64,000 nucleotides of DNA, taken from positions 2,812-66,811 of the forward strand of contig VMGE01000006.1 in the NCBI GenBank assembly GCA_007376395.1. The letters run 5' to 3'. Shown one piece after another: positions 1 through 64,000 of the stretch. The first letter of the stretch is position 1, and each line of letters begins with the position of its first letter. A program made the position numbers and the translations under genes. Under the pieces are notes generated by a model. The model was not told the DNA's origin, ran no database searches, and worked only from the letters and a program-made list of their open reading frames with translations. The DNA comes from Microgenomates group bacterium Gr01-1014_5 (GTDB lineage Bacteria > Patescibacteriota > Microgenomatia > UBA8517 > UBA10165).

Positions 1-470
1 TAGGTATTAACATTTCCTCCTTTGGCTGGCGCCGAAATGACCACGCGCTTGGCTCCTGCTTTAGCGTGTTTTTTGGCTCCTTCCTCGTCGGTAAAAACAC
101 CTGTTGCCTCAATGACGATTTCGACACCGAGTTTTTTCCAGGGAAGTTTCTCTGGATCGCGTTGTGCTAAAACTAAAGTTGTTTTGCCGCCTGCTCCGAT
201 CGAATCGGAGTTAACCATAATTTTTCCGATCTCAGGGGTTTCGTCAGTCGCTTCGTTCGCACTCCTGATTTTCTCAAAAGTTATTTCTCTGGGGAATTTT
301 CTGTAAGTTGTATCATATTTGACCAAATGTGCCCAACCTTCGACATCCATTGAACCTGATGTGTTCACAGCGACAATATCTAGTTTGTCTGAATAATTAA
401 GAAGCGCGATACGGAACGCGAGGCGTCCGATTCTTCCAAAACCGTTGATAGCAACACGGACAGACATAGT
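1..470 (-). CDS. gap: glyceraldehyde-3-phosphate dehydrogenase, N-terminal part (gene continues beyond window start)
   Basis: The reverse complement from 470 translates MSVRVAINGFGRIGRLAFRIALLN...SGSMDVEGWAHLVKYDTTYRKF, the classic GAPDH NAD-binding N-terminus. The +22..306 ORF in the track is the shadow frame. Confidence 0.85.
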
Positions 471-506
471 AAGATAAAGATACAGAAACAGACACAGATA
501 AGCAAC

Positions 507-860
507 CTATTTTCTCATTAATCCCGTTAACATCCTACAAATTTCTTCAGCTAAAACATATATTTTCTGTTTATATTTTTCATCTACATTAAGCAAGTTT
601 CGCTTACTTAATATAATTAATATACTCATAGACTCGTAAACAGAACCCTTAGATATATTATAGAAATTAGATGAATCTCTAACTGTTTTTCTCCCGCTTC
701 CTTCAGCTATATTGCTCGGAATTGATAGCGCACATCGCCTTAATTGTTCTCCAAATGAAAACTGGTATTTCTGAGGTAAACCATCTGCGATTTCTATAAG
801 TAGGTCTGCTAACTCTACAGCCTTCTCCCAAACTTTGAGCCTTTGAAATTGAAATGACAT
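507..860 (-). CDS. four-helix-bundle protein (23S rRNA intervening-sequence protein family, TIGR02436-like)
   Basis: 117 aa with the family motif ...ALSIPSNIAEGSGR... Two paralogs lie at 3224..3598 and 61652..62032. Confidence 0.6.
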   Translation of the reverse strand: MSFQFQRLKVWEKAVELADLLIEIADGLPQKYQFSFGEQLRRCALSIPSNIAEGSGRKTVRDSSNFYNISKGSVYESMSILIILSKRNLLNVDEKYKQKIYVLAEEICRMLTGLMRK

Positions 861-877
861 TTTCCGTATCTGTATCT

Positions 878-1933
878 CTATCTGTTTCTGAGTGCTAGGA
901 GTCCTGGCAGATCACCATATGCTAGATATTCCAACATTGCTCCACCGCCAGTTGAGATAAAATCTATTTTATCAGATATTCCGAGTTTGTGGAGCGCGTG
1001 GATTGTATCTCCGCCTCCCGCAATCTTGTAAGCCTTAGAATTGACCACTGCTTTCGCAACTATTTCTGTTCCTTCCCAGCGATTATTATCAATATCCCCC
1101 ATTGGCCCATTCCAAACAATTGTTTTTGCAGTTTTTATTACTTCGGCAAAATTGCGTGCCGAGTCAGGAGTAATATCCCGACCACTGCGGTTGACGTGGG
1201 CGGCGACAATACACATTTTTCCGTCGGTGTCGCGGCAATATGATTTAATTTTGTGCGGTAATACTCCACCAACCAAAACCGTGTCTGCGTGGCGAAATAG
1301 CTTGTCTACAAACACAACCTTGTCGTACTTTCCCCCACCGATAATCATAACAACCGGACGTTTAGGGAATTCTCCGCCTGAGGCGGATCCGCCTATGGAG
1401 GGTAAAACTTTTTCTAAATGCTCTACCTCTTCTGTTAATCTCTTGCCTGCCGCATGGGGTAAAAGTTTTGGTAATCCCACAACAGAAGCTGTTTCTCGGT
1501 GGCAAACTCCAAACGCATCGTTAACATAGATGTCGCCGTGTTCTGCTAAATATGCTGCATATTCCATCATTTCTTCTTTATCCCGAGCCGTGTCGAGGGA
1601 CTCGCCCGCATCAAAGCGCAAATTCTCCATCATATACATTTCTAAATTCTTAAATTTCTCCCGGCCTAAATAATCACGCATGAGTTTTTCTAAATGTTTT
1701 GCCACTGGTTCAAGACTGAGGCTTTCTACTACTTTACCGCCTGGCCTGCCGCGGTGGCCTAAAACAACAATTCTGCCCGAGCCTTGTTCAAGAAGATAAT
1801 CAATTGTAGGGATTGCGGCTTTGAGGCGATAATCTTCGGCAACTTTTCCGTCTTCGAGGGCGACGTCTAAATCGAGTCTGAGAAGTATTCTTTTTCCTTT
1901 TATTTTAAGATCTGTGAGTTTTGGCAGCTTCAC
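878..1933 (-). CDS. pgk: phosphoglycerate kinase
   Basis: 351 aa with PGK hallmarks: RLDLDV, YVNDAFGVCHRETAS, GGGDT, STGGGAMLE. Confidence 0.9.
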   Translation of the reverse strand: MKLPKLTDLKIKGKRILLRLDLDVALEDGKVAEDYRLKAAIPTIDYLLEQGSGRIVVLGHRGRPGGKVVESLSLEPVAKHLEKLMRDYLGREKFKNLEMYMMENLRFDAGESLDTARDKEEMMEYAAYLAEHGDIYVNDAFGVCHRETASVVGLPKLLPHAAGKRLTEEVEHLEKVLPSIGGSASGGEFPKRPVVMIIGGGKYDKVVFVDKLFRHADTVLVGGVLPHKIKSYCRDTDGKMCIVAAHVNRSGRDITPDSARNFAEVIKTAKTIVWNGPMGDIDNNRWEGTEIVAKAVVNSKAYKIAGGGDTIHALHKLGISDKIDFISTGGGAMLEYLAYGDLPGLLALRNR

Positions 1934-1945
1934 ATACCCATTGTA

Positions 1946-2386
1946 TCACTCTAACCGCGAGATCTTTTCCAGTCTTCTTTTATGTCTTTCTTCGCCCGAA
2001 AAATCAGTTTCTAAAAAGACTTTGACCATTTCTTTTGCCTCGTCGAGGCTTATATAATCTGCGCCTAACGACAAAACGTTAGCGTCGTTATGCTCACGAG
2101 CTTTCTTTGCCATTTCTACATTCATGCAAATTGCAGCCCTAACCCTTTTTATTTTATTAGCGGCGATTGCTTCACCATTACCTGAACGACCGATTACAAT
2201 TCCAAAAGCATCTTGTTCACTTGCCACTCTCTGAGCTACCGGGATAACAAAATCAGGATAATCGTCTTCTGGTTCTAAACTGTGTGCACCCAAATCTTCA
2301 ACCTGGGTTCCAAATTCTGACAAATGCTCTTTAAGTGACTCTTTTAAAGCATACCCGCCATGATCTGCACCTATATATACCTTCAT
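1946..2386 (-). CDS. rpiB: ribose-5-phosphate isomerase B (RpiB/LacAB family)
   Basis: 146 aa with N-terminus MKVYIGADHGGYALKE and the size and motifs of RpiB. Confidence 0.8.
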   Translation of the reverse strand: MKVYIGADHGGYALKESLKEHLSEFGTQVEDLGAHSLEPEDDYPDFVIPVAQRVASEQDAFGIVIGRSGNGEAIAANKIKRVRAAICMNVEMAKKAREHNDANVLSLGADYISLDEAKEMVKVFLETDFSGEERHKRRLEKISRLE

Positions 2387-2494
2387 AATTTACAATTTAC
2401 AATTTTTAATTTTCATTCAAGTCTCAATAACTCAATGTTTAAAACATTTTAAAATTGAAAATTCATTGAAAATTGAGAAATGAAAATTTTAAAT

Positions 2495-3184
2495 TTATTT
2501 AAACCCTTCTGCCAATTCTAGCACTTTAGCTTTAATATCTTCTGCGTGAATTATTGCCGATGATAGTGCAATCCCGACAGCCCCGTACTCCACACAACTT
2601 ACCGCATCCTCCTTATCCTTAATACCTGCGCCTACTATTAATGGTATACCTTGGGATTTCAATCGATCCGCCGCCTCTTTGATTGATTTGGGTTTTGATT
2701 TGGCAACAGAAGTGTCAGGTGATCCAATTAATTCCGGCGGCTCGTAAGCGATATAAGTCGGAATAATTTTCGGTTCTAAAATTTTATCGATCTCGTCAAT
2801 CGAAGAAGCAAAAACTAAGGTTTTTAATTCGTATTCGTTGCACTGGTTGATAACTTTGGAGAGAAGTGTATATCCGTCGTATTTGTGCTCTGAATGGTTT
2901 AAAAATACGCCAGAAATTCCGCTTGCCCCGCGAAGCTTTAGCGAAGTGGGGTGCCATTCTTTTAAAGTTTCCACCGGGCTTTTACCCGTTCCCCCGTTAA
3001 AATCTGCGTGTTGAGCCCAAATCTCGCCATCCCAAAATTCCCGGCACATCCAGATATCTAAGTCATGCGGCACGGGAATAATCGGCACGCGGGTCTCTTT
3101 TTGTGCCAGTGCAAGCTCTTTTACCAACTTTTCAGCATTTGCCCCTGTGGCGCGTACAGAGCTTTTGAAGTTAACAAATATCAT
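2495..3184 (-). CDS. tpiA: triosephosphate isomerase, archaeal-type short form
   Basis: 229 aa. LNHSEHK and IAYEPPELIGS resemble archaeal TIM (NHSE / VEPPELIGTG) rather than bacterial GHSERR / AYEPVWAIGTG. It closes the gap-pgk-tpi block. Confidence 0.7.
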   Translation of the reverse strand: MIFVNFKSSVRATGANAEKLVKELALAQKETRVPIIPVPHDLDIWMCREFWDGEIWAQHADFNGGTGKSPVETLKEWHPTSLKLRGASGISGVFLNHSEHKYDGYTLLSKVINQCNEYELKTLVFASSIDEIDKILEPKIIPTYIAYEPPELIGSPDTSVAKSKPKSIKEAADRLKSQGIPLIVGAGIKDKEDAVSCVEYGAVGIALSSAIIHAEDIKAKVLELAEGFK

Positions 3185-3223
3185 GATTAAGGATAAGTAG
3201 TCAGTTGTGGGTAGTGAGAAATA

Positions 3224-3598
3224 TCACTTCCAACTTTCTCCTAAACGATAAAGTTGTTTGCCCGCAATTTCATACTCCTCTACTAGATTACCACAAATTG
3301 ACACATTTATGAGCTTGGGGTAGAGATCGCGAATGAGTAAAAGGTGAACAACAGATTCATTGCATTCCCCCACCGCGTCGCGAAGATACTTACGCCATTC
3401 TTTCGCAGACTGCCTTCTGGCATACCCCTCGGCTATTAAAGCTGGTGGTGATTTGGTTGAACGATTGAGTTGATCTCTTAATCCGTACTTTTCTTGTACG
3501 GGCAATTTAGGGAGTATTTCTTTGTGAACAGCAAGAGCCAGCCTGTAAAGACGCTTGTAAACGTCAAGATCTCTAAAACTTACAATTTTTAGACCCAT
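3224..3598 (-). CDS. four-helix-bundle protein (TIGR02436-like)
   Basis: 124 aa with the motif ...PALIAEGYARRQ...; paralog of 507..860. Confidence 0.6.
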   Translation of the reverse strand: MGLKIVSFRDLDVYKRLYRLALAVHKEILPKLPVQEKYGLRDQLNRSTKSPPALIAEGYARRQSAKEWRKYLRDAVGECNESVVHLLLIRDLYPKLINVSICGNLVEEYEIAGKQLYRLGESWK

Positions 3599-3634
3599 TT
3601 CTCACTACTTACTACCCACTACTCACAACCTTGG

Positions 3635-4084
3635 TTACTTTACAGTAACCGCGCCTTCCATTCCCAGCTGGCGATGGTTGCCCACACTGCAAAAGAAAGT
3701 GTAAATTCCGCTTTTATCGGGTGTAAAAGTGATTGTGTCTTCCTTACCTCCACCGATCACCTTTGTTCTTACTCCAAGCTCTGAAATCACTAAGTCGTGG
3801 GGTAGAGTTCCTGTGTTTTTATAAACAACCTTTACGCTCTTCCCGGCTTCCAGATTAATTGATTTGGGGGTGAAATTGTATTCAGACCCTGAGACACTAA
3901 TAATTGTCGCTGTTTCTGTTTGTCCGGGCGTGACCAAGGGCGCAGATTCTGTTGCGGCTGGCGCTTGAGTTTGCTGTTCTTGAAATACTCCCGTACTCTT
4001 GTTGGATGTTTGACCTACCGCCAGGTAAACGATTACGGCAATTGGAACTAAAATACCACTTCCGATAATTATTCCTTTATTCAT
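3635..4084 (-). CDS. membrane-anchored cupredoxin (blue copper protein, plastocyanin/azurin-like)
   Basis: Type-1 Cu ligands PHD...FFCSVGNHRQLGMEG (H, C, H, M). A probable start ATG at 4084 is preceded by AGGAGG (4090-4095). The longer track ORF overlaps the ZIP gene. Confidence 0.6.
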   Translation of the reverse strand: MNKGIIIGSGILVPIAVIVYLAVGQTSNKSTGVFQEQQTQAPAATESAPLVTPGQTETATIISVSGSEYNFTPKSINLEAGKSVKVVYKNTGTLPHDLVISELGVRTKVIGGGKEDTITFTPDKSGIYTFFCSVGNHRQLGMEGAVTVK

Positions 4085-4143
4085 TGTCCTCCTAAATAAT
4101 AACCCAATAAAGGCAAGGAGAACACCCTGTAATTTAGACAACT

Positions 4144-4896
4144 TCATTCTGCGTGCGGAAGAATACCTATCAATATCCACATTACAGCTACGCCCAACAA
4201 AAGAAGCGCTGCCTGGTGCCAAGGTTTATCTCGGTGGTCTTCTTGAACTTCAGGAAGTAAGTCTGACGCGGCAATGTATAAAAACAGCCCTCCGGCAATA
4301 GCCAGCATAAGTCCTAAATTGGTTTCGAAAGTCTGGGCAAACGCTAAAACAGTAAAAGCTCCCAAATAAGTAGCCAGCGCAGAACCCAAATTGACTAAAA
4401 TCGCGCGGGCTTTAGACCAGCCGGCAGACAGCATTAAACCAAAATCACCCAATTCGTGCGGAACTTCGTGCATAAAAGTAGAAATTGCCACCAAAACCCC
4501 CAAAGAAGGCTCGACTAAATATGCAGTAGCAATAGCTACGCCATCGATAAAATTATGAATGGTATCCCCAGCAACAACCAAAGGCATTGAAGATTTCAAG
4601 GTCGTTCTTGCGTGTTCTTCGTGATGGTGTAAATGCATAAAAAACTGCTCAAAGAAAAAGGCAACTACCATTACTATTAAAACCACGCGCAGAACAAATC
4701 CGGCATTTGACACTTCTATCGCCTCTGGTAAAACATCCAGCAAGGAAACGGAAAGCATCACGCCTGCTGCAAAAGGAATGGCATGAATCGAAATTACCTT
4801 GCGCAGCGAGGCACGGGAAAGCATGAGGATTCCTCCTGCCAAACCCAGCACACTGCCAAGTGTTGCCAAGCCAAAAACTGCTAAAAATTGCTCCAT
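4144..4896 (-). CDS. zupT: ZIP family metal (Zn/Fe) transporter
   Basis: 250 aa, multi-TM, with HNFIDGVAIA and HEVPHELGDFG motifs typical of ZupT/ZIP. Confidence 0.8.
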   Translation of the reverse strand: MEQFLAVFGLATLGSVLGLAGGILMLSRASLRKVISIHAIPFAAGVMLSVSLLDVLPEAIEVSNAGFVLRVVLIVMVVAFFFEQFFMHLHHHEEHARTTLKSSMPLVVAGDTIHNFIDGVAIATAYLVEPSLGVLVAISTFMHEVPHELGDFGLMLSAGWSKARAILVNLGSALATYLGAFTVLAFAQTFETNLGLMLAIAGGLFLYIAASDLLPEVQEDHRDKPWHQAALLLLGVAVMWILIGILPHAE

Positions 4897-5010
4897 AAAT
4901 CACCGCATATTTACCGCGTTATTTCCGAAACGTACAAATTTAATTATAAATTTTACGTTTCTGGGACGTTTAATTTCAGGAAAATTATTACGTCCCGGAC
5001 TGTCTAAACT

Positions 5011-5205
5011 TTAAGCGCCCATTCTTGTATAAATTCCAAAAGTAGCCAAGACTCCGGCAACAACGAGCCATTGAGTTGCAGTAAGCCAAAAGCTAATTCC
5101 TAAAAAGTCCAGAGCAGAAAGACCTACTGCCGCAACTGCTCCCCAAACTAAATAATGTGAATAACGGCGCAAATCTTTATTATTAACCGATGTTTTCTTT
5201 GCCAT
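5011..5205 (-). CDS. small 2-TM membrane protein, hypothetical
   Basis: 64 aa with a basic N-terminus followed by two hydrophobic helices. Confidence 0.35.
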   Translation of the reverse strand: MAKKTSVNNKDLRRYSHYLVWGAVAAVGLSALDFLGISFWLTATQWLVVAGVLATFGIYTRMGA

Positions 5206-5401
5206 TTACCCTCACCACCCTTCGCCTCCGCTTGTTATATATAAAAATATTGGCGAACCCCTACCGTAGCTTTAGCGGAGGGGGGTTTCCCCCTTTAATT
5301 CGGCTACGTAAGTGGCAGGCCACCCTTAATCAACTAACATATCCATTGTAGACAAGTTTTGTTCTCTTGAAAAGCCGATCTTTTAATGTCAGAATATATT
5401 T

Positions 5402-5794
5402 ATGCAAAAACTGTTCCTGTTTTTGGTCGTTTGTTTTCTGTCTTTACTTTTTTTTACTTCCAGCGCTGAGGCAAAACACAATACAAAATCAAGTAAAAAT
5501 CCTGCTTTTTCAGCCTCTTTAGCCAAGAACAAATTGTCAGTTTCTGCAAGTTTTTCCAACCTTACCAACGTCAAAACTATTACTTATCAACTTACTTACG
5601 ATTCAAACAAAGGTCAGCAGGGAGCAGCCGGTACTATTAAAGTCGGTAAGTTAAAATCTACTTCCAGAAAACTTCTTTTGGGCACTTGTTCGGGAAGAGT
5701 CTGCAGCTACCACCGCGACGTTAGTAATATCAGGCTTTCTGTTGACTTTAACCTAAAGTCCGGCGGCGTTGTTTCGTACGAGAAAAAACTGTAA
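5402..5794 (+). CDS. secreted hypothetical protein with signal peptide
   Basis: N-terminal hydrophobic leader ending ...SSAEA, then a Ser/Lys-rich mature part. Confidence 0.45.
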   Translation: MQKLFLFLVVCFLSLLFFTSSAEAKHNTKSSKNPAFSASLAKNKLSVSASFSNLTNVKTITYQLTYDSNKGQQGAAGTIKVGKLKSTSRKLLLGTCSGRVCSYHRDVSNIRLSVDFNLKSGGVVSYEKKL

Positions 5795-7354
5795 TTAAGT
5801 TCTTGGCCGGATCCGCCACTTTTCAACCCCATACCCGCTTATTTCTGTTTCATCTACCTTTTCTCCTCTCTCAAATTTAATTTTCTCCCGCCATTTAGAG
5901 TACGAATTCCGATCCCCGCCGGGCTCAATAATTAAGAAGCGGAGGTTGTCACAGCCTAACGTCGGTTGTGTATATGCGAGAGGCTTTAGCACATATGTAT
6001 CTTTTAAAAACCCCGGAAAGAGGTTGTATTCGCAAGGGACAAATCCATATTTTTCGCGCCCTTTCCACCAAAAGAGATACTGGTTTTGGTAATCGTAGAC
6101 GTGCGGACTGTAAGTATAAACATTAAAACCATCCTCTTCGTTGTGGGTATAAATCCAGTCTAAAACCTTTAACTGGTTTGCCAAAATCCCGGGATCGTCT
6201 GACGAAGTCAAATACTGTTTATATCTTTCCTGGAAAAGTTGTCCCTGAGCCAGTATAACTAGCGCTAAAAGCATAAAACCTATCTTTTTGGGAATACTCA
6301 CCAGCATTAAAACTAGGCCTATGAAAGTTAAAAGATAAAGATAGATTGTGTGCCATTCACGCCAAGCCGTATTACTGCCAAAAAACAAGAACGATATAAG
6401 CCAAAAAAGGACTGTTAGAAAAACGAATGAGCGCACAAAGCGGTTCTGCGAATTTCTTAAAAACCAGTACGCCAGTACGCCAACCACTAACACACTGGCC
6501 AAAAGGCTTTGGGGGATAATACTGCGGGCAAATATCTCACTAAACCTTAAAGTGATTTCAGAAAAGTTTGTACTGGCAAAAAACCCGCGCTCCCCCACAA
6601 CTCCGGCGCTTACAAGACTGCTTATTGAAAATTGTTTAAAAAGCTGTAAAAGAATTGGTGAGAAAAAAATAAGCGGAATAATAAAAGTAGTAGTTATGTA
6701 ATGTTTTAGTTTGAGTATTCTACCCTTTACGCCCCAAGCGCCGACTACCAGTTGCAGTAAAAACATCACAACTGCGACAGCTACGGCACAATTAAATGCT
6801 AAAATAAGCGGAATAAAGGCTAGATAGTAATTTTTTTGTTTGCTTGCCCCGCCGCCAGGCGAGCCAGACAAGAAACCAGATAATAAAAACAATTGCCACA
6901 ATGTTAAGAACCCTACAGGAAAGGGATTAAATTCGTATCTAGAAAGCTCATAAAAGTACCAATACCCCTGGAGGGCAAACCCTGCAATAAGCCCAGCCAG
7001 CGGCGAAACGCGCCTTGAAACCCACCACATCACAAGAGCTGTTGTGCCTAGACTGAGAAGAATCAGCATAAAGATTCCGCCCACCGGATGGCCGTTAAAA
7101 AGAAGGTAACCGGGAGCCAAAAAGTAATACCAGAGAGGTCCGGCAAACACCCCGGGCATTGAGGTTTCAGGACCTTTGGTTAATATCCGCCCATATTCAA
7201 CAATCTCGCGGACGTGCACTGCGTTATTTCCCTGGTCTGTGGTGAAGTAAAAATTATAGTTTTGTGGGGGGATGATGCGGATAGCAAACTGTGCTACTAG
7301 TATAAGTGTAAAAAGAAGCCAAAAAATACGTTTGTTCATACCCAATTCTAGCAT
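5795..7354 (-). CDS. polytopic membrane glycosyltransferase, GT-C fold (ArnT/PMT family 39-like)
   Basis: 519 aa with about 12 TM segments followed by a soluble C-terminal domain, the ArnT/PMT architecture. An alternative start MNKRIFW lies at 7339. Confidence 0.45.
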   Translation of the reverse strand: MLELGMNKRIFWLLFTLILVAQFAIRIIPPQNYNFYFTTDQGNNAVHVREIVEYGRILTKGPETSMPGVFAGPLWYYFLAPGYLLFNGHPVGGIFMLILLSLGTTALVMWWVSRRVSPLAGLIAGFALQGYWYFYELSRYEFNPFPVGFLTLWQLFLLSGFLSGSPGGGASKQKNYYLAFIPLILAFNCAVAVAVVMFLLQLVVGAWGVKGRILKLKHYITTTFIIPLIFFSPILLQLFKQFSISSLVSAGVVGERGFFASTNFSEITLRFSEIFARSIIPQSLLASVLVVGVLAYWFLRNSQNRFVRSFVFLTVLFWLISFLFFGSNTAWREWHTIYLYLLTFIGLVLMLVSIPKKIGFMLLALVILAQGQLFQERYKQYLTSSDDPGILANQLKVLDWIYTHNEEDGFNVYTYSPHVYDYQNQYLFWWKGREKYGFVPCEYNLFPGFLKDTYVLKPLAYTQPTLGCDNLRFLIIEPGGDRNSYSKWREKIKFERGEKVDETEISGYGVEKWRIRPRT

Positions 7355-7443
7355 GGAAAAATCATGACAACTTCAGCTATTTACGAACCTTGATTGTTAG
7401 TTTGAATAATTGATAATCGTAAGTACAGTAGTTAGACTAAAAT

Positions 7444-8118
7444 ATGGGTTATTATGGAAGACTAGAAGAGAAATTAAAAGCTCAAAAACTTCGAAAACAA
7501 GGACTTTCTTATGGTGAAATTATGCTTCAACTCCCAGTTTCCAAGAGCAGTCTAAGTGACTGGTGTAAGGAGATTCCACTTACAAAAAAGCAAGAACTCA
7601 GACTTCTCCGTTTGAAGTCACTGGGACAAAGAAAAGGTTCAATCATAGCCGCACAAAATAAAAGGCGCTTTAGAATTTGTAGAACAAAAGAGATTTTCAA
7701 AATGGCAAAACAAGAGTTAGGCAGGATTAGTTATAGAGATAAATTTATCGCAGGAATTGCTCTCTACTCTGGCGAGGGAAACAAAACTGACGGTCAAGGC
7801 GGATTTGCAAATTCGGATCCTAAATTAATTAATTTTATGATGAAATGGTTTCAAAGATATTGCAATATCCCAATGTCAAAATTCAGGGGTTCAATTTGGT
7901 TACATGAAGGCTTGAACGAAAAACAATCTAAACAGTATTGGTCAGACCTCACAGGAATACCGATCAACCAGTTCTATAAAACTTATATTGCTAAAAATAA
8001 GATAGGGAGTAGAAAAATCAGGAAGAATATTCACAAGTTTGGAGTGTTTTCAATTAACTTTTTGGACTCACAACAGCAGAGGAGAATAATAGGCTTAATC
8101 TCTGGAGTTGTTCGTTGA
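7444..8118 (+). CDS. HTH-domain protein with possible degenerate LAGLIDADG homing-endonuclease-like core
   Basis: N-terminal HTH (LRKQGLSYGEIMLQLPVSKSSLSDWCK) and a FIAGIALYSGEGNK segment resembling LAGLIDADG. It sits immediately 5' of the intron-containing tRNA. Confidence 0.35.
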   Translation: MGYYGRLEEKLKAQKLRKQGLSYGEIMLQLPVSKSSLSDWCKEIPLTKKQELRLLRLKSLGQRKGSIIAAQNKRRFRICRTKEIFKMAKQELGRISYRDKFIAGIALYSGEGNKTDGQGGFANSDPKLINFMMKWFQRYCNIPMSKFRGSIWLHEGLNEKQSKQYWSDLTGIPINQFYKTYIAKNKIGSRKIRKNIHKFGVFSINFLDSQQQRRIIGLISGVVR

Positions 8119-8148
8119 AGAATGGTATAATTGTGCGTACTTTAATAA

Positions 8149-8418
8149 TCCCCTGTAGCTCAGCGGTAGAGCAGGAAACTGTGTTAGCAGCTCTCGATAG
8201 AAATGTCGGGATGAAAAGTGGGTGAATTCAGGGAACGGTCGCCTGAGGCGACTAATCCTGAGCCAAGTCCTGAGAGAAATCGAAGGAAAGGTGCAGAGAC
8301 TAGGTGATTACACCCTCGAGCGCCCACCACCTAAATCCTGAGTAAAACCGAAGGACAAGGTGATGAGATAGTCCAAAAAGTAATTTCAAGGTCGTAGGTT
8401 CGAATCCTACCGGGGGAG
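8149..8418 (+). tRNA. tRNA-Asn(GUU) interrupted by a group I intron. Exons are 8149..8182 and 8381..8418, and the intron lies after anticodon position 35.
   Basis: The spliced sequence UCCCCUGUAGCUCAGCGGUAGAGCAGGAAACUGU|UAAUUUCAAGGUCGUAGGUUCGAAUCCUACCGGGGGAG folds as a cloverleaf. It closely matches bacterial tRNA-Asn, including discriminator G. Confidence 0.7.
8183..8380 (+). ncRNA. group I self-splicing intron, subgroup IC3-like (198 nt)
   Basis: The 5' exon ends in U, forming a U.G pair with the internal guide GCAG at 8187-8190, and the intron ends in G. The internal GGUGCAGAGACUAG...CCCACCUAA and GAGCCAAG strings match conserved P7/P3 regions of the Azoarcus tRNA-Ile and cyanobacterial tRNA IC3 introns. 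Confidence 0.65.
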
Positions 8419-8472
8419 CAATGATATTTTGCAGGAAAAATGAAGATAACCTTCTAATATACAAAAAAATAA

Positions 8473-9297
8473 ATGGAAGATACTAAAGAAAAATCCTCAA
8501 GCGGGTTTAAATTAGAAAAGCTTCATGGTACACAAAAACATTTAGAGGCAATAACAACATATATTGATTCTCACCCTGAACAGTTTGCTTCGGTAAATTC
8601 TTTTACTTATACCACTGATCCTCAAGGAAATGCTGATATAACAATTACTACCCCCAAGGGAGACAAAAGGCTTTCAGAATTTTTGCCTAAAGAAGTATCA
8701 ATTGTTGATAGCCCAAACTCTGGAGCTGGAGCATATGCCCTCATAAGCTGGGACTTGGAAGGAAACCTTGCGAGCTCTTCTGTTAGCGTAGATTTAGCCT
8801 GGATGAAGGAAAAACCCGCCTTGGGAGCCTCTATTGTTGCCCATGAAATCGGACATGTTATAAACGAATCCGCCAAGGAGGATTTAGATCAAAGAAAAAT
8901 TACAGAAGCTCCCAAGACACCTGAAGAATTAGAAGAGTCTTTAATGTTGATTTGTAGGGTAGTTAACGACGGTCTTCAAGACGAGGTTGAAGCTTGGAAT
9001 TATGGTAAACCTATTGCAAATTTGTTTGGAGTTGATGAAACAACCTATGATGGTCAAATGGAGTATGCAATGAAAACATATATAAACACCTCTTACTATC
9101 AAATAAATGAAATGATGGCTAACATGCTTATGCATCTGACTCCTGATCAAAAACAAACATTAAAAGGTAAAGTATTCCCAGTCTATGATTTAGCAACACA
9201 GGAAAGAGTTGATTTGACCATTGATCAAATGTTAGAAAAATTTAAAACATTTAGTAAAGAGCGGTCTCAAACATCTGCAGGAGCAATGCCTTCTTAG
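8473..9297 (+). CDS. hypothetical protein with HExxH zinc-metallopeptidase motif
   Basis: 274 aa containing IVAHEIGHVIN. Confidence 0.45.
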   Translation: MEDTKEKSSSGFKLEKLHGTQKHLEAITTYIDSHPEQFASVNSFTYTTDPQGNADITITTPKGDKRLSEFLPKEVSIVDSPNSGAGAYALISWDLEGNLASSSVSVDLAWMKEKPALGASIVAHEIGHVINESAKEDLDQRKITEAPKTPEELEESLMLICRVVNDGLQDEVEAWNYGKPIANLFGVDETTYDGQMEYAMKTYINTSYYQINEMMANMLMHLTPDQKQTLKGKVFPVYDLATQERVDLTIDQMLEKFKTFSKERSQTSAGAMPS

Positions 9298-9445
9298 CTT
9301 TGGCTAAAAAATAAAATCTCTTTAACCTCTCGTGATATAATTTCAGGTGCGTCGAGTGTAGATACCCAGTTTGTGGTACGAAAATCGTCCCACCCAGCGA
9401 GCAAATAGTCTGTCACTTAGTTCTTCAAAACTGTTATATTTAAAT

Positions 9446-9907
9446 GTGAAGAAAATTAACATTCCTCTGTTGATTTTTTGTGTCTGTATTTGTGCTTCAG
9501 CTGGAATAGTGGGCTCAATCGTTACCTTTAACTCTGTTACTACTTGGTATCCTACATTAATAAAACCTTTTTTTAACCCTCCTTCTTGGATATTCGGGCC
9601 TGTTTGGACAATGCTCTATTTTCTTATGGGAATTTCTTTATATCTCGTTTGGAGAAAGAAGAAGGCAGACTTGCAGTGGTTTTGGATTCAATTAGTCCTA
9701 AATGCTTTGTGGTCGATAATCTTCTTTGGATTAAAAAACCCTTTGTTAGCTTTCGTAGTTATAATTTTGCTTTGGGTAAGTATTTTTCTAACAATAAAGT
9801 CTTTTCAAAAGGTAAATAAAACCGCTGCAGTCTTACTTTTCCCCTATTTAGCGTGGGTGAGTTTTGCAAGCCTGCTGAATTTATTTATTGTTGTTTTAAA
9901 TAGATAA
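9446..9907 (+). CDS. tspO: TspO/MBR family tryptophan-rich sensory protein
   Basis: Five-TM protein with PPSWIFGPVWTMLY, LNALWSIIFF and PYLAWVSFASLLN. The GTG start at 9446 gives the expected ~153 aa; the track ORF starts earlier at 9371. Confidence 0.7.
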   Translation: MKKINIPLLIFCVCICASAGIVGSIVTFNSVTTWYPTLIKPFFNPPSWIFGPVWTMLYFLMGISLYLVWRKKKADLQWFWIQLVLNALWSIIFFGLKNPLLAFVVIILLWVSIFLTIKSFQKVNKTAAVLLFPYLAWVSFASLLNLFIVVLNR

Positions 9908-9988
9908 GTAATGGGTTCTAGCATCGCCCACAACCTCACGTTTTCTAGTACCCAGGCTGGACGTTAGAATCTTTGATATAATCGGTTC

Positions 9989-10531
9989 GTGATCGAACGA
10001 CTAAAAGTAGCTTTTGTAGGAACAAGTTGCACTGGCAAAACCACATTGGTTGATAATTACAGAGGAAGAAATGTACCAGGGCTGGTAATTGTAGAAGAAG
10101 CAGCCCGAGAATACTTCACTAAAAATCCAGAGATTAGAGACAGATTTTCTATAAATGCTCAAGGAGAAGTGCAGGCTTTAGCCTTGAAGAATGAGCAATC
10201 TGCTCATGACTCAGGCGCGACTAAAATAGTTTGTGATCGTTCGGTTTTAGATGCTGTTGCTTATGTTCGATCGCAAGGCGATATTAGAGGTTCAAGGCGG
10301 CTTTTGGATAGAGTGAGGTACTGGGTTTCAACGTATAACAAACTGCTTTTAGTCAACCCAGCTGATGTGCCTTACCAAACAGATTCAGTTAGGCAGGAGG
10401 ATGAGCAGGTAAGGTTGGGATTCCACAAAGCTTTCCTTGAGATGTTTGATGATGCAGGAATTCAATATGAATTGTTAAGTGGAACTTTAAAACAGAGAGT
10501 TAAACGGACAGACCAACTCTTGCAACTGTAG
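9989..10531 (+). CDS. P-loop NTPase (AAA_28/NadR-kinase-like ATPase)
   Basis: Walker A GTSCTGKTTL near the N-terminus; 180 aa. Confidence 0.5.
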   Translation: MIERLKVAFVGTSCTGKTTLVDNYRGRNVPGLVIVEEAAREYFTKNPEIRDRFSINAQGEVQALALKNEQSAHDSGATKIVCDRSVLDAVAYVRSQGDIRGSRRLLDRVRYWVSTYNKLLLVNPADVPYQTDSVRQEDEQVRLGFHKAFLEMFDDAGIQYELLSGTLKQRVKRTDQLLQL

Positions 10532-10593
10532 CATAATAGGTTCTAATAGAGTCCATCAAGCGGAGCCGAGTACAAACATGATATAATCTTGCG

Positions 10594-11025
10594 ATGACAG
10601 AGCTTACTTCAACTCCCGAACAACCGTTTAAAAACGATCCTTCAGCTGTTATTCGCAATCACCTAAACGAAGCCGGACATCCTGAAGAAATATCTCTTCA
10701 AACGGCAGCAGCCATGATTCGCAGAGAATACGCAGGATACGAAGGGAATAAGGATGCTCTCGGTGTGTGTATGGAATTAGCACACAGGATAACCAATGCA
10801 ACTTACACATTAGCAGCATTATTTGATTCTCAAAATGCTGATCTCCCTTCAAACTGGAGAGAAAATCCAGAAATTACAAGAACTGTAGTTTCAATGTGCG
10901 GCAATCTCGAGTTGGGCATTCTTAAGGCCCAACAACTCCACCTTGCACACTCTGGCGGCGGGAAAAGTATCCCTGACAGAATAAATAATGTTACACGACT
11001 CGTCAGCGACCTTCAGCAAAAATAA
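10594..11025 (+). CDS. hypothetical protein
   Basis: 143 aa ORF with no recognised motif. Confidence 0.35.
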   Translation: MTELTSTPEQPFKNDPSAVIRNHLNEAGHPEEISLQTAAAMIRREYAGYEGNKDALGVCMELAHRITNATYTLAALFDSQNADLPSNWRENPEITRTVVSMCGNLELGILKAQQLHLAHSGGGKSIPDRINNVTRLVSDLQQK

Positions 11026-11590
11026 GCGAAACTTGCTGCTCCACAGTAAACCGCAACTTGTTCAAACAGAGCAAGTAAACATAGTATAATTCTCCTTATA
11101 TCTAAGAATCCTATTATTAATGCTATCAGTGCCTCAGCCTACATATTTCTTGTTGCCAGTATTATTAATCTTGTTTCTCAAGCCCAAAAGGACAAACCTG
11201 ACACTTTTTTTGCTCCTATCGCATTTTTGTCGTTACTCACTCTTTCTGCTGCAATAATGGCCTGTATATTTTTCTACCAACCACTTCAACTTTTTATTGA
11301 GGGAAAGAAAAAAGAAGCAGTTAACCTATTTATTCAAACTGTTGGTATCTTTGGGACGATTACAGCAGTAGTTTGGATTCTTATTTTTTCAGGCCTGATT
11401 TAGTCTATTTATTGCATGTCGATAATTCGTTTTGAAGCCAAACTGTCTAAAATCGATTTATGGACCATTCTTAGACTTCCTAAGAATGTAAGTACGAAAC
11501 TTTCGTCACGAGGTATGACAATAGAGAAAAAGATCTTAAAGATATTCAGATAATTGAAGATTATCTTAAGGCTGGTGGAAAATAAGTAAG

Positions 11591-11923
11591 CTAATCTTCA
11601 ATAAAAATTAGTCCTCCAGCTTTAATTAAAATTTCCCTGATCGCCTTGTCTGCTTTTCCGTCAGTAAGTTGACATGCAACCTTCCCTTCTCCATCTACCC
11701 GTTCATATTTAACTTCGCCTTTTTTAAGAGTGCTAAGTGATACGCGATGGCTGCATCCAGACTCTGGATCTTCAATCCATAATTTAGCTTCTACCACCGA
11801 TAGCCTAAATGCATCCATTAAGAACTCTGCAGTTCCTCGCCTCTCTCGCGGTGTAAACTCAAACATTGCACCTTCAAGTTCTTGAACTGTTAGCTTTATT
11901 CTGTAGGCTTCTGCCGCAACCAT
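11591..11923 (-). CDS. hypothetical protein
   Basis: 110 aa ORF. Confidence 0.35.
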   Translation of the reverse strand: MVAAEAYRIKLTVQELEGAMFEFTPRERRGTAEFLMDAFRLSVVEAKLWIEDPESGCSHRVSLSTLKKGEVKYERVDGEGKVACQLTDGKADKAIREILIKAGGLIFIED

Positions 11924-11961
11924 AACAAGATAATATCATAAATATGTTAATATAAGTGTAA

Positions 11962-12237
11962 ATGAGTTGTGAAGCTGGCGGAACATCAGAAGTCCCAGAA
12001 AAACCAAGAGTAGAAGTTGATGTCCATCGCGCAATCAGAGAACTTGAACGTTGGCTAAGAATTGATCTTGATGCTCCTCGACCAGATCAAAAAGGCTATG
12101 ACTCTCCAAGAGAACCTAACCCAGTAAACCATAATTGGAGAGACGGGGCAGAACTCGTTATGACATCTGTAACAAACCGAGAAACCGGAGAGACTGTTTG
12201 GTATCGCCCAGACGGAACCGTCATTAACTTCCCTTGA
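11962..12237 (+). CDS. hypothetical protein
   Basis: 91 aa ORF. Confidence 0.3.
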   Translation: MSCEAGGTSEVPEKPRVEVDVHRAIRELERWLRIDLDAPRPDQKGYDSPREPNPVNHNWRDGAELVMTSVTNRETGETVWYRPDGTVINFP

Positions 12238-12365
12238 AAAAGCTTTTTCAATGGGTTTAAAGAGAGAATTTAGTTTATTTTAGGCAAAACTCCTTCAAAA
12301 AGTGTATAATGGAGAGAAGAAAGGAGATAAAACTAGGTTTAGTCTATAAATCTATTAAAAATACT

Positions 12366-12566
12366 ATGAACGGAACAATTAAGACCAAAACAGATAAAGG
12401 ATATGGATTCATTTCTCGCGAAGGCGAAGTAAAGGATCTTTTCTTTCACTCAACAGACTTAGTCGGTGTTACTTTTGACGAGCTTCAAGTTGGAGCAGCC
12501 GTTATGTTTGATATTGTAGATGGTGAAAAAGGACCAGCTGCAAAAAATGTAAAACTCGCCGAATAA
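12366..12566 (+). CDS. cspA: cold-shock protein (CspA family)
   Basis: MNGTIKTKTDKGYGFISREGEVKDLFFHSTDL... is a canonical cold-shock domain with RNP1/RNP2. The track ORF starts 19 codons earlier at 12309. Confidence 0.8.
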   Translation: MNGTIKTKTDKGYGFISREGEVKDLFFHSTDLVGVTFDELQVGAAVMFDIVDGEKGPAAKNVKLAE

Positions 12567-12584
12567 TTTCGGTAAGTACATTAC

Positions 12585-12612
12585 AAAAAATCCCGCTTCG
12601 TGCGGGTTTTTT
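12585..12612. terminator. bidirectional rho-independent terminator between convergent csp and zinc-ribbon genes
   Basis: AAAAAA-CCCGC-ttcgt-GCGGG-TTTTTT. Confidence 0.6.
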
Positions 12613-12629
12613 GTGCTTAAGAGGAGTTT

Positions 12630-13040
12630 TTACTCTTCCTTTGTTGGGGATATTTTCTTACTTTTTGGAGATTTAACTTTTTCTGCTACAACTGGAGTAG
12701 AAACAATAACTTCAGAAGTTTTTACTTCCAATAATTTCAATATTTTATCAAGCTTAGCGTTCAATGCTCCAAACTGATCATTATTCTGGGAGACACTTGG
12801 GGCTCTGAAACTAGGCCTTTCCTGCCTTGGAGAATCCGACCTTGCATTGCCCATTCTTTCGAAACAGTTACTGCAATAAACCGGTTTACCGCTTGTTGGC
12901 CTAAAGGGTACTTCACATTCATTTCCACAATTACTGCAAGTGGTTCTAAACATAGGTCGGTCTTCACTCCTAAAATCCCGCCTACCGAAAGAACGCCCAC
13001 CCCCGCCGCTGTTTCTACCACCCCTGTTAAAATTTCCCAT
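12630..13040 (-). CDS. RG-rich zinc-ribbon protein, hypothetical
   Basis: Gly/Arg-rich N-terminus and a C4 zinc ribbon, CSNCGNECEVPF...PVYCSNCF. Confidence 0.45.
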   Translation of the reverse strand: MGNFNRGGRNSGGGGRSFGRRDFRSEDRPMFRTTCSNCGNECEVPFRPTSGKPVYCSNCFERMGNARSDSPRQERPSFRAPSVSQNNDQFGALNAKLDKILKLLEVKTSEVIVSTPVVAEKVKSPKSKKISPTKEE

Positions 13041-13155
13041 TGTCTATAGTATAACACACAACCCGTGCTCAGTGATAATCCTACCGTTAAAAGGCTATTG
13101 ACAAAGTTTTTCGCTATCTCTTTACTTAAGTTATTAATAGATTGTCAGTATTAAA

Positions 13156-16100
13156 ATGAAAGCCAGCTGTAAAAAAGTTGTGCTGAAGAGCATAACCAGC
13201 CTGTTTTGTTTTCTTCTTACCTTTTTGGTATTACTTTCTCCGTCTCAAATATCTGCTGCTGAGCGCAGTTCTTACTACGATTGGGGTCCTTATTACAACC
13301 AAACCAAAGTTTTGGGGGTTACTTTCTCTTCTTTGGAAGAATTGCCAAAAATCGAGATCCCGGCAAATATTTCCCCGCCCCCCGCAACCGGAATTCTTCC
13401 AGGCAGTCCTTTCCACTTTTTAGAAACTCTGACGGAAAACGCACAGCTTTCCTTTATTTTTGACCCGGTAAAAAAAGAGGAGTTTCGCCTTACACTCGCC
13501 TCCGAGCGTTTGTCCGAAGCAAAAACTTTAGTTGAGCAGGGAAACTACCAAGCAGCAGAATCTGCTGCCGCAGAGTACAGAAACGCCATGAATATAGTTT
13601 CCGACAATCTGCGCGCACTCTCCGCACAAAACAATCCCCAAGCAGACGCTCTGGCCGAGAATGTAGGAAAACTCTCCGCGGATCACGCTGTCGTGGCGCA
13701 AAGCGCCGCCCTTTCCTCTCCGTCAGCCGCCAATACAACCTGGAACCAACTTTTAACTGCTTCGGAAAAAGCCATGGACTCATCCGCTGAAACAAGCGGC
13801 CAGCCGGCAATTCCCGAAGAATTGTCGGTTAGTCTTCAAGAACTTAAAAACGCCGGCCTCATCACTCCTGAGCAAAGCGATAAACTCTATTCTCTCACCT
13901 CAAGAAGCCAAGTACGCGCAGAAATTGATAAACTTACTGCCGCTGGTACGTTTCCTCAGGCAGAAGCGGCAAAACTCGATACTGCAGTAGCTGTCAACTA
14001 TCCCGATATTTACAACCAAGCGCTATCAGTGCTTAAGTTTGCCGAACTGCGTTCATACCAAACACTGCCTCCGCCCTCAGTTGATATCTTAAAAGAGATT
14101 GAGGAATGGCAAGCGCAAAAAGGTGATTTACCACCACCTGCTGAAATAAAGCCGTACCTTTATCACGCCAGAGCTTCAGAACTTGCTCAAAGTATAGACT
14201 TTGCTCCTTTTTCTGCCGACCAGCAAACAGAAGTAGCTAAATTCTATCCTGAAGCTGTTTCCCAAAACCCAACCTATACTCCTCCTCCTTCACCCTCGCC
14301 TTTGCCAAGCCCTGAGCCGTCCCCCACCCCTACAGAACAAACTGCTCCGGAAACGGCTTCGCCATCAGAACCCACCACGCCGTCTACTCAGCCATATCTT
14401 GCCGATTACAACGGCCCTTTGCCAGGAAGTCCGGCTTACTTTTTCAAACAAATTGGTGAGGGGGCAGGACTGTTTACTGCGGCCTTTGATCCGGCTAGGC
14501 GCATGGAGCTGTCTATGCAATTTGCAGAAGAACGCTTAAAAGAAGCCAATGCGCTTGCACTCGCGACCGGCCGTGAAAAAGACTACCAAAACACACTCGA
14601 AAGATATAAAGATTCTCTAGAAGGTATCACGCAAAATCTTAGGGATTATCAGGGAAGTGAAGAAACAAGAAGAGATTTGGCGGGAAAATTCGAAGCAGAG
14701 GCCGCCCGGCATAACGTTATCTTCGAAAAAGGTTTACTGCCGCCGGTTTCCGAAAACACAGAGGTCATGCCAGCTGTTGTTGCTGTAACCCAAAACGCCA
14801 TGGACGCTTCTGCCGACGCCCTCGACAAACCGGCAATTCCGCTTTCTTTAGTAGCTAGACTCCAAGACTTAAAAGCGCAGGGACAGCTTCTTCCAGAGGA
14901 GGTTGACAATATAGTCCAATCTCAATCGCGTGAAGAAGTACGCGAAAAAATAAGAGAGCTGGTTAAACTCGAGACATTTCCTCCGGCTGATGCTAAAAAG
15001 CTCGATGAGGCACAAGCTATCGTTACACCGCACGACTACAACCAATTAGTTGAGGTCAAAAAGGTTGAGGAGTTACAAAGACTGCGTGCCGCCCAGGCTG
15101 AATTTGCCCAAACCGCAACTCTTCGTCAAACAAACGCCAATTACGAAACCCGTATTGAGTTTTTAACTAAGTCTATTGACCCCTCGCTTATTAAAGCAGA
15201 AGATTTGGCAGGCCGCGAAGGGTTGTTGGCCACCTATCAAGACCTCCTTTCGAAAAGCGGAGAAAGACCTATTAATGCAGGTCAATTTGTCGAGGCAGAA
15301 AAAACTACTTCAGAGGAAAAGAATACCGCCATCCGCCCGGTTGACGCCGTCTTTTCAACCTGTCCTGTAGGGGCAATTTTTAAACAATTCGAAGGTTGCG
15401 TCTGGGAAGCAAACGGCAGCAAAATCAACAACTATGAACAATATAAATGCAGTACCTCAAAAGAATATTGGTCGTTTTCCCAAAACAAATGCGTACTTTA
15501 TACTCCTGGCGCAGAAGCTCGTGATACTCAGCCAGTTTGTCCAATTGGCTATGCCTGGGCTTGGGAGTCGCAAAACTGCCAAGTCTCAAACACTCCCGTG
15601 CCAACGCCGCCTCCCGGAGTATTGCCTATTGGAGACCTTCCTGAGAGCGAAAAAGAAAATTTCTGTCCTGCCGGCGCGTCATATCAGGCAGGGAAAGGCT
15701 GTCTTTGGGATAACAGCCAAAAATCGGTTTACGATCCGGCTCAGTACCGCTGCACCCCGGGAGCTTACTATTCTTTCTCTGAGTTTAAATGCGTAGAAAA
15801 CCCTGATCCAAGCCAACCCTATCCTAAAAACACTCAACCTGCCTGTTCTGAAGGAAGCGCTTGGAGTTGGACTGACGGCCGCTGTCTTGAGGTTCGTTCC
15901 TACACACCCGTTTCAGACGCCGCGTCAAAACTCCAAGTTCCACAACCAAGCTTTGCCGGACCGGACAGTCCGCTTTATGGCTTAAAAAGGGCTTTTGAAG
16001 GAATACAAACCTTTACCGCGTTCACCACGCAAGCCAGACAAGAAGTTAGACTTGCCCACGCCAAAGAACGTTTTGCTGAAGCCTACCAAGAACTTGAAGC

Positions 16101-18420
16101 AAACGACGAAGAGGGTTTCAAAGAATCGTTAAGCCTCTACACGGGCGAGATGCAGCAGGTTTACAACGACTTGGCTTCAGCAAACTTTAACGACGAGGCG
16201 AGAAAACAACTGGGTGAAGCCCTTGAAACCCAAGCTCTTGAACAAAACTTACTTCTACAGAAAGTAAGTGTCTTTGCTTCCGCAGACCTGGCAACGCCAA
16301 TTTCTGCGGCAGTCTCGGTAACCGTCCAGGGTGTCGACCGCGCAGCAGATTTGCAAGGTCAGCCAGCCATACCCGAGGAAATAAAAACTAAAATAGAAGC
16401 CTTACCTGCCGACATGATTTCCGACGAAGACAAACAAAAACTTCTCGCCACTAACAATAGAGTTAAAGCCAGATTGGAAATTAATTCACTAGTCGGCCAA
16501 GGTTTCTTAACCAACCAAGATACGGCACTTTTAGACGAGAGTCTTACCAACTCTGACCCTGCCGGCACGGCTAAACTTGACGAATTAAAAAAGCTGGACG
16601 AAATAGTAGACTTGACAAAACTTACAGGCGAAATAGACAAAACAGTTGAGAAGAATGAAAATATTGCCCAAAAACTGGAAGAATTTAGGCAATCATTCAC
16701 TCCCGGTCAAGAAATACCCGGAGAGATTAGGCCTTACGTCAGGCTAACCAGAATTGAAGAGATAACTCAAACAATCAGGCCCGACATTGTGCGCACAGAA
16801 GATTTTGGCAACCGCCGCGATCTACAGCTTGCCGTGGCAACGCTGAAAGAAGAGTTTAAGCCCACCCGCGAAACCGTAGATCGACTTGAGCAGTACAGAA
16901 GAAATAATCCCGGAAGGCCGCTGCCTTTTGACCTGGCGCGAGCAGAAGCCTTCTCCCGAGGTCTTGGCGTCAGAAACGAAGCAGGACCTTGCTATCTTCC
17001 CTCTCCGCCGTTTGCACCCAACACACCTTGCCCTGCCCCAGGCTCTGCAATACCAATTTTCTCTTACGATAACATCGCTTTTGGCTCATCAGCTTTTGGG
17101 ACAAATACAAACATTACTAACGACGCTCAAGGAAAACCTTTGGTTTATGGCGACGGGCCCAAACCCGTAGAGGCTGGGGTTTGTCCTGACAACTACCATT
17201 GGATGTACGACAATGGCGGTTGGTGTATGAGCAGCTCTGGAAGTTATGGAGGTTCGACAACTTCCTATGGTAGCCCATCGGTAACGACTCCGGGTTACAC
17301 CCCTTACACGTCGTATTACTCTCCCCCAGGCGCGCCGCCTGCCAGCTATGGATACCAAGGCCCAGGAAATTACTCGAACAACTACTACTCAACAACGGGT
17401 TCTCCGTATACCCCACCGACCTATTACGGAACTGCGCCGACAACTTATACCACCAATCCACCCCCGGGAACTGTCCCCGGATCAGGACCAGCGCCTTCCA
17501 CGGGCGGAGAATGTCCCTCTGGCTTTCATTGGATGCCGCCAAGTTATAATCAGGGAGGTTGGTGTATGTCTAACGGGGGTACATACACACCCGGTTATCA
17601 ATATGGAGGTGGAGGAGCACAAGTTAGTCCCGGTACACAATGTCCCAAGGGTACATATTGGAATAGCTACTCTAGTTCATGTCAATCGCCAACCAGCCCC
17701 ACATACCCCGGCGGCTCAGGCAATTGCCCACCCGGACAATATTGGACAGGAAGTTCTACAGGAGGAGGCTCGTGTGTTACTTCCGATACTTGGCCGTCAC
17801 CAAATCTCACAAGAGAAAGTTGTGGGCCAGGGTACTATTGGAGTGGGAATGCGTGTTACCCCAATTATCCGGGTAGTGGCGGTGGCAGTACGAGCTCTTG
17901 TACCTACCCGTCGGGCGGTTGCGGCTCAGGCTATTTTGATTATGGCTCTTGCTCCTGTAAAGCATCTTCATCCCAAGGATGTTATAACGTATCTGCCTCC
18001 AGTTGCCCGAGCGGATGGTATTTTGATTCGGCTGCTTGTACTTGCCGTCAGTCGTCAACATCAACCCCTGGTTCTGGTGGGGGAACTACCTCTGGATCAT
18101 GTCCTTCTGGATCTCATTGGATGAGTGATAATGGTGGCTATTGCATGTCTGATGCTGCTCGAGACGGGTCAACATCAGGAGGCTCCACCACCACTGGTGG
18201 TTCTACCTCAAGTGGTTCTTGTCCTTCAGGGTATCATTGGATGTCTGACAGCGGCGGATGGTGTATGTCAGACAACACAAGCGGGGGTGGAAGCACTTCC
18301 ACCTATACTCCACCCCCTACTACAACCTCGACCGAACCGACTCCGGCTCCAACCACAACAGAGCCTGCTCCAGCTCCTGCACCTACCGAACCTGCTCCCG
18401 CACCAACCACTTCCCCATGA
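13156..18420 (+). CDS. giant secreted/surface protein (1754 aa) with a signal peptide, three tandem ~290-aa repeats, Cys-rich modules and a Gly/Ser/Thr/Tyr low-complexity region
   Basis: Signal peptide ...SPSQISAAE. Three diverged repeats each begin (L)PGSP.Y(F/G) and contain QPAIPEE. Four copies of CP(S/D)G.HWM.D.GGWCMS and related CxxGxYW..C modules follow. C-terminal TEPAPAP tail. Confidence 0.75.
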   Translation: MKASCKKVVLKSITSLFCFLLTFLVLLSPSQISAAERSSYYDWGPYYNQTKVLGVTFSSLEELPKIEIPANISPPPATGILPGSPFHFLETLTENAQLSFIFDPVKKEEFRLTLASERLSEAKTLVEQGNYQAAESAAAEYRNAMNIVSDNLRALSAQNNPQADALAENVGKLSADHAVVAQSAALSSPSAANTTWNQLLTASEKAMDSSAETSGQPAIPEELSVSLQELKNAGLITPEQSDKLYSLTSRSQVRAEIDKLTAAGTFPQAEAAKLDTAVAVNYPDIYNQALSVLKFAELRSYQTLPPPSVDILKEIEEWQAQKGDLPPPAEIKPYLYHARASELAQSIDFAPFSADQQTEVAKFYPEAVSQNPTYTPPPSPSPLPSPEPSPTPTEQTAPETASPSEPTTPSTQPYLADYNGPLPGSPAYFFKQIGEGAGLFTAAFDPARRMELSMQFAEERLKEANALALATGREKDYQNTLERYKDSLEGITQNLRDYQGSEETRRDLAGKFEAEAARHNVIFEKGLLPPVSENTEVMPAVVAVTQNAMDASADALDKPAIPLSLVARLQDLKAQGQLLPEEVDNIVQSQSREEVREKIRELVKLETFPPADAKKLDEAQAIVTPHDYNQLVEVKKVEELQRLRAAQAEFAQTATLRQTNANYETRIEFLTKSIDPSLIKAEDLAGREGLLATYQDLLSKSGERPINAGQFVEAEKTTSEEKNTAIRPVDAVFSTCPVGAIFKQFEGCVWEANGSKINNYEQYKCSTSKEYWSFSQNKCVLYTPGAEARDTQPVCPIGYAWAWESQNCQVSNTPVPTPPPGVLPIGDLPESEKENFCPAGASYQAGKGCLWDNSQKSVYDPAQYRCTPGAYYSFSEFKCVENPDPSQPYPKNTQPACSEGSAWSWTDGRCLEVRSYTPVSDAASKLQVPQPSFAGPDSPLYGLKRAFEGIQTFTAFTTQARQEVRLAHAKERFAEAYQELEANDEEGFKESLSLYTGEMQQVYNDLASANFNDEARKQLGEALETQALEQNLLLQKVSVFASADLATPISAAVSVTVQGVDRAADLQGQPAIPEEIKTKIEALPADMISDEDKQKLLATNNRVKARLEINSLVGQGFLTNQDTALLDESLTNSDPAGTAKLDELKKLDEIVDLTKLTGEIDKTVEKNENIAQKLEEFRQSFTPGQEIPGEIRPYVRLTRIEEITQTIRPDIVRTEDFGNRRDLQLAVATLKEEFKPTRETVDRLEQYRRNNPGRPLPFDLARAEAFSRGLGVRNEAGPCYLPSPPFAPNTPCPAPGSAIPIFSYDNIAFGSSAFGTNTNITNDAQGKPLVYGDGPKPVEAGVCPDNYHWMYDNGGWCMSSSGSYGGSTTSYGSPSVTTPGYTPYTSYYSPPGAPPASYGYQGPGNYSNNYYSTTGSPYTPPTYYGTAPTTYTTNPPPGTVPGSGPAPSTGGECPSGFHWMPPSYNQGGWCMSNGGTYTPGYQYGGGGAQVSPGTQCPKGTYWNSYSSSCQSPTSPTYPGGSGNCPPGQYWTGSSTGGGSCVTSDTWPSPNLTRESCGPGYYWSGNACYPNYPGSGGGSTSSCTYPSGGCGSGYFDYGSCSCKASSSQGCYNVSASSCPSGWYFDSAACTCRQSSTSTPGSGGGTTSGSCPSGSHWMSDNGGYCMSDAARDGSTSGGSTTTGGSTSSGSCPSGYHWMSDSGGWCMSDNTSGGGSTSTYTPPPTTTSTEPTPAPTTTEPAPAPAPTEPAPAPTTSP

Positions 18421-18791
18421 GTAGGATCGCTTCTCTTCGAACAATAACTTTTATCTTCCTAATCTGCGCAATTACGCTCTTCGGAATTCTTCTTTACAGT
18501 TTTCAAAAAGAGTATATAAAAAGACATACTGTTTTATATGACGGAGCACTATTTACTCCGGAATTCGTAGTTATTCATCTGGGCGACCCTGTAATTATTA
18601 AAAATAGTTCCCAAAAACCAATGGAAATTGCCGTAGGAAGGCATGAAAACCATAAAACTCTAAGTGGATTTCAGGAGAAAATTATCAACCCCAAAGAAGA
18701 GTACGCCTTCACTCCTCAGGAAAGAGGGATTTTTGATCTGCATGATCATTTTAATCCTAAAAAATTCGGGTATATTATCATCGACAAATGA
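18417..18791 (+). CDS. small membrane-anchored hypothetical protein, translationally coupled to the giant gene
   Basis: Its ATG overlaps the upstream TGA (ATGA). It has an N-terminal TM segment followed by a ~90-aa soluble domain. Confidence 0.45.
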   Translation: MSRIASLRTITFIFLICAITLFGILLYSFQKEYIKRHTVLYDGALFTPEFVVIHLGDPVIIKNSSQKPMEIAVGRHENHKTLSGFQEKIINPKEEYAFTPQERGIFDLHDHFNPKKFGYIIIDK

Positions 18792-18874
18792 TCTCGGTAT
18801 TCACAGGTGTTGAGTAACACTGAGAAACAAAGCCCTATAGTTGCAATTCTGCTTCCGAGGAGTTAAAATACAAC

Positions 18875-19303
18875 ATGTCCTCAAGAAGCACGGAAGTTAT
18901 ATCACCTGAACAGAACGAGCCAATAGATTCTTATTGGACTACTGCCCGCGTTAGGCTTCGTCTCCAAATTAAAGACTTCGAGATAATGACTTGGTCAAAA
19001 CAAATGCGTCTTTTGGAAACAAGGACAAAGGGAGGCGTGTCTGTCTTTCCAGCTTTTCAGTTTGTACAAAGAGCAGGTGTATGGTCTGTGTTAATAGGCC
19101 TGCATGAGGTTCTAAAGCCTTTTAAGGGGGTTGTCGGCCCAGACGAAGGTAATTCCCTAGCTTCTTGGCTTACCACTCCAGAGGAACGACTTGGCGGAAT
19201 AAGTATTATTGATCATTTAAAACAAGACAGAGACCCAAAAAAGGCTATTGCTTTAGCTCAAGAGACCGCTAATCGTTGGCAACAACCAAGCAACAAAATC
19301 TAG
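18875..19303 (+). CDS. possible ParS/MbcA/Xre-type antitoxin (DUF2384-like C-terminal toxin-binding domain), orphan
   Basis: The C-terminal ...SLASWLTTPEERLGGISIIDHLKQDRDPKKAIALAQETANRW fits the DUF2384 pattern (W..tP...LgG..P.d.l...G...v...l). No RES toxin lies downstream. Confidence 0.35.
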   Translation: MSSRSTEVISPEQNEPIDSYWTTARVRLRLQIKDFEIMTWSKQMRLLETRTKGGVSVFPAFQFVQRAGVWSVLIGLHEVLKPFKGVVGPDEGNSLASWLTTPEERLGGISIIDHLKQDRDPKKAIALAQETANRWQQPSNKI

Positions 19304-19336
19304 CCAAAATTCTTCAAAAGAGGTAAAATCTGCCCA

Positions 19337-19438
19337 ATGCTCGTTTTTATTGATGATTCCGGAGATGCAGGTTTTAAATTAGAGAAAGGTTCTTCAAGAT
19401 TTTTCGTAATAGCTAATGAGGCACAAAAAATGACCTCC
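19337..19438 (+). pseudogene. truncated DUF3800-family gene fragment (N-terminal 33 codons only)
   Basis: MLVFIDDSGDAGFKLEKGSSRFFVIANEAQKMTS* matches the DUF3800 N-terminus. Compare the intact copy at 63594; the downstream 550 bp is non-coding. Confidence 0.4.
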
Positions 19439-20000
19439 TAAGAGGCCATCTTCAACCACGTCCCTAGATTAGTTTCCCAACCACGCCACCTTAAGGTAAC
19501 AGTTCGGAATACAGGTTTTTGTAATTAGTAGTATACCATGATTCATCTGGGTACACAAATATAATCCGAAACCTTATGCTCAAGAGATATAAAAAGTTAT
19601 AGTTGACAAGTCTAATCTGAGAGATTATTATCAATTTCGATGTTAAATATTACTGTTAGTCGCGACGGGGATATCCATACGGTGAAAATAAACAAGTTTG
19701 TTACTTACGTAATAAACCGTTAATTAAGTTCTTTTTCCTCATATAGATCTTTCCCGAATTTAAACTGCTACTAACTTATTGTGGGTGTCTCTTATCAGCT
19801 GAAGGAGATTAAATCCAGTAATGGTAAGCGTCGGTAACGCGAGGTTGCGTAAAACATTATGGTATGTACCGAGAAACACAGACCATATAACAACCAGCCC
19901 ACAATTAACATCACTTAACGTCTTTCTACTGCAACTTCATGCTCGAATACTACTCCACTCTCGTCAATCGCTAGCCAAAATCCTTCAAAGGGCGAAGATT

Positions 20001-20813
20001 TTAAAGACCCGGTAATGGTTTTGTCTTATTTTTCTCAACGAGAATAAATATTGTCTGCATTTGATTTAATCCCAGTTTTAAATAATTTCTCCACGAAGTA
20101 CTTCCATGCTCAACTATTGCATATATCCTATCAATTCCAAGTTCTTTTGCTTTATTGATCCTGTATTTTATTATATCTGTTTGGTAGCCTTTGCCTCGAA
20201 ACTCTTCCAAAGTCCCGTCATCGTGCAAATAAGCAAAGTTTTTCTCTTTCGAATAAAACATTCCTCCTCCTGCGACCGGTTTTTGATTATCGTAAATAAG
20301 AAAAAATTCAGAATTTAATCCCGGGAAGTCGTTTTTCAGCTCTCCTGTTAAAGTTCTTCTGCAGATTTCTAAATATTTCTCGTTTCCTGGAAAGTCAACA
20401 AAAACTTTTCCTAAAACCTCACTGTAGTCGTCAAAAGTTTGAGTAGACACCTCTTCGATTTTTGCTTTAACAGGGCTATCCACATAGCTTGAAGTGTCAT
20501 ACCCCACCCACGAGTCTCGTGCATCAAGAAGAAAATTGTGTCTGACTAAAAATTCAACAAAGCCAGATTGCTGCTGATTTTCTGTTAAAAACACTGAAGG
20601 GCTACTTTGATTTCTTCCCAACAATTGTTTTATCTCCTCTAAATCTAGCTCATCTGGTGACGAAACAAGAGGAAACGCAAAGTTATTATACTGTCCCGAT
20701 ACGTCACTTAAAACAACCTCTACAGTTTTTCCTTTTATTACTTCTCTAACCAGAATTCCTTTACTCCATTGGTCTTGTAAATCCCAAATTTCCTCAAAGT
20801 AATTTCTGACCAT
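20001..20813 (-). CDS. GNAT family N-acetyltransferase
   Basis: C-terminal acetyl-CoA motif EEFRGKGYQTDII; 270 aa. Confidence 0.65.
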   Translation of the reverse strand: MVRNYFEEIWDLQDQWSKGILVREVIKGKTVEVVLSDVSGQYNNFAFPLVSSPDELDLEEIKQLLGRNQSSPSVFLTENQQQSGFVEFLVRHNFLLDARDSWVGYDTSSYVDSPVKAKIEEVSTQTFDDYSEVLGKVFVDFPGNEKYLEICRRTLTGELKNDFPGLNSEFFLIYDNQKPVAGGGMFYSKEKNFAYLHDDGTLEEFRGKGYQTDIIKYRINKAKELGIDRIYAIVEHGSTSWRNYLKLGLNQMQTIFILVEKNKTKPLPGL

Positions 20814-20869
20814 ACCCAGATTATACCAAAAGTAAACTTTTGGGTGTCTGAACCTGATATAATTCGTTT

Positions 20870-21208
20870 ATGACCGATATTCTTCTTGTCTATATCACTT
20901 GCGATTCAGTCGAACAAGCAAAAACTATTGGAAAACATTTAATGAAGAATAGACTTTGTGCTTGCGTCAATATCTTTCCTGACATGCAACCAATGTTTTT
21001 TTGGCCTCCTAAAACTAATCAAATTGACGAAAGTAAAGAAGTTGTTTTAATTGCAAAGACTACGGAAGGTAAATACCAAGAGTTAGAAGATGAAGTCCAC
21101 AAAATCCATACCTACGACGTTCCCTGTGTTATCGCTATCCCCACCCAACATATTTCTAAAAAATATTACAACTGGCTTATTGGCGAATTAGAGTTTGAAG
21201 AAAAATAA
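20870..21208 (+). CDS. cutA: divalent-cation tolerance protein CutA
   Basis: 112 aa with LCACVNIFP...VVLIAKT...YDVPCVIAIP, typical of CutA1. Confidence 0.7.
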   Translation: MTDILLVYITCDSVEQAKTIGKHLMKNRLCACVNIFPDMQPMFFWPPKTNQIDESKEVVLIAKTTEGKYQELEDEVHKIHTYDVPCVIAIPTQHISKKYYNWLIGELEFEEK

Positions 21209-21305
21209 GTCGCAACGTGTTAAATCAAATCGGGCAAATAATTTATTGATACAGGTGCCAATCTAAACCAATTGGAAGGTGGAATCACACTTGAACTGAT
21301 TTCAA

Positions 21306-21809
21306 TCATTCCTGAAACAGACGCTTCCAGAAACCTCTGGCTTGCGTATAGGGAGCGTCAACTGGTAGCCCTGTTACAGATTGAACTACACGGCATAAGT
21401 GCCGCGTATTCTTCTTTATCGATTCGTAATCAGAGCGTAAAGTTAATCCACTACTCAGAGACACAGTAAATCTAGGAGACCCCTTGTCCAACCCTAGTCT
21501 GACATTTACAAGGGTATCTTCCAACGGTGACTGATCATCAATAATTCCGTGAGGGTAGTAGCGAATACGCCAATAACAAGATTCTCTGTCTAGGCAGGTT
21601 TCCACTTCGCCCTTAAATCTCACCGAGCTACAATAGTCCCGAAGTACATCAAGCAATGGTTCACGGAAACGGTCATATAACGGCTTGAGTGTCTGTCTTT
21701 GCCGCTCGGCCCGTTCCTGCTGGCGTTTCCCTTCCTCTCTGTTGCACGCTTCCTTCTGACGTTGATAATCATCGAACCCATACTTGCTCTGTCCCTGTTC
21801 ATTCGCCAT
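21306..21809 (-). CDS. hypothetical protein (locally higher GC)
   Basis: Likely start MANEQGQ at 21809. Arg/Glu-rich N-terminus and no recognised domain. Confidence 0.35.
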   Translation of the reverse strand: MANEQGQSKYGFDDYQRQKEACNREEGKRQQERAERQRQTLKPLYDRFREPLLDVLRDYCSSVRFKGEVETCLDRESCYWRIRYYPHGIIDDQSPLEDTLVNVRLGLDKGSPRFTVSLSSGLTLRSDYESIKKNTRHLCRVVQSVTGLPVDAPYTQARGFWKRLFQE

Positions 21810-22014
21810 ATATATAGTATAGCTTATAGTTACAATCGTGGTCAAATCTTCCTACTTGGCCTGTGTGCAGTCGAGGGATAAAAATTGCTCGTACACGTTT
21901 GGTGTAACATGGCAAAATTACCTTCATGTTGGTAGACAGATCTTCATGGCCTCAATAGACTTCACCTCAAAAAACTAGCCAAAATCCCCGATAAAAATGA
22001 ATTAGCACCATTTG

Positions 22015-22036
22015 ACAACATGTTGTACAACATGTT
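22015..22036 (+). promoter_or_regulatory. palindromic operator overlapping the promoter of the RHH-PIN toxin-antitoxin operon
   Basis: A 20-nt perfect palindrome AACATGTTGTACAACATGTT (22016-22035) is preceded by TTGACA (22012-22017). It lies 12 nt upstream of the RHH start. Confidence 0.45.
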
Positions 22037-22047
22037 ACTGTATTTAT

Positions 22048-22323
22048 ATGTTAAAAACTTATCTTTATATTCCGGAAGAATTAGACCGTAAAATTAAAAT
22101 TGCTGTCAATGCTCAACAAAAGAGCAAGGCTGAAATTATAAGAAACGCTATTGCAAAAGGCCTGTCTGTGTCCCAAGAACAAGATAAAAATGATGCACAG
22201 ATACTCCTAGATCTTGCTAAAATAGCAAAAAAATACAAGGTTTCCGGCCCTCGTGACTTATCTGTAAATCATGATTATTATTTATGGGGTGGTAAAAAGA
22301 GAAATTCAAGAATTAAGCCATGA
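22048..22323 (+). CDS. ribbon-helix-helix (CopG/VapB-like) antitoxin
   Basis: MLKTYLYIPEELDRKIKIAVNAQQKSKAEIIRNAI is an RHH fold signature. Its stop overlaps the PIN gene start (ATGA). Confidence 0.6.
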   Translation: MLKTYLYIPEELDRKIKIAVNAQQKSKAEIIRNAIAKGLSVSQEQDKNDAQILLDLAKIAKKYKVSGPRDLSVNHDYYLWGGKKRNSRIKP

Positions 22324-22730
22324 TAATTATTGTAGACTCTGATGGTTTAATAGGAACATCACAAGAAGACGATGCTCATTATTCGAACTCTATCCTGCTC
22401 TTGCAAAAATTAACCAGGGCAAAAGCCAGATTAATTTATCCTGCAACGGTTATTGCAGAGGCAACTGCAATTCTCCAAATAAGACTCAATCGCCAAGAAA
22501 CTGCAAACAAGATATTTGAGCTTGTAAAAACTGGCGCATTTACCATCGAACCTATTAATCAAGAAATCCTGACAACTGCAATTCGCTTGCTAAAGACAAA
22601 TAGAAACAAACACGCCACTCTTTTTGATGCAATAGTTGCAACTGTTGCACAAAAATATAACGCTGATGCAATTTTCAGCTTCGATAATTTCTACAAAAAG
22701 AAGGGCTTCAAATTGGCTTCTGAGTTGTAA
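22320..22730 (+). CDS. PIN-domain ribonuclease toxin (VapC-like)
   Basis: N-terminal IVDSDGLI (the conserved Asp), then ...FDAIVATVA...ADAIFSFD; 136 aa. Confidence 0.65.
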   Translation: MIIIVDSDGLIGTSQEDDAHYSNSILLLQKLTRAKARLIYPATVIAEATAILQIRLNRQETANKIFELVKTGAFTIEPINQEILTTAIRLLKTNRNKHATLFDAIVATVAQKYNADAIFSFDNFYKKKGFKLASEL

Positions 22731-22795
22731 TAACGAATACTGTTACTATTTAGTCATTGACAATCAAAGAAATTAATATATATTGAAGTTGCATT

Positions 22796-23122
22796 ATGGC
22801 AAGTTTACAAGAAATGGAGCAACGCCGAGATGAGAGAGTACGCCAGGAATCAGCTTTTAGAGAATATGCATTAAATAAGTATGGGGAAGACTTGGGAACT
22901 GCTCTATATGACTATCTCTATAGAAACGGAAGAACCGAAGAAGAACGAGAGGAAAAAGAGATAGCATTTGCTAATGCCCTTGCGCTTAAAAGTAACAGTC
23001 GGGATATTAAAGAAGTCGCTCTCGGGCTTGTCGCTATGCTTGAAGCTACCAGAGGCCAGATAGCCCCAGTTGCAAGACGAGCCATGGACGCCAGCTTGCG
23101 TACTAGTCCAATAGGCCATTAA
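22796..23122 (+). CDS. hypothetical protein
   Basis: 108 aa ORF. Confidence 0.3.
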   Translation: MASLQEMEQRRDERVRQESAFREYALNKYGEDLGTALYDYLYRNGRTEEEREEKEIAFANALALKSNSRDIKEVALGLVAMLEATRGQIAPVARRAMDASLRTSPIGH

Positions 23123-23367
23123 ATCGCTATTTTTAATAAAAACTCGCTTTCTTTGACTTTTTGTGATATACTGCATTCACAGATTTGAGTTAATAAATCT
23201 GTTTAAATTGGATTTGATCCTAAAGAGTAGGTAAAGATACCTCAAATTTTTTCAAACTTCCGTATCTTTCTTCAAAAATTTAGAGCTCTCTTTTTAATTT
23301 AGACAGTCATATTCACTTAATTCCCGCGCCTTAATAGATGATTGCGCGGCATAATTTCGAGTAAATC

Positions 23368-24534
23368 ATGCGCAGAAATTTTTCCCAAAGACGCAACAGA
23401 AGATGGTTTGGCTCCCGGGTTAGTTCCCGGCCTGCTTCCTCTGCCTCCCGCTATGTAAAGAAAGCAGAAAGCCAGGCCCCGGAAGATGCCTATGCGGCAG
23501 TCAACCAATTTAGCGATTTTGCAATTGCCGAGCAAATAAAAAAGAATATCGCAAAACGAGGCTATACAACCCCTACTCCCATTCAAGACCAAATCATTCC
23601 GCACATTTTGGAAGGACGGGATGTGGTGGGTATTGCCAACACCGGAACCGGCAAAACAGCCGCTTTTTTAATTCCTCTCTTGAATAAAATTCTAACCGAC
23701 CGCACACAAAAAGCCCTTATCGTCGTCCCAACCCGGGAGCTTGCGATGCAAATCGAAGACGAGATGCGCGCTTTTTCCGAATTTTTAAATATCGGCTGTG
23801 TCCTTTGTATCGGCGGAGCAAGCATAAACCGTCAAATCTCAGCTCTCAGAAGTCAAACCAATATCGTTATTGGTACTCCCGGCAGGCTCATTGATTTGAC
23901 GCGCAGACGTTTATTAAACCTTAATTTGTTTCAGAATATCATTTTAGACGAGGTCGACCGTATGGTTGATATCGGTTTTATAAAAGACGTTAAGTACCTC
24001 ATTTCCCTCTTACCGGACAATAGGCAATCTTTGTTTTTCTCAGCCACGGTATCTGGCGAAATCCAGGGTATAATCAACTCGTTTTCAAGAGAACCTGTGA
24101 TTGTCTCCGTAAAAACAGCTGAAACTGCACAAAATGTTGAGCAGGATGTAATTTTCGTGACCAGCAAAGAAGAGAAACTGACTAAATTAAACAACATGTT
24201 ACACCAAGAAGAATTTAAGAAAGTTATAATTTTCGGCAGAACCAAATGGACAGTAGAACGACTGGCGCGGACTCTGCAGGATTTTGGTTTTCAGGTAGAG
24301 TCAATTCACGGCAATAAAACCCAGAGCCAGCGTCTAAGAGCGCTTTCCATGTTCAAGCAAGACCGTTTACAGGTGTTGGTAGCCACCGACATCGCCGCCC
24401 GAGGATTGGATATAGATAATATTACCCATGTTATTAATTTCGATGAACCCACAAACTATACTGATTATGTTCACAGAATCGGCAGAACAGGCAGGGCAAA
24501 TAAAACAGGAAAAGCCTTAACTTTTGTATCGTAA
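23368..24534 (+). CDS. DEAD-box ATP-dependent RNA helicase (motif II variant DEVD)
   Basis: Q-motif TPTPIQ, Walker A ANTGTGKT, PTRELA, DEVD, SAT, HRIGRTGR. It has a basic N-terminal extension. Confidence 0.85.
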   Translation: MRRNFSQRRNRRWFGSRVSSRPASSASRYVKKAESQAPEDAYAAVNQFSDFAIAEQIKKNIAKRGYTTPTPIQDQIIPHILEGRDVVGIANTGTGKTAAFLIPLLNKILTDRTQKALIVVPTRELAMQIEDEMRAFSEFLNIGCVLCIGGASINRQISALRSQTNIVIGTPGRLIDLTRRRLLNLNLFQNIILDEVDRMVDIGFIKDVKYLISLLPDNRQSLFFSATVSGEIQGIINSFSREPVIVSVKTAETAQNVEQDVIFVTSKEEKLTKLNNMLHQEEFKKVIIFGRTKWTVERLARTLQDFGFQVESIHGNKTQSQRLRALSMFKQDRLQVLVATDIAARGLDIDNITHVINFDEPTNYTDYVHRIGRTGRANKTGKALTFVS

Positions 24535-24633
24535 TCTAGGTATGGTATACTACGCACAGATTAATTAAAAAAGGCAAAAATAAGCCTCTGGCGCTTGGGA
24601 GAACCCAACGCGCACAAAGAACTAATTTTCCAA

Positions 24634-25371
24634 ATGATAAAAGCAGTAATTTTTGATTTAGACGATACGCTTTGTAACGCGTCGGAAGTGATGGAGAAAA
24701 CTCTGCGAACCGTCTTTGAAGAGAATTTAAGCCATTATCCGGATAAAACCGTCGAAGAAATGGTTGCTCTTAATAAACAGGCGTTCAAAGAGATCTTTTT
24801 AGACCCTTCGATTTCTGTTCCTTCAGCCTCAATTTTGATTTGGTTTAGGATTTTTGAACTCATGGGTAAAAAACCTCCCATAAAAGCAATCATGCGCATT
24901 GTTGAAGGTTATTGGGAAGAAAACACCAAACAATTAAAAACCACTCCTGGAACTTTTGAATTATTAGACTATTTAAAGGAAAGTGGAATAAAAATCGGCG
25001 TTTTGACTAACGGCGCCTTTATAGGACAAGCAAAAAAACTCGCAATATTAGGCTTGGATGAAAAAATAGATTGTTTTGTCGCCTCAGACATGTGTTTATG
25101 CGACAAACCAGACCCAAAAGCCTTTCTTTATATTTTAAGTAAAATGGATGCCCTGCCCCACGAAGCAATTATGGTTGGCGACCGTATCGACAACGACATT
25201 AATGGCGCAAAACGCCTTGGAATGAAAGGAATTTTGGTCGGAAACAAAGGAATTTCCGGCAATAATAGCGCAGATTTAGTTGTTCAAAATTTAAGAGATT
25301 GTATCCCTTTTGTCGAATCACTTAGCAAGAAAATTGAGAATTCCCCCACTTTCCAAGATTTCCAATATTAA
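24634..25371 (+). CDS. HAD-superfamily hydrolase
   Basis: Motif I IFDLDDTL and motif IV GDRIDNDINGA. Confidence 0.7.
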   Translation: MIKAVIFDLDDTLCNASEVMEKTLRTVFEENLSHYPDKTVEEMVALNKQAFKEIFLDPSISVPSASILIWFRIFELMGKKPPIKAIMRIVEGYWEENTKQLKTTPGTFELLDYLKESGIKIGVLTNGAFIGQAKKLAILGLDEKIDCFVASDMCLCDKPDPKAFLYILSKMDALPHEAIMVGDRIDNDINGAKRLGMKGILVGNKGISGNNSADLVVQNLRDCIPFVESLSKKIENSPTFQDFQY

Positions 25372-25580
25372 CCGTGTCCACCCAGCGCCCTGCGCACTTC
25401 TTCCGGGGTTGCCGGCCTTCTGCCAAACACGTCTCTTTCTAGTTCTTGACCATAAAAAGATCTCAGTTTCCGAACAAACGCTTTTCCTTCCGGAGAAACA
25501 TAATTTGCTGCCTTTTGTTCTGCTCGTCTTCTAATCTTGCGTTCTCTTTCTCCCATTTTTCCAAACCTATAATGGGGCAC
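25368..25580 (-). CDS. small basic hypothetical protein
   Basis: 70 aa, Arg/Lys-rich; coding status uncertain. Confidence 0.25.
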   Translation of the reverse strand: MPHYRFGKMGERERKIRRRAEQKAANYVSPEGKAFVRKLRSFYGQELERDVFGRRPATPEEVRRALGGHG

Positions 25581-25692
25581 TCTCTAATGATTGTCAACCC
25601 CGAAACCAAACCACAAACTCTAAAAATGTGGTATAATGGAAAATAGAATAACTCCTCCTGCCTCACATGAGTTTTATTTTGGCAGTTTTAAT

Positions 25693-25950
25693 ATGACTAA
25701 CACTTGTACCCGCTGCGGTAGCACACGAATTCTTGCCAAAACCTGGGAAGAAGTCGTCGAGCTTTATTCCCGCAAAACAACCATTACCCACTCCCAGTTC
25801 GTTTGCCCTGACTCTAAATGCCAAAAACAGGTAGAAGATCAACTTACCCAGATAAGAGAAAAAAGAGAATACGCAGAACACCAAAAAGAGATTGCCAAAG
25901 CTGAGAAGTTAAAAGAAAACGCCAAAGCTGCTGCCGCCCGCCTCCTGTAA
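25693..25950 (+). CDS. zinc-ribbon hypothetical protein
   Basis: CTRCG...CPDSKC, followed by a Lys/Glu-rich helix. Confidence 0.4.
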   Translation: MTNTCTRCGSTRILAKTWEEVVELYSRKTTITHSQFVCPDSKCQKQVEDQLTQIREKREYAEHQKEIAKAEKLKENAKAAAARLL

Positions 25951-25988
25951 CCCCAAATCTGATATAATCGATCCAGAAGTTCTCGTAT

Positions 25989-26061
25989 GGCCTAGTGGCG
26001 AAGTGGCTAACGCGCTCGTCTGCAAAACGAGTATTCACCGGTTCAACTCCGGTCTAGGCCT
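25989..26061 (+). tRNA. tRNA-Cys(GCA)
   Basis: GGCCUAG acceptor stem, anticodon loop CUGCAAA, T-arm ACCGGUUCAACUCCGGU, 3' strand CUAGGCC. CCA is not encoded. Confidence 0.85.
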
Positions 26062-26102
26062 CAAAAAAATCTCAAATAAGCACGGTAAATAGGCCCAAAA
26101 AC

Positions 26103-26132
26103 TTGACTTTTGGCTATTCTATGGGGTATACT
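26103..26132 (+). promoter_or_regulatory. sigma70-like promoter upstream of the M23 peptidase gene
   Basis: TTGACT, 18 nt, TATACT. It is followed by a ~170-nt leader with several hairpins. Confidence 0.35.
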
Positions 26133-26302
26133 GTGTCCAGTTCTCAAGCATTTGTTGTTTGAGAATTTTTTTGTCTTTATAGCCTCTATCTGAGGCTAGA
26201 CAGGGTTGTGCGCAACGTAATAATTTCTCTGAAATTAAACGTTGCTGAAACGTAGAAATTTCAATTTCGTACGTTTCGCCGCCCCGCTAAGCGGGGTAAA
26301 CC

Positions 26303-26977
26303 ATGATAAAACTTACCCGAAATTTGCGTCAAATCCGACGTGCGCTCAAAAAGCGCGCGAGGTTTTTGGTGCGCAAATATCCTCTTTTTTCAGACCTCTC
26401 CCAGCTTAGAAGTATCCGCTCTGGCAACAAGCTCTCAAGAATTGCCCGCCACCTTCTTGAACATGCCAATATCAAGGCTATTCTGGGCGGAAATATTACT
26501 CTAATGGTTCTCACCACAGGTCTTCTTGTGCCTGGAACCGTAGCCCACGAAGAGCCTGTAGAAACCTTAGTTTTACCAGGCTTCCCTACCCAAGTAGCCA
26601 CAGAGGTTAAAATTCGCTACCCTGTAGAAAAAGTTAAGATTAACCAAGGCTTTAGCTATTTCCATTGGGGAGTTGATCTTGACGGAGAGACCGGCGACCC
26701 GGTTTATCCTATTGAAAAGGGTAAAATTGAATCACGGGAATTCTCCCGCTTTGGATATGGAAATTCCATTATTATTAACCACGGAGACGGTCTTAAATCA
26801 CGCTATGCTCATTTAAGCCGTATAGACGTGCGTGATGGGGACGAAGTCGATCCTGCTACAGCAATTGGAAAGCTCGGTAATACCGGTCGTTCTACTGGAG
26901 CCCATCTCCACTTGGAGATCTATGATAACGGTAAGCCTATTAATCCTGCAGTTTTGCTTGGGAAACCGGTAAGGTAA
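26303..26977 (+). CDS. M23 family metallopeptidase (LytM-like)
   Basis: HWGVDL...GNSIIINHG...YAHL...GNTGRSTGAHLHLEI. Confidence 0.8.
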   Translation: MIKLTRNLRQIRRALKKRARFLVRKYPLFSDLSQLRSIRSGNKLSRIARHLLEHANIKAILGGNITLMVLTTGLLVPGTVAHEEPVETLVLPGFPTQVATEVKIRYPVEKVKINQGFSYFHWGVDLDGETGDPVYPIEKGKIESREFSRFGYGNSIIINHGDGLKSRYAHLSRIDVRDGDEVDPATAIGKLGNTGRSTGAHLHLEIYDNGKPINPAVLLGKPVR

Positions 26978-26987
26978 GGAAGCTTTT

Positions 26988-28631
<1,644 letters not shown>

Positions 28632-28721
28632 TCAATTTCCCAGTTGACAGTAAGTTAGAAAGGTAGGTCAGTTACTAGTGACTAGTAATTAATAACTAAC
28701 TGGTTACTGTGCACTGACTGT

Positions 28722-29021
28722 CTACTCTTGCGTAGCAAGAACGTCTTCAAACTTCACAAATAAATACTCTTTTCCTTCAACTTTGATCTCGCTTCCTCCC
28801 CACTTTTTATAAACAATTTTGTCCCCTGCTTTAACAGGAGCTTTTTTAACTTTCCCTGAATCTGTAACTTCGTCTGCGCCAACGGCAATTACAGTCCCAA
28901 CCTGCGGCTTTTCTCCTGCGGTATCAGGTAAAACAATTCCCGAGGCAGTTGTAGTTTCTGCTTCTTGCGGTTCAAGAAGAATATAACCGGCAGTAGGTGT
29001 TAGATTAAGTTTATTAGCCAT
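28722..29021 (-). CDS. groS: co-chaperonin GroES
   Basis: 99 aa with ILLEPQEAETTTASGIVLPD... Confidence 0.9.
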   Translation of the reverse strand: MANKLNLTPTAGYILLEPQEAETTTASGIVLPDTAGEKPQVGTVIAVGADEVTDSGKVKKAPVKAGDKIVYKKWGGSEIKVEGKEYLFVKFEDVLATQE

Positions 29022-29109
29022 TTGTGTGTACTCTAAAACTCAAAAACCGCCAGCACTCGCCGACAGTCACTGCTATGGCAAACAGAAAGTTTGCCTCAAG
29101 CGCAGCGTC

Positions 29110-29138
29110 ATTTTACGAAAGTTGCTTCTACTTGTCAA
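29110..29138 (-). promoter_or_regulatory. sigma70-like promoter of groES (TTGACA-17-TAAAAT on minus strand)
   Basis: Reverse complement of 29133-29138 is TTGACA and of 29110-29115 is TAAAAT. A degenerate CIRCE-like inverted repeat (aTAGCAgTg-N9-GAGTGCTgg) lies at 29050-29077, between the promoter and the start codon. Confidence 0.4.
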
Positions 29139-29147
29139 TGGGTCGCT

Positions 29148-30791
29148 TTACTGGGAAGCAGAATATACAGCCAAAACCCCGCGAATACTTTCGGCAACCG
29201 GAGGCAGTAAAGTCTTAATATCTCGACCTTCTTGTATCATTTGGTCTACTAAACCCTTCCAGATCTGCGATAAACGGGAATTTATTCCCGTTGACCCGTC
29301 ATTGGTGTTAGACGACAAATAAGAAGAGTGGGAAGTTGAAGCTTGGCGCAAATATGCCCCGACTAAAGGATCGTTTTCTAAAGGTTGAGCCATATCTGGC
29401 CGAGGGTAAGGGTTGCCGTATCCCCGTGCGGCCGAGACTGCGGCGTACGTTTTCTCTAAAGAAGATTTCTCGGACAAAAACTTTAAAAACCTCCAGGCTT
29501 CTTCAGAATTTTTACTTTTTTCCCAAACACCTAATGCCTGATATGACGAGTAATTAATATCCGGGTCGTCCGGGGAATTCTTGGGCAACTGCGGCATTGG
29601 TACTATACGAAAAGACAGGTTTGGGTTTAATTGTTTTATCTCTTCTGCCCGGCTTGAAGGTCCAAAGTACATCGCCGCCAAACCTTTAGCAAAAGCCTCT
29701 GTAGACCGCGGCAGGGTATCGTCCCAAATCTTTTCGTCGCGCGCGATAGAAACAAAAAACAATACCGGGTCTTCTGCCAATTCTCCTTGGGGATTAGCCA
29801 AATCCGCCTTGTTTTGCAAAAGCATGAGAGAGAGGATATCTTCCCAGTTATCAACGTTCTCTGTTCTGCCCATGGCTACTCCAGAACGGGTAATCCTCCC
29901 TTCCTCGTCTTTTTGTGTTAACTCGCGTGCGGTTTGTAAAAGATCGTTCCAGTTGTTGGGAATAAGTTTTCCGTTTTCATTAAAAATTGCCTCGTTAACA
30001 TACATCCCTAAACCGTCAATGGCTAAAGGGACGCCGAATACAGATGATCCGCGTACCAAATCACGGGAGGCGGTAGGATAAAAAGTGTTGGCAAATTCAG
30101 CGCTGTTAAAAATAGTCGCCGGGGCAGGAGCAAGCTGGGTAGACAACATTGGTACCCATGTGTTGTGATAGCTAAAAATATCCGGCCCTGAATTTTTAGC
30201 AAGGCTGTTTACCAACCTCTCCCTGTAATCTTCCTTTGCTTGTTTAATGTATCCTATTTTAACTTTGGGATTCTTTGCTTCGTATTCTTTAATTAAACTG
30301 TCCATCACTGTCTTTTCCTCCAAGCCCCAATAAGTTAGAGTTGTCTGCTCAGGACTTTTTGCGCTAAAGAGAAACGAATTTAGCGCAAAAGCTATGCCAC
30401 CTAAAACTACAAGCACACCCAAGCCTAAAAGCAGATATTTTAACGGCGGGGTTTTTGCCTTTTTTTGCTCTGCCGGGGGCTGATCTTGAGCAGGAGGAAC
30501 AGCAGGGGGCGGAACAGGACTTTGAATTTGTACCGGAGCCTGAAAAACTTCTTCTACTACCGGAATAGAGCGGGGCTCTGGTAAAACTTGAGAGACACTT
30601 GCCGTCTGCTGGTTTACAGGATTGGCGGGTAGAGAGATCGAAATTGGTGGCGGTGGGGGCACGTCCGACGAATTCTCGCTTGACGGCAGAGTCTGAGAAA
30701 TAGGATTTTGTCCGCTTGTTGGCTCGCCTCGATTCGCCTCGGTGTGAAGCGGATTCGGCGAAGCGGGCAAGCTAGAATCTTGGTCGGGCAT
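29148..30791 (-). CDS. ABC-transporter-type extracellular solute-binding protein (family 1, sugar-type) with Pro-rich N-terminal tail and signal anchor; orphan, with no permease genes nearby
   Basis: A ~120-aa Pro/Gln-rich cytoplasmic tail, a TM anchor, then an SBP_bac_1-like domain (TLTYWG..., KVKIGYIKQAKEDY...). Confidence 0.65.
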   Translation of the reverse strand: MPDQDSSLPASPNPLHTEANRGEPTSGQNPISQTLPSSENSSDVPPPPPISISLPANPVNQQTASVSQVLPEPRSIPVVEEVFQAPVQIQSPVPPPAVPPAQDQPPAEQKKAKTPPLKYLLLGLGVLVVLGGIAFALNSFLFSAKSPEQTTLTYWGLEEKTVMDSLIKEYEAKNPKVKIGYIKQAKEDYRERLVNSLAKNSGPDIFSYHNTWVPMLSTQLAPAPATIFNSAEFANTFYPTASRDLVRGSSVFGVPLAIDGLGMYVNEAIFNENGKLIPNNWNDLLQTARELTQKDEEGRITRSGVAMGRTENVDNWEDILSLMLLQNKADLANPQGELAEDPVLFFVSIARDEKIWDDTLPRSTEAFAKGLAAMYFGPSSRAEEIKQLNPNLSFRIVPMPQLPKNSPDDPDINYSSYQALGVWEKSKNSEEAWRFLKFLSEKSSLEKTYAAVSAARGYGNPYPRPDMAQPLENDPLVGAYLRQASTSHSSYLSSNTNDGSTGINSRLSQIWKGLVDQMIQEGRDIKTLLPPVAESIRGVLAVYSASQ

Positions 30792-30820
30792 TCAGGCTCC
30801 ATGGTATCATACGTGTAGCT

Positions 30821-32695
30821 ATGGACAAAATACCAAAAACACTTTTAAGATCAAAATTAAGGCCGTTCTTTGCCTTGGTTGCCGTCTGTGTAATCACTTT
30901 CATCTCTTTCCATCTCCTCTACTGGAATAGGGCTTATCCTGGAGTTAAAATCGTGGGCGTTGACGTCTCCGGAAAAACAGCTGCCGGGATAGAAGAAATA
31001 ACAAACAATCTCGCAAAGCCGGAAAAAATAGTCCTCAGCTCTAAAGATGAAGCTCCACGGGCAGGCGCCCGCGGTATCTTCTCCCCACTGCTTCGTCAGG
31101 AGCGGAATCCCTCCGAAGCAGAAATTTCTTCGCATTCATCCACGGAATTGGACACATGGTTTTCTGCGAAGGGGGATAAAAAATACGAATATACCGGTGA
31201 AGAAATTGAGCTGGAATACAGAACAAACAAAACAGCTCTCCGCGCCGTAGAAATTGGCCGCAAAGGAGACTTGGGTAAAACAACCCGCGACAAATGGAAA
31301 GCTCTAACCCGAGGAACCAACATCCCTCTTTCTATTTCGCTCGACAGCAAGGCTCTAGATTTAATCATTGAAAAGGTCTCTCAGGACGCACACGTTCCTT
31401 CTGTTGAGCCCGCGGTCAATATTCAAGGGAAAAGAATTGTCGTTAACGCCGGAAAAAGCGGGCAAGAGGTCAAAAAAGAAGAATTAAGAGAAAAAATAAC
31501 CCGTTCCTTGGCTTTTCTTGAAACTGAAGAAATAACAATTCCTGTCACAATAACCAATCCGCAGCTTTCTGAAATTGACGTAAAAATAATCAAAGAAAGA
31601 GCAACAAAATTATTGGGCAAACAAATCCAAATTGCTTTTGAAAAAGAGATTTTCAACTACAAAGATCTGGAGCTGGTTACCATCCTTGGAACAGAACAAT
31701 CTTTTATCAATGCCGAAAAAACCAAAACCCTTGTTTCTGATTTAGCAGAGGGTGTAAACCGCGAACCTCAAGACGCCAGGTTTGAATTCGAAAGCGGGAA
31801 AGTTAAAGAATTTACACCAGCAAAAGACGGTATTAAGGTTCAGGAAGAAGAAACTGTAAAGCAGGTAGCCGAAGCGCTCAAAAAACTTGTTGAGACCGAG
31901 GAAAAAACAGCTCTCGTTCAACTCGCGGTCGACGCAACCCGCCCAGAAACTCAAAATCAAGACGTCAATAATCTGGGAATAAACGAGCTTGTCGGGCGCG
32001 GAGAGTCAATTTACCGCGGATCGATTCCCGGCCGTATTCACAACCTCTCCCTTGCGGCCAGCCGTTTAAACGGGATTCTTATCAAGCCCGGTGAAGAATT
32101 TTCCTTTAATAGAGCCGTCGGCGATATTTCGCAGGGAACCGGCTATCAGCAGGCATATGTGATTAAAGAAGGAAAAACGATTCTTGATGACGGGGGCGGG
32201 GTGTGTCAAACATCTACCACTTTTTTTAGAGCCGCCCTAAACGCAGGTCTGCCAATTACAGAAAGGCACCAGCACTCATACCGCGTCTCTTATTACGAGA
32301 ACGGCTCAAAGCCGGGGTATGACGCGGCCATTTATTTACCCAATATTGACTTGCGTATTAAAAACGACACTCCGGCGCACATTTTGATACAAACCATAAA
32401 CGACAGACAAAATGCCAAACTTATTTTTGAGTTTTACGGAACCAACGACGGAAGACGCGCAGAAACCTTAAACTACCGCCAGTGGGATCCGCGGCCTGCT
32501 CCGCCCGATCTCTATCAAGACGACCCTACCCTGCCCACAGGAACAACAAAACAGATCGAAAAGTCGGTTCCTGGATTAAAAACTGCATTTGATTACAAAG
32601 TGACGCGGGGTGGTGAAACTATTTTCGAAAAGACTTTTTATTCCAACTTCCGCCCTTGGCAAGCGGTATACCTGCGCGGAACAGCCGAACAGTAA
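30821..32695 (+). CDS. VanW-family protein with N-terminal membrane anchor
   Basis: The C-terminal VanW signature GYQQAYVIKEGKTILDDGGGVCQTSTTFFRAALNAGLPITERHQHS. Confidence 0.7.
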   Translation: MDKIPKTLLRSKLRPFFALVAVCVITFISFHLLYWNRAYPGVKIVGVDVSGKTAAGIEEITNNLAKPEKIVLSSKDEAPRAGARGIFSPLLRQERNPSEAEISSHSSTELDTWFSAKGDKKYEYTGEEIELEYRTNKTALRAVEIGRKGDLGKTTRDKWKALTRGTNIPLSISLDSKALDLIIEKVSQDAHVPSVEPAVNIQGKRIVVNAGKSGQEVKKEELREKITRSLAFLETEEITIPVTITNPQLSEIDVKIIKERATKLLGKQIQIAFEKEIFNYKDLELVTILGTEQSFINAEKTKTLVSDLAEGVNREPQDARFEFESGKVKEFTPAKDGIKVQEEETVKQVAEALKKLVETEEKTALVQLAVDATRPETQNQDVNNLGINELVGRGESIYRGSIPGRIHNLSLAASRLNGILIKPGEEFSFNRAVGDISQGTGYQQAYVIKEGKTILDDGGGVCQTSTTFFRAALNAGLPITERHQHSYRVSYYENGSKPGYDAAIYLPNIDLRIKNDTPAHILIQTINDRQNAKLIFEFYGTNDGRRAETLNYRQWDPRPAPPDLYQDDPTLPTGTTKQIEKSVPGLKTAFDYKVTRGGETIFEKTFYSNFRPWQAVYLRGTAEQ

Positions 32696-32790
32696 AATTG
32701 ACCTAATTAACCTAAGTACTCTAATTTCTAAATTGGGAATTGGAACTTATTTAGATTAATTAGAATAATTAGAGCAATTAGAAATTCTAT
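32694..32790 (+). repeat. ~95-nt dyad-symmetric intergenic repeat element, copy A (immediately upstream of tsaD)
   Basis: aaaattgacctaattaacctaa...ttagaataattagagcaattagaaattctat. Its reverse complement matches 60392..60489 over nearly its whole length. Confidence 0.7.
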
Positions 32791-33882
32791 ATGGTTATTC
32801 TTGGAATTGAAACTTCCTGTGACGAAACAGCGGCTTCAGTCGTAAAAGACGGAAGAGAAATTTTGTCTCATGTACTGGCAACTTCTGTACAGATGCACAT
32901 AAAAACTGGCGGCATTATTCCCGAAAAGGCTGCGCGTGAACAAGTGAAATCAATAATCCCAGTGATAGAAGAAGCACTTCTCCAGGCTTCAGGGGCTGGA
33001 GGCTGGAGGTTAGAGCCTGGGTCATCGTCTAATCTCCAATCTCTAATCTCTAGTCTCGACTGCATCGCCGTCACCTACGGTCCGGGGCTTATTGGCTCTC
33101 TTTTAGTGGGAGTAGAAACCGCCAAAACTCTTTCGTATCTTTGGAAAAAACCCGTTGTTCCCGTTAATCATCTCACTGCTCATATTTATGCAAACTGGCT
33201 AACCGGTAACCCGACAAACCGGAACCTGGAACCTGAATTGCCTGCTGTTGCACTGGTTGTCTCAGGAGGACATACAGATCTTGTTTACTTAAAAAATCAT
33301 GGTCAGATGGAATATATCGGAGGAACGCGCGACGACGCCGCTGGGGAAGCTTTTGACAAAACAGCCAGACTCTTAGGTCTTCCCTATCCCGGCGGACCAG
33401 CGATAGCCGCTGCTGCATCCCACTACCCACTACCCACTACCCACTACCAATCTTTCTTACCTCGGCCGATGATTTCCAATAATAATTTTGACTTTAGCTT
33501 CTCTGGCTTAAAAACAGCCGTGCTTCGCGAAGTATCTAACTTCCAACATCCATCTTCCAACCTCCCGCTTCCAACATCAGCTTTCGCATACGAAATTCAG
33601 GAAGCAATTACCGATGTTTTGGTCGAAAAATCTTTACGCGCGGTAAAGCAATATAAGGCAAAAACTTTTCTTTTAGCGGGCGGAGTCGCGGCAAACTCTC
33701 GCTTGCGCGAAAAGTTTGAATTAAGAATTAAGAATAATAAATTAGGGATAGATTTCAGGGTTCCTCCTCCAGAGCTTTGCACAGACAACGCCAGCCCTAT
33801 TGCCGCTTGTGCTGAATTTAACTATCACCCCCTCTCTTGGCAACAAATATCTGCCAATCCAAACTTGAGTATTATGAACTGA
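32791..33882 (+). CDS. tsaD: tRNA N6-adenosine threonylcarbamoyltransferase TsaD (Kae1/Gcp)
   Basis: MVILGIETSCDETAASVV..., HLxAH and GGVAAN motifs. It carries in-frame low-complexity inserts encoded by heptanucleotide tandem repeats. Confidence 0.9.
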   Translation: MVILGIETSCDETAASVVKDGREILSHVLATSVQMHIKTGGIIPEKAAREQVKSIIPVIEEALLQASGAGGWRLEPGSSSNLQSLISSLDCIAVTYGPGLIGSLLVGVETAKTLSYLWKKPVVPVNHLTAHIYANWLTGNPTNRNLEPELPAVALVVSGGHTDLVYLKNHGQMEYIGGTRDDAAGEAFDKTARLLGLPYPGGPAIAAAASHYPLPTTHYQSFLPRPMISNNNFDFSFSGLKTAVLREVSNFQHPSSNLPLPTSAFAYEIQEAITDVLVEKSLRAVKQYKAKTFLLAGGVAANSRLREKFELRIKNNKLGIDFRVPPPELCTDNASPIAACAEFNYHPLSWQQISANPNLSIMN

Positions 33883-35282
33883 TGGTCAACCCAGCATTTT
33901 TACGCCTTCTGTGTTACTTTTTAGTCTTTTTTGTTTTTTTCTTACCACCTATTGACACTGATTTGGGTTGGCATTTGCGCTACGGCAACTTCATGCTTGA
34001 AAACCAAAGGCTTTTTATTCCCAACCAGCTAACTTACTTCCTCCCCGACTATGTTTGGCCTAATTCTTACACTCTTTATCAAATTTTGACTACGGTTTTA
34101 TTTAATCTGGGAGGCTTGTTTTCCCTGAGCGCGGCTTATGGGTTTTTAGGTGTATTTTCTTTCTGGCTTTTCCAGAAAATTTCCCCTAAAAATCTTTTCG
34201 CCTCTTTGAGCATCTTTTTATCTATCGTCTATTTCGGGCAAGTGGTTTTTAACCTTGGCTGGAGAGCGCAAGTTTTTAGTTTTACATTTTTAATCGCAAC
34301 TTATCTCACAGTTAAACAAGTGCTTGCCCACAACTCTTTCCCTCGATTTTTCCCCTTAATTTTTATCCTTTGGGCCAACTTGCACGGAGGGTTTGTTTTA
34401 GGACTTTTTGTCCAAGGGGCGGCTCTTGCTCAAAGCATCTTTGACAGAAACAAGAGAGTGGCAAAAACTCTAGCTCTTACTCTTACTCTTTCTGCTTTGG
34501 CAACTTTCTTAAACCCCTACGGAATAGGTGTTCACCAGGAAGTCTTAAACCACCTACAAACCTCTTTAGGCGGAATTATTGCCGAGTGGACTGCCCCGTC
34601 TTTTTGGTACACAGGCTTTGTTCTCTTCGTTACTCCGGTTTTGCTATTTTTTTCCTATTACAAAAAGAAAAACTTCATTTTTTGGACAATTTTACTGTGC
34701 ACCTTCGCTCTTATGGCCATAACCGCTAAACGCAACTTAAGTGTTTGGGCGCTATTTGCCGGAATTTGTACACTCGAGGTTGCAAAAACAGAGATTAAAA
34801 CTTGGTCTAAAAAACTTGCTTTTCAAAGAATAGCCACAGCTATTCTTATTATTCTTGGCTTAAGTATTATTTCTGCCAATATCCCTCGAACATTGGATTT
34901 AACTTTTAACTGGTCGAGTTTCTGTACCAAAGGTTTGCGCGTCATGCCGTGCGAAGCCGTAAATTACATTAAAAAATATCCACCGGAAGGAAAAAACGTT
35001 TTCTCGTCTTATGAGTGGAGTGGATTTACTGCTTGGCAATTACCCCGCTATAAATATTTTGTCGACGGACGCATGCCTGCTTGGACTATACCAAGCCCGT
35101 ACACGACTCACCTTGAAATAATGCGGGCGCAGGGTGACTTTTTGAAAAAATTGACAGACTACAAAACCGATTGGCTGTTAATTCCAGCTAGTTCCCCGCT
35201 AGATTCATATCTAACCAAAAACCAGACTATTTGGAAAGAAAAATACAGAGATAAAACGAGCGTCATTTATACTAAATTGTAG
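33882..35282 (+). CDS. polytopic integral membrane protein, putative GT-C-type glycosyltransferase
   Basis: About 12 TM helices then a ~130-aa soluble C-terminus. The start overlaps the tsaD stop (TGATG). Confidence 0.45.
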   Translation: MVNPAFLRLLCYFLVFFVFFLPPIDTDLGWHLRYGNFMLENQRLFIPNQLTYFLPDYVWPNSYTLYQILTTVLFNLGGLFSLSAAYGFLGVFSFWLFQKISPKNLFASLSIFLSIVYFGQVVFNLGWRAQVFSFTFLIATYLTVKQVLAHNSFPRFFPLIFILWANLHGGFVLGLFVQGAALAQSIFDRNKRVAKTLALTLTLSALATFLNPYGIGVHQEVLNHLQTSLGGIIAEWTAPSFWYTGFVLFVTPVLLFFSYYKKKNFIFWTILLCTFALMAITAKRNLSVWALFAGICTLEVAKTEIKTWSKKLAFQRIATAILIILGLSIISANIPRTLDLTFNWSSFCTKGLRVMPCEAVNYIKKYPPEGKNVFSSYEWSGFTAWQLPRYKYFVDGRMPAWTIPSPYTTHLEIMRAQGDFLKKLTDYKTDWLLIPASSPLDSYLTKNQTIWKEKYRDKTSVIYTKL

Positions 35283-35299
35283 TATAGTTGTTATTATAA

Positions 35300-36019
35300 A
35301 TGGATATTCTGCCTGCCCAGGAGTTTCCCGAAATTACAAGCCGCTTTAGTCGGAAAAAACTTCTTCTTGTCTTTTTCATTATTATCTTTCTCGTAATCGG
35401 TATTTTTATCGTTGCGCCATTTATTGCCGAACCGACTTCTCCGCCAAAAGAAATTTTTATTACCAATATTACCGACGGACAAGCGACAATAACTTGGTCT
35501 ACAGATAAACCGACAAAAGGAACGGTTAAGATTCAAAAGGATATTTATAAAGACGATGGAGATAAAAACAAAAAAAGCCAGGGGTTTTATGCCACACACC
35601 TTGTAACAATCGGCGCCTTGCGACCTGCCACTTCGTATAATTACGAGATTTATCAAGGCTGGAGAAAAGTTTCTGAGGGTTCGTTTACAACAGCAATTAT
35701 TTTAAACTCAATTAACAACCCCAACCCTGTCTATGGCCGCGTCATTGACTCATCAAACAGACCGCAAGTCGGAGCAATTGTCTATTTGACTGCAAAAAAT
35801 CAAAACGGAGAATCAGCGCTTTACTCGACTTTGACCAACAACGAGGGACGTTGGCAAATAGATCTAGCCAACTTTCGCACCCGTGATCTAAAAGCTCCGT
35901 TTAATTTAAACACTGAGACAGTTCAAGAAGTGGTTGTGCAAACAGGATTCCGCGGCAAGTTTAAAGCCGCGACAGATATGGATAACGATCAACCCTGGCC
36001 GGATATTATTGTAAATTGA
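35300..36019 (+). CDS. membrane-anchored FN3-like domain protein (paralog of 40278..41501)
   Basis: TM anchor, then ITNITDGQATITWSTDKPTKG (fibronectin-III/purple-acid-phosphatase N-terminal-like), YGRVIDSSNRPQVGAIVYL, NNEGRWQIDLANFR, MDNDQPWPDIIV. Confidence 0.5.
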   Translation: MDILPAQEFPEITSRFSRKKLLLVFFIIIFLVIGIFIVAPFIAEPTSPPKEIFITNITDGQATITWSTDKPTKGTVKIQKDIYKDDGDKNKKSQGFYATHLVTIGALRPATSYNYEIYQGWRKVSEGSFTTAIILNSINNPNPVYGRVIDSSNRPQVGAIVYLTAKNQNGESALYSTLTNNEGRWQIDLANFRTRDLKAPFNLNTETVQEVVVQTGFRGKFKAATDMDNDQPWPDIIVN

Positions 36020-36021
36020 TT

Positions 36022-39000
36022 ATGCAAAATTTTTCCAAAAACGTTTTTGTCCAACTTGTAAATTTGCTTCTAATTTTTAATGTTGTTTTTTCTTCTTTAG
36101 CGCCATCCTTAGTCTATGCGCAAAACACAGGAGAGTATGACGGAGGAGGAAATGCCGGAGATGACGGCGGAGGAGACAGTGGAGACGAAGGAGATTCTGG
36201 ATCAGATGAGGGTAACACAGGTGACGGAGGAGACGTAGACAACGGAGCGGCAGATGCCGAAACCGGCAACAGTGGAGTGGAGCAAGAAGGAAATCTCGGC
36301 AGCTCAGGGGACGAGGGCAACACCGGATCTGAAGGAAGCGGAGACGGAGGTAATACTGGTGGCGGTGGTGGTGGAGAAGGAGGAAATGCCGGAGATGAAA
36401 GTGGAAATGCAGACAGCGGCAGCTCAGGGGACAGCGGAGGCGGAGGTAATACCGGAGACAGTAGAACACCAACACCCACTCCTGTCTCAGGGGGAACAGG
36501 AAATACTGGCAGTTATGAGCCGAGGTCATACATTTCAGTAACCTACAGTTGCGGGGGGTGGGCAAACGGATGCTCAAATCGGGCCATGGATTGCCGGGTC
36601 TTCAACGGACAAATTGAATCTTGCGGAGGGTGTTACTGCATGGATGCCTCTGTTAACACCCCACCTTCTCCTTCATCTTCAGCACCTGAGGGAAATACCG
36701 GTGCAGAGCCGACACCTACACCAACTCCACCCACACCCGTGCCAACAATAAACGTTGAGGCAGAAGCACTTACCGCAACTGGCAATACCGGAACAGGGGG
36801 TAATATAGGTATAGAGCCTATCGTTCCGGTTACTTCGGATGAAACACAAAGAGCGGCAATTGCGGCGGCGCTTGCCGCAACACAGGCAACCACAATTGAC
36901 CTTATAAACCGGCAAGTCCGCGAAGCCGGTAGTGGAAACACCGGAATTGACCACACGCTTGCTTCAGTCCCAGATAATGTTGGCAATCTTGGCTCGCAAG
37001 TAGCTTCTGCAATCTTTGACCCTTTGGCAGATTTCCGATTACCAAATATTTTTAGTTCAAACTCAGATTTAACTGAAGCAGAAAGGCAAATTAACGAATT
37101 AGACGCAAGACTCGCTCAAGAGAGAGAAGAATTAAACCGCGACTTTTATAATCCCAATAACCCTTTATCTGCCCTCCGCTTGCTTGTTCCCAACGGAGAA
37201 AATAATAATGACCCCTCTGCTCTTTTTGGCCAATTTACGTCTCAAATGGGGAACGCCGGGGTTCGTGTAGAAGGCAATGTCGGAGAACCTTCTTTTAGTC
37301 TCGCGTGCCTGGACGCCGACTGTTTTCTAAGTAAGCTCGGCTCTACTCATCTCGCAACTCTACCGTTACTAGGAAACGTAACGACTGAGGGAGCAGTAGA
37401 TTTTTTTGCCAGCTCTGCACTGGAACTAAACCGGAAAAGCGCAGAAACCTCAAAAGTTCTTGGTGAAGCAAAAGACTTATATAACCAAGCAGGGGTAAGC
37501 GCGAGAATGCGAGCGTCCCAGCCAAATCCTTGCGACACAGATCCCAGCTCAACACAATGTTTAACTTTTTCAACTTTTTCACAAACTTCACCTAATTTAG
37601 CCTTAGAACTTCAAAGAGATAAAGAGCTATACCCCGACGACACCTTAACACCAGAAGAAGTCGCCGCAAGAAACGCTCTTGAAGCAAAGCTCGACGAAGC
37701 CGCTCAGATGGCTTATGACGGCGCAATAGAAACAGCCGCAATCGTAGCAATGACTTATTTTGGAGGTCCGGCTCTCAATAAAGTGGGTGGGTTCATAAAA
37801 GGCGTAGGTGGAAAACTTGTCGGATCTGCGAGTGATTTCCTACGACCAGCAGGAGGAATATTTGATGATTTAGTAACGGGAGGCCGAAGGGTTTTTGGCA
37901 CAGCAGACGATCTTCCAATGCCGGCACATGCCGTTATGCATTCCGTACAGTCAGTAGATGACTATTATGTACCGCCGTTTGCCAGATCTGTCGACCCCGA
38001 AGAAGCGCGAGAAGCGGGTATGAGAATATTTAACAGCGAGGCGCTTCACGACGACGATTTGTTAAGAGTTTCCCATTGGATCCGCAACGGTCAAGGATTG
38101 CCCGACAATGGCTTAAGCGACGATGTTGTCAATTTTGCAAAAAGAGTTTCTGACGATTTAATGTCTTCTTTCGTACCTGACAATAACGGCGGTTTTAGAC
38201 TATCACCAGTTTCAAAAATAACTGAAGCAAAAAGGGCGGTAATTAACGCTCTTGAGCACGAAGGAAATACTGGGCTAATTGTATATAGTCAACGGGCTAT
38301 TAGCGAAGATGAGTACCGCGAATTAGCCGAGCGCTCATTAGACGCAACCATAAGAAACAGACAAAATCAGGAAAAGTTGAGGGGGGCTGTGGAAGAAGCT
38401 AGAAAAATTGCGACCACGATGAACGACTCGCTTGGGGGTTCGGCAAGCGATATCGCCAGACGACAGACCGACATTGAATCTGCTTACGATTTAAGCAGGT
38501 TTCATTCAGCCTCACTTGAAAGCCGACTGGCAGGAAGTAGCGGCGAGGCAGTAGGTGGATTCTTTATTCCAAGAACCGGCCAAATATCTATAACTGAAGG
38601 AACAGGTCTATCTCCTTTGCCGACAATTGTTCACGAGTGTAGACACACTTGCGATTTTTTATCTAGCCCGCAACATTTTAATGATTTGACGCGTAGATTC
38701 GGGAAGCCAGCGGCAGTGGCACTTAACGAAGGAAGAGTTGCTAGTTTTGAAGTAGATGCATTAAAAATCAGTAAATATAATCAGAGCGCAAGTGACGCGA
38801 GTGCGGCACATACTCAAGCATTCCAACAATATAAACAAATATTTGAGGAAGGTATTGTACCAGAGCTGGCAAAAAGAGAAAACGTAACTATTGACGAGGC
38901 CCGTAAAATCACATACAGGGATCCTTCTGCTCTTGATAAAATAGACGATAAAAAAATCAATGAGATTTTAGACCAATTCGGAATCTCGAGAAATAGTCCT

Positions 39001-40272
39001 CCTGAAAAAGAAACGAATAAATTAATAAAGGTGGGAATTGCAACAGCCGGAACAATAACAGCGGTAATCTCTCTTGCGGCAGGGGCAGATCTTTACTTAA
39101 GCAAAACGGGTACTTCACAAGCCACTACCCCAACACCGGTTCCGACACAGAGGCCTGACTTATTAAATTTATTCAACTTTACTAAGAAGGCGTTCGCTCA
39201 AGAGGAATCTAGCAATTCTATATCCACACAACAGCCTTTTGACCTTGCTGTTAAAAAAGAGCTTGTAAAACACATAATAAACACCACTGGTAAAGTTGGC
39301 TTTGAAGATGTCGCTCAAGTTTTAGAGGCAGATACGCTGGAACCTAGGTTTAACAGAATAAGTGAAGGGTATAAATTTACCACTGGAAGCGCCGGCGTTT
39401 CTTGGGGATTGGTTGACAAAGACTTATACTCTGTTGTTCTTGAAGGAATACCCGGCATCGACATACAAACTCCTTTGATTGTTGATGCCAAAAACAATTC
39501 TACTGTTTTAATCCCAATCTCGATATCTAAAGGGAGCGGAAAGGTCGAATCTAAGCCGCAAGGATCAGAAACTTCCCTAATAAAAACAGCTTATGCGCAA
39601 GAAAACGATAATGCCCTTGCAAACGGCAAAACCAAAGTGCAGGTTTTGCTTTTTCAAGACGAAAATAGGAACGGGAAATTTGACACTAGCGATGCGGTTT
39701 TGCCTTGGGCAAATCTTATCGTTAAGCTTAAAGGTTTAAATAACAAGAAGGATATATTCTTAAATCAAGGTTGGAATCTGTTTACTTTAACAAACCTTCC
39801 TTCCAGTCCTCTTACTGCAAACGAATTGTTGCAAGAAATTGCTAAACAGAACGGTTATGCAACGACGGTTTCTACTTTGGAAAATGGGCTTTGGAAGTCA
39901 TATGTTGTCCGGGGAGATAAAACCTACTCAGGAGAAGACTTCCCTATCGTTCCGGGCAGGGCTTACTTTGTTAAAGCACTAAAACAGTCTGTCTTTACTT
40001 ACCAGGGCCAAGAGTTTGTTGCACCTGTTGATTTAACCCTCAATGAGGGATGGAACGCTGTCGGACTGCCAAAAACTTCTCAGGAATATAAAATTTCAGA
40101 CGTTTTGTCAAAACTGGACTCGTCAGGCGCTGACGCCGCAAGCCGCTGGGAATCAGGTCTTTGGGATAGTTTTGTAACTAAAAACAAAGAAGATTACGGA
40201 GAAAACTTCCCAATTGAAACAAACCGCGGCTACATTATCCGCGTTAGAAAAAATACTGCGTTTACGCCTTAA
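36022..40272 (+). CDS. giant surface protein (about 1416 aa) with an acidic Gly/Asp/Ser-rich N-terminal region, a recurring GNTG motif, an internal HExxH motif and two C-terminal ~90-aa repeats
   Basis: Signal-like N-terminus. Nine or more (E/G)GNTG motifs. IVHECRHTCD (HExxH). An internal TM segment (VGIATAGTITAVISLAAG). The C-terminal repeats are LNQGWNLFTL...FPIVPGRAYFVKA and LNEGWNAVGL...FPIETNRGYIIRV. The track starts at TTG 36016; ATG 36022 is more likely. Confidence 0.7.
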   Translation: MQNFSKNVFVQLVNLLLIFNVVFSSLAPSLVYAQNTGEYDGGGNAGDDGGGDSGDEGDSGSDEGNTGDGGDVDNGAADAETGNSGVEQEGNLGSSGDEGNTGSEGSGDGGNTGGGGGGEGGNAGDESGNADSGSSGDSGGGGNTGDSRTPTPTPVSGGTGNTGSYEPRSYISVTYSCGGWANGCSNRAMDCRVFNGQIESCGGCYCMDASVNTPPSPSSSAPEGNTGAEPTPTPTPPTPVPTINVEAEALTATGNTGTGGNIGIEPIVPVTSDETQRAAIAAALAATQATTIDLINRQVREAGSGNTGIDHTLASVPDNVGNLGSQVASAIFDPLADFRLPNIFSSNSDLTEAERQINELDARLAQEREELNRDFYNPNNPLSALRLLVPNGENNNDPSALFGQFTSQMGNAGVRVEGNVGEPSFSLACLDADCFLSKLGSTHLATLPLLGNVTTEGAVDFFASSALELNRKSAETSKVLGEAKDLYNQAGVSARMRASQPNPCDTDPSSTQCLTFSTFSQTSPNLALELQRDKELYPDDTLTPEEVAARNALEAKLDEAAQMAYDGAIETAAIVAMTYFGGPALNKVGGFIKGVGGKLVGSASDFLRPAGGIFDDLVTGGRRVFGTADDLPMPAHAVMHSVQSVDDYYVPPFARSVDPEEAREAGMRIFNSEALHDDDLLRVSHWIRNGQGLPDNGLSDDVVNFAKRVSDDLMSSFVPDNNGGFRLSPVSKITEAKRAVINALEHEGNTGLIVYSQRAISEDEYRELAERSLDATIRNRQNQEKLRGAVEEARKIATTMNDSLGGSASDIARRQTDIESAYDLSRFHSASLESRLAGSSGEAVGGFFIPRTGQISITEGTGLSPLPTIVHECRHTCDFLSSPQHFNDLTRRFGKPAAVALNEGRVASFEVDALKISKYNQSASDASAAHTQAFQQYKQIFEEGIVPELAKRENVTIDEARKITYRDPSALDKIDDKKINEILDQFGISRNSPPEKETNKLIKVGIATAGTITAVISLAAGADLYLSKTGTSQATTPTPVPTQRPDLLNLFNFTKKAFAQEESSNSISTQQPFDLAVKKELVKHIINTTGKVGFEDVAQVLEADTLEPRFNRISEGYKFTTGSAGVSWGLVDKDLYSVVLEGIPGIDIQTPLIVDAKNNSTVLIPISISKGSGKVESKPQGSETSLIKTAYAQENDNALANGKTKVQVLLFQDENRNGKFDTSDAVLPWANLIVKLKGLNNKKDIFLNQGWNLFTLTNLPSSPLTANELLQEIAKQNGYATTVSTLENGLWKSYVVRGDKTYSGEDFPIVPGRAYFVKALKQSVFTYQGQEFVAPVDLTLNEGWNAVGLPKTSQEYKISDVLSKLDSSGADAASRWESGLWDSFVTKNKEDYGENFPIETNRGYIIRVRKNTAFTP

Positions 40273-40277
40273 ATATA

Positions 40278-41501
40278 ATGCTTACTCTGCTCAAAAAATA
40301 TTGGCTCGTACTCTTAATCCTTGCTCTCCTTGTTGTTGCTTTACCGGGAGGAGTTTACCTTGCTACAAATCAAACCTCTTTCTTCGGCACTGCTTCGCCA
40401 GAGGAAACTCCAAAGGAAGTGAAAATTACCAATATTTCCGATAACTCTTTTTCTGTTTCTTGGGTAACTCCAGACAAGCAAAATCTAGGTTTTCTTGCTT
40501 ACGGCGAGACTGAACGTTTAGGCAACTCTGCCAGTGATGACCGGGATACTTCCGGAACCCAAGAACGCTACACCCATCACGTTTCTCTCAAAAACCTCTT
40601 ACCATCTACAAACTACTTTTTCAAAATTGGTTCTGGTTCAAAGGAATACGATAATGACAGCAGCTCTTATCAAATTACAACTGCTCCCACCACTACCGAT
40701 CCCCCTCCTTTGGCCGACCCGGCATACGGTAAAATCCTAACTCCGCAAGGCGCGCCCGCAACCGATGTTTTGGTTTATTTAACTGTGGACAGAGGCACTC
40801 CCCTCTCAAGCTATACCAGAAACGACGGCAACTGGTTAATTACTTTAAACAATGCCCGCCGGGCTGACCTTTCCACTTATATTTCCTACAAAGAAACTGG
40901 GGATAATATCTCCCTCTTGGTGAATGGTTCAAATTTGGGCAGGGCAACCGCTAATGCCGATACAAACAACGACAACCCAGTACCGGACATTACCCTTGGC
41001 CAATCATATGAATTCGGAACCTTGGGGTCTGCTCCGCAAACGACCACGGCGCCTGTTGCAGAATCCGCGCCTTCGTCGTTTAGCCTAGAACCTGTCGCGA
41101 ACGTGCAAGAAGCAAGCCCGAGCGCCCTTGAAATCCAAACTCCGGCGGCAGAAACCGCAATCTCCGACTCCACTCCAACTTTTACAGGAACAGGTAAGCC
41201 TGGAGAGATTCTAGATATTATTATTGAAAGTAATCCTATTCGAGCCAAGGTCACAGTCGGTGCAGACGGGACATGGGCTTACACTCCTACCCAAAACCTG
41301 GAATCCGGAGAACATAAAGTTACAATCGCCCAAGCCGGACAAACAAAGACTCAAAATTTCTCGGTGCTTGGAGCCTCAACTGCCAAACCTTCTACAGCCA
41401 GTGCTATTCCTGTAAGCGGTACTTTCGAAAACACGCTGGTTATTTTCGGGTTTGGTTTACTGTTCACACTTCTTGGAAGTTTTCTCATCTTTTACAAATA
41501 A
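40278..41501 (+). CDS. membrane-anchored FN3-like domain protein with C-terminal extension and C-terminal TM anchor (paralog of 35300..36019)
   Basis: ITNISDNSFSVSWVTPDKQNLG, YGKILTPQGAPATDVLVYL, RNDGNWLITLNNARR and ADTNNDNPVPDITLG align with the upstream paralog. It ends in the hydrophobic LVIFGFGLLFTLLGSFLIFYK. Confidence 0.55.
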   Translation: MLTLLKKYWLVLLILALLVVALPGGVYLATNQTSFFGTASPEETPKEVKITNISDNSFSVSWVTPDKQNLGFLAYGETERLGNSASDDRDTSGTQERYTHHVSLKNLLPSTNYFFKIGSGSKEYDNDSSSYQITTAPTTTDPPPLADPAYGKILTPQGAPATDVLVYLTVDRGTPLSSYTRNDGNWLITLNNARRADLSTYISYKETGDNISLLVNGSNLGRATANADTNNDNPVPDITLGQSYEFGTLGSAPQTTTAPVAESAPSSFSLEPVANVQEASPSALEIQTPAAETAISDSTPTFTGTGKPGEILDIIIESNPIRAKVTVGADGTWAYTPTQNLESGEHKVTIAQAGQTKTQNFSVLGASTAKPSTASAIPVSGTFENTLVIFGFGLLFTLLGSFLIFYK

Positions 41502-41550
41502 GTAGCGCTTCGACTTCTTCCTCGGTATAATTACGCTAGAATTAGTCGTC

Positions 41551-43689
41551 ATGGACAAAACATATAATCACAAACTACACGAAAAAGATATTTACACCTT
41601 TTGGGAAAAGGGTGGATATTTCCCCCCTTCGCCAAAGGCTACGGAGGGGCAAGGCAAGCCTTTTACTATTATTATGCCTCCTCCAAACGCCAACGACCCT
41701 TTACACATTGGACACGCCCGCTTTGTCGCTATAGAAGACACATTAATCCGCTACCACAGAATGAAAGGAGAGCCAACGCTCTGGCTCCCTGGAGCAGACC
41801 ATGCCGGAATCGAAACCCAATTTGTATTTGAGAAGCGCCTTAAAGAACAAGGCAAGAGCCGTTTTGATTTTGACCGCGACACACTTTTCAAAATGATTTG
41901 GGATTATGTGCAGGAAAACAAAGGTGTTATGGAAAATCAGCTCAGGATTTTAGGCGCCTCGTGCGACTGGACGCGCAATAAATTTACTCTCGACCCAGAG
42001 ATACAAAAAATTGTCTACAAAACTTTCAAGGCTCTTTCTGACGACGGACTCCTCTACCGTGGTGATCGCCTGGTTAATTACTGCACAGTCTGCGGCACGG
42101 GCTACTCCGAACTTGAGGTTGACAGAATAGAAAGAACCGACCCGCTTTATTACGTGCGTTACAAAAAAATAGACAGTGCGGATTATGTTGTTGTTGCCAC
42201 AACCCGTCCTGAGCCGATTTTTGCCGATACTCATTTGGCGGTTAATCCCAAAGATAAAAAGAACAAAGACTTGATAGGTACTAAAGTTCTAAACCCTTTA
42301 ACAAAACAGGAAATGGAAATTATAGGCGACGAGTTTGTTGATCCGGAATTTGGCACAGGTATTGTAAAACTGACGCCAGCCCACGACTTCAACGATTTTC
42401 AAGTTGCCGAGAAGCACAACTTGCCAATCATCCGCGCTATTAATCCTGACGGAAAAATTTCTCAGGCGGGAGGAAAATACGCCGGTCTTTACGTTAAAAA
42501 AGCGCGAGCGGCAATCGTTCACGATTTGCAAGAAAACGGTCTGATAGAAAAAATTGACGACAAATACCAACACGTGGTGGGAATTTGCTACCGCTGTAAA
42601 ACGAATATTGAGCCCATGACACGGGAGCAATGGTTTGTCAAAATCAGACCCTTAGCCGATAAAGCTCTACAGGCGGTCAAAAAAGGTGAGGTTAAATTCG
42701 CCGCTGAACGTTTTGAAAAAATTGCCATCCATTGGCTTAAGAATTTACGCGACTGGAATATCTCCCGCCAAATTGTTTGGGGAATGGCGATTCCTGCATG
42801 GCAGTGCAAAGAATGTAACAAGTGGATAATTACCGATAGCGAGGCGCCCATGGAATGCTCCTGCGGCTCACGAAATCTCGTCCAAGACCCCGACACCTTT
42901 GATACCTGGTTCTCCTCGGGTCAATGGCCATTCGCGACCTTACAGACCACAGAACCCGGTGACTTTGAATACTTTTACCCAACTTCTGTTATGAATACAG
43001 GATACGACATTGTCCCTTTCTGGGTTTTACGAATGATAATGTTGGGACTGTACACGACCGGCAACGTGCCATTTAAAAATGTACTAGTGCATGGACTGGT
43101 CCGCGACGCCCAAGGGCAAAAGATTTCCAAATCAAAAGGCAATGTTATTAACCCAATAGAAATGGCGGATAAATACGGCACAGATGCGTTAAGGATGGGT
43201 ATTCTGTGGGGCGCCTTAGTCGAAAGCGACATTGCACTATCCGAAAACAACATCCGCGGGCAAAGGAATTTTGGCAACAAGATTTGGAACATAGCGCGCT
43301 TCGTTCTTTCAACACCTCTAGTCTCTAACCTCCAGTCTCCAACCTCTAACGAAGATGATGAGCGGATTCTCAAAGAACTTAATGAAAGTATTAAAAAGAT
43401 AACAGATGCGCTTGACCAGTATCGTTTAAGCGAGGCGGCAGAAGAGTTGTATGAATTTGTTTGGAAAAAGTTTGCAGACGTTTATCTTGAAAAAACTAAA
43501 GACCGCCGGGGTGATGCACAACCTACCCTACTTTTTGTTTTACAAGAATCTTTAAAACTTGCTCATCCATTTATGCCTTTTATTACTGAGGCAATCTGGA
43601 AGATTGCCAATAAACAATACTCAGTAAACAGTCCTCAGGGATTTTTCAAAGAAGAAGCTTTGATTACAGCTCGCTGGCCAGCTAGTTGA
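41551..43689 (+). CDS. valS: valyl-tRNA synthetase (short form lacking the C-terminal coiled coil)
   Basis: HIGH motif PLHIGHARF, KMSKS motif KISKSKGN, and an editing domain. It carries an in-frame heptamer-repeat insert at 43311..43350. Confidence 0.9.
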   Translation: MDKTYNHKLHEKDIYTFWEKGGYFPPSPKATEGQGKPFTIIMPPPNANDPLHIGHARFVAIEDTLIRYHRMKGEPTLWLPGADHAGIETQFVFEKRLKEQGKSRFDFDRDTLFKMIWDYVQENKGVMENQLRILGASCDWTRNKFTLDPEIQKIVYKTFKALSDDGLLYRGDRLVNYCTVCGTGYSELEVDRIERTDPLYYVRYKKIDSADYVVVATTRPEPIFADTHLAVNPKDKKNKDLIGTKVLNPLTKQEMEIIGDEFVDPEFGTGIVKLTPAHDFNDFQVAEKHNLPIIRAINPDGKISQAGGKYAGLYVKKARAAIVHDLQENGLIEKIDDKYQHVVGICYRCKTNIEPMTREQWFVKIRPLADKALQAVKKGEVKFAAERFEKIAIHWLKNLRDWNISRQIVWGMAIPAWQCKECNKWIITDSEAPMECSCGSRNLVQDPDTFDTWFSSGQWPFATLQTTEPGDFEYFYPTSVMNTGYDIVPFWVLRMIMLGLYTTGNVPFKNVLVHGLVRDAQGQKISKSKGNVINPIEMADKYGTDALRMGILWGALVESDIALSENNIRGQRNFGNKIWNIARFVLSTPLVSNLQSPTSNEDDERILKELNESIKKITDALDQYRLSEAAEELYEFVWKKFADVYLEKTKDRRGDAQPTLLFVLQESLKLAHPFMPFITEAIWKIANKQYSVNSPQGFFKEEALITARWPAS

Positions 43690-43696
43690 TAGTGTA

Positions 43697-44011
43697 ATGA
43701 ATATAGGTAACACTGTCTCAAAAAATGGAGTTAAAATCCGCCTCACAGAAGAACGGTGGAAACATATTGTTCTTATGCATCCAGGTCTTATTGGCAGACA
43801 AAAGCAAGTTTTAACAACAATAAAAAATCCAGACTATGTTTTCAGGGGTGGAGCTGAAGAGATATTAGCAGTTACAAAAGTTTCTCTAAGAAGATATCTT
43901 GTGGTAATATACAAAGAGACAGAAGCTGACGGATTTATTATCACAGCCTATGAAACAACCGATACTCGTTGGCTGTTTAAGAAAGAATTAATATGGAACA
44001 AGCATTTGTAA
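43697..44011 (+). CDS. DUF4258-like small protein (putative toxin of a two-gene module)
   Basis: 104 aa with ...VVIYKETEADGFIITAYE, typical of DUF4258-type toxins. Confidence 0.35.
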   Translation: MNIGNTVSKNGVKIRLTEERWKHIVLMHPGLIGRQKQVLTTIKNPDYVFRGGAEEILAVTKVSLRRYLVVIYKETEADGFIITAYETTDTRWLFKKELIWNKHL

Positions 44012-44232
44012 ATACTGTTTTACCAAAATTGGGACTACGTCATGTTATGGATATGCGTAATCCCCCTCTGTGGATCTCTTATGACAGAGAGGGCGATGCT
44101 GTGCGTGTGGTTTTTGAGGAGGCAAAAAAGAGCGACAAGTCTGCTCTTGATAAAAATGATGTTATTGTCACCAAAAGAGGTAAGAAGTTAATTAACATGA
44201 CAATTTTAAACGCAAGCCGTCTTTTTAGCTAA
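43993..44232 (+). CDS. DUF2283-like small protein (putative cognate antitoxin)
   Basis: ISYDREGDAVRVVFEE....DVIVTKRGKKLINMTILNAS fits the DUF2283 pattern. It overlaps the upstream gene by 19 nt. Confidence 0.4.
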   Translation: MEQAFVNTVLPKLGLRHVMDMRNPPLWISYDREGDAVRVVFEEAKKSDKSALDKNDVIVTKRGKKLINMTILNASRLFS

Positions 44233-44414
44233 CTTTTTAGTCATGATAGTCTCCAAATCTACTTGCGGTCTTTGTAAGCTCACCAAGAAATATAAGAAAA
44301 ACAATACTAAATTAAAAAGTGTTATTAGGCGCGCGTTACTAGAAGGAGAATTAACAGCGAATTTAATTAAAAGTTATTCGAAGTATTGATCTCTTCGTGG
44401 CCTGAGGTGTAAAA

Positions 44415-45158
44415 TTACTCTTTCTTTCCGTCAGTAGGTGTGTTCTCTCCTGTGACAGCTTTTTCTGTACCTTCTGTGGCTGGAGTTTCACCCTCTGCAG
44501 CTGGAGCACCACCTTCTGCTGCGGCGACTTCACCCTCTGCCGGTGCGGCAACTACCGGTTCTTCAACTTTCGCCGGTTCTTCGATTACAACCACAATTTG
44601 CTCTGGATCACCTTTTATTTCAACTTTTGTCTTATCGACTTTTAGGTCTGCGACTTTTATTGCTTGACCAACTTCGGTTAACTCCGAAACATCAACGGTA
44701 ATATTTTCCGGAAGATCGGTTGGTAATGCTTCTACCTCTACTTCGCGCAACTGAGGAACCAAAATTCCTTCTTGGGATTTTTCGATTGGCGACTCGCCTG
44801 TAAATTCAATTTGGACTGTGGCGGTAACTTTTTCGAGCAGGTCGACCTCTAGAAAATCTGCGTGAACCGGAAGATCTGTTACTGAATTTAACTGGACGTT
44901 ATGGATTAAAACTGGATGTTCTGTACTGCCCACTTTTAAAGAAACTAATCCAGTCTCGCCAACTTCTTTAAAAGTCTTTAAAAATTCGATTAGGTTGACC
45001 TGAACCGACTGAGATTTAACTTTTTTACCGTAAATATTTCCAGGCAAAACACCAGTGCGGCGTAATTGTTTTACTTTACGTCCTACAACTGTTCTTGGTT
45101 CTGCTTGTAATGTGTGTTGATCCCGATCAGATCGGGATTGACTCACTTGGGCTGCCAT
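44415..45158 (-). CDS. rplY: 50S ribosomal protein L25 / general stress protein Ctc with acidic Ala/Glu-rich C-terminal tail
   Basis: RKVKQLRRTGVLPGNIYGKK, then a beta-barrel and an extended C-terminus. Confidence 0.75.
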   Translation of the reverse strand: MAAQVSQSRSDRDQHTLQAEPRTVVGRKVKQLRRTGVLPGNIYGKKVKSQSVQVNLIEFLKTFKEVGETGLVSLKVGSTEHPVLIHNVQLNSVTDLPVHADFLEVDLLEKVTATVQIEFTGESPIEKSQEGILVPQLREVEVEALPTDLPENITVDVSELTEVGQAIKVADLKVDKTKVEIKGDPEQIVVVIEEPAKVEEPVVAAPAEGEVAAAEGGAPAAEGETPATEGTEKAVTGENTPTDGKKE

Positions 45159-47875
45159 ATTAAATTTGTTACTAAATCTTGCGACAAGTTTGTATTATAA
45201 CCGATCGTGCCGTTTTCAGTCAAACTGGGAACAGGATAAGCCCCGACTTTCAAACTAGGTTTTGGCAAATTAATCCGTAAAACTACGGGTTCTGCGAACG
45301 TTCCCATTTGTTTTTGCCACAAAAAGACAAGCTCCCCTTCTTCGCTCTGTTCTCCGCTCTTACTCCTTAACACATCCCAAAGATAAACGATTTGCCTTTT
45401 TTGTCCTGTCGGAATTTCCACCATCGTCCCAAAAGACCTTTTTCCTTTATCGCTTCCTGTGTCTGGTGTTGTATTTTCTTGCAAACCATCCTCGGGATTA
45501 ACTACAGCAGATAAATTTAGTTTAGCGGTTGCAGGAACCATTAACCGCAGGTAGCTTTTATATACTTGCTGCGATTTGTTCTCAAGAGAAATTGTAAGTC
45601 TGTGTGAAAGAGTATTCTCTTTAATGTCGATTTCCAAAGCGTAAGATTTTTCTAAAAAGCGGCTGTTTTTATTCTTACCCAGATTTGCGTCAACTATTTG
45701 CAAATAATCCGTTGCGCAATCACCATACTTTTGCGCAATATCGCAAGACACGTTTCTTATACCCCCATCCCAACCATGTTCTGCTAAAATTGTCTTTACA
45801 CGGTTTGTGGTTGTCCAAAAGGCCAAATGTTTTTGTGTAGTATTTTTACTCAAACCAGAAAGTTCTAATATTTTTAATTCGCTAGGGTTGGTTAAAAGCC
45901 GCAAAACTTCCCTGTTAAGTTTCGCGTAATAATCTTCGTTTGATTTTTCCGAAGTTTGATAAATATTGTCTCTATTTATCCCCTCTCCGCTTTCAAGTTC
46001 AATGTCGCGATTTCCGGCAAGTAAGGTTTTGACAAACTCAAGGTCGTAGGCAATAACACCGTCGACTTTTTGCTCCAATTCTTTTTCTATAAACCAAGCG
46101 GCGCGCGCCGCTGATGTTGGAAAGTCAGCGCTCCAACCCGAAGAAGATAAGTTCCAATCAGTTAAATCGGTGTATTTTTTTAAGGGTTCTGGCGGGTCTA
46201 TCTGTCCTTTAAGCTGGCCATCGGCGACATTTGCACCCATTACCTCAAGATTAATTATCCGGCCTTTGTCAAAAGTAACCAAACCAAAAGAGTGTATTTT
46301 TCCCCCGCCGGGAGTAAGTTCTGTATTGTCTTGCAGTAACACTAAATAAGTCCTCTTGCCGTTCATTCCCAAAAGGTCGGGTAAAACCGGTAACAGCTCC
46401 TGGAAAAGTGTCAGGTTTGTCCTCGTCTCGTCTAGTTCTTTGTAAAACACTACCGTCTTTGTTCCGTAAAACGGCAAGGTAAAACTCAAGTCAGCGCCTT
46501 GCATCTCTGCCGCTAAAAATCCCGACTCCCGGGCTAGTGTTCCCGCGTCTGTTTGCGTATTTGCTAAAACTTCTCCGAAGGCAAAAGTTTCTTTCCCTAA
46601 TACCCCGTTGCGCAGTATCCCTACTTGTTCAATTAAGCTTGTGGTTTTTACGCCTAGTCTTGCGAACTGATTTAAGTTGTAGCTTTTTTTACTAAGGCCC
46701 TGGGCTTCGTTTTTCAAACCAGGAAGCGTTCCCCACGAAGGAAAAGTTTTAGTTGCCAACTCAAACCAAAAAGCAGACCGCTCAAACCATTCTGTAGAAA
46801 TTTTAATCTCACCTGATTTAAGAGCACTTTCGGCAAAGCCCAACTGGACAATCCCCAACCCTAACTGCAAGACAGGTAAGGCAAAAATCCAAAACAGGAC
46901 AGTTAGGCCAAAAAACGGCAAGGCAATCCATCTTGCCCCACGCTTCTTTTTTGGCGGACCATTCCAAAAACCAGCAACAGGTTTTAGGGTTGGACGAATC
47001 TGGACGGTAGACTCGTCAACCGACTGGACGGGTATTTTCATTTTGGGCAAGTGCCTGTCAAACCAAGAAAGTGTTTGTCTTATCCCCTCTTCAAGTGGTT
47101 TTTTTGCTTCCCAGCCAATAAGTTTACGGCCGGAATTCAGCAACTCGTCACTTACCATTTCTTCTTTTGTACCCCCTCCGGTTACAAATTCCGTCTCAAC
47201 ACCGCCAACCAGTTTTTTTAAGTACTCTGCAAAACTAAAAACTGAAGTTTTCTCTCCTGCAAAGGTAAAAAGCATACCCCTTGTTCCCGGGGAAACTTGT
47301 GCCTTCAAAACACCCTCGACAACGTCTTTTATGAAAACCGGGTAGACAAAATCCTCTCGATTACCTGCTACACGTATAGTTTTACGGCCAGCTGCTGCTG
47401 TGAGAATTTGATCCATTGGGCTGCGCGATAAAGACATGTTTGGCCCATAAACATCAAGCCAGTGCACACGGCGGAAATCTACGCCCTTCTTCAAAGAAGC
47501 ATCTTGAATATTTTTTTCTTCAACAGATTTTACACGCAACTCTGAACCAAACAAAAAACGCGCTCGTTTTTCAGCTGAGAAATTAACCAGTGTCGACGCC
47601 AGCTCGGAAAATTTTCTGTTTTCTGTTAAGAAAAAAACGTAGTCTACTCTCTCGATTTTAGGTAGAACATCGTCGACATTTTCAATATCGACATACACAA
47701 AATCTTCACTTATTAAGTTTTTCGTATTTTCGTTTGAGTCGCCAAGACAAATAACTTTTACGCTACGGGAAACCAGTTCACCGCAAAGGTGAGAAGCGAT
47801 AAAGCTAGCATCTCCAACAACTAAGGCAAGAGGTTTCGCGTTATTAAAAAAATCAGGAGGGAGAAAGATGGGCAT
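45143..47875 (-). CDS. fusion protein with an N-terminal NAD-dependent epimerase/dehydratase-like Rossmann domain, a TM segment and a large extracytoplasmic domain (DUF4012-like)
   Basis: LVVGDASFIASHLCGEL Rossmann motif, then a TM segment (WIALPFFGLTVLFWIFALPVL) and a ~580-aa extracellular region. A Wzx flippase gene is nearby. Confidence 0.5.
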   Translation of the reverse strand: MPIFLPPDFFNNAKPLALVVGDASFIASHLCGELVSRSVKVICLGDSNENTKNLISEDFVYVDIENVDDVLPKIERVDYVFFLTENRKFSELASTLVNFSAEKRARFLFGSELRVKSVEEKNIQDASLKKGVDFRRVHWLDVYGPNMSLSRSPMDQILTAAAGRKTIRVAGNREDFVYPVFIKDVVEGVLKAQVSPGTRGMLFTFAGEKTSVFSFAEYLKKLVGGVETEFVTGGGTKEEMVSDELLNSGRKLIGWEAKKPLEEGIRQTLSWFDRHLPKMKIPVQSVDESTVQIRPTLKPVAGFWNGPPKKKRGARWIALPFFGLTVLFWIFALPVLQLGLGIVQLGFAESALKSGEIKISTEWFERSAFWFELATKTFPSWGTLPGLKNEAQGLSKKSYNLNQFARLGVKTTSLIEQVGILRNGVLGKETFAFGEVLANTQTDAGTLARESGFLAAEMQGADLSFTLPFYGTKTVVFYKELDETRTNLTLFQELLPVLPDLLGMNGKRTYLVLLQDNTELTPGGGKIHSFGLVTFDKGRIINLEVMGANVADGQLKGQIDPPEPLKKYTDLTDWNLSSSGWSADFPTSAARAAWFIEKELEQKVDGVIAYDLEFVKTLLAGNRDIELESGEGINRDNIYQTSEKSNEDYYAKLNREVLRLLTNPSELKILELSGLSKNTTQKHLAFWTTTNRVKTILAEHGWDGGIRNVSCDIAQKYGDCATDYLQIVDANLGKNKNSRFLEKSYALEIDIKENTLSHRLTISLENKSQQVYKSYLRLMVPATAKLNLSAVVNPEDGLQENTTPDTGSDKGKRSFGTMVEIPTGQKRQIVYLWDVLRSKSGEQSEEGELVFLWQKQMGTFAEPVVLRINLPKPSLKVGAYPVPSLTENGTIGYNTNLSQDLVTNLIWQPK

Positions 47876-48007
47876 TACACTTAATATTATCTTTTTTCAC
47901 CGCAACATTTCAATTGTCAGTGAATATAAAAATTGAGGACAAAATTTCTCCGCAACTGTGTTATGACGCGTAAGATGTGAAAGTTAGATACATTTGACAT
48001 GCGCTTT

Positions 48008-48421
48008 TCACCCGGTAAATTCACCGTCGAGAATTTGATTAACTAAAGTGTCTGCCTCACGGTTTTGGGCGCGGGGAACATTTCTGTAAACTATTTTTTG
48101 TCCAATATCTTTTTCCAGCTTCTTTGCCGTTTGTGCAAGTTTTTGTAAAGTTAAGTTCTTAATTTTATAAATACCGTTTAACTGGTTAACGATTAGTTGC
48201 GAGTCGAGGACAAAAACAAGTGACTGGTCTGTGGGATTATCTGTAACCCACAACAGTGCTTCAATAACGGCTGAGTATTCGGCAACGTTGTTGGTGGCGA
48301 CTCCTAAAAGTTTCCCCGATTTATAAATCACTTTTCCGCCGACGGTGACTACAAAAGCTGCTGCGGCGCGTCCTGGGTTACCGCGGCTGGCGCCGTCACA
48401 ATGAATAATTATTCCGCCCAT
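48008..48421 (-). CDS. rnhA: ribonuclease HI
   Basis: CDGASRGNPG, NNVAEYSAVIEAL, DSQLIVNQ and READTLVNQ carry the catalytic DEDD residues. Confidence 0.85.
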   Translation of the reverse strand: MGGIIIHCDGASRGNPGRAAAAFVVTVGGKVIYKSGKLLGVATNNVAEYSAVIEALLWVTDNPTDQSLVFVLDSQLIVNQLNGIYKIKNLTLQKLAQTAKKLEKDIGQKIVYRNVPRAQNREADTLVNQILDGEFTG

Positions 48422-48422
48422 G

Positions 48423-49718
48423 TTAAATTTTCTTTTTTACTAATTCTAAAAATGTTTTTGGGAAAGAGGTGACAGACGGCAAAACGCCAAGACTTTTCCA
48501 AATCACCAAAGTAGATATTAACAAAACTAAAACCTCTGTTGCAACGGTTGCATATGCCGCCGCTGTAAACGAGTATTGCCGGACAAACATTAAATTGACT
48601 AAAACATTAAAACTAAGTGCGGTAAGGGCTATTGCTAGTGAGATTTTTTGACGTCCTGCGGCAATGAGCGAAAATCCCGTTAAGTGGTTAAAATACGCAA
48701 TAAAAGCCGCAACGCTTAATATTCTTAAGACTCCGGTTGCCGGGTTATTTGCAGAGCCGGCAAGGATTCCGACGATTACAGGTGCAAAAATAAAAATTAG
48801 TAAAAACGCCGACAGGGCAAATAGTAATAGTAAGTCGAAGGCTTTTTGATAATAAATCGCAATCTTGTTTGATTTTTCGGCAAACTCCCGGGCCAAATGG
48901 GGGAATATGGCGTTCATTAAAAATGCCGCTCCCAGGACTGCGTTGTCGTAAACTTTATACGCCAAGGCATAAGGAGCGACTTCTGCGTTCCCTTGAAAAT
49001 ACTGCAGAATAACGATATCAATACGGTTGTAAAGAGAAAAGGTAATAAGCAGTGCTCCTGTGGGAATAGCCGCCGAAGAGACAGACTTAATAATTTTCCA
49101 GTCAAGCGTCCAGTTTATCCGGGAAACTTTTCCAGCTAAAAACATGCCAATTACCCCAACGACAATAGTTGCCAAAACCCAGGCAAACATTATGAAATTT
49201 AAATTTACAGGGGAGAGATAGACAAACAACAGAACCAGAATCAGAAAAACCAAGGATGCTAAAAAATCAACAACTGCCGACAGTTCAAGACGGAAAAGGG
49301 TTTGAAAAATCATTTGCGCAGAAGTTTTAAATGATAAAAAAAGCAAGACAAAAGAGGCGATTGTTGTTGGGGTAATCAGGTTTTGCCAAGCAGGGTTAGC
49401 GCGAACAAAGACGTTGACAAGCAGAAAACTAACAACAGCTAAAACAAAACGGAAAATAATTAAACTGCCAAAAATCTCGGGTTGTTTTTCTTTTTCTTGG
49501 GACGCTTGTTTGACGGTAATAATATTTGTACCCCAGTCTGAGATATGAGCAAAGAGGAGTACTAAAGCAGATATAAAAGAGTAAGCGCCAAACCCATCGT
49601 CTTTTAATAATCGGTATAAAACAGCCGTTAAAACAACCGAGACAAGAACCGTACCAAGCCTGCTTAATCCTTGGGCGAGAGTATTTTTCAAGACACCGGA
49701 AAAAACTTGCATTACCAA
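48423..49718 (-). CDS. oligosaccharide flippase (Wzx/MOP superfamily, polysaccharide biosynthesis protein)
   Basis: 431 aa, ~12 TM, with the Wzx-like N-terminus. Confidence 0.65.
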   Translation of the reverse strand: MVMQVFSGVLKNTLAQGLSRLGTVLVSVVLTAVLYRLLKDDGFGAYSFISALVLLFAHISDWGTNIITVKQASQEKEKQPEIFGSLIIFRFVLAVVSFLLVNVFVRANPAWQNLITPTTIASFVLLFLSFKTSAQMIFQTLFRLELSAVVDFLASLVFLILVLLFVYLSPVNLNFIMFAWVLATIVVGVIGMFLAGKVSRINWTLDWKIIKSVSSAAIPTGALLITFSLYNRIDIVILQYFQGNAEVAPYALAYKVYDNAVLGAAFLMNAIFPHLAREFAEKSNKIAIYYQKAFDLLLLFALSAFLLIFIFAPVIVGILAGSANNPATGVLRILSVAAFIAYFNHLTGFSLIAAGRQKISLAIALTALSFNVLVNLMFVRQYSFTAAAYATVATEVLVLLISTLVIWKSLGVLPSVTSFPKTFLELVKKKI

Positions 49719-49836
49719 TACAGGATATATGATTCTAGGACGATTGGGGAGTACCGTCTAAAAAATTACCCGCGGGGCTTTACCCCGTTAGAAGCCTAAT
49801 TTCTCGAGAGACTGGCAAGAACAGACCCCTTTGTTT

Positions 49837-50298
49837 CTAACGGGGCTTTACCACTAAATGCCGCTCTCTTCCTTCGCCTTCTGATTCGGTGATTATTTGC
49901 GGGTCTTCTGACAAAACCATGTGTACGAAGCGCCTTTGTGAAGAAGTTAGGTCGTAAATCGTATAAGGGTCTCCGGTTTGTTTAACACGTTCCGCGGCCT
50001 GCTCAGCCATGCTTTTTAACATCTCCTGTTGTTTGGTTCTGTAATCTCCGGTGTCCACCAATACTCTTTGCCATTCTCCGGTTTGCCTTTGCAGAATTTG
50101 CCCCAAGACAACTTGAAAAGCAGAGATTGTTTCGCCGTGCCTGCCAATCAAAATCCCTGCATCGTCGGTTGTAATATTTACCGACAAAGCCTCGTTTTCT
50201 TTATCCTCGCCAACCACAACACTCCCCTTAACGCCTAGTAAATCCAGGAGTTTTTGGGCTGTCTTTTTAATTTCGGTTTTGCTGTCCTTTGCCGCCAT
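49837..50298 (-). CDS. jag: RNA-binding protein Jag/KhpB (KH + R3H domains)
   Basis: GVKGSVVV...LSVNITTDDAGILIGRHGETISAFQ (KH) and YTIYDLTSSQRRFVHMVL (R3H). It sits at the end of the rnpA-yidC operon. Confidence 0.8.
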   Translation of the reverse strand: MAAKDSKTEIKKTAQKLLDLLGVKGSVVVGEDKENEALSVNITTDDAGILIGRHGETISAFQVVLGQILQRQTGEWQRVLVDTGDYRTKQQEMLKSMAEQAAERVKQTGDPYTIYDLTSSQRRFVHMVLSEDPQIITESEGEGRERHLVVKPR

Positions 50299-50366
50299 TA
50301 TGAGGATTTTATGGCAAATCTAAGTAGTATGCAATACAAGATGCCATACAATAGATCTGTCAAGAT

Positions 50367-51161
50367 CTATTTTACCAGATTTAGGCGTGTAAGCCAAGGG
50401 GTAAGGCCTCCCCAGCCAGAAGCGTAATATTGCTGGATAGTTTGAGCTAAAGAAAGAGCTGTCCAATAAAGCACTAAACCTGAAGCAAAACTAACACCCA
50501 CAAAAAGTGTCATTAGAGGAAAAAGGTAAAGCGCTTGTTTTTGGAATGACGCCATCATATCGTCGGTTCCTTCTTTTGTTTTCTTGGCTATCTTTTCCGC
50601 CTTTTTAATTTCTGGCATCATTATTAAAGCAGACAAAAATTGCACGATTGCTGAGAAAATAAGGAGCGGTCCTGGGAGGGGAATAGGCAAACCGGGAACC
50701 CGGAAAACATCGGGCTGGGTTAAATCCAGATAAAAAAACTTAGTCTGAACAGGTTCGCTCAAATGCAATCCTGAATAAGCAAACTTGTTTAAACTTTCTG
50801 TTGGATTGCTTGTCGCAAACATGCCAAACACGCCAACTAAGGCAAACAACACTACCAGTTGGATTATCTGCGGCAAACAGCCGGCCGCCGGATTTACGCC
50901 GTGCGTTTTATAAAGATCGGCCTGCGCCTGCATTAGTTTTGTCTTATCACCCTTGTGGCGTATTTTTAACTTTTCCAACTCTGGGGCCAGTTCTTTCATT
51001 CTTTGCATGGCTTTCATTGATGGATGGGTTAGGGGAAGCATAATTAGTTTTATAGCAACCGTGAGGGTAATAATTGCCCAACCTAAACTGCCGGTCAGTT
51101 GGTAAAACACCAAAAGACCGTTAACAAGAGGACCGACAAATATGGTTTGCCAAATATTCAT
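50367..51161 (-). CDS. yidC: membrane protein insertase YidC (short form)
   Basis: 264 aa with YidC/Oxa1 core motifs (...KMKELAPELEKLK..., PLQ...). Confidence 0.85.
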   Translation of the reverse strand: MNIWQTIFVGPLVNGLLVFYQLTGSLGWAIITLTVAIKLIMLPLTHPSMKAMQRMKELAPELEKLKIRHKGDKTKLMQAQADLYKTHGVNPAAGCLPQIIQLVVLFALVGVFGMFATSNPTESLNKFAYSGLHLSEPVQTKFFYLDLTQPDVFRVPGLPIPLPGPLLIFSAIVQFLSALIMMPEIKKAEKIAKKTKEGTDDMMASFQKQALYLFPLMTLFVGVSFASGLVLYWTALSLAQTIQQYYASGWGGLTPWLTRLNLVK

Positions 51162-51201
51162 AAGTTAGGTTGTAGGGAATAGGGTATAGCGAATAAAGAT
51201 C

Positions 51202-51405
51202 TTATCTACAATTCAATATTCTAACTAATCCCAAACTTAATCCTTTAGTTATTCCGTTTTTTTTGACTGCCTCATATGTATATTGCGAACAAGTAGGGAA
51301 GTGGCGGCACACTGGGCGGCCAAAGACCAGAAACCTGCCCAACCCGGTGTCAAACGATAAATACTTTTGATATAGCCTAATTAAAAATAATACAATTTTT
51401 GACAT
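51202..51405 (-). CDS. yidD: membrane protein insertion efficiency factor YidD
   Basis: ...FGRPVCRHFPTCSQYTYEAVKKNG... Confidence 0.8.
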   Translation of the reverse strand: MSKIVLFLIRLYQKYLSFDTGLGRFLVFGRPVCRHFPTCSQYTYEAVKKNGITKGLSLGLVRILNCR

Positions 51406-51412
51406 ACAAAAA

Positions 51413-51745
51413 TTAAGACACTTTCGTTAAAACTTCCCGGGCGTCTTTGTTTAAAACCCCGTGTGTTTGCAGATTTGCCTGAGGTTTGGCCAAAAACACC
51501 CCAAGTATACCACTTGGGAGATTTTCCAACATTTCTTGGGCTGCGGCACGTGCGGCCCGCCTTATCTTATTTCTCTCTACAGCTTTTTTTGAAATTTTGT
51601 TTGAAACAATCATACCCACCCTTTTTTCCGGCTTTTCTGTGATTATGTAAGAGAACGCATAATATTTTGTGTGTTGAATTTTACCCTGCTTTAACACAGT
51701 TTGAAAATCAGCTTTAAGAGTTAAACGGTTTTTTTTAGGAAGCAT
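51413..51745 (-). CDS. rnpA: ribonuclease P protein component
   Basis: 110 aa with ...NKIRRAARAA... in a conserved position after rpmH. Confidence 0.8.
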   Translation of the reverse strand: MLPKKNRLTLKADFQTVLKQGKIQHTKYYAFSYIITEKPEKRVGMIVSNKISKKAVERNKIRRAARAAAQEMLENLPSGILGVFLAKPQANLQTHGVLNKDAREVLTKVS

Positions 51746-51746
51746 T

Positions 51747-51884
51747 TCAAGAGGAGAGTTTTTTTCGGCCGACCTTGCGCCTGCTTTTTAAAACCCGGCG
51801 GCCGTTCTTTGTTTTCGAGCGCGCGCGATATCCAAGAGCTCTCTTGCGGGATATCTTTTTTCCTTTAAAGGTTCTCTTTGGCAT
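51747..51884 (-). CDS. rpmH: 50S ribosomal protein L34
   Basis: The reverse complement translates [45 protein letters not shown]. It is below the ORF-track size cutoff. Confidence 0.85.
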
Positions 51885-52087
51885 ATCTCTCCAATTTTAC
51901 ATCTTTAAACAAAACTAATGCAACCTTAAACACGCCTTTCGTATATTTTCGGGGTTGACGCCATTGTGGATAACTTATATATTAGTGTATAGTTTTTAGT
52001 TGTTAGCGGATAGGCTCCTACCCCATACTTCCTGTCTAATTTTATAGTCTCCTACAACCTAAACGCTATTAGCTAAAACCTAAAAAC
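51885..52087. other. rpmH-dnaA divergent intergenic region, candidate oriC part 1 (perfect DnaA box TGTGGATAA at 51965..51973)
   Basis: AT-rich region with one consensus DnaA box between the divergent rpmH and dnaA genes. Confidence 0.45.
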
Positions 52088-53476
52088 ATGGACACTCAAA
52101 AACTTTGGAAAGATGTACTTGAAACAATTAAAGTTTCTGTTTCGGGAGCTAACTATTCTACTTGGTTGTCCCAAACTTTTATTATTTCAGTCAAACCAGT
52201 AGGAGAAACAGGTCTACCTGCCGATAGGCAGGTCGTCGAAATCGGCTGTCCAAACGCTTTTATTGCCGACGGGTTGGAAAAAAGGTATTTTACGCTTATC
52301 CAAGACTCTCTAAACCAGGTTACGGGTATAAAAAACGAGGTAGTCTTCAGTGTTCAACAAATCCAAAATGAAACAAAAAAAACAATTGAGTCTCCTTTGT
52401 TTTCCCAAAATTTACAAAGTGAAGAAAAATCTTTAGAAGACGATTTAAAAAAAGCACGAATCCGCCCAGGGTTTACTTTCGAAAACTTTGCCGTCTCCTC
52501 GTCAAACCAAATGGCCCACGCCGCGGCCGATGCTGTTTCTAAAAACATCGGGAACGCCTACAACCCTTTGTTTTTTTGGGGAGGAGTGGGTATAGGAAAA
52601 ACCCATTTAATGCTGGCAATAGGCAACTATTTTTTGCGCCACAATCCTGACGGAAAGGCACTTTACGTTATGGGTGAAGAATTTACAACAGAGATTGTAG
52701 AAGCCATTAGAAATAAAAATACACAAGAGTTCAAAAAAAGATACCGCAGTTTAAAGCTTTTAATGCTTGACGATGTACAATTTATCGCTGGAAAAGAAAA
52801 GGTGCAAGAAGAATTTTTTCACACCTTCAACACTATTCTGCGCGAAGGGGGACAGGTGGTATTAACTTCTGACCGGCCTCCAACAGAAATTCAAAAATTA
52901 GAAGACCGCTTAAGAAACAGGTTTGAAGCAGGGATGATTGTCGACATTTCTCCTCCTGATTTTGAGTTAAGAACGGCGATTTCTTTAATTAAAGCCCAAC
53001 AAAAGGGGATGATGTTAGACATGGATGTGGCCCAAGCCATCGCCGCCAACATAGACAACCCGCGCAAAATCGAGGGTTTTTTGACAAGACTACTTGCCGA
53101 AACCAATAGTTTTAAAGAAAAGATTACGATAGAGCTTGTTAATAAAATCTTAGGGAAAACAAACGGCGTCTTAATTACTCCCCAAAGAAAAGCAACACTG
53201 CCGCAAGAGCTCATCGACGCTGTTTGTGATTATTTTTCTTTAGGAAAAAGAAAACTCCTTAGCGATACACGCACGCGTCCCGTTGCCCACCCGCGGCAAA
53301 TCCTTATGTATCTCTTACGTGTTGAACTTGGCCTGCCTTTACAAGAAGTTGGTAGGCTTGTTGGAGGACGCGACCACACCACCGTTATGCACGCTGTGGG
53401 CAAGATATCTACAAACTTATCCACAAACGGCGGGTTGAGGGATGATATTTTGGGGATAAAAAAATACATTTCTTGA
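52088..53476 (+). CDS. dnaA: chromosomal replication initiator DnaA
   Basis: AAA+ Walker A GGVGIGKTHL, box VII, and a C-terminal DNA-binding domain. Confidence 0.95.
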   Translation: MDTQKLWKDVLETIKVSVSGANYSTWLSQTFIISVKPVGETGLPADRQVVEIGCPNAFIADGLEKRYFTLIQDSLNQVTGIKNEVVFSVQQIQNETKKTIESPLFSQNLQSEEKSLEDDLKKARIRPGFTFENFAVSSSNQMAHAAADAVSKNIGNAYNPLFFWGGVGIGKTHLMLAIGNYFLRHNPDGKALYVMGEEFTTEIVEAIRNKNTQEFKKRYRSLKLLMLDDVQFIAGKEKVQEEFFHTFNTILREGGQVVLTSDRPPTEIQKLEDRLRNRFEAGMIVDISPPDFELRTAISLIKAQQKGMMLDMDVAQAIAANIDNPRKIEGFLTRLLAETNSFKEKITIELVNKILGKTNGVLITPQRKATLPQELIDAVCDYFSLGKRKLLSDTRTRPVAHPRQILMYLLRVELGLPLQEVGRLVGGRDHTTVMHAVGKISTNLSTNGGLRDDILGIKKYIS

Positions 53477-53481
53477 TAAAT

Positions 53482-53604
53482 TATGGATAACTTTAAGAGT
53501 TATGAACAGGGAGTTCAAATGGTTAACATTTTTATACAGAAATTGTGCTTCTTGCTTTCAACAATAAAAAAGGCGAAAATCAAAGCTGTTGTCCACTTGT
53601 CCAC
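53482..53604. promoter_or_regulatory. DnaA-box cluster in the dnaA-dnaN intergenic region (candidate oriC part 2)
   Basis: TATGGATAA (53482-53490), TTGTCCAC (53588-53595) and TTGTCCACA (53596-53604), each one mismatch from TTATCCACA, in a 255-nt AT-rich spacer. Confidence 0.5.
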
Positions 53605-53731
53605 ACAACACTACTACAACTACTAGTTAATAATACAGTGAATAGGAAGTAACAAACAGCAAGTAGAAAATCGAATATCTATAATATATTGACCGTAAAC
53701 CCTATAAACTGTACGCTATGCGCTAAGAGCT

Positions 53732-54835
53732 ATGAAAGTAAAAGTTTTACAAGAAGATTTACTAAAAGGTTTAAGTTGTGTCTCGCGTTTTGTTTCAGTA
53801 CGGGCACAGCTTCCTGTTTTGTCAAACATTCTTCTAAAAGCCGAGAAAGGGAAACTTAAACTAGGAGCTACAAATTTAGAAACGGGAATTGTTTTTGAGG
53901 TAGGCGCAAAAGTAGAAGAAGACGGACTACTTACCGTACCTGCAAAAGTTTTACTCGAACTAACGGCTAATTTACCCCCAGGACAAATCACTCTATCCTC
54001 AGAACAAGAGCAGTTAAAAGTGTCTTCTGGTTCGTTCCAAGCCCAACTATCCGGAATTTTAGCTTCTGAATTTCCTTCCATTCCAGACAAACTAGACCAC
54101 ACAGATTTCACCATCTCTGGAGATGTATTGCAGTTAATTAATAAACAAGTGGTCTTTGCCGCGGCCCAAGATGACTCTAGGCCTATTTTAACCGGAGTTC
54201 TGTTTAAATTTTCTGAAGATAATTTAAGAGCTGTAGCCACAGACGGATTTAGGCTTTCATCCAAAGAGCTCGTTTTTAAAAAAATAGCCGCAGACAAAAA
54301 AACCTTACTTGTACCAGCCAAACTTTTAGACGAGCTCTACAAAATAGTAGGAGGACAGGAGATAAAAGTCGCACTCATGGAGCGCGAAAAACAAATAATG
54401 TCAGAAGCCGAGTCTTTGGTGCTTACGGGGAGGCTTTTGGAAGGGGACTACCCGGATTTTGAAAGAATTATCCCCAAAAACACTCCTCATAAAGCAAGCG
54501 TCGACAGGGAGGCTTTTGTCCGTGCTATACGCGCAGCGGCTGTTTTTGCCCGTGAGGCCTCCGGTATTATTAAATTGGTCATGGAAAAAGACAAGATTAT
54601 AGTTGTCGCCGAAAGTCCTCAATACGGTCGTGAAGAGTCGGAAGTAGAGGCGAGGGTTGAAGAGGGAGGAATTACAATAGCTTTTAACTACCGCTATATA
54701 CTTGATTTTTTAAATTCAGTCACCGGTCAGGAAATATCAATAGAAACCGAAGGGCCAACAGCACCTGGTGTTTTTCGCGACACAAAAGACCCGTCTTATC
54801 TTCATTTGATTATGCCGTTCAAGATTCAAAACTAA
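53732..54835 (+). CDS. dnaN: DNA polymerase III beta sliding clamp
   Basis: 367 aa, MKVKVLQEDLLKGL... with a three-domain beta-clamp layout. Confidence 0.9.
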   Translation: MKVKVLQEDLLKGLSCVSRFVSVRAQLPVLSNILLKAEKGKLKLGATNLETGIVFEVGAKVEEDGLLTVPAKVLLELTANLPPGQITLSSEQEQLKVSSGSFQAQLSGILASEFPSIPDKLDHTDFTISGDVLQLINKQVVFAAAQDDSRPILTGVLFKFSEDNLRAVATDGFRLSSKELVFKKIAADKKTLLVPAKLLDELYKIVGGQEIKVALMEREKQIMSEAESLVLTGRLLEGDYPDFERIIPKNTPHKASVDREAFVRAIRAAAVFAREASGIIKLVMEKDKIIVVAESPQYGREESEVEARVEEGGITIAFNYRYILDFLNSVTGQEISIETEGPTAPGVFRDTKDPSYLHLIMPFKIQN

Positions 54836-55431
54836 TAACCGTCGGGAGAAAAATCAATTGTTAAGTCTTTCCCCCAAACTGCTAAAAATTGCTCCATAGT
54901 TTGAGGGGAGAAATACCAGGACTCGTAAATTAAACCAGAATCTTCATGAGCAACAACGACAACTCCGCGCCCTGCCCAAACATAAGTTTTAAAACCAACG
55001 CTTTTATGCTCTCCCCAAAACTCTCTCTCTGAAGGTCCGTATTTTTGCCGGAACGAGGCGATGTTTCCATTTCCTAAAATACGGTCTTTAATAAGAACAG
55101 TACTTGTTCCTGAGAATAAAACCTCATGCTCTGGTCCGTCGCTTTGGCTAGGGTAGAGAAACTTAAGATAATCTCCTTCAGGCACTACTGTTTTAGGCTC
55201 TCCTAGTTTTTGCCTGACCTGTTCTGTCGTTGTTGTTCCGGGAGTTATTTCGTTCCAGGAGGGTGTAGGAGGCGGCGTGGGGGTTTGAACCATTTCTTGC
55301 GGTTTAGAAAGAAAGATTTTTGCCAAGACGACAATCGTAGCCATAAAAGCCAAAAGAATCAGGAGCCAATTTCTTTTTAAAAAACTGGGCTTTTTTTGTT
55401 CGGTACTTTGGTTTTGAAAAGTGTTTTCCAT
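54832..55431 (-). CDS. membrane-anchored hypothetical protein
   Basis: N-terminal TM and a Pro/Thr linker. It overlaps the dnaN stop by 4 nt (convergent). Confidence 0.4.
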   Translation of the reverse strand: MENTFQNQSTEQKKPSFLKRNWLLILLAFMATIVVLAKIFLSKPQEMVQTPTPPPTPSWNEITPGTTTTEQVRQKLGEPKTVVPEGDYLKFLYPSQSDGPEHEVLFSGTSTVLIKDRILGNGNIASFRQKYGPSEREFWGEHKSVGFKTYVWAGRGVVVVAHEDSGLIYESWYFSPQTMEQFLAVWGKDLTIDFSPDGY

Positions 55432-56120
55432 TAATCTTGTTGTCCAAAAATATTATTACGGGCAAATTGATAATGTAAAGGCCACTTGTTTGGCATTTCG
55501 AAAATGTTAGTTGCGCCTAAAAACTTAAATTCGCGTCTGATAATGTAAAGACCTATTGTTTCGGCAAAATCCTCGTCGATAATGTTAATATTGTTTAGAT
55601 ATTTACTTGGGTAAGTAGGAAGGATACCTTCTTTAATTGTAGCTCCTGAGTTTGCAAAACCAGAAAAAGCAACAGCTCCGTCTACTTTTGCATATACGTG
55701 AGCAGACTCGTGAGAAAGCGTGTAAGACAGCTGGTGAATGCCCGCAAATGCTTTGTCGAACAAATAAATATCCTTTCCGATGACGTGCCCGCTTTCTCCT
55801 TCCTTAGCGACAGTGCCTCTAAACACCCTAATTGCCCCTTGGTTGCAAAGAGTTGCTGTGTATGTTTTGTATTGAGCTATTCTAGCGGCCGCGGCTGCTA
55901 CCTCGGCTTTATCTTCAGGCGTCCACCCCTTACCTCCTTCCGCAAAAGTGAAGCACCCTATCGGAGGGTTTCCGATAATTACCGTAGCTGTTTTCGAAGT
56001 AGACTCTCCTGAAGGGCCGTCTTCGACGTCAGCCGTAACCGTAACTTTGTGGCAATGTGTGATTTCCCGTGCTGGGTTCTGGGGGGTTGTTTTTGCCATA
56101 CACAGAGAATTTTTCAGCAA
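55431..56120 (-). CDS. hypothetical protein with HExxH motif (putative metallopeptidase-like)
   Basis: Contains LSHESAHVYAK. An alternative start MAKTTPQ lies at 56099. Confidence 0.4.
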   Translation of the reverse strand: MLKNSLCMAKTTPQNPAREITHCHKVTVTADVEDGPSGESTSKTATVIIGNPPIGCFTFAEGGKGWTPEDKAEVAAAAARIAQYKTYTATLCNQGAIRVFRGTVAKEGESGHVIGKDIYLFDKAFAGIHQLSYTLSHESAHVYAKVDGAVAFSGFANSGATIKEGILPTYPSKYLNNINIIDEDFAETIGLYIIRREFKFLGATNIFEMPNKWPLHYQFARNNIFGQQD

Positions 56121-56245
56121 GGCGGATATTTTTCAGGTTTTTCTCTTTGGCGGTAACAGTAATGGTGTATTTAACTTCTGCCGGTAAAGCGCTGTTTGGC
56201 AGGCTAACGGGTTCTGCTGTTTTTGTAACAGCAATGTATTTTGAT

Positions 56246-57889
56246 TCAGGAACCATACCAAGAGAAGTGTTTTCTTTGAGGAAGATTCCGTGGAATAGGG
56301 TGATGGCAAAAAACACCAAAAAGGCAAGAATGGCAAAAAACAATAGCCGTCCCGACAGGTCCAAGAGTAACGCCCGCAACCTTGGCAACCAAAAGACCGA
56401 CATTTTTAAGTACACCACCGGCGTGTTTGAGTTGAGCAAGTGCCAAAGATGCGCTTGCCCCCCCTGCCGCAATTGCCATAGGTGTGGGTAGGAACGGAAT
56501 GCTTGCCGCCAGAGCTCCGGACATTGACCAGCGCAGCCAGCCAATGTTGGGGTTAGTAAACAACTGGCGCAGTTTTATCGAGAGGGAGGAGAGGAGGTTT
56601 TGCCGTATCCTTTTAGCCTCTTGTCCAGCAAAGCGTGTTGCTTGTTCTGCCGCAAAACCTTTTTCTTCTAAGGTTTGCCTTAAATGCCCGGGAAGCGACG
56701 AGATTAAGCTTTCTTTAGTCTCTCTTCGTTTTTCAAGGCTCTGGGTTGTTTCGTTAAATTCAAGCCTTTGTACTTGGTCTGCCACCTCGTCTAAGTTTTG
56801 GAGCGCCTGTTCTAAGTTTTCAGGAGTGACGAAATCAACACTTTCGAGCGCTATACCCGTCTCGATTAATTGCTCAACCCTGTTTTCTATTGCCTGGAAA
56901 ATTGTGGAATACTTCCGGTAGTTTTGCGGTTCGTCCGTTTTAATCCTTGCAAGTTCTGATCTAATTAACTGTAAACTGTCCTGCGTTGGGTCTTTTTGTT
57001 TACCAAACCAGGAAAAAGGCGAAAGTTGCCCGGCAAAAGTTCTCCAATACGGCTGTCCCCGGTATATAAGATAAAGATGTTCTTGTTGTCTCGATGCTTG
57101 GCGCTCCTCTTGTTTTTCCGGTTGTTGGTCTTCTTCTCGTGTTTGCGCCCGGATTGGCCTTGGGGTTTTGACATACGGTGAAGGAGTGCTCGACGGCGCA
57201 GTTTGCAGGCGCTCTGTGATTTGTTCGACTTGGGCACGGGTAACAATGGCGCCGCGCCTGGAGAGAAAAGTTTCAACTCTTTCTTGTAAGGCTTGCGGGC
57301 TTAAAACCAGTCCCTCACCTGTTGTTAGTTTGACGTATTGGTTAATTTGCTCGGCTGTTTGTTTGGCGATATTTTCCTCAACACCCGCCTCACGGATTAT
57401 AGCCTCAATGTTTTTAAGGCTGTCTTGCTCGGCAAAATCTGCAATACGGTCTCCTAGAGCCTCTTCCGGCAGATCTGGGCGAATAGGAATAAGAGAAGGG
57501 CTTTCTCTTTGGTAGACAACCGCTTCGGTTTTAAGCCGGGCAAGGTTTTCTTTAATTTGCAGGGCTTGATGCTCGCGCCAGCTTGTATCGTGGAGAGCTT
57601 TTTCGCGCAGAAATTTCTCATGGCTTTCGATAAGAATTTTTAACTGATCGGCGTTGGGGACTGCGGCAGTTGGTAGCGCCTGCTCATTTAAACTTGCGAG
57701 GCTCTCAAGCCGGTCCAGAACAACCCCGATCTCGTTGGTGTTGAAATAAAGCTGGCCATAAGCCGTCAAAAGTTTTTGGTAATTTGCCAAAGTAAAACCT
57801 TCGACCTCTTCCTTGTTAAAACGGGTGAACTGCTGGTAATTATTTAAGAGCTCGCGGGCGATGTTTGGAGTGAGGATTAAATTGTCCAT
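56246..57889 (-). CDS. large coiled-coil protein with hydrophobic C-terminus, associated with the T4SS-like cluster (VirB6/TrbL-like role possible)
   Basis: About 440 aa of helical, charged sequence then hydrophobic segments. Its 3' end overlaps an alternative-frame hydrophobic ORF (56029..56544) near an A6 run at 56331-56336. Confidence 0.4.
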   Translation of the reverse strand: MDNLILTPNIARELLNNYQQFTRFNKEEVEGFTLANYQKLLTAYGQLYFNTNEIGVVLDRLESLASLNEQALPTAAVPNADQLKILIESHEKFLREKALHDTSWREHQALQIKENLARLKTEAVVYQRESPSLIPIRPDLPEEALGDRIADFAEQDSLKNIEAIIREAGVEENIAKQTAEQINQYVKLTTGEGLVLSPQALQERVETFLSRRGAIVTRAQVEQITERLQTAPSSTPSPYVKTPRPIRAQTREEDQQPEKQEERQASRQQEHLYLIYRGQPYWRTFAGQLSPFSWFGKQKDPTQDSLQLIRSELARIKTDEPQNYRKYSTIFQAIENRVEQLIETGIALESVDFVTPENLEQALQNLDEVADQVQRLEFNETTQSLEKRRETKESLISSLPGHLRQTLEEKGFAAEQATRFAGQEAKRIRQNLLSSLSIKLRQLFTNPNIGWLRWSMSGALAASIPFLPTPMAIAAGGASASLALAQLKHAGGVLKNVGLLVAKVAGVTLGPVGTAIVFCHSCLFGVFCHHPIPRNLPQRKHFSWYGS

Positions 57890-57894
57890 TGTTC

Positions 57895-59484
57895 TTACTT
57901 AACTTCTTCAACCTGATAAATTGGCTTATTTACGGTGATGGGAATAGCTGTTGGGGTGGGTATGGGTGTTTGCATCTCTTGTTCTTTACGTTGGCGCAGT
58001 AAGACTTCTTCCGGCTTGGTAGAGATCAGGGTGTGTTCTTCTTCTGAGGCAACAATACGTAGGGCAACGTGGTTTGGGCCGGCAAAAAAGATACCTTCGC
58101 CAACGTCTGCCGCGAGCAGGAGCTGTTTTTCTCCCTCCGAGAGTTTAAAGACTTCAGCAACGCGCTCAATGGCGGCAGGGGACTGTTTCATTAATAGTTT
58201 GAGAGCAGAATTAGTTACAATTGCCTTGCCTATATCCTGAGACAGGAAATCTTCTACGTCTTGGGTGATAGTTATCAAGCCCAGGTAGTATTTACGGGAA
58301 CGTTTGGCAACAGAATAAAGGAATTGGGCTGTATCCGGGTAGCGCATCATGTGCCAGGCCTCGTCAACAATCAGGAGGCGTTTTTTGAGATCGCGCTTAA
58401 TACGGTTCCAAATAAAATCTAAGATAACAAACATGGCGATTGGACGGAGAGTCTCTTCTAAATCGCGCACGGAAAAAGTAGTAAACGGATTTTTTAAATC
58501 AATATTAGTGTGCTGGTCAAAAATTCCGGCAAAAGAGCCTTTAATAAATTTTTCAATGCGGTCGGCGAGCGAACGGGCAATGGGATCCTCCATTCCTAAA
58601 AGAGTTTTATACAAATCTTCCATTAAAGGCGGAGTCTTGGTTTGAGTCTGGGGGTCTGGAGTAATCCCTTTTGCTTTGTAGGTTGCGATAAACGCCCGGT
58701 CTAAAAGCGCCTCTTCTGTCGGGTTGAGTTTGCCCATAATAACCGAGAACAAAGAGTGTAAAGAAAGTATTTTTAAACCCAGAGTGCTTTCTTCGGGATC
58801 TGCAACAGGGGTTAGTTCAAAAGGGTTAATTTTAGCCGGCGAGTTAAAAGAAAAAGAAATAAATTCTCCGCCAACCGCTTCTGTTAAAGGTTTGTATTCC
58901 GCCTCAGGGTCGATAATAAAAACTTCTGTTCCGAGCATTAAGGAACGTACAGCTTCCAGTTTAACAGCGTACGACTTTCCCGCGCCTGAAGTAGCGAAGA
59001 TTAAAGAATTATAGTTTTCCAGCCGAAAACGGTCAAAAATAACCAACGAATCGTTGTCTTCGTTAATTCCGTACAATACTCCCCGGTCTGAGCTCAACTC
59101 GGCAGAAACAAAAGGAAAAGTAGTAGCAAGGCTGGTAGTGTCCATATTGCGGGTTATGGATAATTTATCTATTCCCAAAGGGGTTGTTGAGAGTAAACCG
59201 TCTTCCATTTGCAGGGCGGTAAATTTTGCCACTATTAATAAAGAACCGAGCGTAGATTGTACTTGGTGAGTGATTTGGTTTAAGTCTTCCAGTGAATCAG
59301 CAGGAATTGTAATATAAAAAGAAAACTGAAAAAAGCGCTCTGCGCCTTTAACTAATTGTTCCTGCAGATCTCTGGCGTCTTCGAGTTTTGCCTGTGTTCC
59401 CGGATTAACTACTCTTCCGCGTTGTAAATCTGTGGCAATTTCTGCTTCCATCTCGGCAATTTTGCGCCGTAAATCGTCCAACAC
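57895..59484 (-). CDS. virB4: VirB4/TrbE/CagE-family conjugative-transfer ATPase, C-terminal portion
   Basis: Walker A ATSGAGKSY and Walker B LLIVDEAWHMM. The frame stays open upstream to a stop at 59674-59676 (...IFVGGYPRFVSPGWLDPI..). Confidence 0.8.
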   Translation of the reverse strand: MLDDLRRKIAEMEAEIATDLQRGRVVNPGTQAKLEDARDLQEQLVKGAERFFQFSFYITIPADSLEDLNQITHQVQSTLGSLLIVAKFTALQMEDGLLSTTPLGIDKLSITRNMDTTSLATTFPFVSAELSSDRGVLYGINEDNDSLVIFDRFRLENYNSLIFATSGAGKSYAVKLEAVRSLMLGTEVFIIDPEAEYKPLTEAVGGEFISFSFNSPAKINPFELTPVADPEESTLGLKILSLHSLFSVIMGKLNPTEEALLDRAFIATYKAKGITPDPQTQTKTPPLMEDLYKTLLGMEDPIARSLADRIEKFIKGSFAGIFDQHTNIDLKNPFTTFSVRDLEETLRPIAMFVILDFIWNRIKRDLKKRLLIVDEAWHMMRYPDTAQFLYSVAKRSRKYYLGLITITQDVEDFLSQDIGKAIVTNSALKLLMKQSPAAIERVAEVFKLSEGEKQLLLAADVGEGIFFAGPNHVALRIVASEEEHTLISTKPEEVLLRQRKEQEMQTPIPTPTAIPITVNKPIYQVEEVK

Positions 59485-59693
59485 TGTTTTTCCTTCAACG
59501 GGGTAGATAAAAAAAGAAAGGTCAAGGGAATGGTCAAAATTAATAATCGGATCAAGCCAGCCGGGAGAAACAAAGCGCGGGTAGCCGCCGACAAAGATAG
59601 TGCGCAGATATTTATCGTTTATTTTAATAGGGAGTTCCCGCGGCAGGAACCGCCTCGCTAAGGCTTTTGGCTTTCACGAATGGTACGCTAAGA

Positions 59694-60389
59694 TTAAACA
59701 TTGACCGGAACCTCCTTGCCGTTTTCTAACTTACCCTGAGCTTGTCGAATGGGTCGTCCGTCAGTCCGGTAGATATTATGGAAAAGCCGTGCTACCTCCT
59801 CGGTGGTGAGCTGTTGGACTTTAATTCCTAGACGCCCGGACTGGCGGATAACGTGGTCGCGTCTTGGAAAAAGCACGGTTTTGGCCTTTTTTAAGACATA
59901 GTCTTTGGGGTAAGGAACAGATCGTTGGCGGCGGGTTAGCGTATTAACCATTCCTGTTGTGGAAATTCCAAGTTCAAAAGGGGAGAAGGGAATAATAATA
60001 AAAAAATCTTTTTCTAAAACATTTCTCTTTTTGACAATTTGCGCAACAAAGGTTTGGTATGAGCCAATCAAAACTTTAAGTTTAGCGTTTGTCTGCTTGT
60101 CTGCCTCTTCTTTTAAGTAGTTAAGGTAGTTGGTGACATCTTTTTTTTGCGAACGCACTAAAATTTGGATTGCAAAGGAAAGCGAGTTTAAAAAAGCCGA
60201 ATACGCGTAAGTAATTGCTTCTTGTTCTTTTTCGGATAATAAAGAAAAGTTTAAGGCCGAAGCGCGCATAATGATTGCCGCTCCGCCTTCTTTTGTCAGC
60301 AAGATGTCGTCTGTAATGTCAGCAATTAAAATATGCTGTTGGGTGGTAGAGCTGATAGGCACAACCTTTGCTGGTTTAAGATTTAGCAT
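59694..60389 (-). CDS. virB4: VirB4-family N-terminal domain fragment (separated from the ATPase portion by a frame change)
   Basis: 231 aa resembling the VirB4 N-terminal region; its stop at 59694-59696 is in a different frame from the downstream ATPase ORF. Confidence 0.6.
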   Translation of the reverse strand: MLNLKPAKVVPISSTTQQHILIADITDDILLTKEGGAAIIMRASALNFSLLSEKEQEAITYAYSAFLNSLSFAIQILVRSQKKDVTNYLNYLKEEADKQTNAKLKVLIGSYQTFVAQIVKKRNVLEKDFFIIIPFSPFELGISTTGMVNTLTRRQRSVPYPKDYVLKKAKTVLFPRRDHVIRQSGRLGIKVQQLTTEEVARLFHNIYRTDGRPIRQAQGKLENGKEVPVNV

Positions 60390-60391
60390 TT

Positions 60392-60489
60392 TTCAAATTT
60401 CTAATTATTCTAATTGCTCTAATTTCTAAATAAATCCCAATTGTCCAATTTTTGGGTCAATTAGAAATTAGGTTAATTAGGTCAATTTT
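60392..60489 (-). repeat. ~95-nt dyad-symmetric intergenic repeat element, copy B (immediately upstream of the virB4 N-terminal fragment)
   Basis: Relative to the downstream gene it has the same orientation as copy A: aaaattgacctaattaacctaa...attagagcaattagaataattagaaat. Confidence 0.7.
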
Positions 60490-61589
60490 CATAGTTGTCT
60501 GGCTTTTATCTGTATTGGCGGAATCAGCCTTCCTTCGGCTTGAAATTGTATGGGGTCAAAAGTCAAACCGTCTTTTTCGGTCATGAGTTCGTAGCCGCCG
60601 TTTTTCAAGGGAGTTACGGTCATAAAGTGGCCAACTCTGTTGCTTCTAATTGCGCGGACAGGAGTTTTTGAAACAGAATCAATAATTTCCAAGATTGCGC
60701 CTTCGACGATTTTACCTTCGGCGGTTAAAACTTGTCCGACAATTGTGTTGGGAATTTCAGGAGGAGAAGGAGGCGCGGCCTCTGGACTAAAGACTGCCTG
60801 GGCGACAACCTGTCCGCTGCCTGATTGGTTTGCAAAAACAGGCGAAAGAGGTTGGATTGTTTCCTGTTGGGGCGCTTGCTGATTTTGGACTAGTGCAGAG
60901 TGTCCTACTTTTACAACTTGTTGAACCGGCACGGGCATGGCAGTATCTTCCGGCCGCACTGACCGCATATTTGGCGCGACTTGCTGTGCTATTTTTTGTC
61001 CCTGTACTTCTTGAGTAAGCACCATTCCTTGGGTAAAAGGTTCTGCTTGGCTTTTTACTCCCCCTGACATGGTGTTTTGATTAAAGGTTGTATTTGCACC
61101 CGATGTTGCTTGAGGAATTACGGCAAACATGGCGCTAACCTTTGAGAAAAAGTTTTTCTCTCCTTGTTCAAATTTTTTAACTTCTTCCGACTGGCCTGCC
61201 CCGGTCAGATCAGAGTCTGTTGTTGACAAGGTAATTGGTGTTGTGTCGGAAGAGGTAGATTTAGCAAAGACATCTTCGGCGCTATTTGCGTCCCAGGTGT
61301 AAAGGGTTGGTGAATAAATTGCTTTAACAAAAGCAAGAACCCATTGAGAAAGCGGACGTTCTTCTATTGGTAAAAATGCAAGTGCCGCTCCAAGTAGGCC
61401 AAAGAGTAGTACCAGAGGCCACTTGATAACCCCTGGCAAGGGGGTAGCATAAAAGATGAGTGATACTGTAATACCCCCGGCCAACTGGAAGAATTGCTTG
61501 AGGGTCATGTCTCCGACAAGCTTAAATTCATAGCTAGAAATGTGTTGCGGTACAGGATGCTGCTGCATTGCGACGAAGTCGCAAAACAT
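60489..61589 (-). CDS. PrgI/VirB3-like T4SS membrane protein with long Gln/Ser/Thr-rich C-terminal extension
   Basis: N-terminal HISSYEFKLVGDMTLKQFFQLAGGITVSLIFYA matches the PrgI-family signature; it lies directly upstream of virB4. Confidence 0.5.
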   Translation of the reverse strand: MFCDFVAMQQHPVPQHISSYEFKLVGDMTLKQFFQLAGGITVSLIFYATPLPGVIKWPLVLLFGLLGAALAFLPIEERPLSQWVLAFVKAIYSPTLYTWDANSAEDVFAKSTSSDTTPITLSTTDSDLTGAGQSEEVKKFEQGEKNFFSKVSAMFAVIPQATSGANTTFNQNTMSGGVKSQAEPFTQGMVLTQEVQGQKIAQQVAPNMRSVRPEDTAMPVPVQQVVKVGHSALVQNQQAPQQETIQPLSPVFANQSGSGQVVAQAVFSPEAAPPSPPEIPNTIVGQVLTAEGKIVEGAILEIIDSVSKTPVRAIRSNRVGHFMTVTPLKNGGYELMTEKDGLTFDPIQFQAEGRLIPPIQIKARQL

Positions 61590-61651
61590 ATATCGCTACG
61601 CGATAATTCATAAAGCAAAAAACATAAAAGTTATGCTCTTTGCAATATGTT

Positions 61652-62032
61652 TTATGTTTTACTCTTCTTTACCTCCAATCTTTTCATCATGGTTGTTAAC
61701 AGTTTTATAATTTCGAGGTTTTGTTCTGAAAATTCATCCAACCTTTTTCTGGGAAATAAATTAAGTTCAATTATTATTTCTAGCCAATAGTCAACCTCAA
61801 ATGCCGATCCTCTCGAAATCGAAATAAAACGTCTGTAGTCTTGTGAATAGTATCTACCATACCCTTCTGCTAAATTTGCTCCTTCAGAAGATATTGCTCG
61901 CACAAGCTGGTTGACTAAATATTTCAATATTCCGCGAAGCTCTTTTCCTTTGAAAAAACTTACAACATCTAAAGTGAGTTGCTTGCTTTTTTGATAAGCA
62001 GCGGATTTTTTATATGAGTAGGCAGTCTCCAT
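61652..62032 (-). CDS. four-helix-bundle protein (TIGR02436-like)
   Basis: Contains ...SEGANLAEGYGRYY..., the same family as 507..860 and 3224..3598. Confidence 0.6.
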   Translation of the reverse strand: METAYSYKKSAAYQKSKQLTLDVVSFFKGKELRGILKYLVNQLVRAISSEGANLAEGYGRYYSQDYRRFISISRGSAFEVDYWLEIIIELNLFPRKRLDEFSEQNLEIIKLLTTMMKRLEVKKSKT

Positions 62033-62143
62033 ATTTATGCTTTCTGTTTTGTGTTTTTTGTTCTAATCTAGCTACCGCTAGATTAGCATATGAAATCAGG
62101 ATTTCAAGGGAGCCTATTTTCACAAGCGAAGAATTAAAGACTT

Positions 62144-63112
62144 TTACCTTAAACCGAGGTCGTATTCAAGGTTGCACTTCAAGCAAACATTGCACCCGCC
62201 ATCTTCTGCTCCCCAGACATATTTTTCAAAGCCGCAAGAGGCGCATGCCCGCCGCGTTTTAAATTTATCGATGTTCTGCAAAGTGGCAACTCCGGGAAAA
62301 GTGTCTGATGTCATAAGATTAAGCATTTCTGAATTTAATATGCCGGGACAGTCGCGGAGCTGGTTTATCAAATGTCCTCGGGCAATTATTTCCTGCTCGA
62401 TTTTTGCTCCTACAAAAACCTGCTCATACAAGGTCGAAGCTGATATTATAGCAGTGTGATTATTGCCAGCTATTTCTCGGCCGTCTTTGAGTGCGGCCAT
62501 TTTTTCTGCAGTTAATTGAGCGATAGTTTTTTTAGTTAAAGTTAAGACTAAATCGTTAAAAGTTTTGCCCTCCGGAAGATTAAATTCAACCGGTCTGTCG
62601 TTAAACTCTTCGTCGTCTAGTGAGTTGGGAGCATCGGCAAACGCTTCGTAAACTCTTACACATTGTGTCGGAGAAAGAGGCAGGCATACAGCAACACTTT
62701 GAACTCGTACAATGCCATTTTCTTCATACTTTCGGCTTACAACTACCCGCGACCATTTATAGAAGCCATCGACCCTTGAACTTATCCAGGCGAGACACTC
62801 AGCGTCGCTAAACGCCGCCCAGGAGACGGTTTCCGTGGTTGCTGTGTTTTCATTCTGATAAACGGGGTGATTTGTGCGGTTGGTATCAGTGAGCCGAACT
62901 AATTCCTCGAGCGTTGTCCAATAAATATTTGGCTTTCTTTGAAATTCAAGAATTACAGAAGCTAAATCTTGAGCGATTACTTCTTGAGATTTTTTCCAGT
63001 TTGCGACCGGTAGCGCTAGTTCTACATTCATAGTTTCCTGCTCGGGATGGTAACTGAAGGTTATTAGTTTTCCGGCTTCTCGTCGCTTCTCTCCTCGAAG
63101 TAAACTCCTCAA
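62144..63112 (-). CDS. hypothetical protein with C-terminal C4 zinc finger
   Basis: Contains CASCGFEKYVWGAEDGGCNVCLKC. The probable start is MNVELAL at 63031. Confidence 0.4.
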   Translation of the reverse strand: MRSLLRGEKRREAGKLITFSYHPEQETMNVELALPVANWKKSQEVIAQDLASVILEFQRKPNIYWTTLEELVRLTDTNRTNHPVYQNENTATTETVSWAAFSDAECLAWISSRVDGFYKWSRVVVSRKYEENGIVRVQSVAVCLPLSPTQCVRVYEAFADAPNSLDDEEFNDRPVEFNLPEGKTFNDLVLTLTKKTIAQLTAEKMAALKDGREIAGNNHTAIISASTLYEQVFVGAKIEQEIIARGHLINQLRDCPGILNSEMLNLMTSDTFPGVATLQNIDKFKTRRACASCGFEKYVWGAEDGGCNVCLKCNLEYDLGLR

Positions 63113-63247
63113 ATTTTTGAAGAATTTATATCGAGGGCTTTAGCCCGAGATACGGTTGCGGCACAGCTCCTGAATTGCACAGGATTCCTTAATCCTCCTT
63201 CGCTTAAAGCTACGGAAGGACGTTGCATAACCTTATTCAGTCAATTT

Positions 63248-63563
63248 ATGCTAGGTAAAGAAATTTTGCAAGGGGTGTTTTGTAGTAGAATTCTTATGTG
63301 CTTAAAAATCTCAGGTTGCGCAATATGAATTACCTATAAAAGTTGAACGCCAAAAAGATGGTGGTTTCGTAGTAACTTGTCCTTCCTGGTTTGATTGTTT
63401 TGCACAAGGCGACACAGTAGACGAAGCAGTCTTGGAAATGACGGTTGTTGCCCAATCTTTAATCTAGCTTTACAAAGAGGAGGGTATAGCAATTCCACTA
63501 AAAAAGGCAAAAAGTAAAAGCCTTAAGGAATTTTTTACTGTTCCTGTAAGAGTTTCTGTATGA
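63248..63563 (+). pseudogene. decayed hicA-hicB-like toxin-antitoxin remnant
   Basis: A HicB/UPF0150-like segment reads YELPIKVERQKDGGFVVTCPSWFDCFAQGDTVDEAVLEM, with the ATG in the +1 frame and an internal TAG at 63463. A short upstream MLGKEILQ...(frame change)...GCFVVEF is HicA-like. Confidence 0.4.
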
Positions 63564-63593
63564 GACCGCTTTCAGAAATGCTACATTTAATAT

Positions 63594-64000
63594 GTGTCTT
63601 ACGTAATTATTGACGAGAGCGGTCGTTTTGCAGATGCTTCAAGCAAAGTAATCGTTTTTTCTGCTCTTGTTACAGAATCTCTTGTTGGATTAGATAAAAT
63701 AGTCTTTCAAGCTAGAAGAAAGTTGCCGACCAAAAAGAAAGAACACACGCTTCCCGAAATTAAGTTCAGCAAAACTGGCGAGAATACTAAAAGACATCTG
63801 CTGCAGTCTATAACCAAGAGAGATATTGATATTTTCTCTCTTGTTGTTTTTACAGAGGGAAGAAAAATCCTAGATACGCCACAGAACTATGCTTTATTGG
63901 TTTCTGTGCTACTCGGTCTAGTAGTCAAAAGCGGCATAAAAATTAGCCACATTATTATTGACAGGCATTTTACTTGGACACGTCAGAGAGAGCAGTTCGA
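63594..64000 (+). CDS. DUF3800-family protein (5' part; continues beyond window end), GTG start
   Basis: VSYVIIDESGRFADASSKVIVFSALV...KFSKTGENTK... with the DUF3800 N-terminal IDESG motif. Confidence 0.5.
   Translation, partial: MSYVIIDESGRFADASSKVIVFSALVTESLVGLDKIVFQARRKLPTKKKEHTLPEIKFSKTGENTKRHLLQSITKRDIDIFSLVVFTEGRKILDTPQNYALLVSVLLGLVVKSGIKISHIIIDRHFTWTRQREQF

Follow-up and report, generated by a model that had tools for sequence, protein, structure and literature searches.

Polymorphic toxins (Zhang, Aravind et al. 2012; PMC3482391) are large secreted multi-domain proteins in which a constant trafficking part is joined to exchangeable enzymatic domains, including ADP-ribosyltransferases (ARTs) of the Tox-ART-HYD1 and HopF2/AvrPphF types, with zincin peptidases adjoining. 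Their variable domain lies at the extreme C-terminus, a cognate immunity gene is found downstream, and T5SS, T6SS, T7SS or Rhs components take part. In MARTX-type multi-effector toxins, conserved N- and C-terminal regions surround variable central enzymes together with a built-in cysteine protease domain, and a T1SS is used. T9SS CTD proteins and the cellulosomal dockerin enzymes held on cohesin scaffoldins are diverse enzymes that share a single constant C-terminal domain in addition to a signal peptide, while sortase-anchored Gram-positive proteins (PMC4617865) have a leader, Ig-like or FN3 domains and an LPXTG motif, after which come hydrophobic residues and a basic terminus. In Clostridium perfringens, a folded protein is secreted through the Gram-positive wall with the support of type IV pilus genes (PMC11580942), and in a cultured Saccharibacterium type IV pili, T4SS and surface proteins with FN3, dockerin or VCBS domains are essential for epibiotic growth (PMC10633639).

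Here we describe a three-gene locus of Microgenomates group bacterium Gr01-1014_5, an ultra-small CPR bacterium not in culture, found in a 64 kb stretch of DNA (the window). The initial annotation had placed paralogous genes at 35300-36019 and 40278-41501 on either side of a gene for a 1418-aa giant, and open reading frames (ORFs) are present at 35300-36019 (A), 36016-40272 (B) and 40278-41501 (C). They lie head to tail with operon-like packing: the start of B either overlaps the stop of A (TGA 36017-36019) or lies next to it, the alternative start ATG 36022 gives the 1416-aa NCBI product P0001, and the gap between B and C is 5 nt. Features are listed by nucleotide position in the window, or by residue where a position is given in the protein.

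35300..36019, + strand: gene A, 239 aa, upstream 'A-type' paralog (ORF; conserved tail DMDNDQPWPDI)
35357-35425, + strand: predicted N-terminal membrane anchor of A, aa 20-42
35438-35692, + strand: FN3/PAP-N-like domain of A, aa 47-131 (sub-threshold Pfam Pur_ac_phosph_N, fn3)
35729-35941, + strand: CarboxypepD_reg-like beta-sandwich of A, aa 144-214 (sub-threshold Pfam CarboxypepD_reg)
36016..40272, + strand: gene B, giant, predicted exported protein (ORF; 1418 aa from TTG 36016, or 1416 aa from ATG 36022)
36016..36120, + strand: predicted signal peptide of B, aa 1-35, ending VYA/Q (hydrophobicity; N-termini of 60 homologs)
36121..36825, + strand: acidic Gly/Ser/Asp/Asn-rich low-complexity spacer of B, aa 36-270 (composition)
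36532-36645, + strand: 6-Cys knot in the spacer, aa 173-210
36826..38091, + strand: lineage-specific region of B with no recognisable domain, aa 271-692
38092..39015, + strand: predicted gluzincin-type zinc metallopeptidase domain of B, aa 693-1000
38632-38646, + strand: HECRH motif of B, aa 873-877 (HExxH)
38728-38730, + strand: predicted third zinc ligand of B, E905 (invariant column; model helix)
39022..39087, + strand: hydrophobic Gly/Ala/Thr-rich segment of B, aa 1003-1024 (moderately hydrophobic)
39160..39207, + strand: junction motif LLNLFNFTKKAFAQEE of B, aa 1049-1064, like the end of the family signal peptide
39169..40269, + strand: family-defining C-terminal module of B, aa 1052-1418
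B aa 1065-1180, + strand: helical segment and beta-sandwich of the module
39586-39606, + strand: second junction copy, TAYAQEN, B aa 1191-1197
B aa 1205-1245, + strand: DxNxNGxxD Ca-loop-like beta unit of the module
39751-40020, + strand: alpha/beta repeat R1 of the module, B aa 1246-1335
40021-40269, + strand: alpha/beta repeat R2 of the module, B aa 1336-1418
40278..41501, + strand: gene C, 407 aa, downstream 'C-type' paralog (ORF; Pfam)
C aa 1-31, + strand: leader/TM
40407-40682, + strand: FN3/PAP-N domain of C, aa 44-135 (Pfam)
40713-41012, + strand: beta-sandwich of C, aa 146-245
between this beta-sandwich and Big_13, + strand: Thr/Pro/Ala linker of C
41154-41363, + strand: Big_13 Ig-like domain of C, aa 293-362 (Pfam)
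41406-41498, + strand: putative LPXTG-like sorting signal of C, aa 377-407 (IPVSG, hydrophobic stretch, K)

The locus represents a conserved cassette of three genes that recurs within Microgenomates, in Blackburnbacteria, Daviesbacteria and the Gr01-1014_5 lineage. In 14/14 related loci the giant gene has a C-type gene behind it, and all 10 loci that extend far enough upstream have an A-type gene in front. The full triad occurs in the window, L001, L002/L008, L009, L010, L011, L019, L020, L021 and JGI 3300071358, and its downstream half was seen in L014-L017. Conservation of the paralog-giant-paralog order had been proposed as a check on the locus, and the order holds in every related locus that could be examined, with flanking genes that are unrelated between loci (ValRS, PPDK, L11/L1, MreC, FemAB, UvrD). 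One relative has an extra 104-aa ORF immediately downstream of the giant gene.

Genes A and C encode anciently diverged paralogs with predicted FN3 and beta-sandwich ectodomains. In line with their first description as clear paralogs, the two proteins align by BLASTP at 29% identity over 209 aa (E=3e-18) and share the blocks YG(R/K)(V/I)...VYLT and D.(D/N)ND.P.PDI. C passes the Pfam gathering thresholds for Pur_ac_phosph_N (50.6 bits, cut-off 30), fn3 (30.5 bits, cut-off 25) and Big_13; A falls just below the cut-off for the first two (24.4 and 21 bits, respectively). A has an N-terminal membrane anchor only; C combines a leader with a putative LPXTG-like sorting signal at its C-terminus, in which IPVSG is followed by 20 hydrophobic residues and a single terminal K. 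The same layout ([LIVTA]PxxG and a hydrophobic stretch, with the end of the protein 25-31 aa past the motif) recurs in 62/76 long C homologs, which favours the C-terminal anchor suggested in the initial annotation. C resembles sortase-anchored proteins in its leader, its Ig-like and FN3 domains and its PxxG, hydrophobic and basic tail, and the C-type spacing of 25-31 residues is canonical, but the C-type motif is [LIVT]Px[SA]G and not LPXTG. NCBIfam LPXTG-anchor models gave no match to C at E<=1, and no sortase was found among the ORFs scanned in the 64 kb window. Of 15 short C-type paralogs, eight end in a dockerin-like DxNxDGxhNxxD loop.

In a neighbour-joining tree, A-type paralogs form their own clade, while C-type proteins group with FN3 proteins linked to pilN/pilO. 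The gene order S20-pilN-pilO-small ORF-FN3 is found in four loci of other Patescibacteria (L004, L006, L012 and L013), and the C-type homologs at these loci cluster with C. The connection to pilN-pilO, which the initial annotation had missed, is one of gene neighbourhood in other lineages only, and no pil genes occur among the window ORFs scanned. In those Patescibacteria, C-type genes stand behind pilN-pilO, where the pilMNOPQ clusters of diderms have pilP/pilQ; however, no homology to PilP or PilQ was detected, and the window genes flank a giant gene, not pil genes.

B is probably exported, because it begins with a predicted Sec-type signal peptide, and its N-terminus resembles a recurrent family N-terminus, ..LNLIFSSFYPvLvYAQ[DE] (S[FL]YP motif in 18/50 family members; YAQ-type ending in 22/53). 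The spacer that follows (aa 36-270) contains 36 D+E versus 4 K+R as well as 61 Gly, bears PT linkers and most of the GNxG motifs, and is the most variable segment of B relative to the 76%-identical protein P0002 (64% identity, 43 gaps). Acidic spacers past the signal peptide are common in the family, at a median net charge of -10 per 100 aa. The first 160 aa of B had been called almost pure Gly/Asp/Ser/Glu and are actually Gly/Ser/Asp/Asn/Thr/Glu-rich. GNTG occurs nine times in B (none of 2000 shuffles reached nine, and the maximum was two) and GN[TALSV]G 16 times; of the at least nine (E/G)GNTG repeats first reported, the nine GNTG stand, with E or G ahead of only six. The GNxG motifs are aperiodic, their codons differ synonymously and B lacks a DNA tandem repeat, so GNTG is a peptide-level feature. 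GNTG is absent from every other family member checked except P0002 and is lineage-specific; neither GNTG nor the Gly/Asp-rich stretch characterises the family as a whole. No Pfam match to RTX/glycine repeats (periodic GGxGxDxUx nonapeptide, HemolysinCabind) was found in B. Past the spacer, aa 271-640 are 90% identical to P0002, and within aa 271-692 distant homologs were found only for aa ~524-692.

The interior of B contains a predicted zinc peptidase domain of thermolysin-like type, in which the HExxH...E site is intact. The H, E and H of HExxH are invariant in 19 homologs sharing 13-23% identity with B, and the only other invariant column of the homolog alignment is E905, 28 residues past H877, which sits on helix 205-226 of the predicted model. 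Gluzincins carry a Glu on a helix ~18-70 residues past HExxH, as E905 would be, and the modelled domain agrees with a thermolysin-like catalytic fold; the metalloprotease-like motif noted initially is therefore best read as a conserved, predicted gluzincin active site. Sequence identity to thermolysin-like gluzincins (MEROPS clan MA(E): M1, M4, M30, M3, M9) is only 12-16%. As B has no Pfam or NCBIfam match at E<=1 and no match in a PDB sequence search, the domain cannot be placed in an existing peptidase family; 27 homologs likewise gave no peptidase-family match at E<=0.001. The peptidase is absent from 86/109 family members and, where present in giants, always lies directly upstream of the C-terminal module, in P0102 and P0135 together with ART domains. 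The hydrophobic segment at aa 1003-1024, first annotated as an internal TM, is present just ahead of a junction resembling a relic signal peptide, but is missing in most homologs.

Aligned with a giant protein from Blackburnbacteria, B matches only at its signal peptide and at aa 1053-1418 (47% identity). This module of ~365 aa is always C-terminal, defines a large family of 1000-3500-aa proteins and is carried by hundreds of giants. The two C-terminal repeats of ~90 aa described at first are borne out by the alignment of R1 with R2 (~85-90 aa each; 34% identity, E=3e-14). No structural match to the module was found, so we infer its role purely from position and conservation. Like the constant domain of T9SS cargo or dockerin enzymes, it would dock to dedicated envelope partners, but it resembles neither T9SS CTDs nor dockerins in sequence or fold, and the organisms that carry the cassette are monoderm-like CPR bacteria. 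The motif [VIATL][YF]A[QATD][EDQN] marks two junction positions in 14/53 and 15/53 giants, versus 0.05 occurrences per 1000 aa elsewhere. Stand-alone module genes exist, with a true signal peptide at the junction point, and the junctions may thus be relic signal-peptidase sites.

Sister giants retain the signal peptide and the C-terminal module, while their interior is swapped for other enzymes. Matches in relatives include Pfam AvrPphF-ORF-2 at 74.8 bits (a HopF2/AvrPphF-like ART), Tox-ART-HYD1 at 23.7 bits, just under the cut-off (a HYD1-like ART), and weak Pkinase and PP2C matches; two of these ART, kinase and PP2C matches are under Pfam's cut-off, and all are in relatives, none in the B of the window. 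In local searches, each of the two ART types was found in four giants. ARTs and weak kinase and PP2C matches between constant ends point to an enzyme payload, not an adhesin, and recurrence of the cassette with different payloads makes it look like a so far undescribed surface system acting on other cells. The initial proposal of a dedicated cell-surface module for adhesion or processing therefore survives as to an envelope or surface module, but not as to adhesion specifically. The toxin families and adjoining peptidase recall polymorphic toxins, whereas here the C-terminal 365 aa are constant and the variation is internal, two FN3 envelope proteins are the constant partners, and the cassette contains no immunity-like gene, the conserved gene C beginning directly after B. 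The likeness to MARTX toxins is one of analogy only, as B has a predicted gluzincin and a Sec signal peptide in place of a cysteine protease domain and T1SS. No translocation device is evident for the cassette.

Our preferred reading, held tentatively and at somewhat less than even confidence, is that A and C form an envelope scaffold by which a giant carrying an exchangeable enzyme payload is docked or exported; we infer this mechanism. A in the membrane and C in the cell wall would constitute a scaffold that descends from an accessory protein of the type IV pilus, and this scaffold would bind the constant C-terminal module and hold the giant at the surface or help its passage through the wall. 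The acidic, disordered spacer may push the variable part outward, and that part would be an enzymatic payload, in this genome a metalloprotease, directed against another cell, presumably the host of a putative episymbiont. As an additional or alternative role, the protease may cleave the giant at its conserved [YF]A/Q[ED] junctions. A fuller version, possible though doubtful, is a CPR-specific effector display or delivery system, in which a duplicated type IV pilus accessory protein acts with giants whose module is a docking or secretion tag and whose interior (zinc protease, ARTs, kinase- or phosphatase-like domains) is used on the host.

It is unlikely, in our view, that the cassette is an adhesin or holdfast, with a wall-tethered giant held by two FN3 proteins, binding the host by its C-terminal repeats or acidic region while the protease remodels the host envelope locally. 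All three proteins appear to be exported or anchored, Ig-like, FN3 and Big_13 domains are typical of adhesins, cell-wall genes (VanW, FemAB, MurJ, LytR, MreC/PBP) abound in the neighbourhoods, and a cultured CPR bacterium cannot do without adhesins and FN3/dockerin proteins (PMC10633639). Yet the module is the best conserved part, where variation would be expected of an adhesin that meets diverse hosts, B lacks long adhesin-repeat arrays, and NAD- and ATP-dependent enzymes, as in the variable part of relatives, make little sense outside a cell. These same ART, kinase and PP2C payloads are unfit for nutrient scavenging, and so weigh against a decidedly improbable pilus-coupled (type II-like) export, in which A and C would be accessory to a type IV pilus-type machine that pushes the folded giant across the wall, the freed giant then serving an auxotrophic cell as a scavenging protease. 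For such export speak the C-type genes that lie behind pilN-pilO at four loci and group with the triad copies, the precedent of pilus-gene-dependent secretion across a Gram-positive wall (PMC11580942) and the apparently intact gluzincin domain; no pil genes lie among the window ORFs scanned, however, and C has the look of a wall-anchored protein, not of a membrane-platform component. The least probable account, which we regard as remote, makes the HExxH domain solely a maturation protease that cuts at [YF]A/Q[ED] and frees the N-terminal part from the anchoring module, leaving aa 271-692 as the functional part. Releasing peptidases are a known polymorphic-toxin feature (PMC3482391), the junction motifs are strongly position-specific, and the constant place of the peptidase upstream of the module and its company with ARTs in P0102 and P0135 would fit; but some of the 86 family members without a peptidase retain junction motifs, and these equally resemble signal-peptidase sites left by gene fusion.

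The exchangeable payloads of sister cassettes, ARTs and other enzymes, suggest an arsenal of toxins or effectors that would differ in organisation from classical polymorphic toxins, in that the C-terminus is constant and no immunity gene is present. Through its two envelope partners the system is linked to type IV pilus genes, on which cultured relatives depend for epibiotic life. The intact, unclassified predicted zinc protease, the new C-terminal module and the two envelope partners are all amenable to laboratory expression. Even if the delivery idea is wrong, three families for which Pfam has no model (module, peptidase and A-type protein) are defined, together with a conserved gene triad usable for annotating CPR genomes. 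To our knowledge, the ways in which CPR/Patescibacteria act on their hosts are largely unknown, and we know of no Microgenomates cultures; if the reading as effector display or delivery is true, the cassette would be the first candidate host-manipulation effector system defined for Microgenomates.

The three open reading frames proposed in the initial annotation were recovered at the same positions, arranged as follows:

35300–36019 (+): gene A, encoding an FN3-like protein of 239 aa
36016–40272 (+): gene B, encoding the giant protein of 1418 aa
40278–41501 (+): gene C, encoding an FN3-like protein of 407 aa

A and C were likewise upheld as paralogs (BLASTP E=3e-18, 29% identity over 209 aa). 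The TTG start of B overlaps the stop of A, and 5 nt separate the B stop from the C start. An NCBI protein of the Gr01-1014_5 MAG was 100% identical to the B product, with an ATG two codons past the TTG giving the 1416-aa NCBI product. Promoter and terminator scans remained at background level, and a phage or defence origin was rejected, as the PHROG searches returned no matches of note. A gene for a 481-aa polytopic membrane protein without a Pfam or NCBIfam family (33837–35282, +) stops 17 nt before A and could be co-transcribed with the cassette; it also lies upstream of A in the locus of a 76%-identical relative (L001), and not in other triads. A second giant ORF in the window (13156–18420, +; 1754 aa) carries three DUF5667 domains (E=1e-38) in a region of locally high GC (0.48–0.50 versus about 0.42) and was rejected as a B paralog, having no relation to B.

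Conservation of the gene order was assessed with two profiles, one for the FN3 family and one for B's C-terminal module, run over all fetchable related loci; a related-locus search with a narrower alignment (A2) had yielded no more than 4 loci each from genomes and metagenomes. The order A-type gene, giant, C-type gene was found in the window and in L001, in two Blackburnbacteria (L002/L008, and L011 with its giant of 3553 aa), two Daviesbacteria (L009 and L010), L019, L020, L021 and one JGI contig, while L014–L017 carried a C-type gene downstream of the giant or of a stand-alone module gene. Overall, a C-type gene followed the giant in 14/14 loci and an A-type gene preceded it in all 10 loci with sufficient upstream sequence, and the overlap of A stop and B start recurred in several triads. 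The surroundings were unrelated between loci (flanking genes ValRS, PPDK/enolase, ribosomal L11/L1, MreC/PBP, FemAB, UvrD). The conserved synteny that the initial annotation proposed to look for was thus borne out. On the JGI contig (3300071358), an extra 104-aa ORF without a Pfam match separates the giant (2748 aa) from the FN3 gene that follows it, and is the sole candidate for an immunity-like gene in any triad. The metagenomic locus L020 also encodes, close to the triad, an intein-bearing (PF14890) UvrD-type helicase (391–3351). In the window, a four-helix-bundle '23S rRNA intervening sequence protein' gene (PF05635) occupies 61652–62032 (−), and a gene that looks similar by eye only separates the module gene from the FN3 gene in L015 (2305–2661).

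The part of B that defines the family is its C-terminal module (aa 1052–1418). Word-indexed homology searches returned 2 matches for full-length B, swamped by low-complexity candidates, and 3 for the module alone, and an exhaustive HMMER search with B 290–1418 was needed to recover the family, which numbered 1089 cluster representatives at an E-value cut-off of 1e-3, 490 at 1e-10 and 73 at 1e-30. Matches were always C-terminal, in proteins of about 1000–3100 aa, with the weakest matches spanning only the last ~210 aa, and a few were stand-alone proteins of ~384 aa with their own signal peptide. B and the giant of a Blackburnbacteria triad (P0100) align only over aa 1053–1418 of B (47% identity, E=1e-94), apart from a weak signal-peptide match, and the ~1000 residues in between show no alignment. 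The two terminal units of ~85–90 aa had been described as repeats, and are (E=3e-14). An AlphaFold2 model of the module (pLDDT 79.9) combines helices with a beta-sandwich, a beta unit carrying a DxNxNGxxD loop, and the two alpha/beta repeats. The only clues to the role of the module are that it is strictly C-terminal, highly conserved and conserved jointly with A and C. In L015 (1077–2231) and L016 (432–1586) the module is a gene of its own (384 aa) that includes a signal peptide, directly downstream of ORFs resembling the end of a 'payload' gene; giants thus occur both split and fused.

A short motif marks the junctions of these proteins, and occurs three times in B:

36112–36126 (+): VYAQN, B aa 33–37, at the signal-peptide end
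39190–39204 (+): AFAQE, B aa 1059–1063, at the domain junction where the module starts
39589–39603 (+): AYAQE, B aa 1192–1196, at the domain junction between the beta-sandwich and the Ca-loop unit

Among 53 giants, the pattern [VIATL][YF]A[QATD][EDQN] was present at the signal-peptide end in 22, at the module start in 14 and at the beta-sandwich/Ca-loop boundary in 15, versus 0.05 per 1000 aa in the variable regions, and [VA][YF]AQ[EN] was enriched family-wide far more than 10-fold at exactly these three positions. Since the second position is occupied by a true signal peptide in stand-alone module genes, the motifs could be left over from gene fusion, serve as processing sites, or both; a recombination junction is another possible meaning.

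B contains the HExxH motif (HECRH, residues 873–877) previously read as metalloprotease-like. A domain homologous to B 693–1000 (~300 aa) was present in 23 of 109 large family members, with HExxH intact in 22, and nearly always ended 350–450 residues from the C-terminus, immediately before the module. In an alignment of 19 sequences at 13–23% identity to B plus a 71% relative, the only invariant columns were H873, E874, H877 and E905, a pattern that is the gluzincin signature. The AlphaFold2 model of the domain is confident (pLDDT 85.7, pTM 0.85), with a sheet of three strands, the helix of the HExxH motif and, after it, a helix bearing E905, and the motif can be regarded as a real predicted zinc-peptidase site. 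Searches of the domain against Pfam, NCBIfam and PDB sequences gave no match; by motif and predicted fold it is a gluzincin outside any named family.

The peptidase is the only enzyme recognisable in the window B, and Pfam scans of 27 giants identified others in its sisters. AvrPphF-ORF-2, a HopF2-type ADP-ribosyltransferase (ART), was found in two members (P0129 aa 1022–1150, 74.8 bits versus a cut-off of 25), and local searches placed AvrPphF-like domains in P0128, P0133 and P0135. Tox-ART-HYD1 matched P0105 (aa 705–816) at 23.7 bits, under the cut-off of 25, and HYD1-like domains were located by local searches in P0102, P0225 and P0100, the last solely by its similarity to the P0105 domain (E=3e-50). 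PP2C, PP2C_2 and SpoIIE each matched one member, and matches to Pkinase, ABC1 and RIO kinase were weak. An ART and the peptidase occur together in P0102 and P0135. All ART, kinase and phosphatase-type matches sit after the signal peptide and before the constant module. As NAD- or ATP-dependent enzymes are carried here on Sec-exported proteins, this suggests that the payload may act on a target inside another cell. A PARP-like 'LFHGT...GSGFYTS' motif read in the Blackburnbacteria giant lacked tool support and was dropped.

Two other features attributed to B did not extend to the family. GNTG occurs 9 times in B (2000 shuffles all gave fewer, with a maximum of 2), and was absent from all members checked but the 76% relative, making it lineage-specific. 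Its GNxG codons vary synonymously and no DNA tandem repeat is present, so it is a feature of the peptide; for these reasons, and as Pfam gave no RTX match, an RTX-like or contingency-repeat origin was rejected. Hydrophobic segments lie at aa 9–35 and 1003–1024, and the latter, taken earlier for a transmembrane segment, is missing from most homologs and therefore probably does not anchor the protein in a membrane. The giants begin with signal peptides, often of the form ..LNLIFSSFYPvLvYAQ[DE], and then enter an acidic low-complexity stretch, a layout that B fits (...SSLAPSLVYA/QNTGE, then 235 acidic Gly-rich residues). Within this spacer, a 6-Cys cluster, YSCGGWANGCSNRAMDCRVFNGQIESCGGCYCMD (B aa 173–210, window 36532–36645), is nearly identical in the 76% relative, with many indels around it. 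Further on, within a stretch to which no domain could be assigned (aa 271–692), aa 271–640 are 90% identical to the close relative, and were rated more conserved than the housekeeping neighbours (80–93%).

The flanking proteins differ in their architecture. A carries a membrane anchor at its N-terminus and nothing past its beta-sandwich, with sub-threshold matches to Pur_ac_phosph_N, fn3 and CarboxypepD_reg, while C exceeds the Pfam thresholds for Pur_ac_phosph_N, fn3 and Big_13. C-type proteins begin with a leader, and the long forms add Big_13 and a C-terminal tail. The resemblance of the C-terminus of C to a sorting or anchoring signal, noted earlier, extends to its homologs: 62 of the 76 long forms share a tail of [LIVT]Px[SA]G, a hydrophobic stretch and a basic end, terminating 25–31 residues past the motif, which is the layout of sortase sorting signals (PMC4617865). 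LPXTG models gave no match to C, and a sortase was not among the scanned window ORFs. Eight of 15 short forms end in a dockerin-like DxNxDGxhNxxD loop. At four loci in other Patescibacteria, a C-type gene lies downstream of S20-pilN-pilO and a small ORF. A neighbour-joining tree groups the A-type proteins in a single clade and places the C-type proteins of the triads with those linked to pil genes, indicating that the A/C duplication is old and that C belongs to a pilus-linked lineage. Cell-wall genes are abundant in the neighbourhoods (VanW, MurJ, FemAB, LytR, MreC/PBP). At 15 kb from the cassette, the window also carries type IV secretion-like genes (56246–61589, −), including:

56246–57889 (−): 547-aa ORF without a Pfam match, one of several such beside these genes
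57895–59484 (−): VirB4/TraG P-loop ATPase (PF19044, E=1.5e-27)
60489–61589 (−): PrgI-family protein

These resemble the Patescibacteria type IV secretion system reported as essential for epibiotic growth (PMC12857230). The adjacency of dnaA (52088–53476) and dnaN (53732–54835), together with a cumulative GC skew minimum at about 52–56 kb of the window, indicates that the replication origin probably lies there.

No description of the cassette or its module was found in the literature. It resembles polymorphic toxins (PMC3482391) in its logic and toxin domain content, but lacks two of their defining features, a C-terminal variable toxin and an immunity gene, and is therefore not a member of that class. 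That the three genes encode a plain adhesin or holdfast is unlikely, a free scavenging protease exported by coupling to the pilus is improbable, and a purely self-processing protease is more improbable again.

We tentatively favour, at somewhat under even odds, a reading in which A, placed in the membrane, and C, placed on the wall, would form an envelope scaffold that docks the giant, or passes it through, via the constant module, with the giant's interior as its exchangeable payload of enzymes. Epibiotic growth of a cultured Saccharibacterium requires type IV pili, a type IV secretion system and surface proteins with FN3, dockerin and VCBS domains (PMC10633639; reviewed in PMC12857230), and in Clostridium perfringens secretion through the Gram-positive wall is supported by type IV pilus genes (PMC11580942). 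These published findings lend support to the idea in general terms.

Follow-up and report, generated by a model that had tools for sequence, protein, structure and literature searches.

Genes at the replication origin

The window analysed here is a stretch of 64,000 nucleotides from a contig of Microgenomates group bacterium Gr01-1014_5. Its minus strand carries, between positions 54832 and 61589 on the map of open reading frames (ORFs), a tightly packed same-strand set of five genes that is convergent with dnaN and lies beside oriC; the operon, which is read head-on against replication leaving oriC, has the order prgI-like, trsD-like, virB4, a large membrane protein gene and a small anchored protein gene. 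The initial annotation had described a cluster resembling a type IV secretion system (T4SS) or conjugation machinery beside dnaN and the origin, and likened it to the T4SS-like sets of CPR bacteria; the cluster is real, and this likeness and its site at the origin are both supported. The features are as follows:

52088..53476, plus strand: dnaA (its identical copy in L008, from another assembly of this organism, has Bac_DnaA domains)
53732..54835, plus strand: dnaN, the sliding clamp (DNA polymerase III subunit beta in the NCBI naming; DNA_pol3_beta domains on the identical gene in L008)
54832..55431, minus strand: small protein of 199 aa with an N-terminal transmembrane anchor (ORF and hydropathy); its stop overlaps that of dnaN by 4 nt
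55431..57889, minus strand: large membrane protein gene, 867 aa when intact, broken here into three ORFs
57895..59701, minus strand: VirB4 ATPase gene; the true start is the ATG at 59701 and overlaps the TrsD stop by 8 nt
59694..60389, minus strand: TrsD-like protein of 231 aa, a detached VirB4 N-terminal domain (alignment and NCBIfam)
60489..61589, minus strand: PrgI/VirB3-like membrane protein of 366 aa; a PrgI hairpin forms its N-terminus and a CarboxypepD_reg-like beta-sandwich its C-terminus
61652..62032, minus strand: 23S_rRNA_IVP or four-helix-bundle gene (Pfam 5.2e-22; TIGR02436 1.6e-25)

Only two perfect DnaA boxes are present in the window, at 51965 and 53417, the second of which opens a cluster of boxes (53417-53605), and the cumulative GC skew reaches its minimum at 52-55 kb. 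Based on these boxes and on the turn of the skew, oriC is likely to lie in the intergenic DNA flanking dnaA.

The PrgI-like protein matches Pfam PrgI with E=2.7e-5 and 25.1 bits, just under the cut-off of 27, which taken alone is marginal; all 57 orthologues at the same position match PrgI (PF12666; best 2.2e-9) and 46 of the 57 also match CarboxypepD_reg, while the proteins are 36-54% identical between loci. The earlier assignment as a PrgI/VirB3-like membrane protein is thus borne out, and its place beside virB4 is what would be expected of the core of a Patescibacteria-type T4SS, a system related to MPF_FATA. The TrsD-like protein shares 53-56% identity with the N-termini of fused VirB4 proteins of about 800 aa and matches the NCBIfam model TrsD (NF041427) with E=2.1e-10, below the model's 200-bit cut-off; the identical gene in L008 carries a precomputed PF26593 TraC-like match. 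The association of a TrsD-like protein with virB4 is a second mark of the same core.

A VirB4-family ATPase is the third. The gene product matches Pfam P-loop_TraG (1.5e-27) and displays Walker A (ATSGAGKS) and Walker B (LLIVDE) motifs; the intact protein of 630 aa (P0121) scores 376 bits against the NCBIfam model conju_CD1110, whose cut-off is 325. What had been called VirB4 is therefore confirmed as an ATPase; it is not one gene, since a separate TrsD-like ORF precedes the ATPase ORF. The ATPase ORF as previously listed (529 aa, GTG start, 57895-59484) is artefactual, the product of a deletion of 86 nt at 59629. A frameshift, a pseudogene or a small inserted element between the two ORFs (the 'PFDKLRVS' reading) is rejected because the split with its 8-nt overlap is the conserved state, found in 76 of 85 related loci; the two parts are fused in 6.

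A large membrane protein with an exchangeable hydrolase domain

The large gene starts 5 nt past the virB4 stop. Its intact product consists of a helical N-terminal region of some 480 residues, about three hydrophobic, presumably transmembrane, helices at residues ~450-556 according to hydropathy, an Ig-like domain and, at the C-terminus, a zinc-peptidase domain with an HExxH motif. The supposed coiled-coil protein of about 550 aa and the supposed separate HExxH protein of the initial annotation are fragments of this single gene.

The same slot was surveyed in 59 species. M23 domains occupy it in 23, CHAP in 9, NAGPA in 5, Amidase_2 in 2 and NlpC/P60 in 1, and a full-length HExxH domain is found in 15 (the window and 14 others). 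The middle region of the 867-aa protein is homologous to that of an M23-bearing protein from another locus (L005), with 25% identity over 444 aa. These orthologue sequences suggest that the slot holds an exchangeable extracellular hydrolase cassette, a modest addition to the published description of the system. The 867-aa protein itself shows no recognised peptidoglycan-hydrolase domain (SLT, CHAP, M23 or amidase) in Pfam and NCBIfam searches; in its position and its membrane anchor, the latter with a predicted topology, it would nevertheless correspond to the T4SS wall hydrolases of the VirB1/PrgK/TraG type.

The HExxH domain is a zinc peptidase with a fold like those of lethal factor and the Pro-Pro-endopeptidases. 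In terms of structure it combines a zincin fold, the HExxH motif and a downstream Glu/Tyr as do the M34 (ATLF-like) peptidases; in terms of sequence no Pfam or NCBIfam peptidase model, that of M34 included, was matched, and the matches to PDB profiles are marginal and confined to the region of the motif. The domain shares the M34 fold and is at most a candidate member of family M34. Anthrax lethal factor and PPEP-1/2/3, to which it is only 14-19% identical, are secreted, whereas this domain is joined to a membrane protein of a T4SS; it contains two conserved cysteines. An exhaustive HMMER search places it in an unannotated family of HExxH zinc peptidases with more than 500 detectable relatives; word-indexed searches returned 3 proteins for the 867-aa protein and 1 for the HExxH domain. 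Matches of the helical region to CagX, huntingtin and syntaxin in a PDB profile search were discarded as compositional or coiled-coil noise, with bias scores as large as the scores themselves, and a full-length AF2 model of the 867-aa protein was unusable (pLDDT 37 on a 3-sequence alignment).

Downstream of the large gene, the small membrane-anchored protein already proposed at this place is indeed encoded. Nearly every related locus has a gene for a small transmembrane-anchored protein in this place; the orthologues carry Big_5 in 14 of 61 cases and PEGA in 2 of 61, and the 199-aa protein has no significant Pfam or NCBIfam match. A BamE-like hint (E=0.061) was too weak to retain.

Broken reading frames in the deposited assembly

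The reading frames of the window are broken because of three short out-of-frame deletions: that of 86 nt in virB4 and, in the large gene, one of 59 nt at 56341 and another of 86 nt at 56046-56050. The large gene is left as an ORF of 547 aa (56246-57889), a previously unlisted ORF of 171 aa (56029-56544) and an ORF of 229 aa (55431-56120). Loci L008 and L009 show 1 mismatch to the window in 16 kb and otherwise differ from it only by the segments of 86, 59 and 86 nt, and over another 15 kb, in two separate stretches, independent contigs match the window exactly and without indels. Intact genes are held by two independent assemblies, ENA k139_75408 (257 kb) and Logan SRR8863434. Exact-sequence look-ups with the 547-aa ORF, P0008 and GroEL matched no contig.

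As judged from these comparisons, the deletions most likely arose as local errors when the deposited metagenome-assembled genome (MAG) was put together. The alternative, that they are real and mark a population or subpopulation whose T4SS was inactivated by the loss of both virB4 and the large gene, is unlikely, even though the deposited MAG carries them, with fragments annotated by NCBI (TSC88761, TSC88762, P0145). All three lie within 3.6 kb and in two adjacent T4SS genes, while no indel occurs in some 27 kb of sequence compared elsewhere; such clustering in 3.6 kb of about 31 kb is somewhat non-random (p~0.04 by our rough estimate), and each junction offers only 1-5 nt of microhomology. Against a biological origin, the two independent assemblies with intact genes are otherwise identical to the window, three independent events with almost no accompanying substitutions make an improbable history, and what is left of the reading frames is otherwise free of decay. 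Moreover, the affected stretch is the one closest to a related strain, with 95% identity as opposed to 85-91% in the flanks, and is therefore the likeliest place for short-read graphs of mixed strains to break or mis-join. Real deletions would imply a T4SS-null subpopulation in an organism whose system is thought to be indispensable; under the favoured reading as assembly errors, the fragmented T4SS genes of this MAG misled a sequence-only interpretation and their correction is useful in itself.

Conservation and nature of the system

The arrangement is widely shared. Of the 61 species-level genomes in which the downstream flank reaches 8 kb or more, 58 have a convergent dnaN 0.2-5.7 kb past virB4, and they span Woesebacteria, Blackburnbacteria, Curtissbacteria, Shapirobacteria, Gottesmanbacteria, Amesbacteria and Chisholmbacteria. 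A gene-by-gene reading of four contigs from farther away showed the same arrangement. In nearly all loci the pair of a big and a small gene stands between virB4 and dnaN, and the synteny of L004-L008 runs from PrgI through (TrsD), VirB4, the big gene and the small gene to convergent dnaN-dnaA and then rpmH-rnpA-yidD-yidC-jag. The T4SS of the window thus occupies the chromosomal site near dnaA/dnaN that characterises the Patescibacteria-type core in Microgenomatia.

The apparatus in the window is incomplete by canonical standards, with no recognised VirB6-, VirB8- or VirB2-like part. Among the cluster proteins and those other window ORFs that were scanned, Pfam and NCBIfam revealed no relaxase and no VirD4 or type IV coupling protein (T4CP), and no integrase was detected in the window. 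Nor did any window protein scanned match VirB6/TrbL, PrgH, VirB8, VirB2-like proteins or T4SS_pilin, so that the VirB6-like channel and the VirB2-like pilin array of a full core are not seen in the window, which ends 2.4 kb upstream of prgI; one relative (L007) has a T4SS_pilin gene about 10 kb upstream. The search for VirB6/TrbL, VirB8 and VirD4 among the cluster's hypothetical proteins that the initial annotation had recommended accordingly came back empty.

It is highly probable that the region is a chromosomal, vertically inherited Patescibacteria-type T4SS core at its usual Microgenomatia site by dnaN and oriC; this estimate covers jointly the working model given below and the reading of the deletions as assembly errors. 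The system has already been described, as has its position close to the origin (Quiñonero-Coronel et al. 2025, Microb Genom 11:001409; PMC12102498), and as a discovery the present locus matters little. According to that paper, the Patescibacteria VirB4 clade is nested in MPF_FATA, TrsD and PrgI homologues are abundant and relaxases few, VirB6 is scarce in Microgenomatia, and dnaA, dnaN, rnpA and rpmH are enriched near virB4 in Microgenomatia and Paceibacteria. An MPF_FATA-related VirB4, the adjacent TrsD-like and PrgI/VirB3-like proteins, the lack of a nearby relaxase or T4CP and the site by these housekeeping genes are all shared with the window, from which the published system shows no essential difference beyond the fragmentation of this copy by the three deletions in the deposited assembly. 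The passages of the paper at hand do not spell out a hydrolase-cassette gene directly after virB4 or its M34-like variant. What the survey of about 60 species adds is testable detail: a conserved two-gene module between virB4 and dnaN, whose large member bears interchangeable domains for cutting walls or surfaces.

Judged by sequence, the Patescibacteria-type T4SS is related to the MPF_FATA conjugation machinery of monoderms. With the systems of pCF10, pIP501 and CTn2 the window shares a homologous VirB4 of the CD1110 model family, a PrgI-family hairpin protein and, beside the ATPase (PrgJ/TraE in monoderms), a TrsD-like protein (TrsD of pGO1) and a membrane-anchored putative wall hydrolase (PrgK/TraG). 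In contrast to them, the window set is chromosomal and fixed at oriC, and no relaxase, T4CP, VirB6 (PrgH), VirB8-like protein (PrgL) or adhesin accompanies it; its hydrolase differs from theirs by about three transmembrane helices, an extended helical stretch at the N-terminus and a catalytic domain that can be exchanged. The T4SS of Southlakia epibionticum ML1 (Wang et al. 2023 Cell; summaries in PMC12102498 and PMC12857230) likewise has VirB4, TrsD-like and PrgI-like proteins and, resembling the window, peptidase and lysozyme genes immediately downstream of virB4; its locus also contains VirB6, a VirD4-like protein and an array of VirB2-like pilins, and the searches of the window turned up none of the three. 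The T4SS genes are required there for epibiotic growth, the system being essential for growth on the host according to the summary in PMC12857230. These experimental data come from Southlakia, a member of the Saccharimonadia and thus of a class other than Microgenomatia.

As a working model, the PrgI/VirB3-like hairpin and the TrsD-like domain would dock a hexamer of the VirB4 ATPase at the membrane, while the large protein would cross the membrane about three times and expose, on the cell exterior, an Ig-like stalk together with an exchangeable hydrolase. This hydrolase may open the wall, either the cell's own or the host's, for the apparatus, by analogy with hydrolases of the VirB1/PrgK/TraG type; the proposal builds on gene position and on the domains of orthologues. 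In the source organism the hydrolase slot would be filled by the zinc peptidase with the lethal-factor/Pro-Pro-endopeptidase-like fold. Counting against wall opening, the nearest structural relatives of this peptidase cut proteins, not peptidoglycan.

More tentatively, the gene after virB4 could encode a Microgenomatia-specific version of the 'missing' envelope-spanning T4SS subunit: a scaffold of three transmembrane helices with a long cytoplasmic helical arm and a swappable extracellular tip, be it M23, CHAP, amidase, NAGPA or the unclassified lethal-factor/Pro-Pro-endopeptidase-like zinc peptidase. The choice of cassette would then tune the machine to the host envelope, and the M34-like version would cut surface proteins of the host or of the cell itself and not peptidoglycan. 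If the cassette partly sets the host specificity of CPR epibionts, it may offer a handle on an open question.

The system is not regarded as a conjugation device because no relaxase or coupling protein lies nearby; by analogy with Saccharibacteria, a different class, its most likely role is in the interaction of the epibiont with its host cell. That it is instead an importer comparable to the archaeal Ced system, taking in DNA or further macromolecules from the host, and not an exporter or contact apparatus, is a minor prospect. The missing relaxase and coupling protein would suit such a role, as would the weak matches of VirB4 to the CedB (8e-12) and CedD (6.6e-7) models, the lack of nucleotide synthesis in CPR bacteria and a 2026 preprint that ties VirB4 to the transfer of macromolecules out of the host and describes tubular structures, similar to T4SS pili, where the two cells meet. 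VirB4, however, satisfies the CD1110-type conjugation model and not the Ced models, the nesting of the Patescibacteria clade in MPF_FATA points the same way, and in S. epibionticum, as PMC12857230 relates, the T4SS is essential, yet the loss of comEC-dependent DNA uptake is tolerated.

The initial annotation had also suggested, from the position at the origin and surrounding toxin-antitoxin remnants, an old integrative element, and had named shared genes at this position in related genomes without a composition shift as the finding that would speak against it. That is what was observed: the same genes stand in the same place in 58 of the 61 species-level genomes and are thus not patchy, neither GC nor tetranucleotide content shifts (z = -1.2 to 0.04 for the T4SS windows), the window yielded no relaxase, VirD4 or integrase, and VirB4 phylogeny follows class taxonomy according to PMC12102498. 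A remnant of an integrative or conjugative element is hence extremely improbable and already refuted at the timescale of the Microgenomatia lineage, even though VirB4 and PrgI descend from conjugation machinery and an ancient horizontal origin from monoderms is proposed in the same source; any transfer is older than the class, and 'element' is therefore no longer a useful description.

The flank upstream of prgI is variable, which would suit such an element. Of the decayed hicAB reported there, a hicB pseudogene with an in-frame stop is recognisable (HicB_lk_antitox 4.6e-5), while the hicA remnant matches no family; the DUF3800 gene is present with a marginal match (6.4e-4). The four-helix-bundle gene is likewise present as predicted, in the form of the 23S_rRNA_IVP gene; it is part of this variable stretch and does not belong to the T4SS, and only a minority of related loci have a similar gene immediately upstream of prgI.

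Position of the T4SS genes at the replication origin

The T4SS-like cluster that the initial annotation had noticed beside dnaN and the replication origin is real, and reading it as a T4SS is right.

52088-53476, dnaA
53732-54835, dnaN, convergent with the cluster
61589 down to 54832, minus strand, packed set of same-strand ORFs directly after dnaA-dnaN

A 366-aa protein has a PrgI-family N-terminus (Pfam, E=2.7e-5), a 529-aa ORF carries a TraG/VirB4-type P-loop (E=1.5e-27) and the gene next upstream of the cluster encodes a 23S_rRNA_IVP four-helix bundle; the remaining ORFs of the cluster region have no Pfam match. The only two perfect DnaA boxes in the window lie at 51965 and 53417, the latter opening a box cluster (53417-53605), and cumulative GC skew reaches its minimum at 52-55 kb; with boxes and skew turn in agreement, placing the origin at dnaA/dnaN is reasonable. 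The genes of the cluster thus lie on the lagging strand in the right replichore, with transcription running toward the origin. Replication from oriC meets the entire operon head-on, which seems odd if origin-proximal dosage is the benefit. The stop codons of the convergent small T4SS gene and dnaN overlap by 4 nt (54832-54835), and these 3' ends also abut in most related loci, leaving no space for terminators.

T4SS genes at the origin are an already known phenomenon. A survey of 3,035 Patescibacteria genomes (Quiñonero-Coronel et al. 2025, PMC12102498) places Patescibacteria VirB4 in a monophyletic clade within MPF_FATA and reports that TrsD outnumbers every other accessory component, that PrgI/VirB3 homologues occur, that VirB6 is scarce in Microgenomatia and that relaxases are very few; around virB4 in Microgenomatia and Paceibacteria it also finds enrichment of dnaN, dnaA, rnpA and rpmH, read by the authors as possibly an effect of gene dosage. 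In Southlakia epibionticum the homologous locus is essential for growth as an epibiont, as a 2025 review (PMC12857230) summarises. The cluster thus exemplifies a system that had been described before, to which three modest additions are made here: a conserved position quantified in 58/61 genomes, a conserved big-plus-small gene module, and a hydrolase-cassette pattern that includes an M34-like peptidase family lacking annotation.

One gene order is shared by the gene tables of four contigs that are more distant (VirB4 59-82% identical): PrgI, (TrsD), VirB4, large and small genes, convergent dnaN-dnaA, then rpmH, rnpA, yidD, yidC and jag. Scanning with a VirB4 alignment, one genome for each species, gave 80 loci; among the 61 loci with at least 8 kb downstream (L004-L008, the four distant contigs and an ENA contig of the same organism, included), 58 have a convergent dnaN that follows virB4 at 0.2-5.7 kb (median 3.2 kb), and in almost all of them exactly two genes separate the pair, one large and one small TM-anchored. 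This shared position, together with tetranucleotide and GC profiles that do not deviate across the cluster (z = -1.2 to 0.04), refutes the suggestion of an old integrative element by the criterion proposed along with it. The rest of the window genes are housekeeping, with no relaxase, VirD4 or integrase detected among them.

In composition, the window's outlier is instead 13001-19000 (GC 0.48-0.52, with tetranucleotide z reaching 2.6), which coincides with a 1754-aa protein (13156-18420) bearing three DUF5667 stretches. The distant contig L007 has a T4SS_pilin (VirB2-like) gene ~10 kb upstream of prgI, with large genes that bear no annotation after it; the corresponding part of the ENA contig has no recognisable pilin, and in the source genome this region falls past the window end. 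Many public MAG records with clear Microgenomatia-type loci (L010, L013, L015, L018, L023 and others) go under 'uncultured Gammaproteobacteria', 'Bathyarchaeia', 'Clostridia' or 'Alphaproteobacteria'; their titles are unreliable guides to taxonomy.

Broken reading frames and probable assembly errors

The gene list initially drawn up is partly mis-parsed owing to probable assembly defects. Three-frame translation shows that the 'coiled-coil' ORF (547 aa), an overlapping ORF of 171 aa and the 'HExxH' ORF (229 aa) continue one another in differing frames, and that VirB4-like sequence lies in frame upstream of the GTG start of the VirB4 ORF. A related strain (85-95% DNA identity) has there a single gene for an 870-aa protein and a VirB4 gene encoding 637 aa. 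Exact-sequence look-up finds identical PrgI-like, TrsD-like, 199-aa and DnaN proteins on two contigs, one from ENA (257.5 kb) and one from Logan, that encode a VirB4 of 630 aa and a large protein of 867 aa; the supposedly separate ~550-aa coiled-coil and HExxH proteins are pieces of this one large gene. Over 48040-64000 the window differs from both assemblies by one mismatch and three missing segments, located by alignment to them and to the related strain:

59629, 86 nt absent from the window
56341, 59 nt absent from the window
56046-56050, 86 nt absent from the window

No segment length is divisible by three, and all three gaps break the reading frame. A local assembly error is very probably the cause, because three independent deletions with almost no substitutions would be an improbable history and because the affected stretch is the part closest to the related strain (95% vs 85-91%); mixed-strain assembly graphs break most readily where strains are most similar. 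Elsewhere, independent contigs match the window over 5271-12444 and 35910-43898 at full identity, with zero indels. The alternative of a real deletion variant draws some support from the mildly non-random grouping of all three gaps inside 3.6 kb, within two T4SS genes, but is much the less probable given two independent assemblies with intact genes, otherwise 100% identical over 16 kb.

VirB4 and its split partner

The 231-aa ORF (59694-60389) is 53-56% identical to the first ~210 residues of fused VirB4 (~800 aa) from more distant Microgenomates, and matches NCBIfam TrsD at 2.1e-10, under the model's cut-off. The ATPase gene starts at ATG 59701, overlapping the TrsD-like stop by 8 nt, and its intact product scores 376 bits against the 325 cut-off of the curated CD1110-type VirB4 model (NCBIfam). 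TrsD and VirB4 are fused in 6/85 related loci and split in 76/85, so that the split is a normal conserved architecture and decay is ruled out as its cause. PF12666 is matched by 57/57 PrgI-like orthologues, 46 of which have a CarboxypepD_reg-like C-terminal domain. Three close VirB4 relatives (P0002, 97% identical over the matched part, P0084 and P0098) reach ~1240 aa with Intein_splicing and LAGLIDADG homing-endonuclease domains, which indicates an intein inserted in their ATPase.

The large gene, the small gene and the flank

The 867-aa protein has four parts:

~480 aa, N-terminal, helical, Q/E-rich
Residues ~450-556, about three hydrophobic helices
After these helices, Ig-like segment
C-terminal domain, HESAH at residue 775 and a TYP...EDFAE motif

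Exhaustive HMMER search finds 562 relatives, most matching residues ~460-865 only. The HExxH domain has no sequence-model match; its AlphaFold2 model (C-terminal 204 residues, 89-sequence alignment) is confident (pLDDT 91, pTM 0.85), with Pro-Pro endopeptidases and anthrax lethal factor as best Foldseek matches (prob 1.0, TM ~0.55), and the predicted fold is an M34/ATLF-like zincin, at 14-19% identity only. Positional orthologues in 59 species carry Peptidase_M23 (23), CHAP (9), NAGPA (5), Amidase_2 (2) or NlpC/P60 (1), and 15/59 the full-length HExxH domain, while the middle region (TM helices and Ig-like domain) is homologous between one M23-bearing and the HExxH-bearing protein; the slot therefore appears to hold an exchangeable extracellular hydrolase. 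Gene position and orthologues, rather than the peptidase domain found here, point to a role like that of the VirB1/PrgK/TraG-type wall hydrolases of monoderm T4SSs. The small anchored proteins are diverse (Big_5 in 14/61, PEGA in 2/61), and the 199-aa protein of the window has no significant family match.

Of the decayed hicAB initially proposed nearby, a HicB-like antitoxin remnant is present at 63315-63560 on the plus strand (Pfam 4.6e-5, under the cut-off), and its in-frame stop at ~63465 recurs in the independent ENA assembly, so the pseudogene is real; the search did not confirm a hicA remnant. At least three 23S_rRNA_IVP/four-helix-bundle genes occur in the 64 kb, including 3224-3598 and 61652-62032 (both minus strand), and in a minority of related loci, L001 (related strain), L006 (distant contig) and L013 (survey locus) among them, the gene next upstream of prgI belongs to this family.
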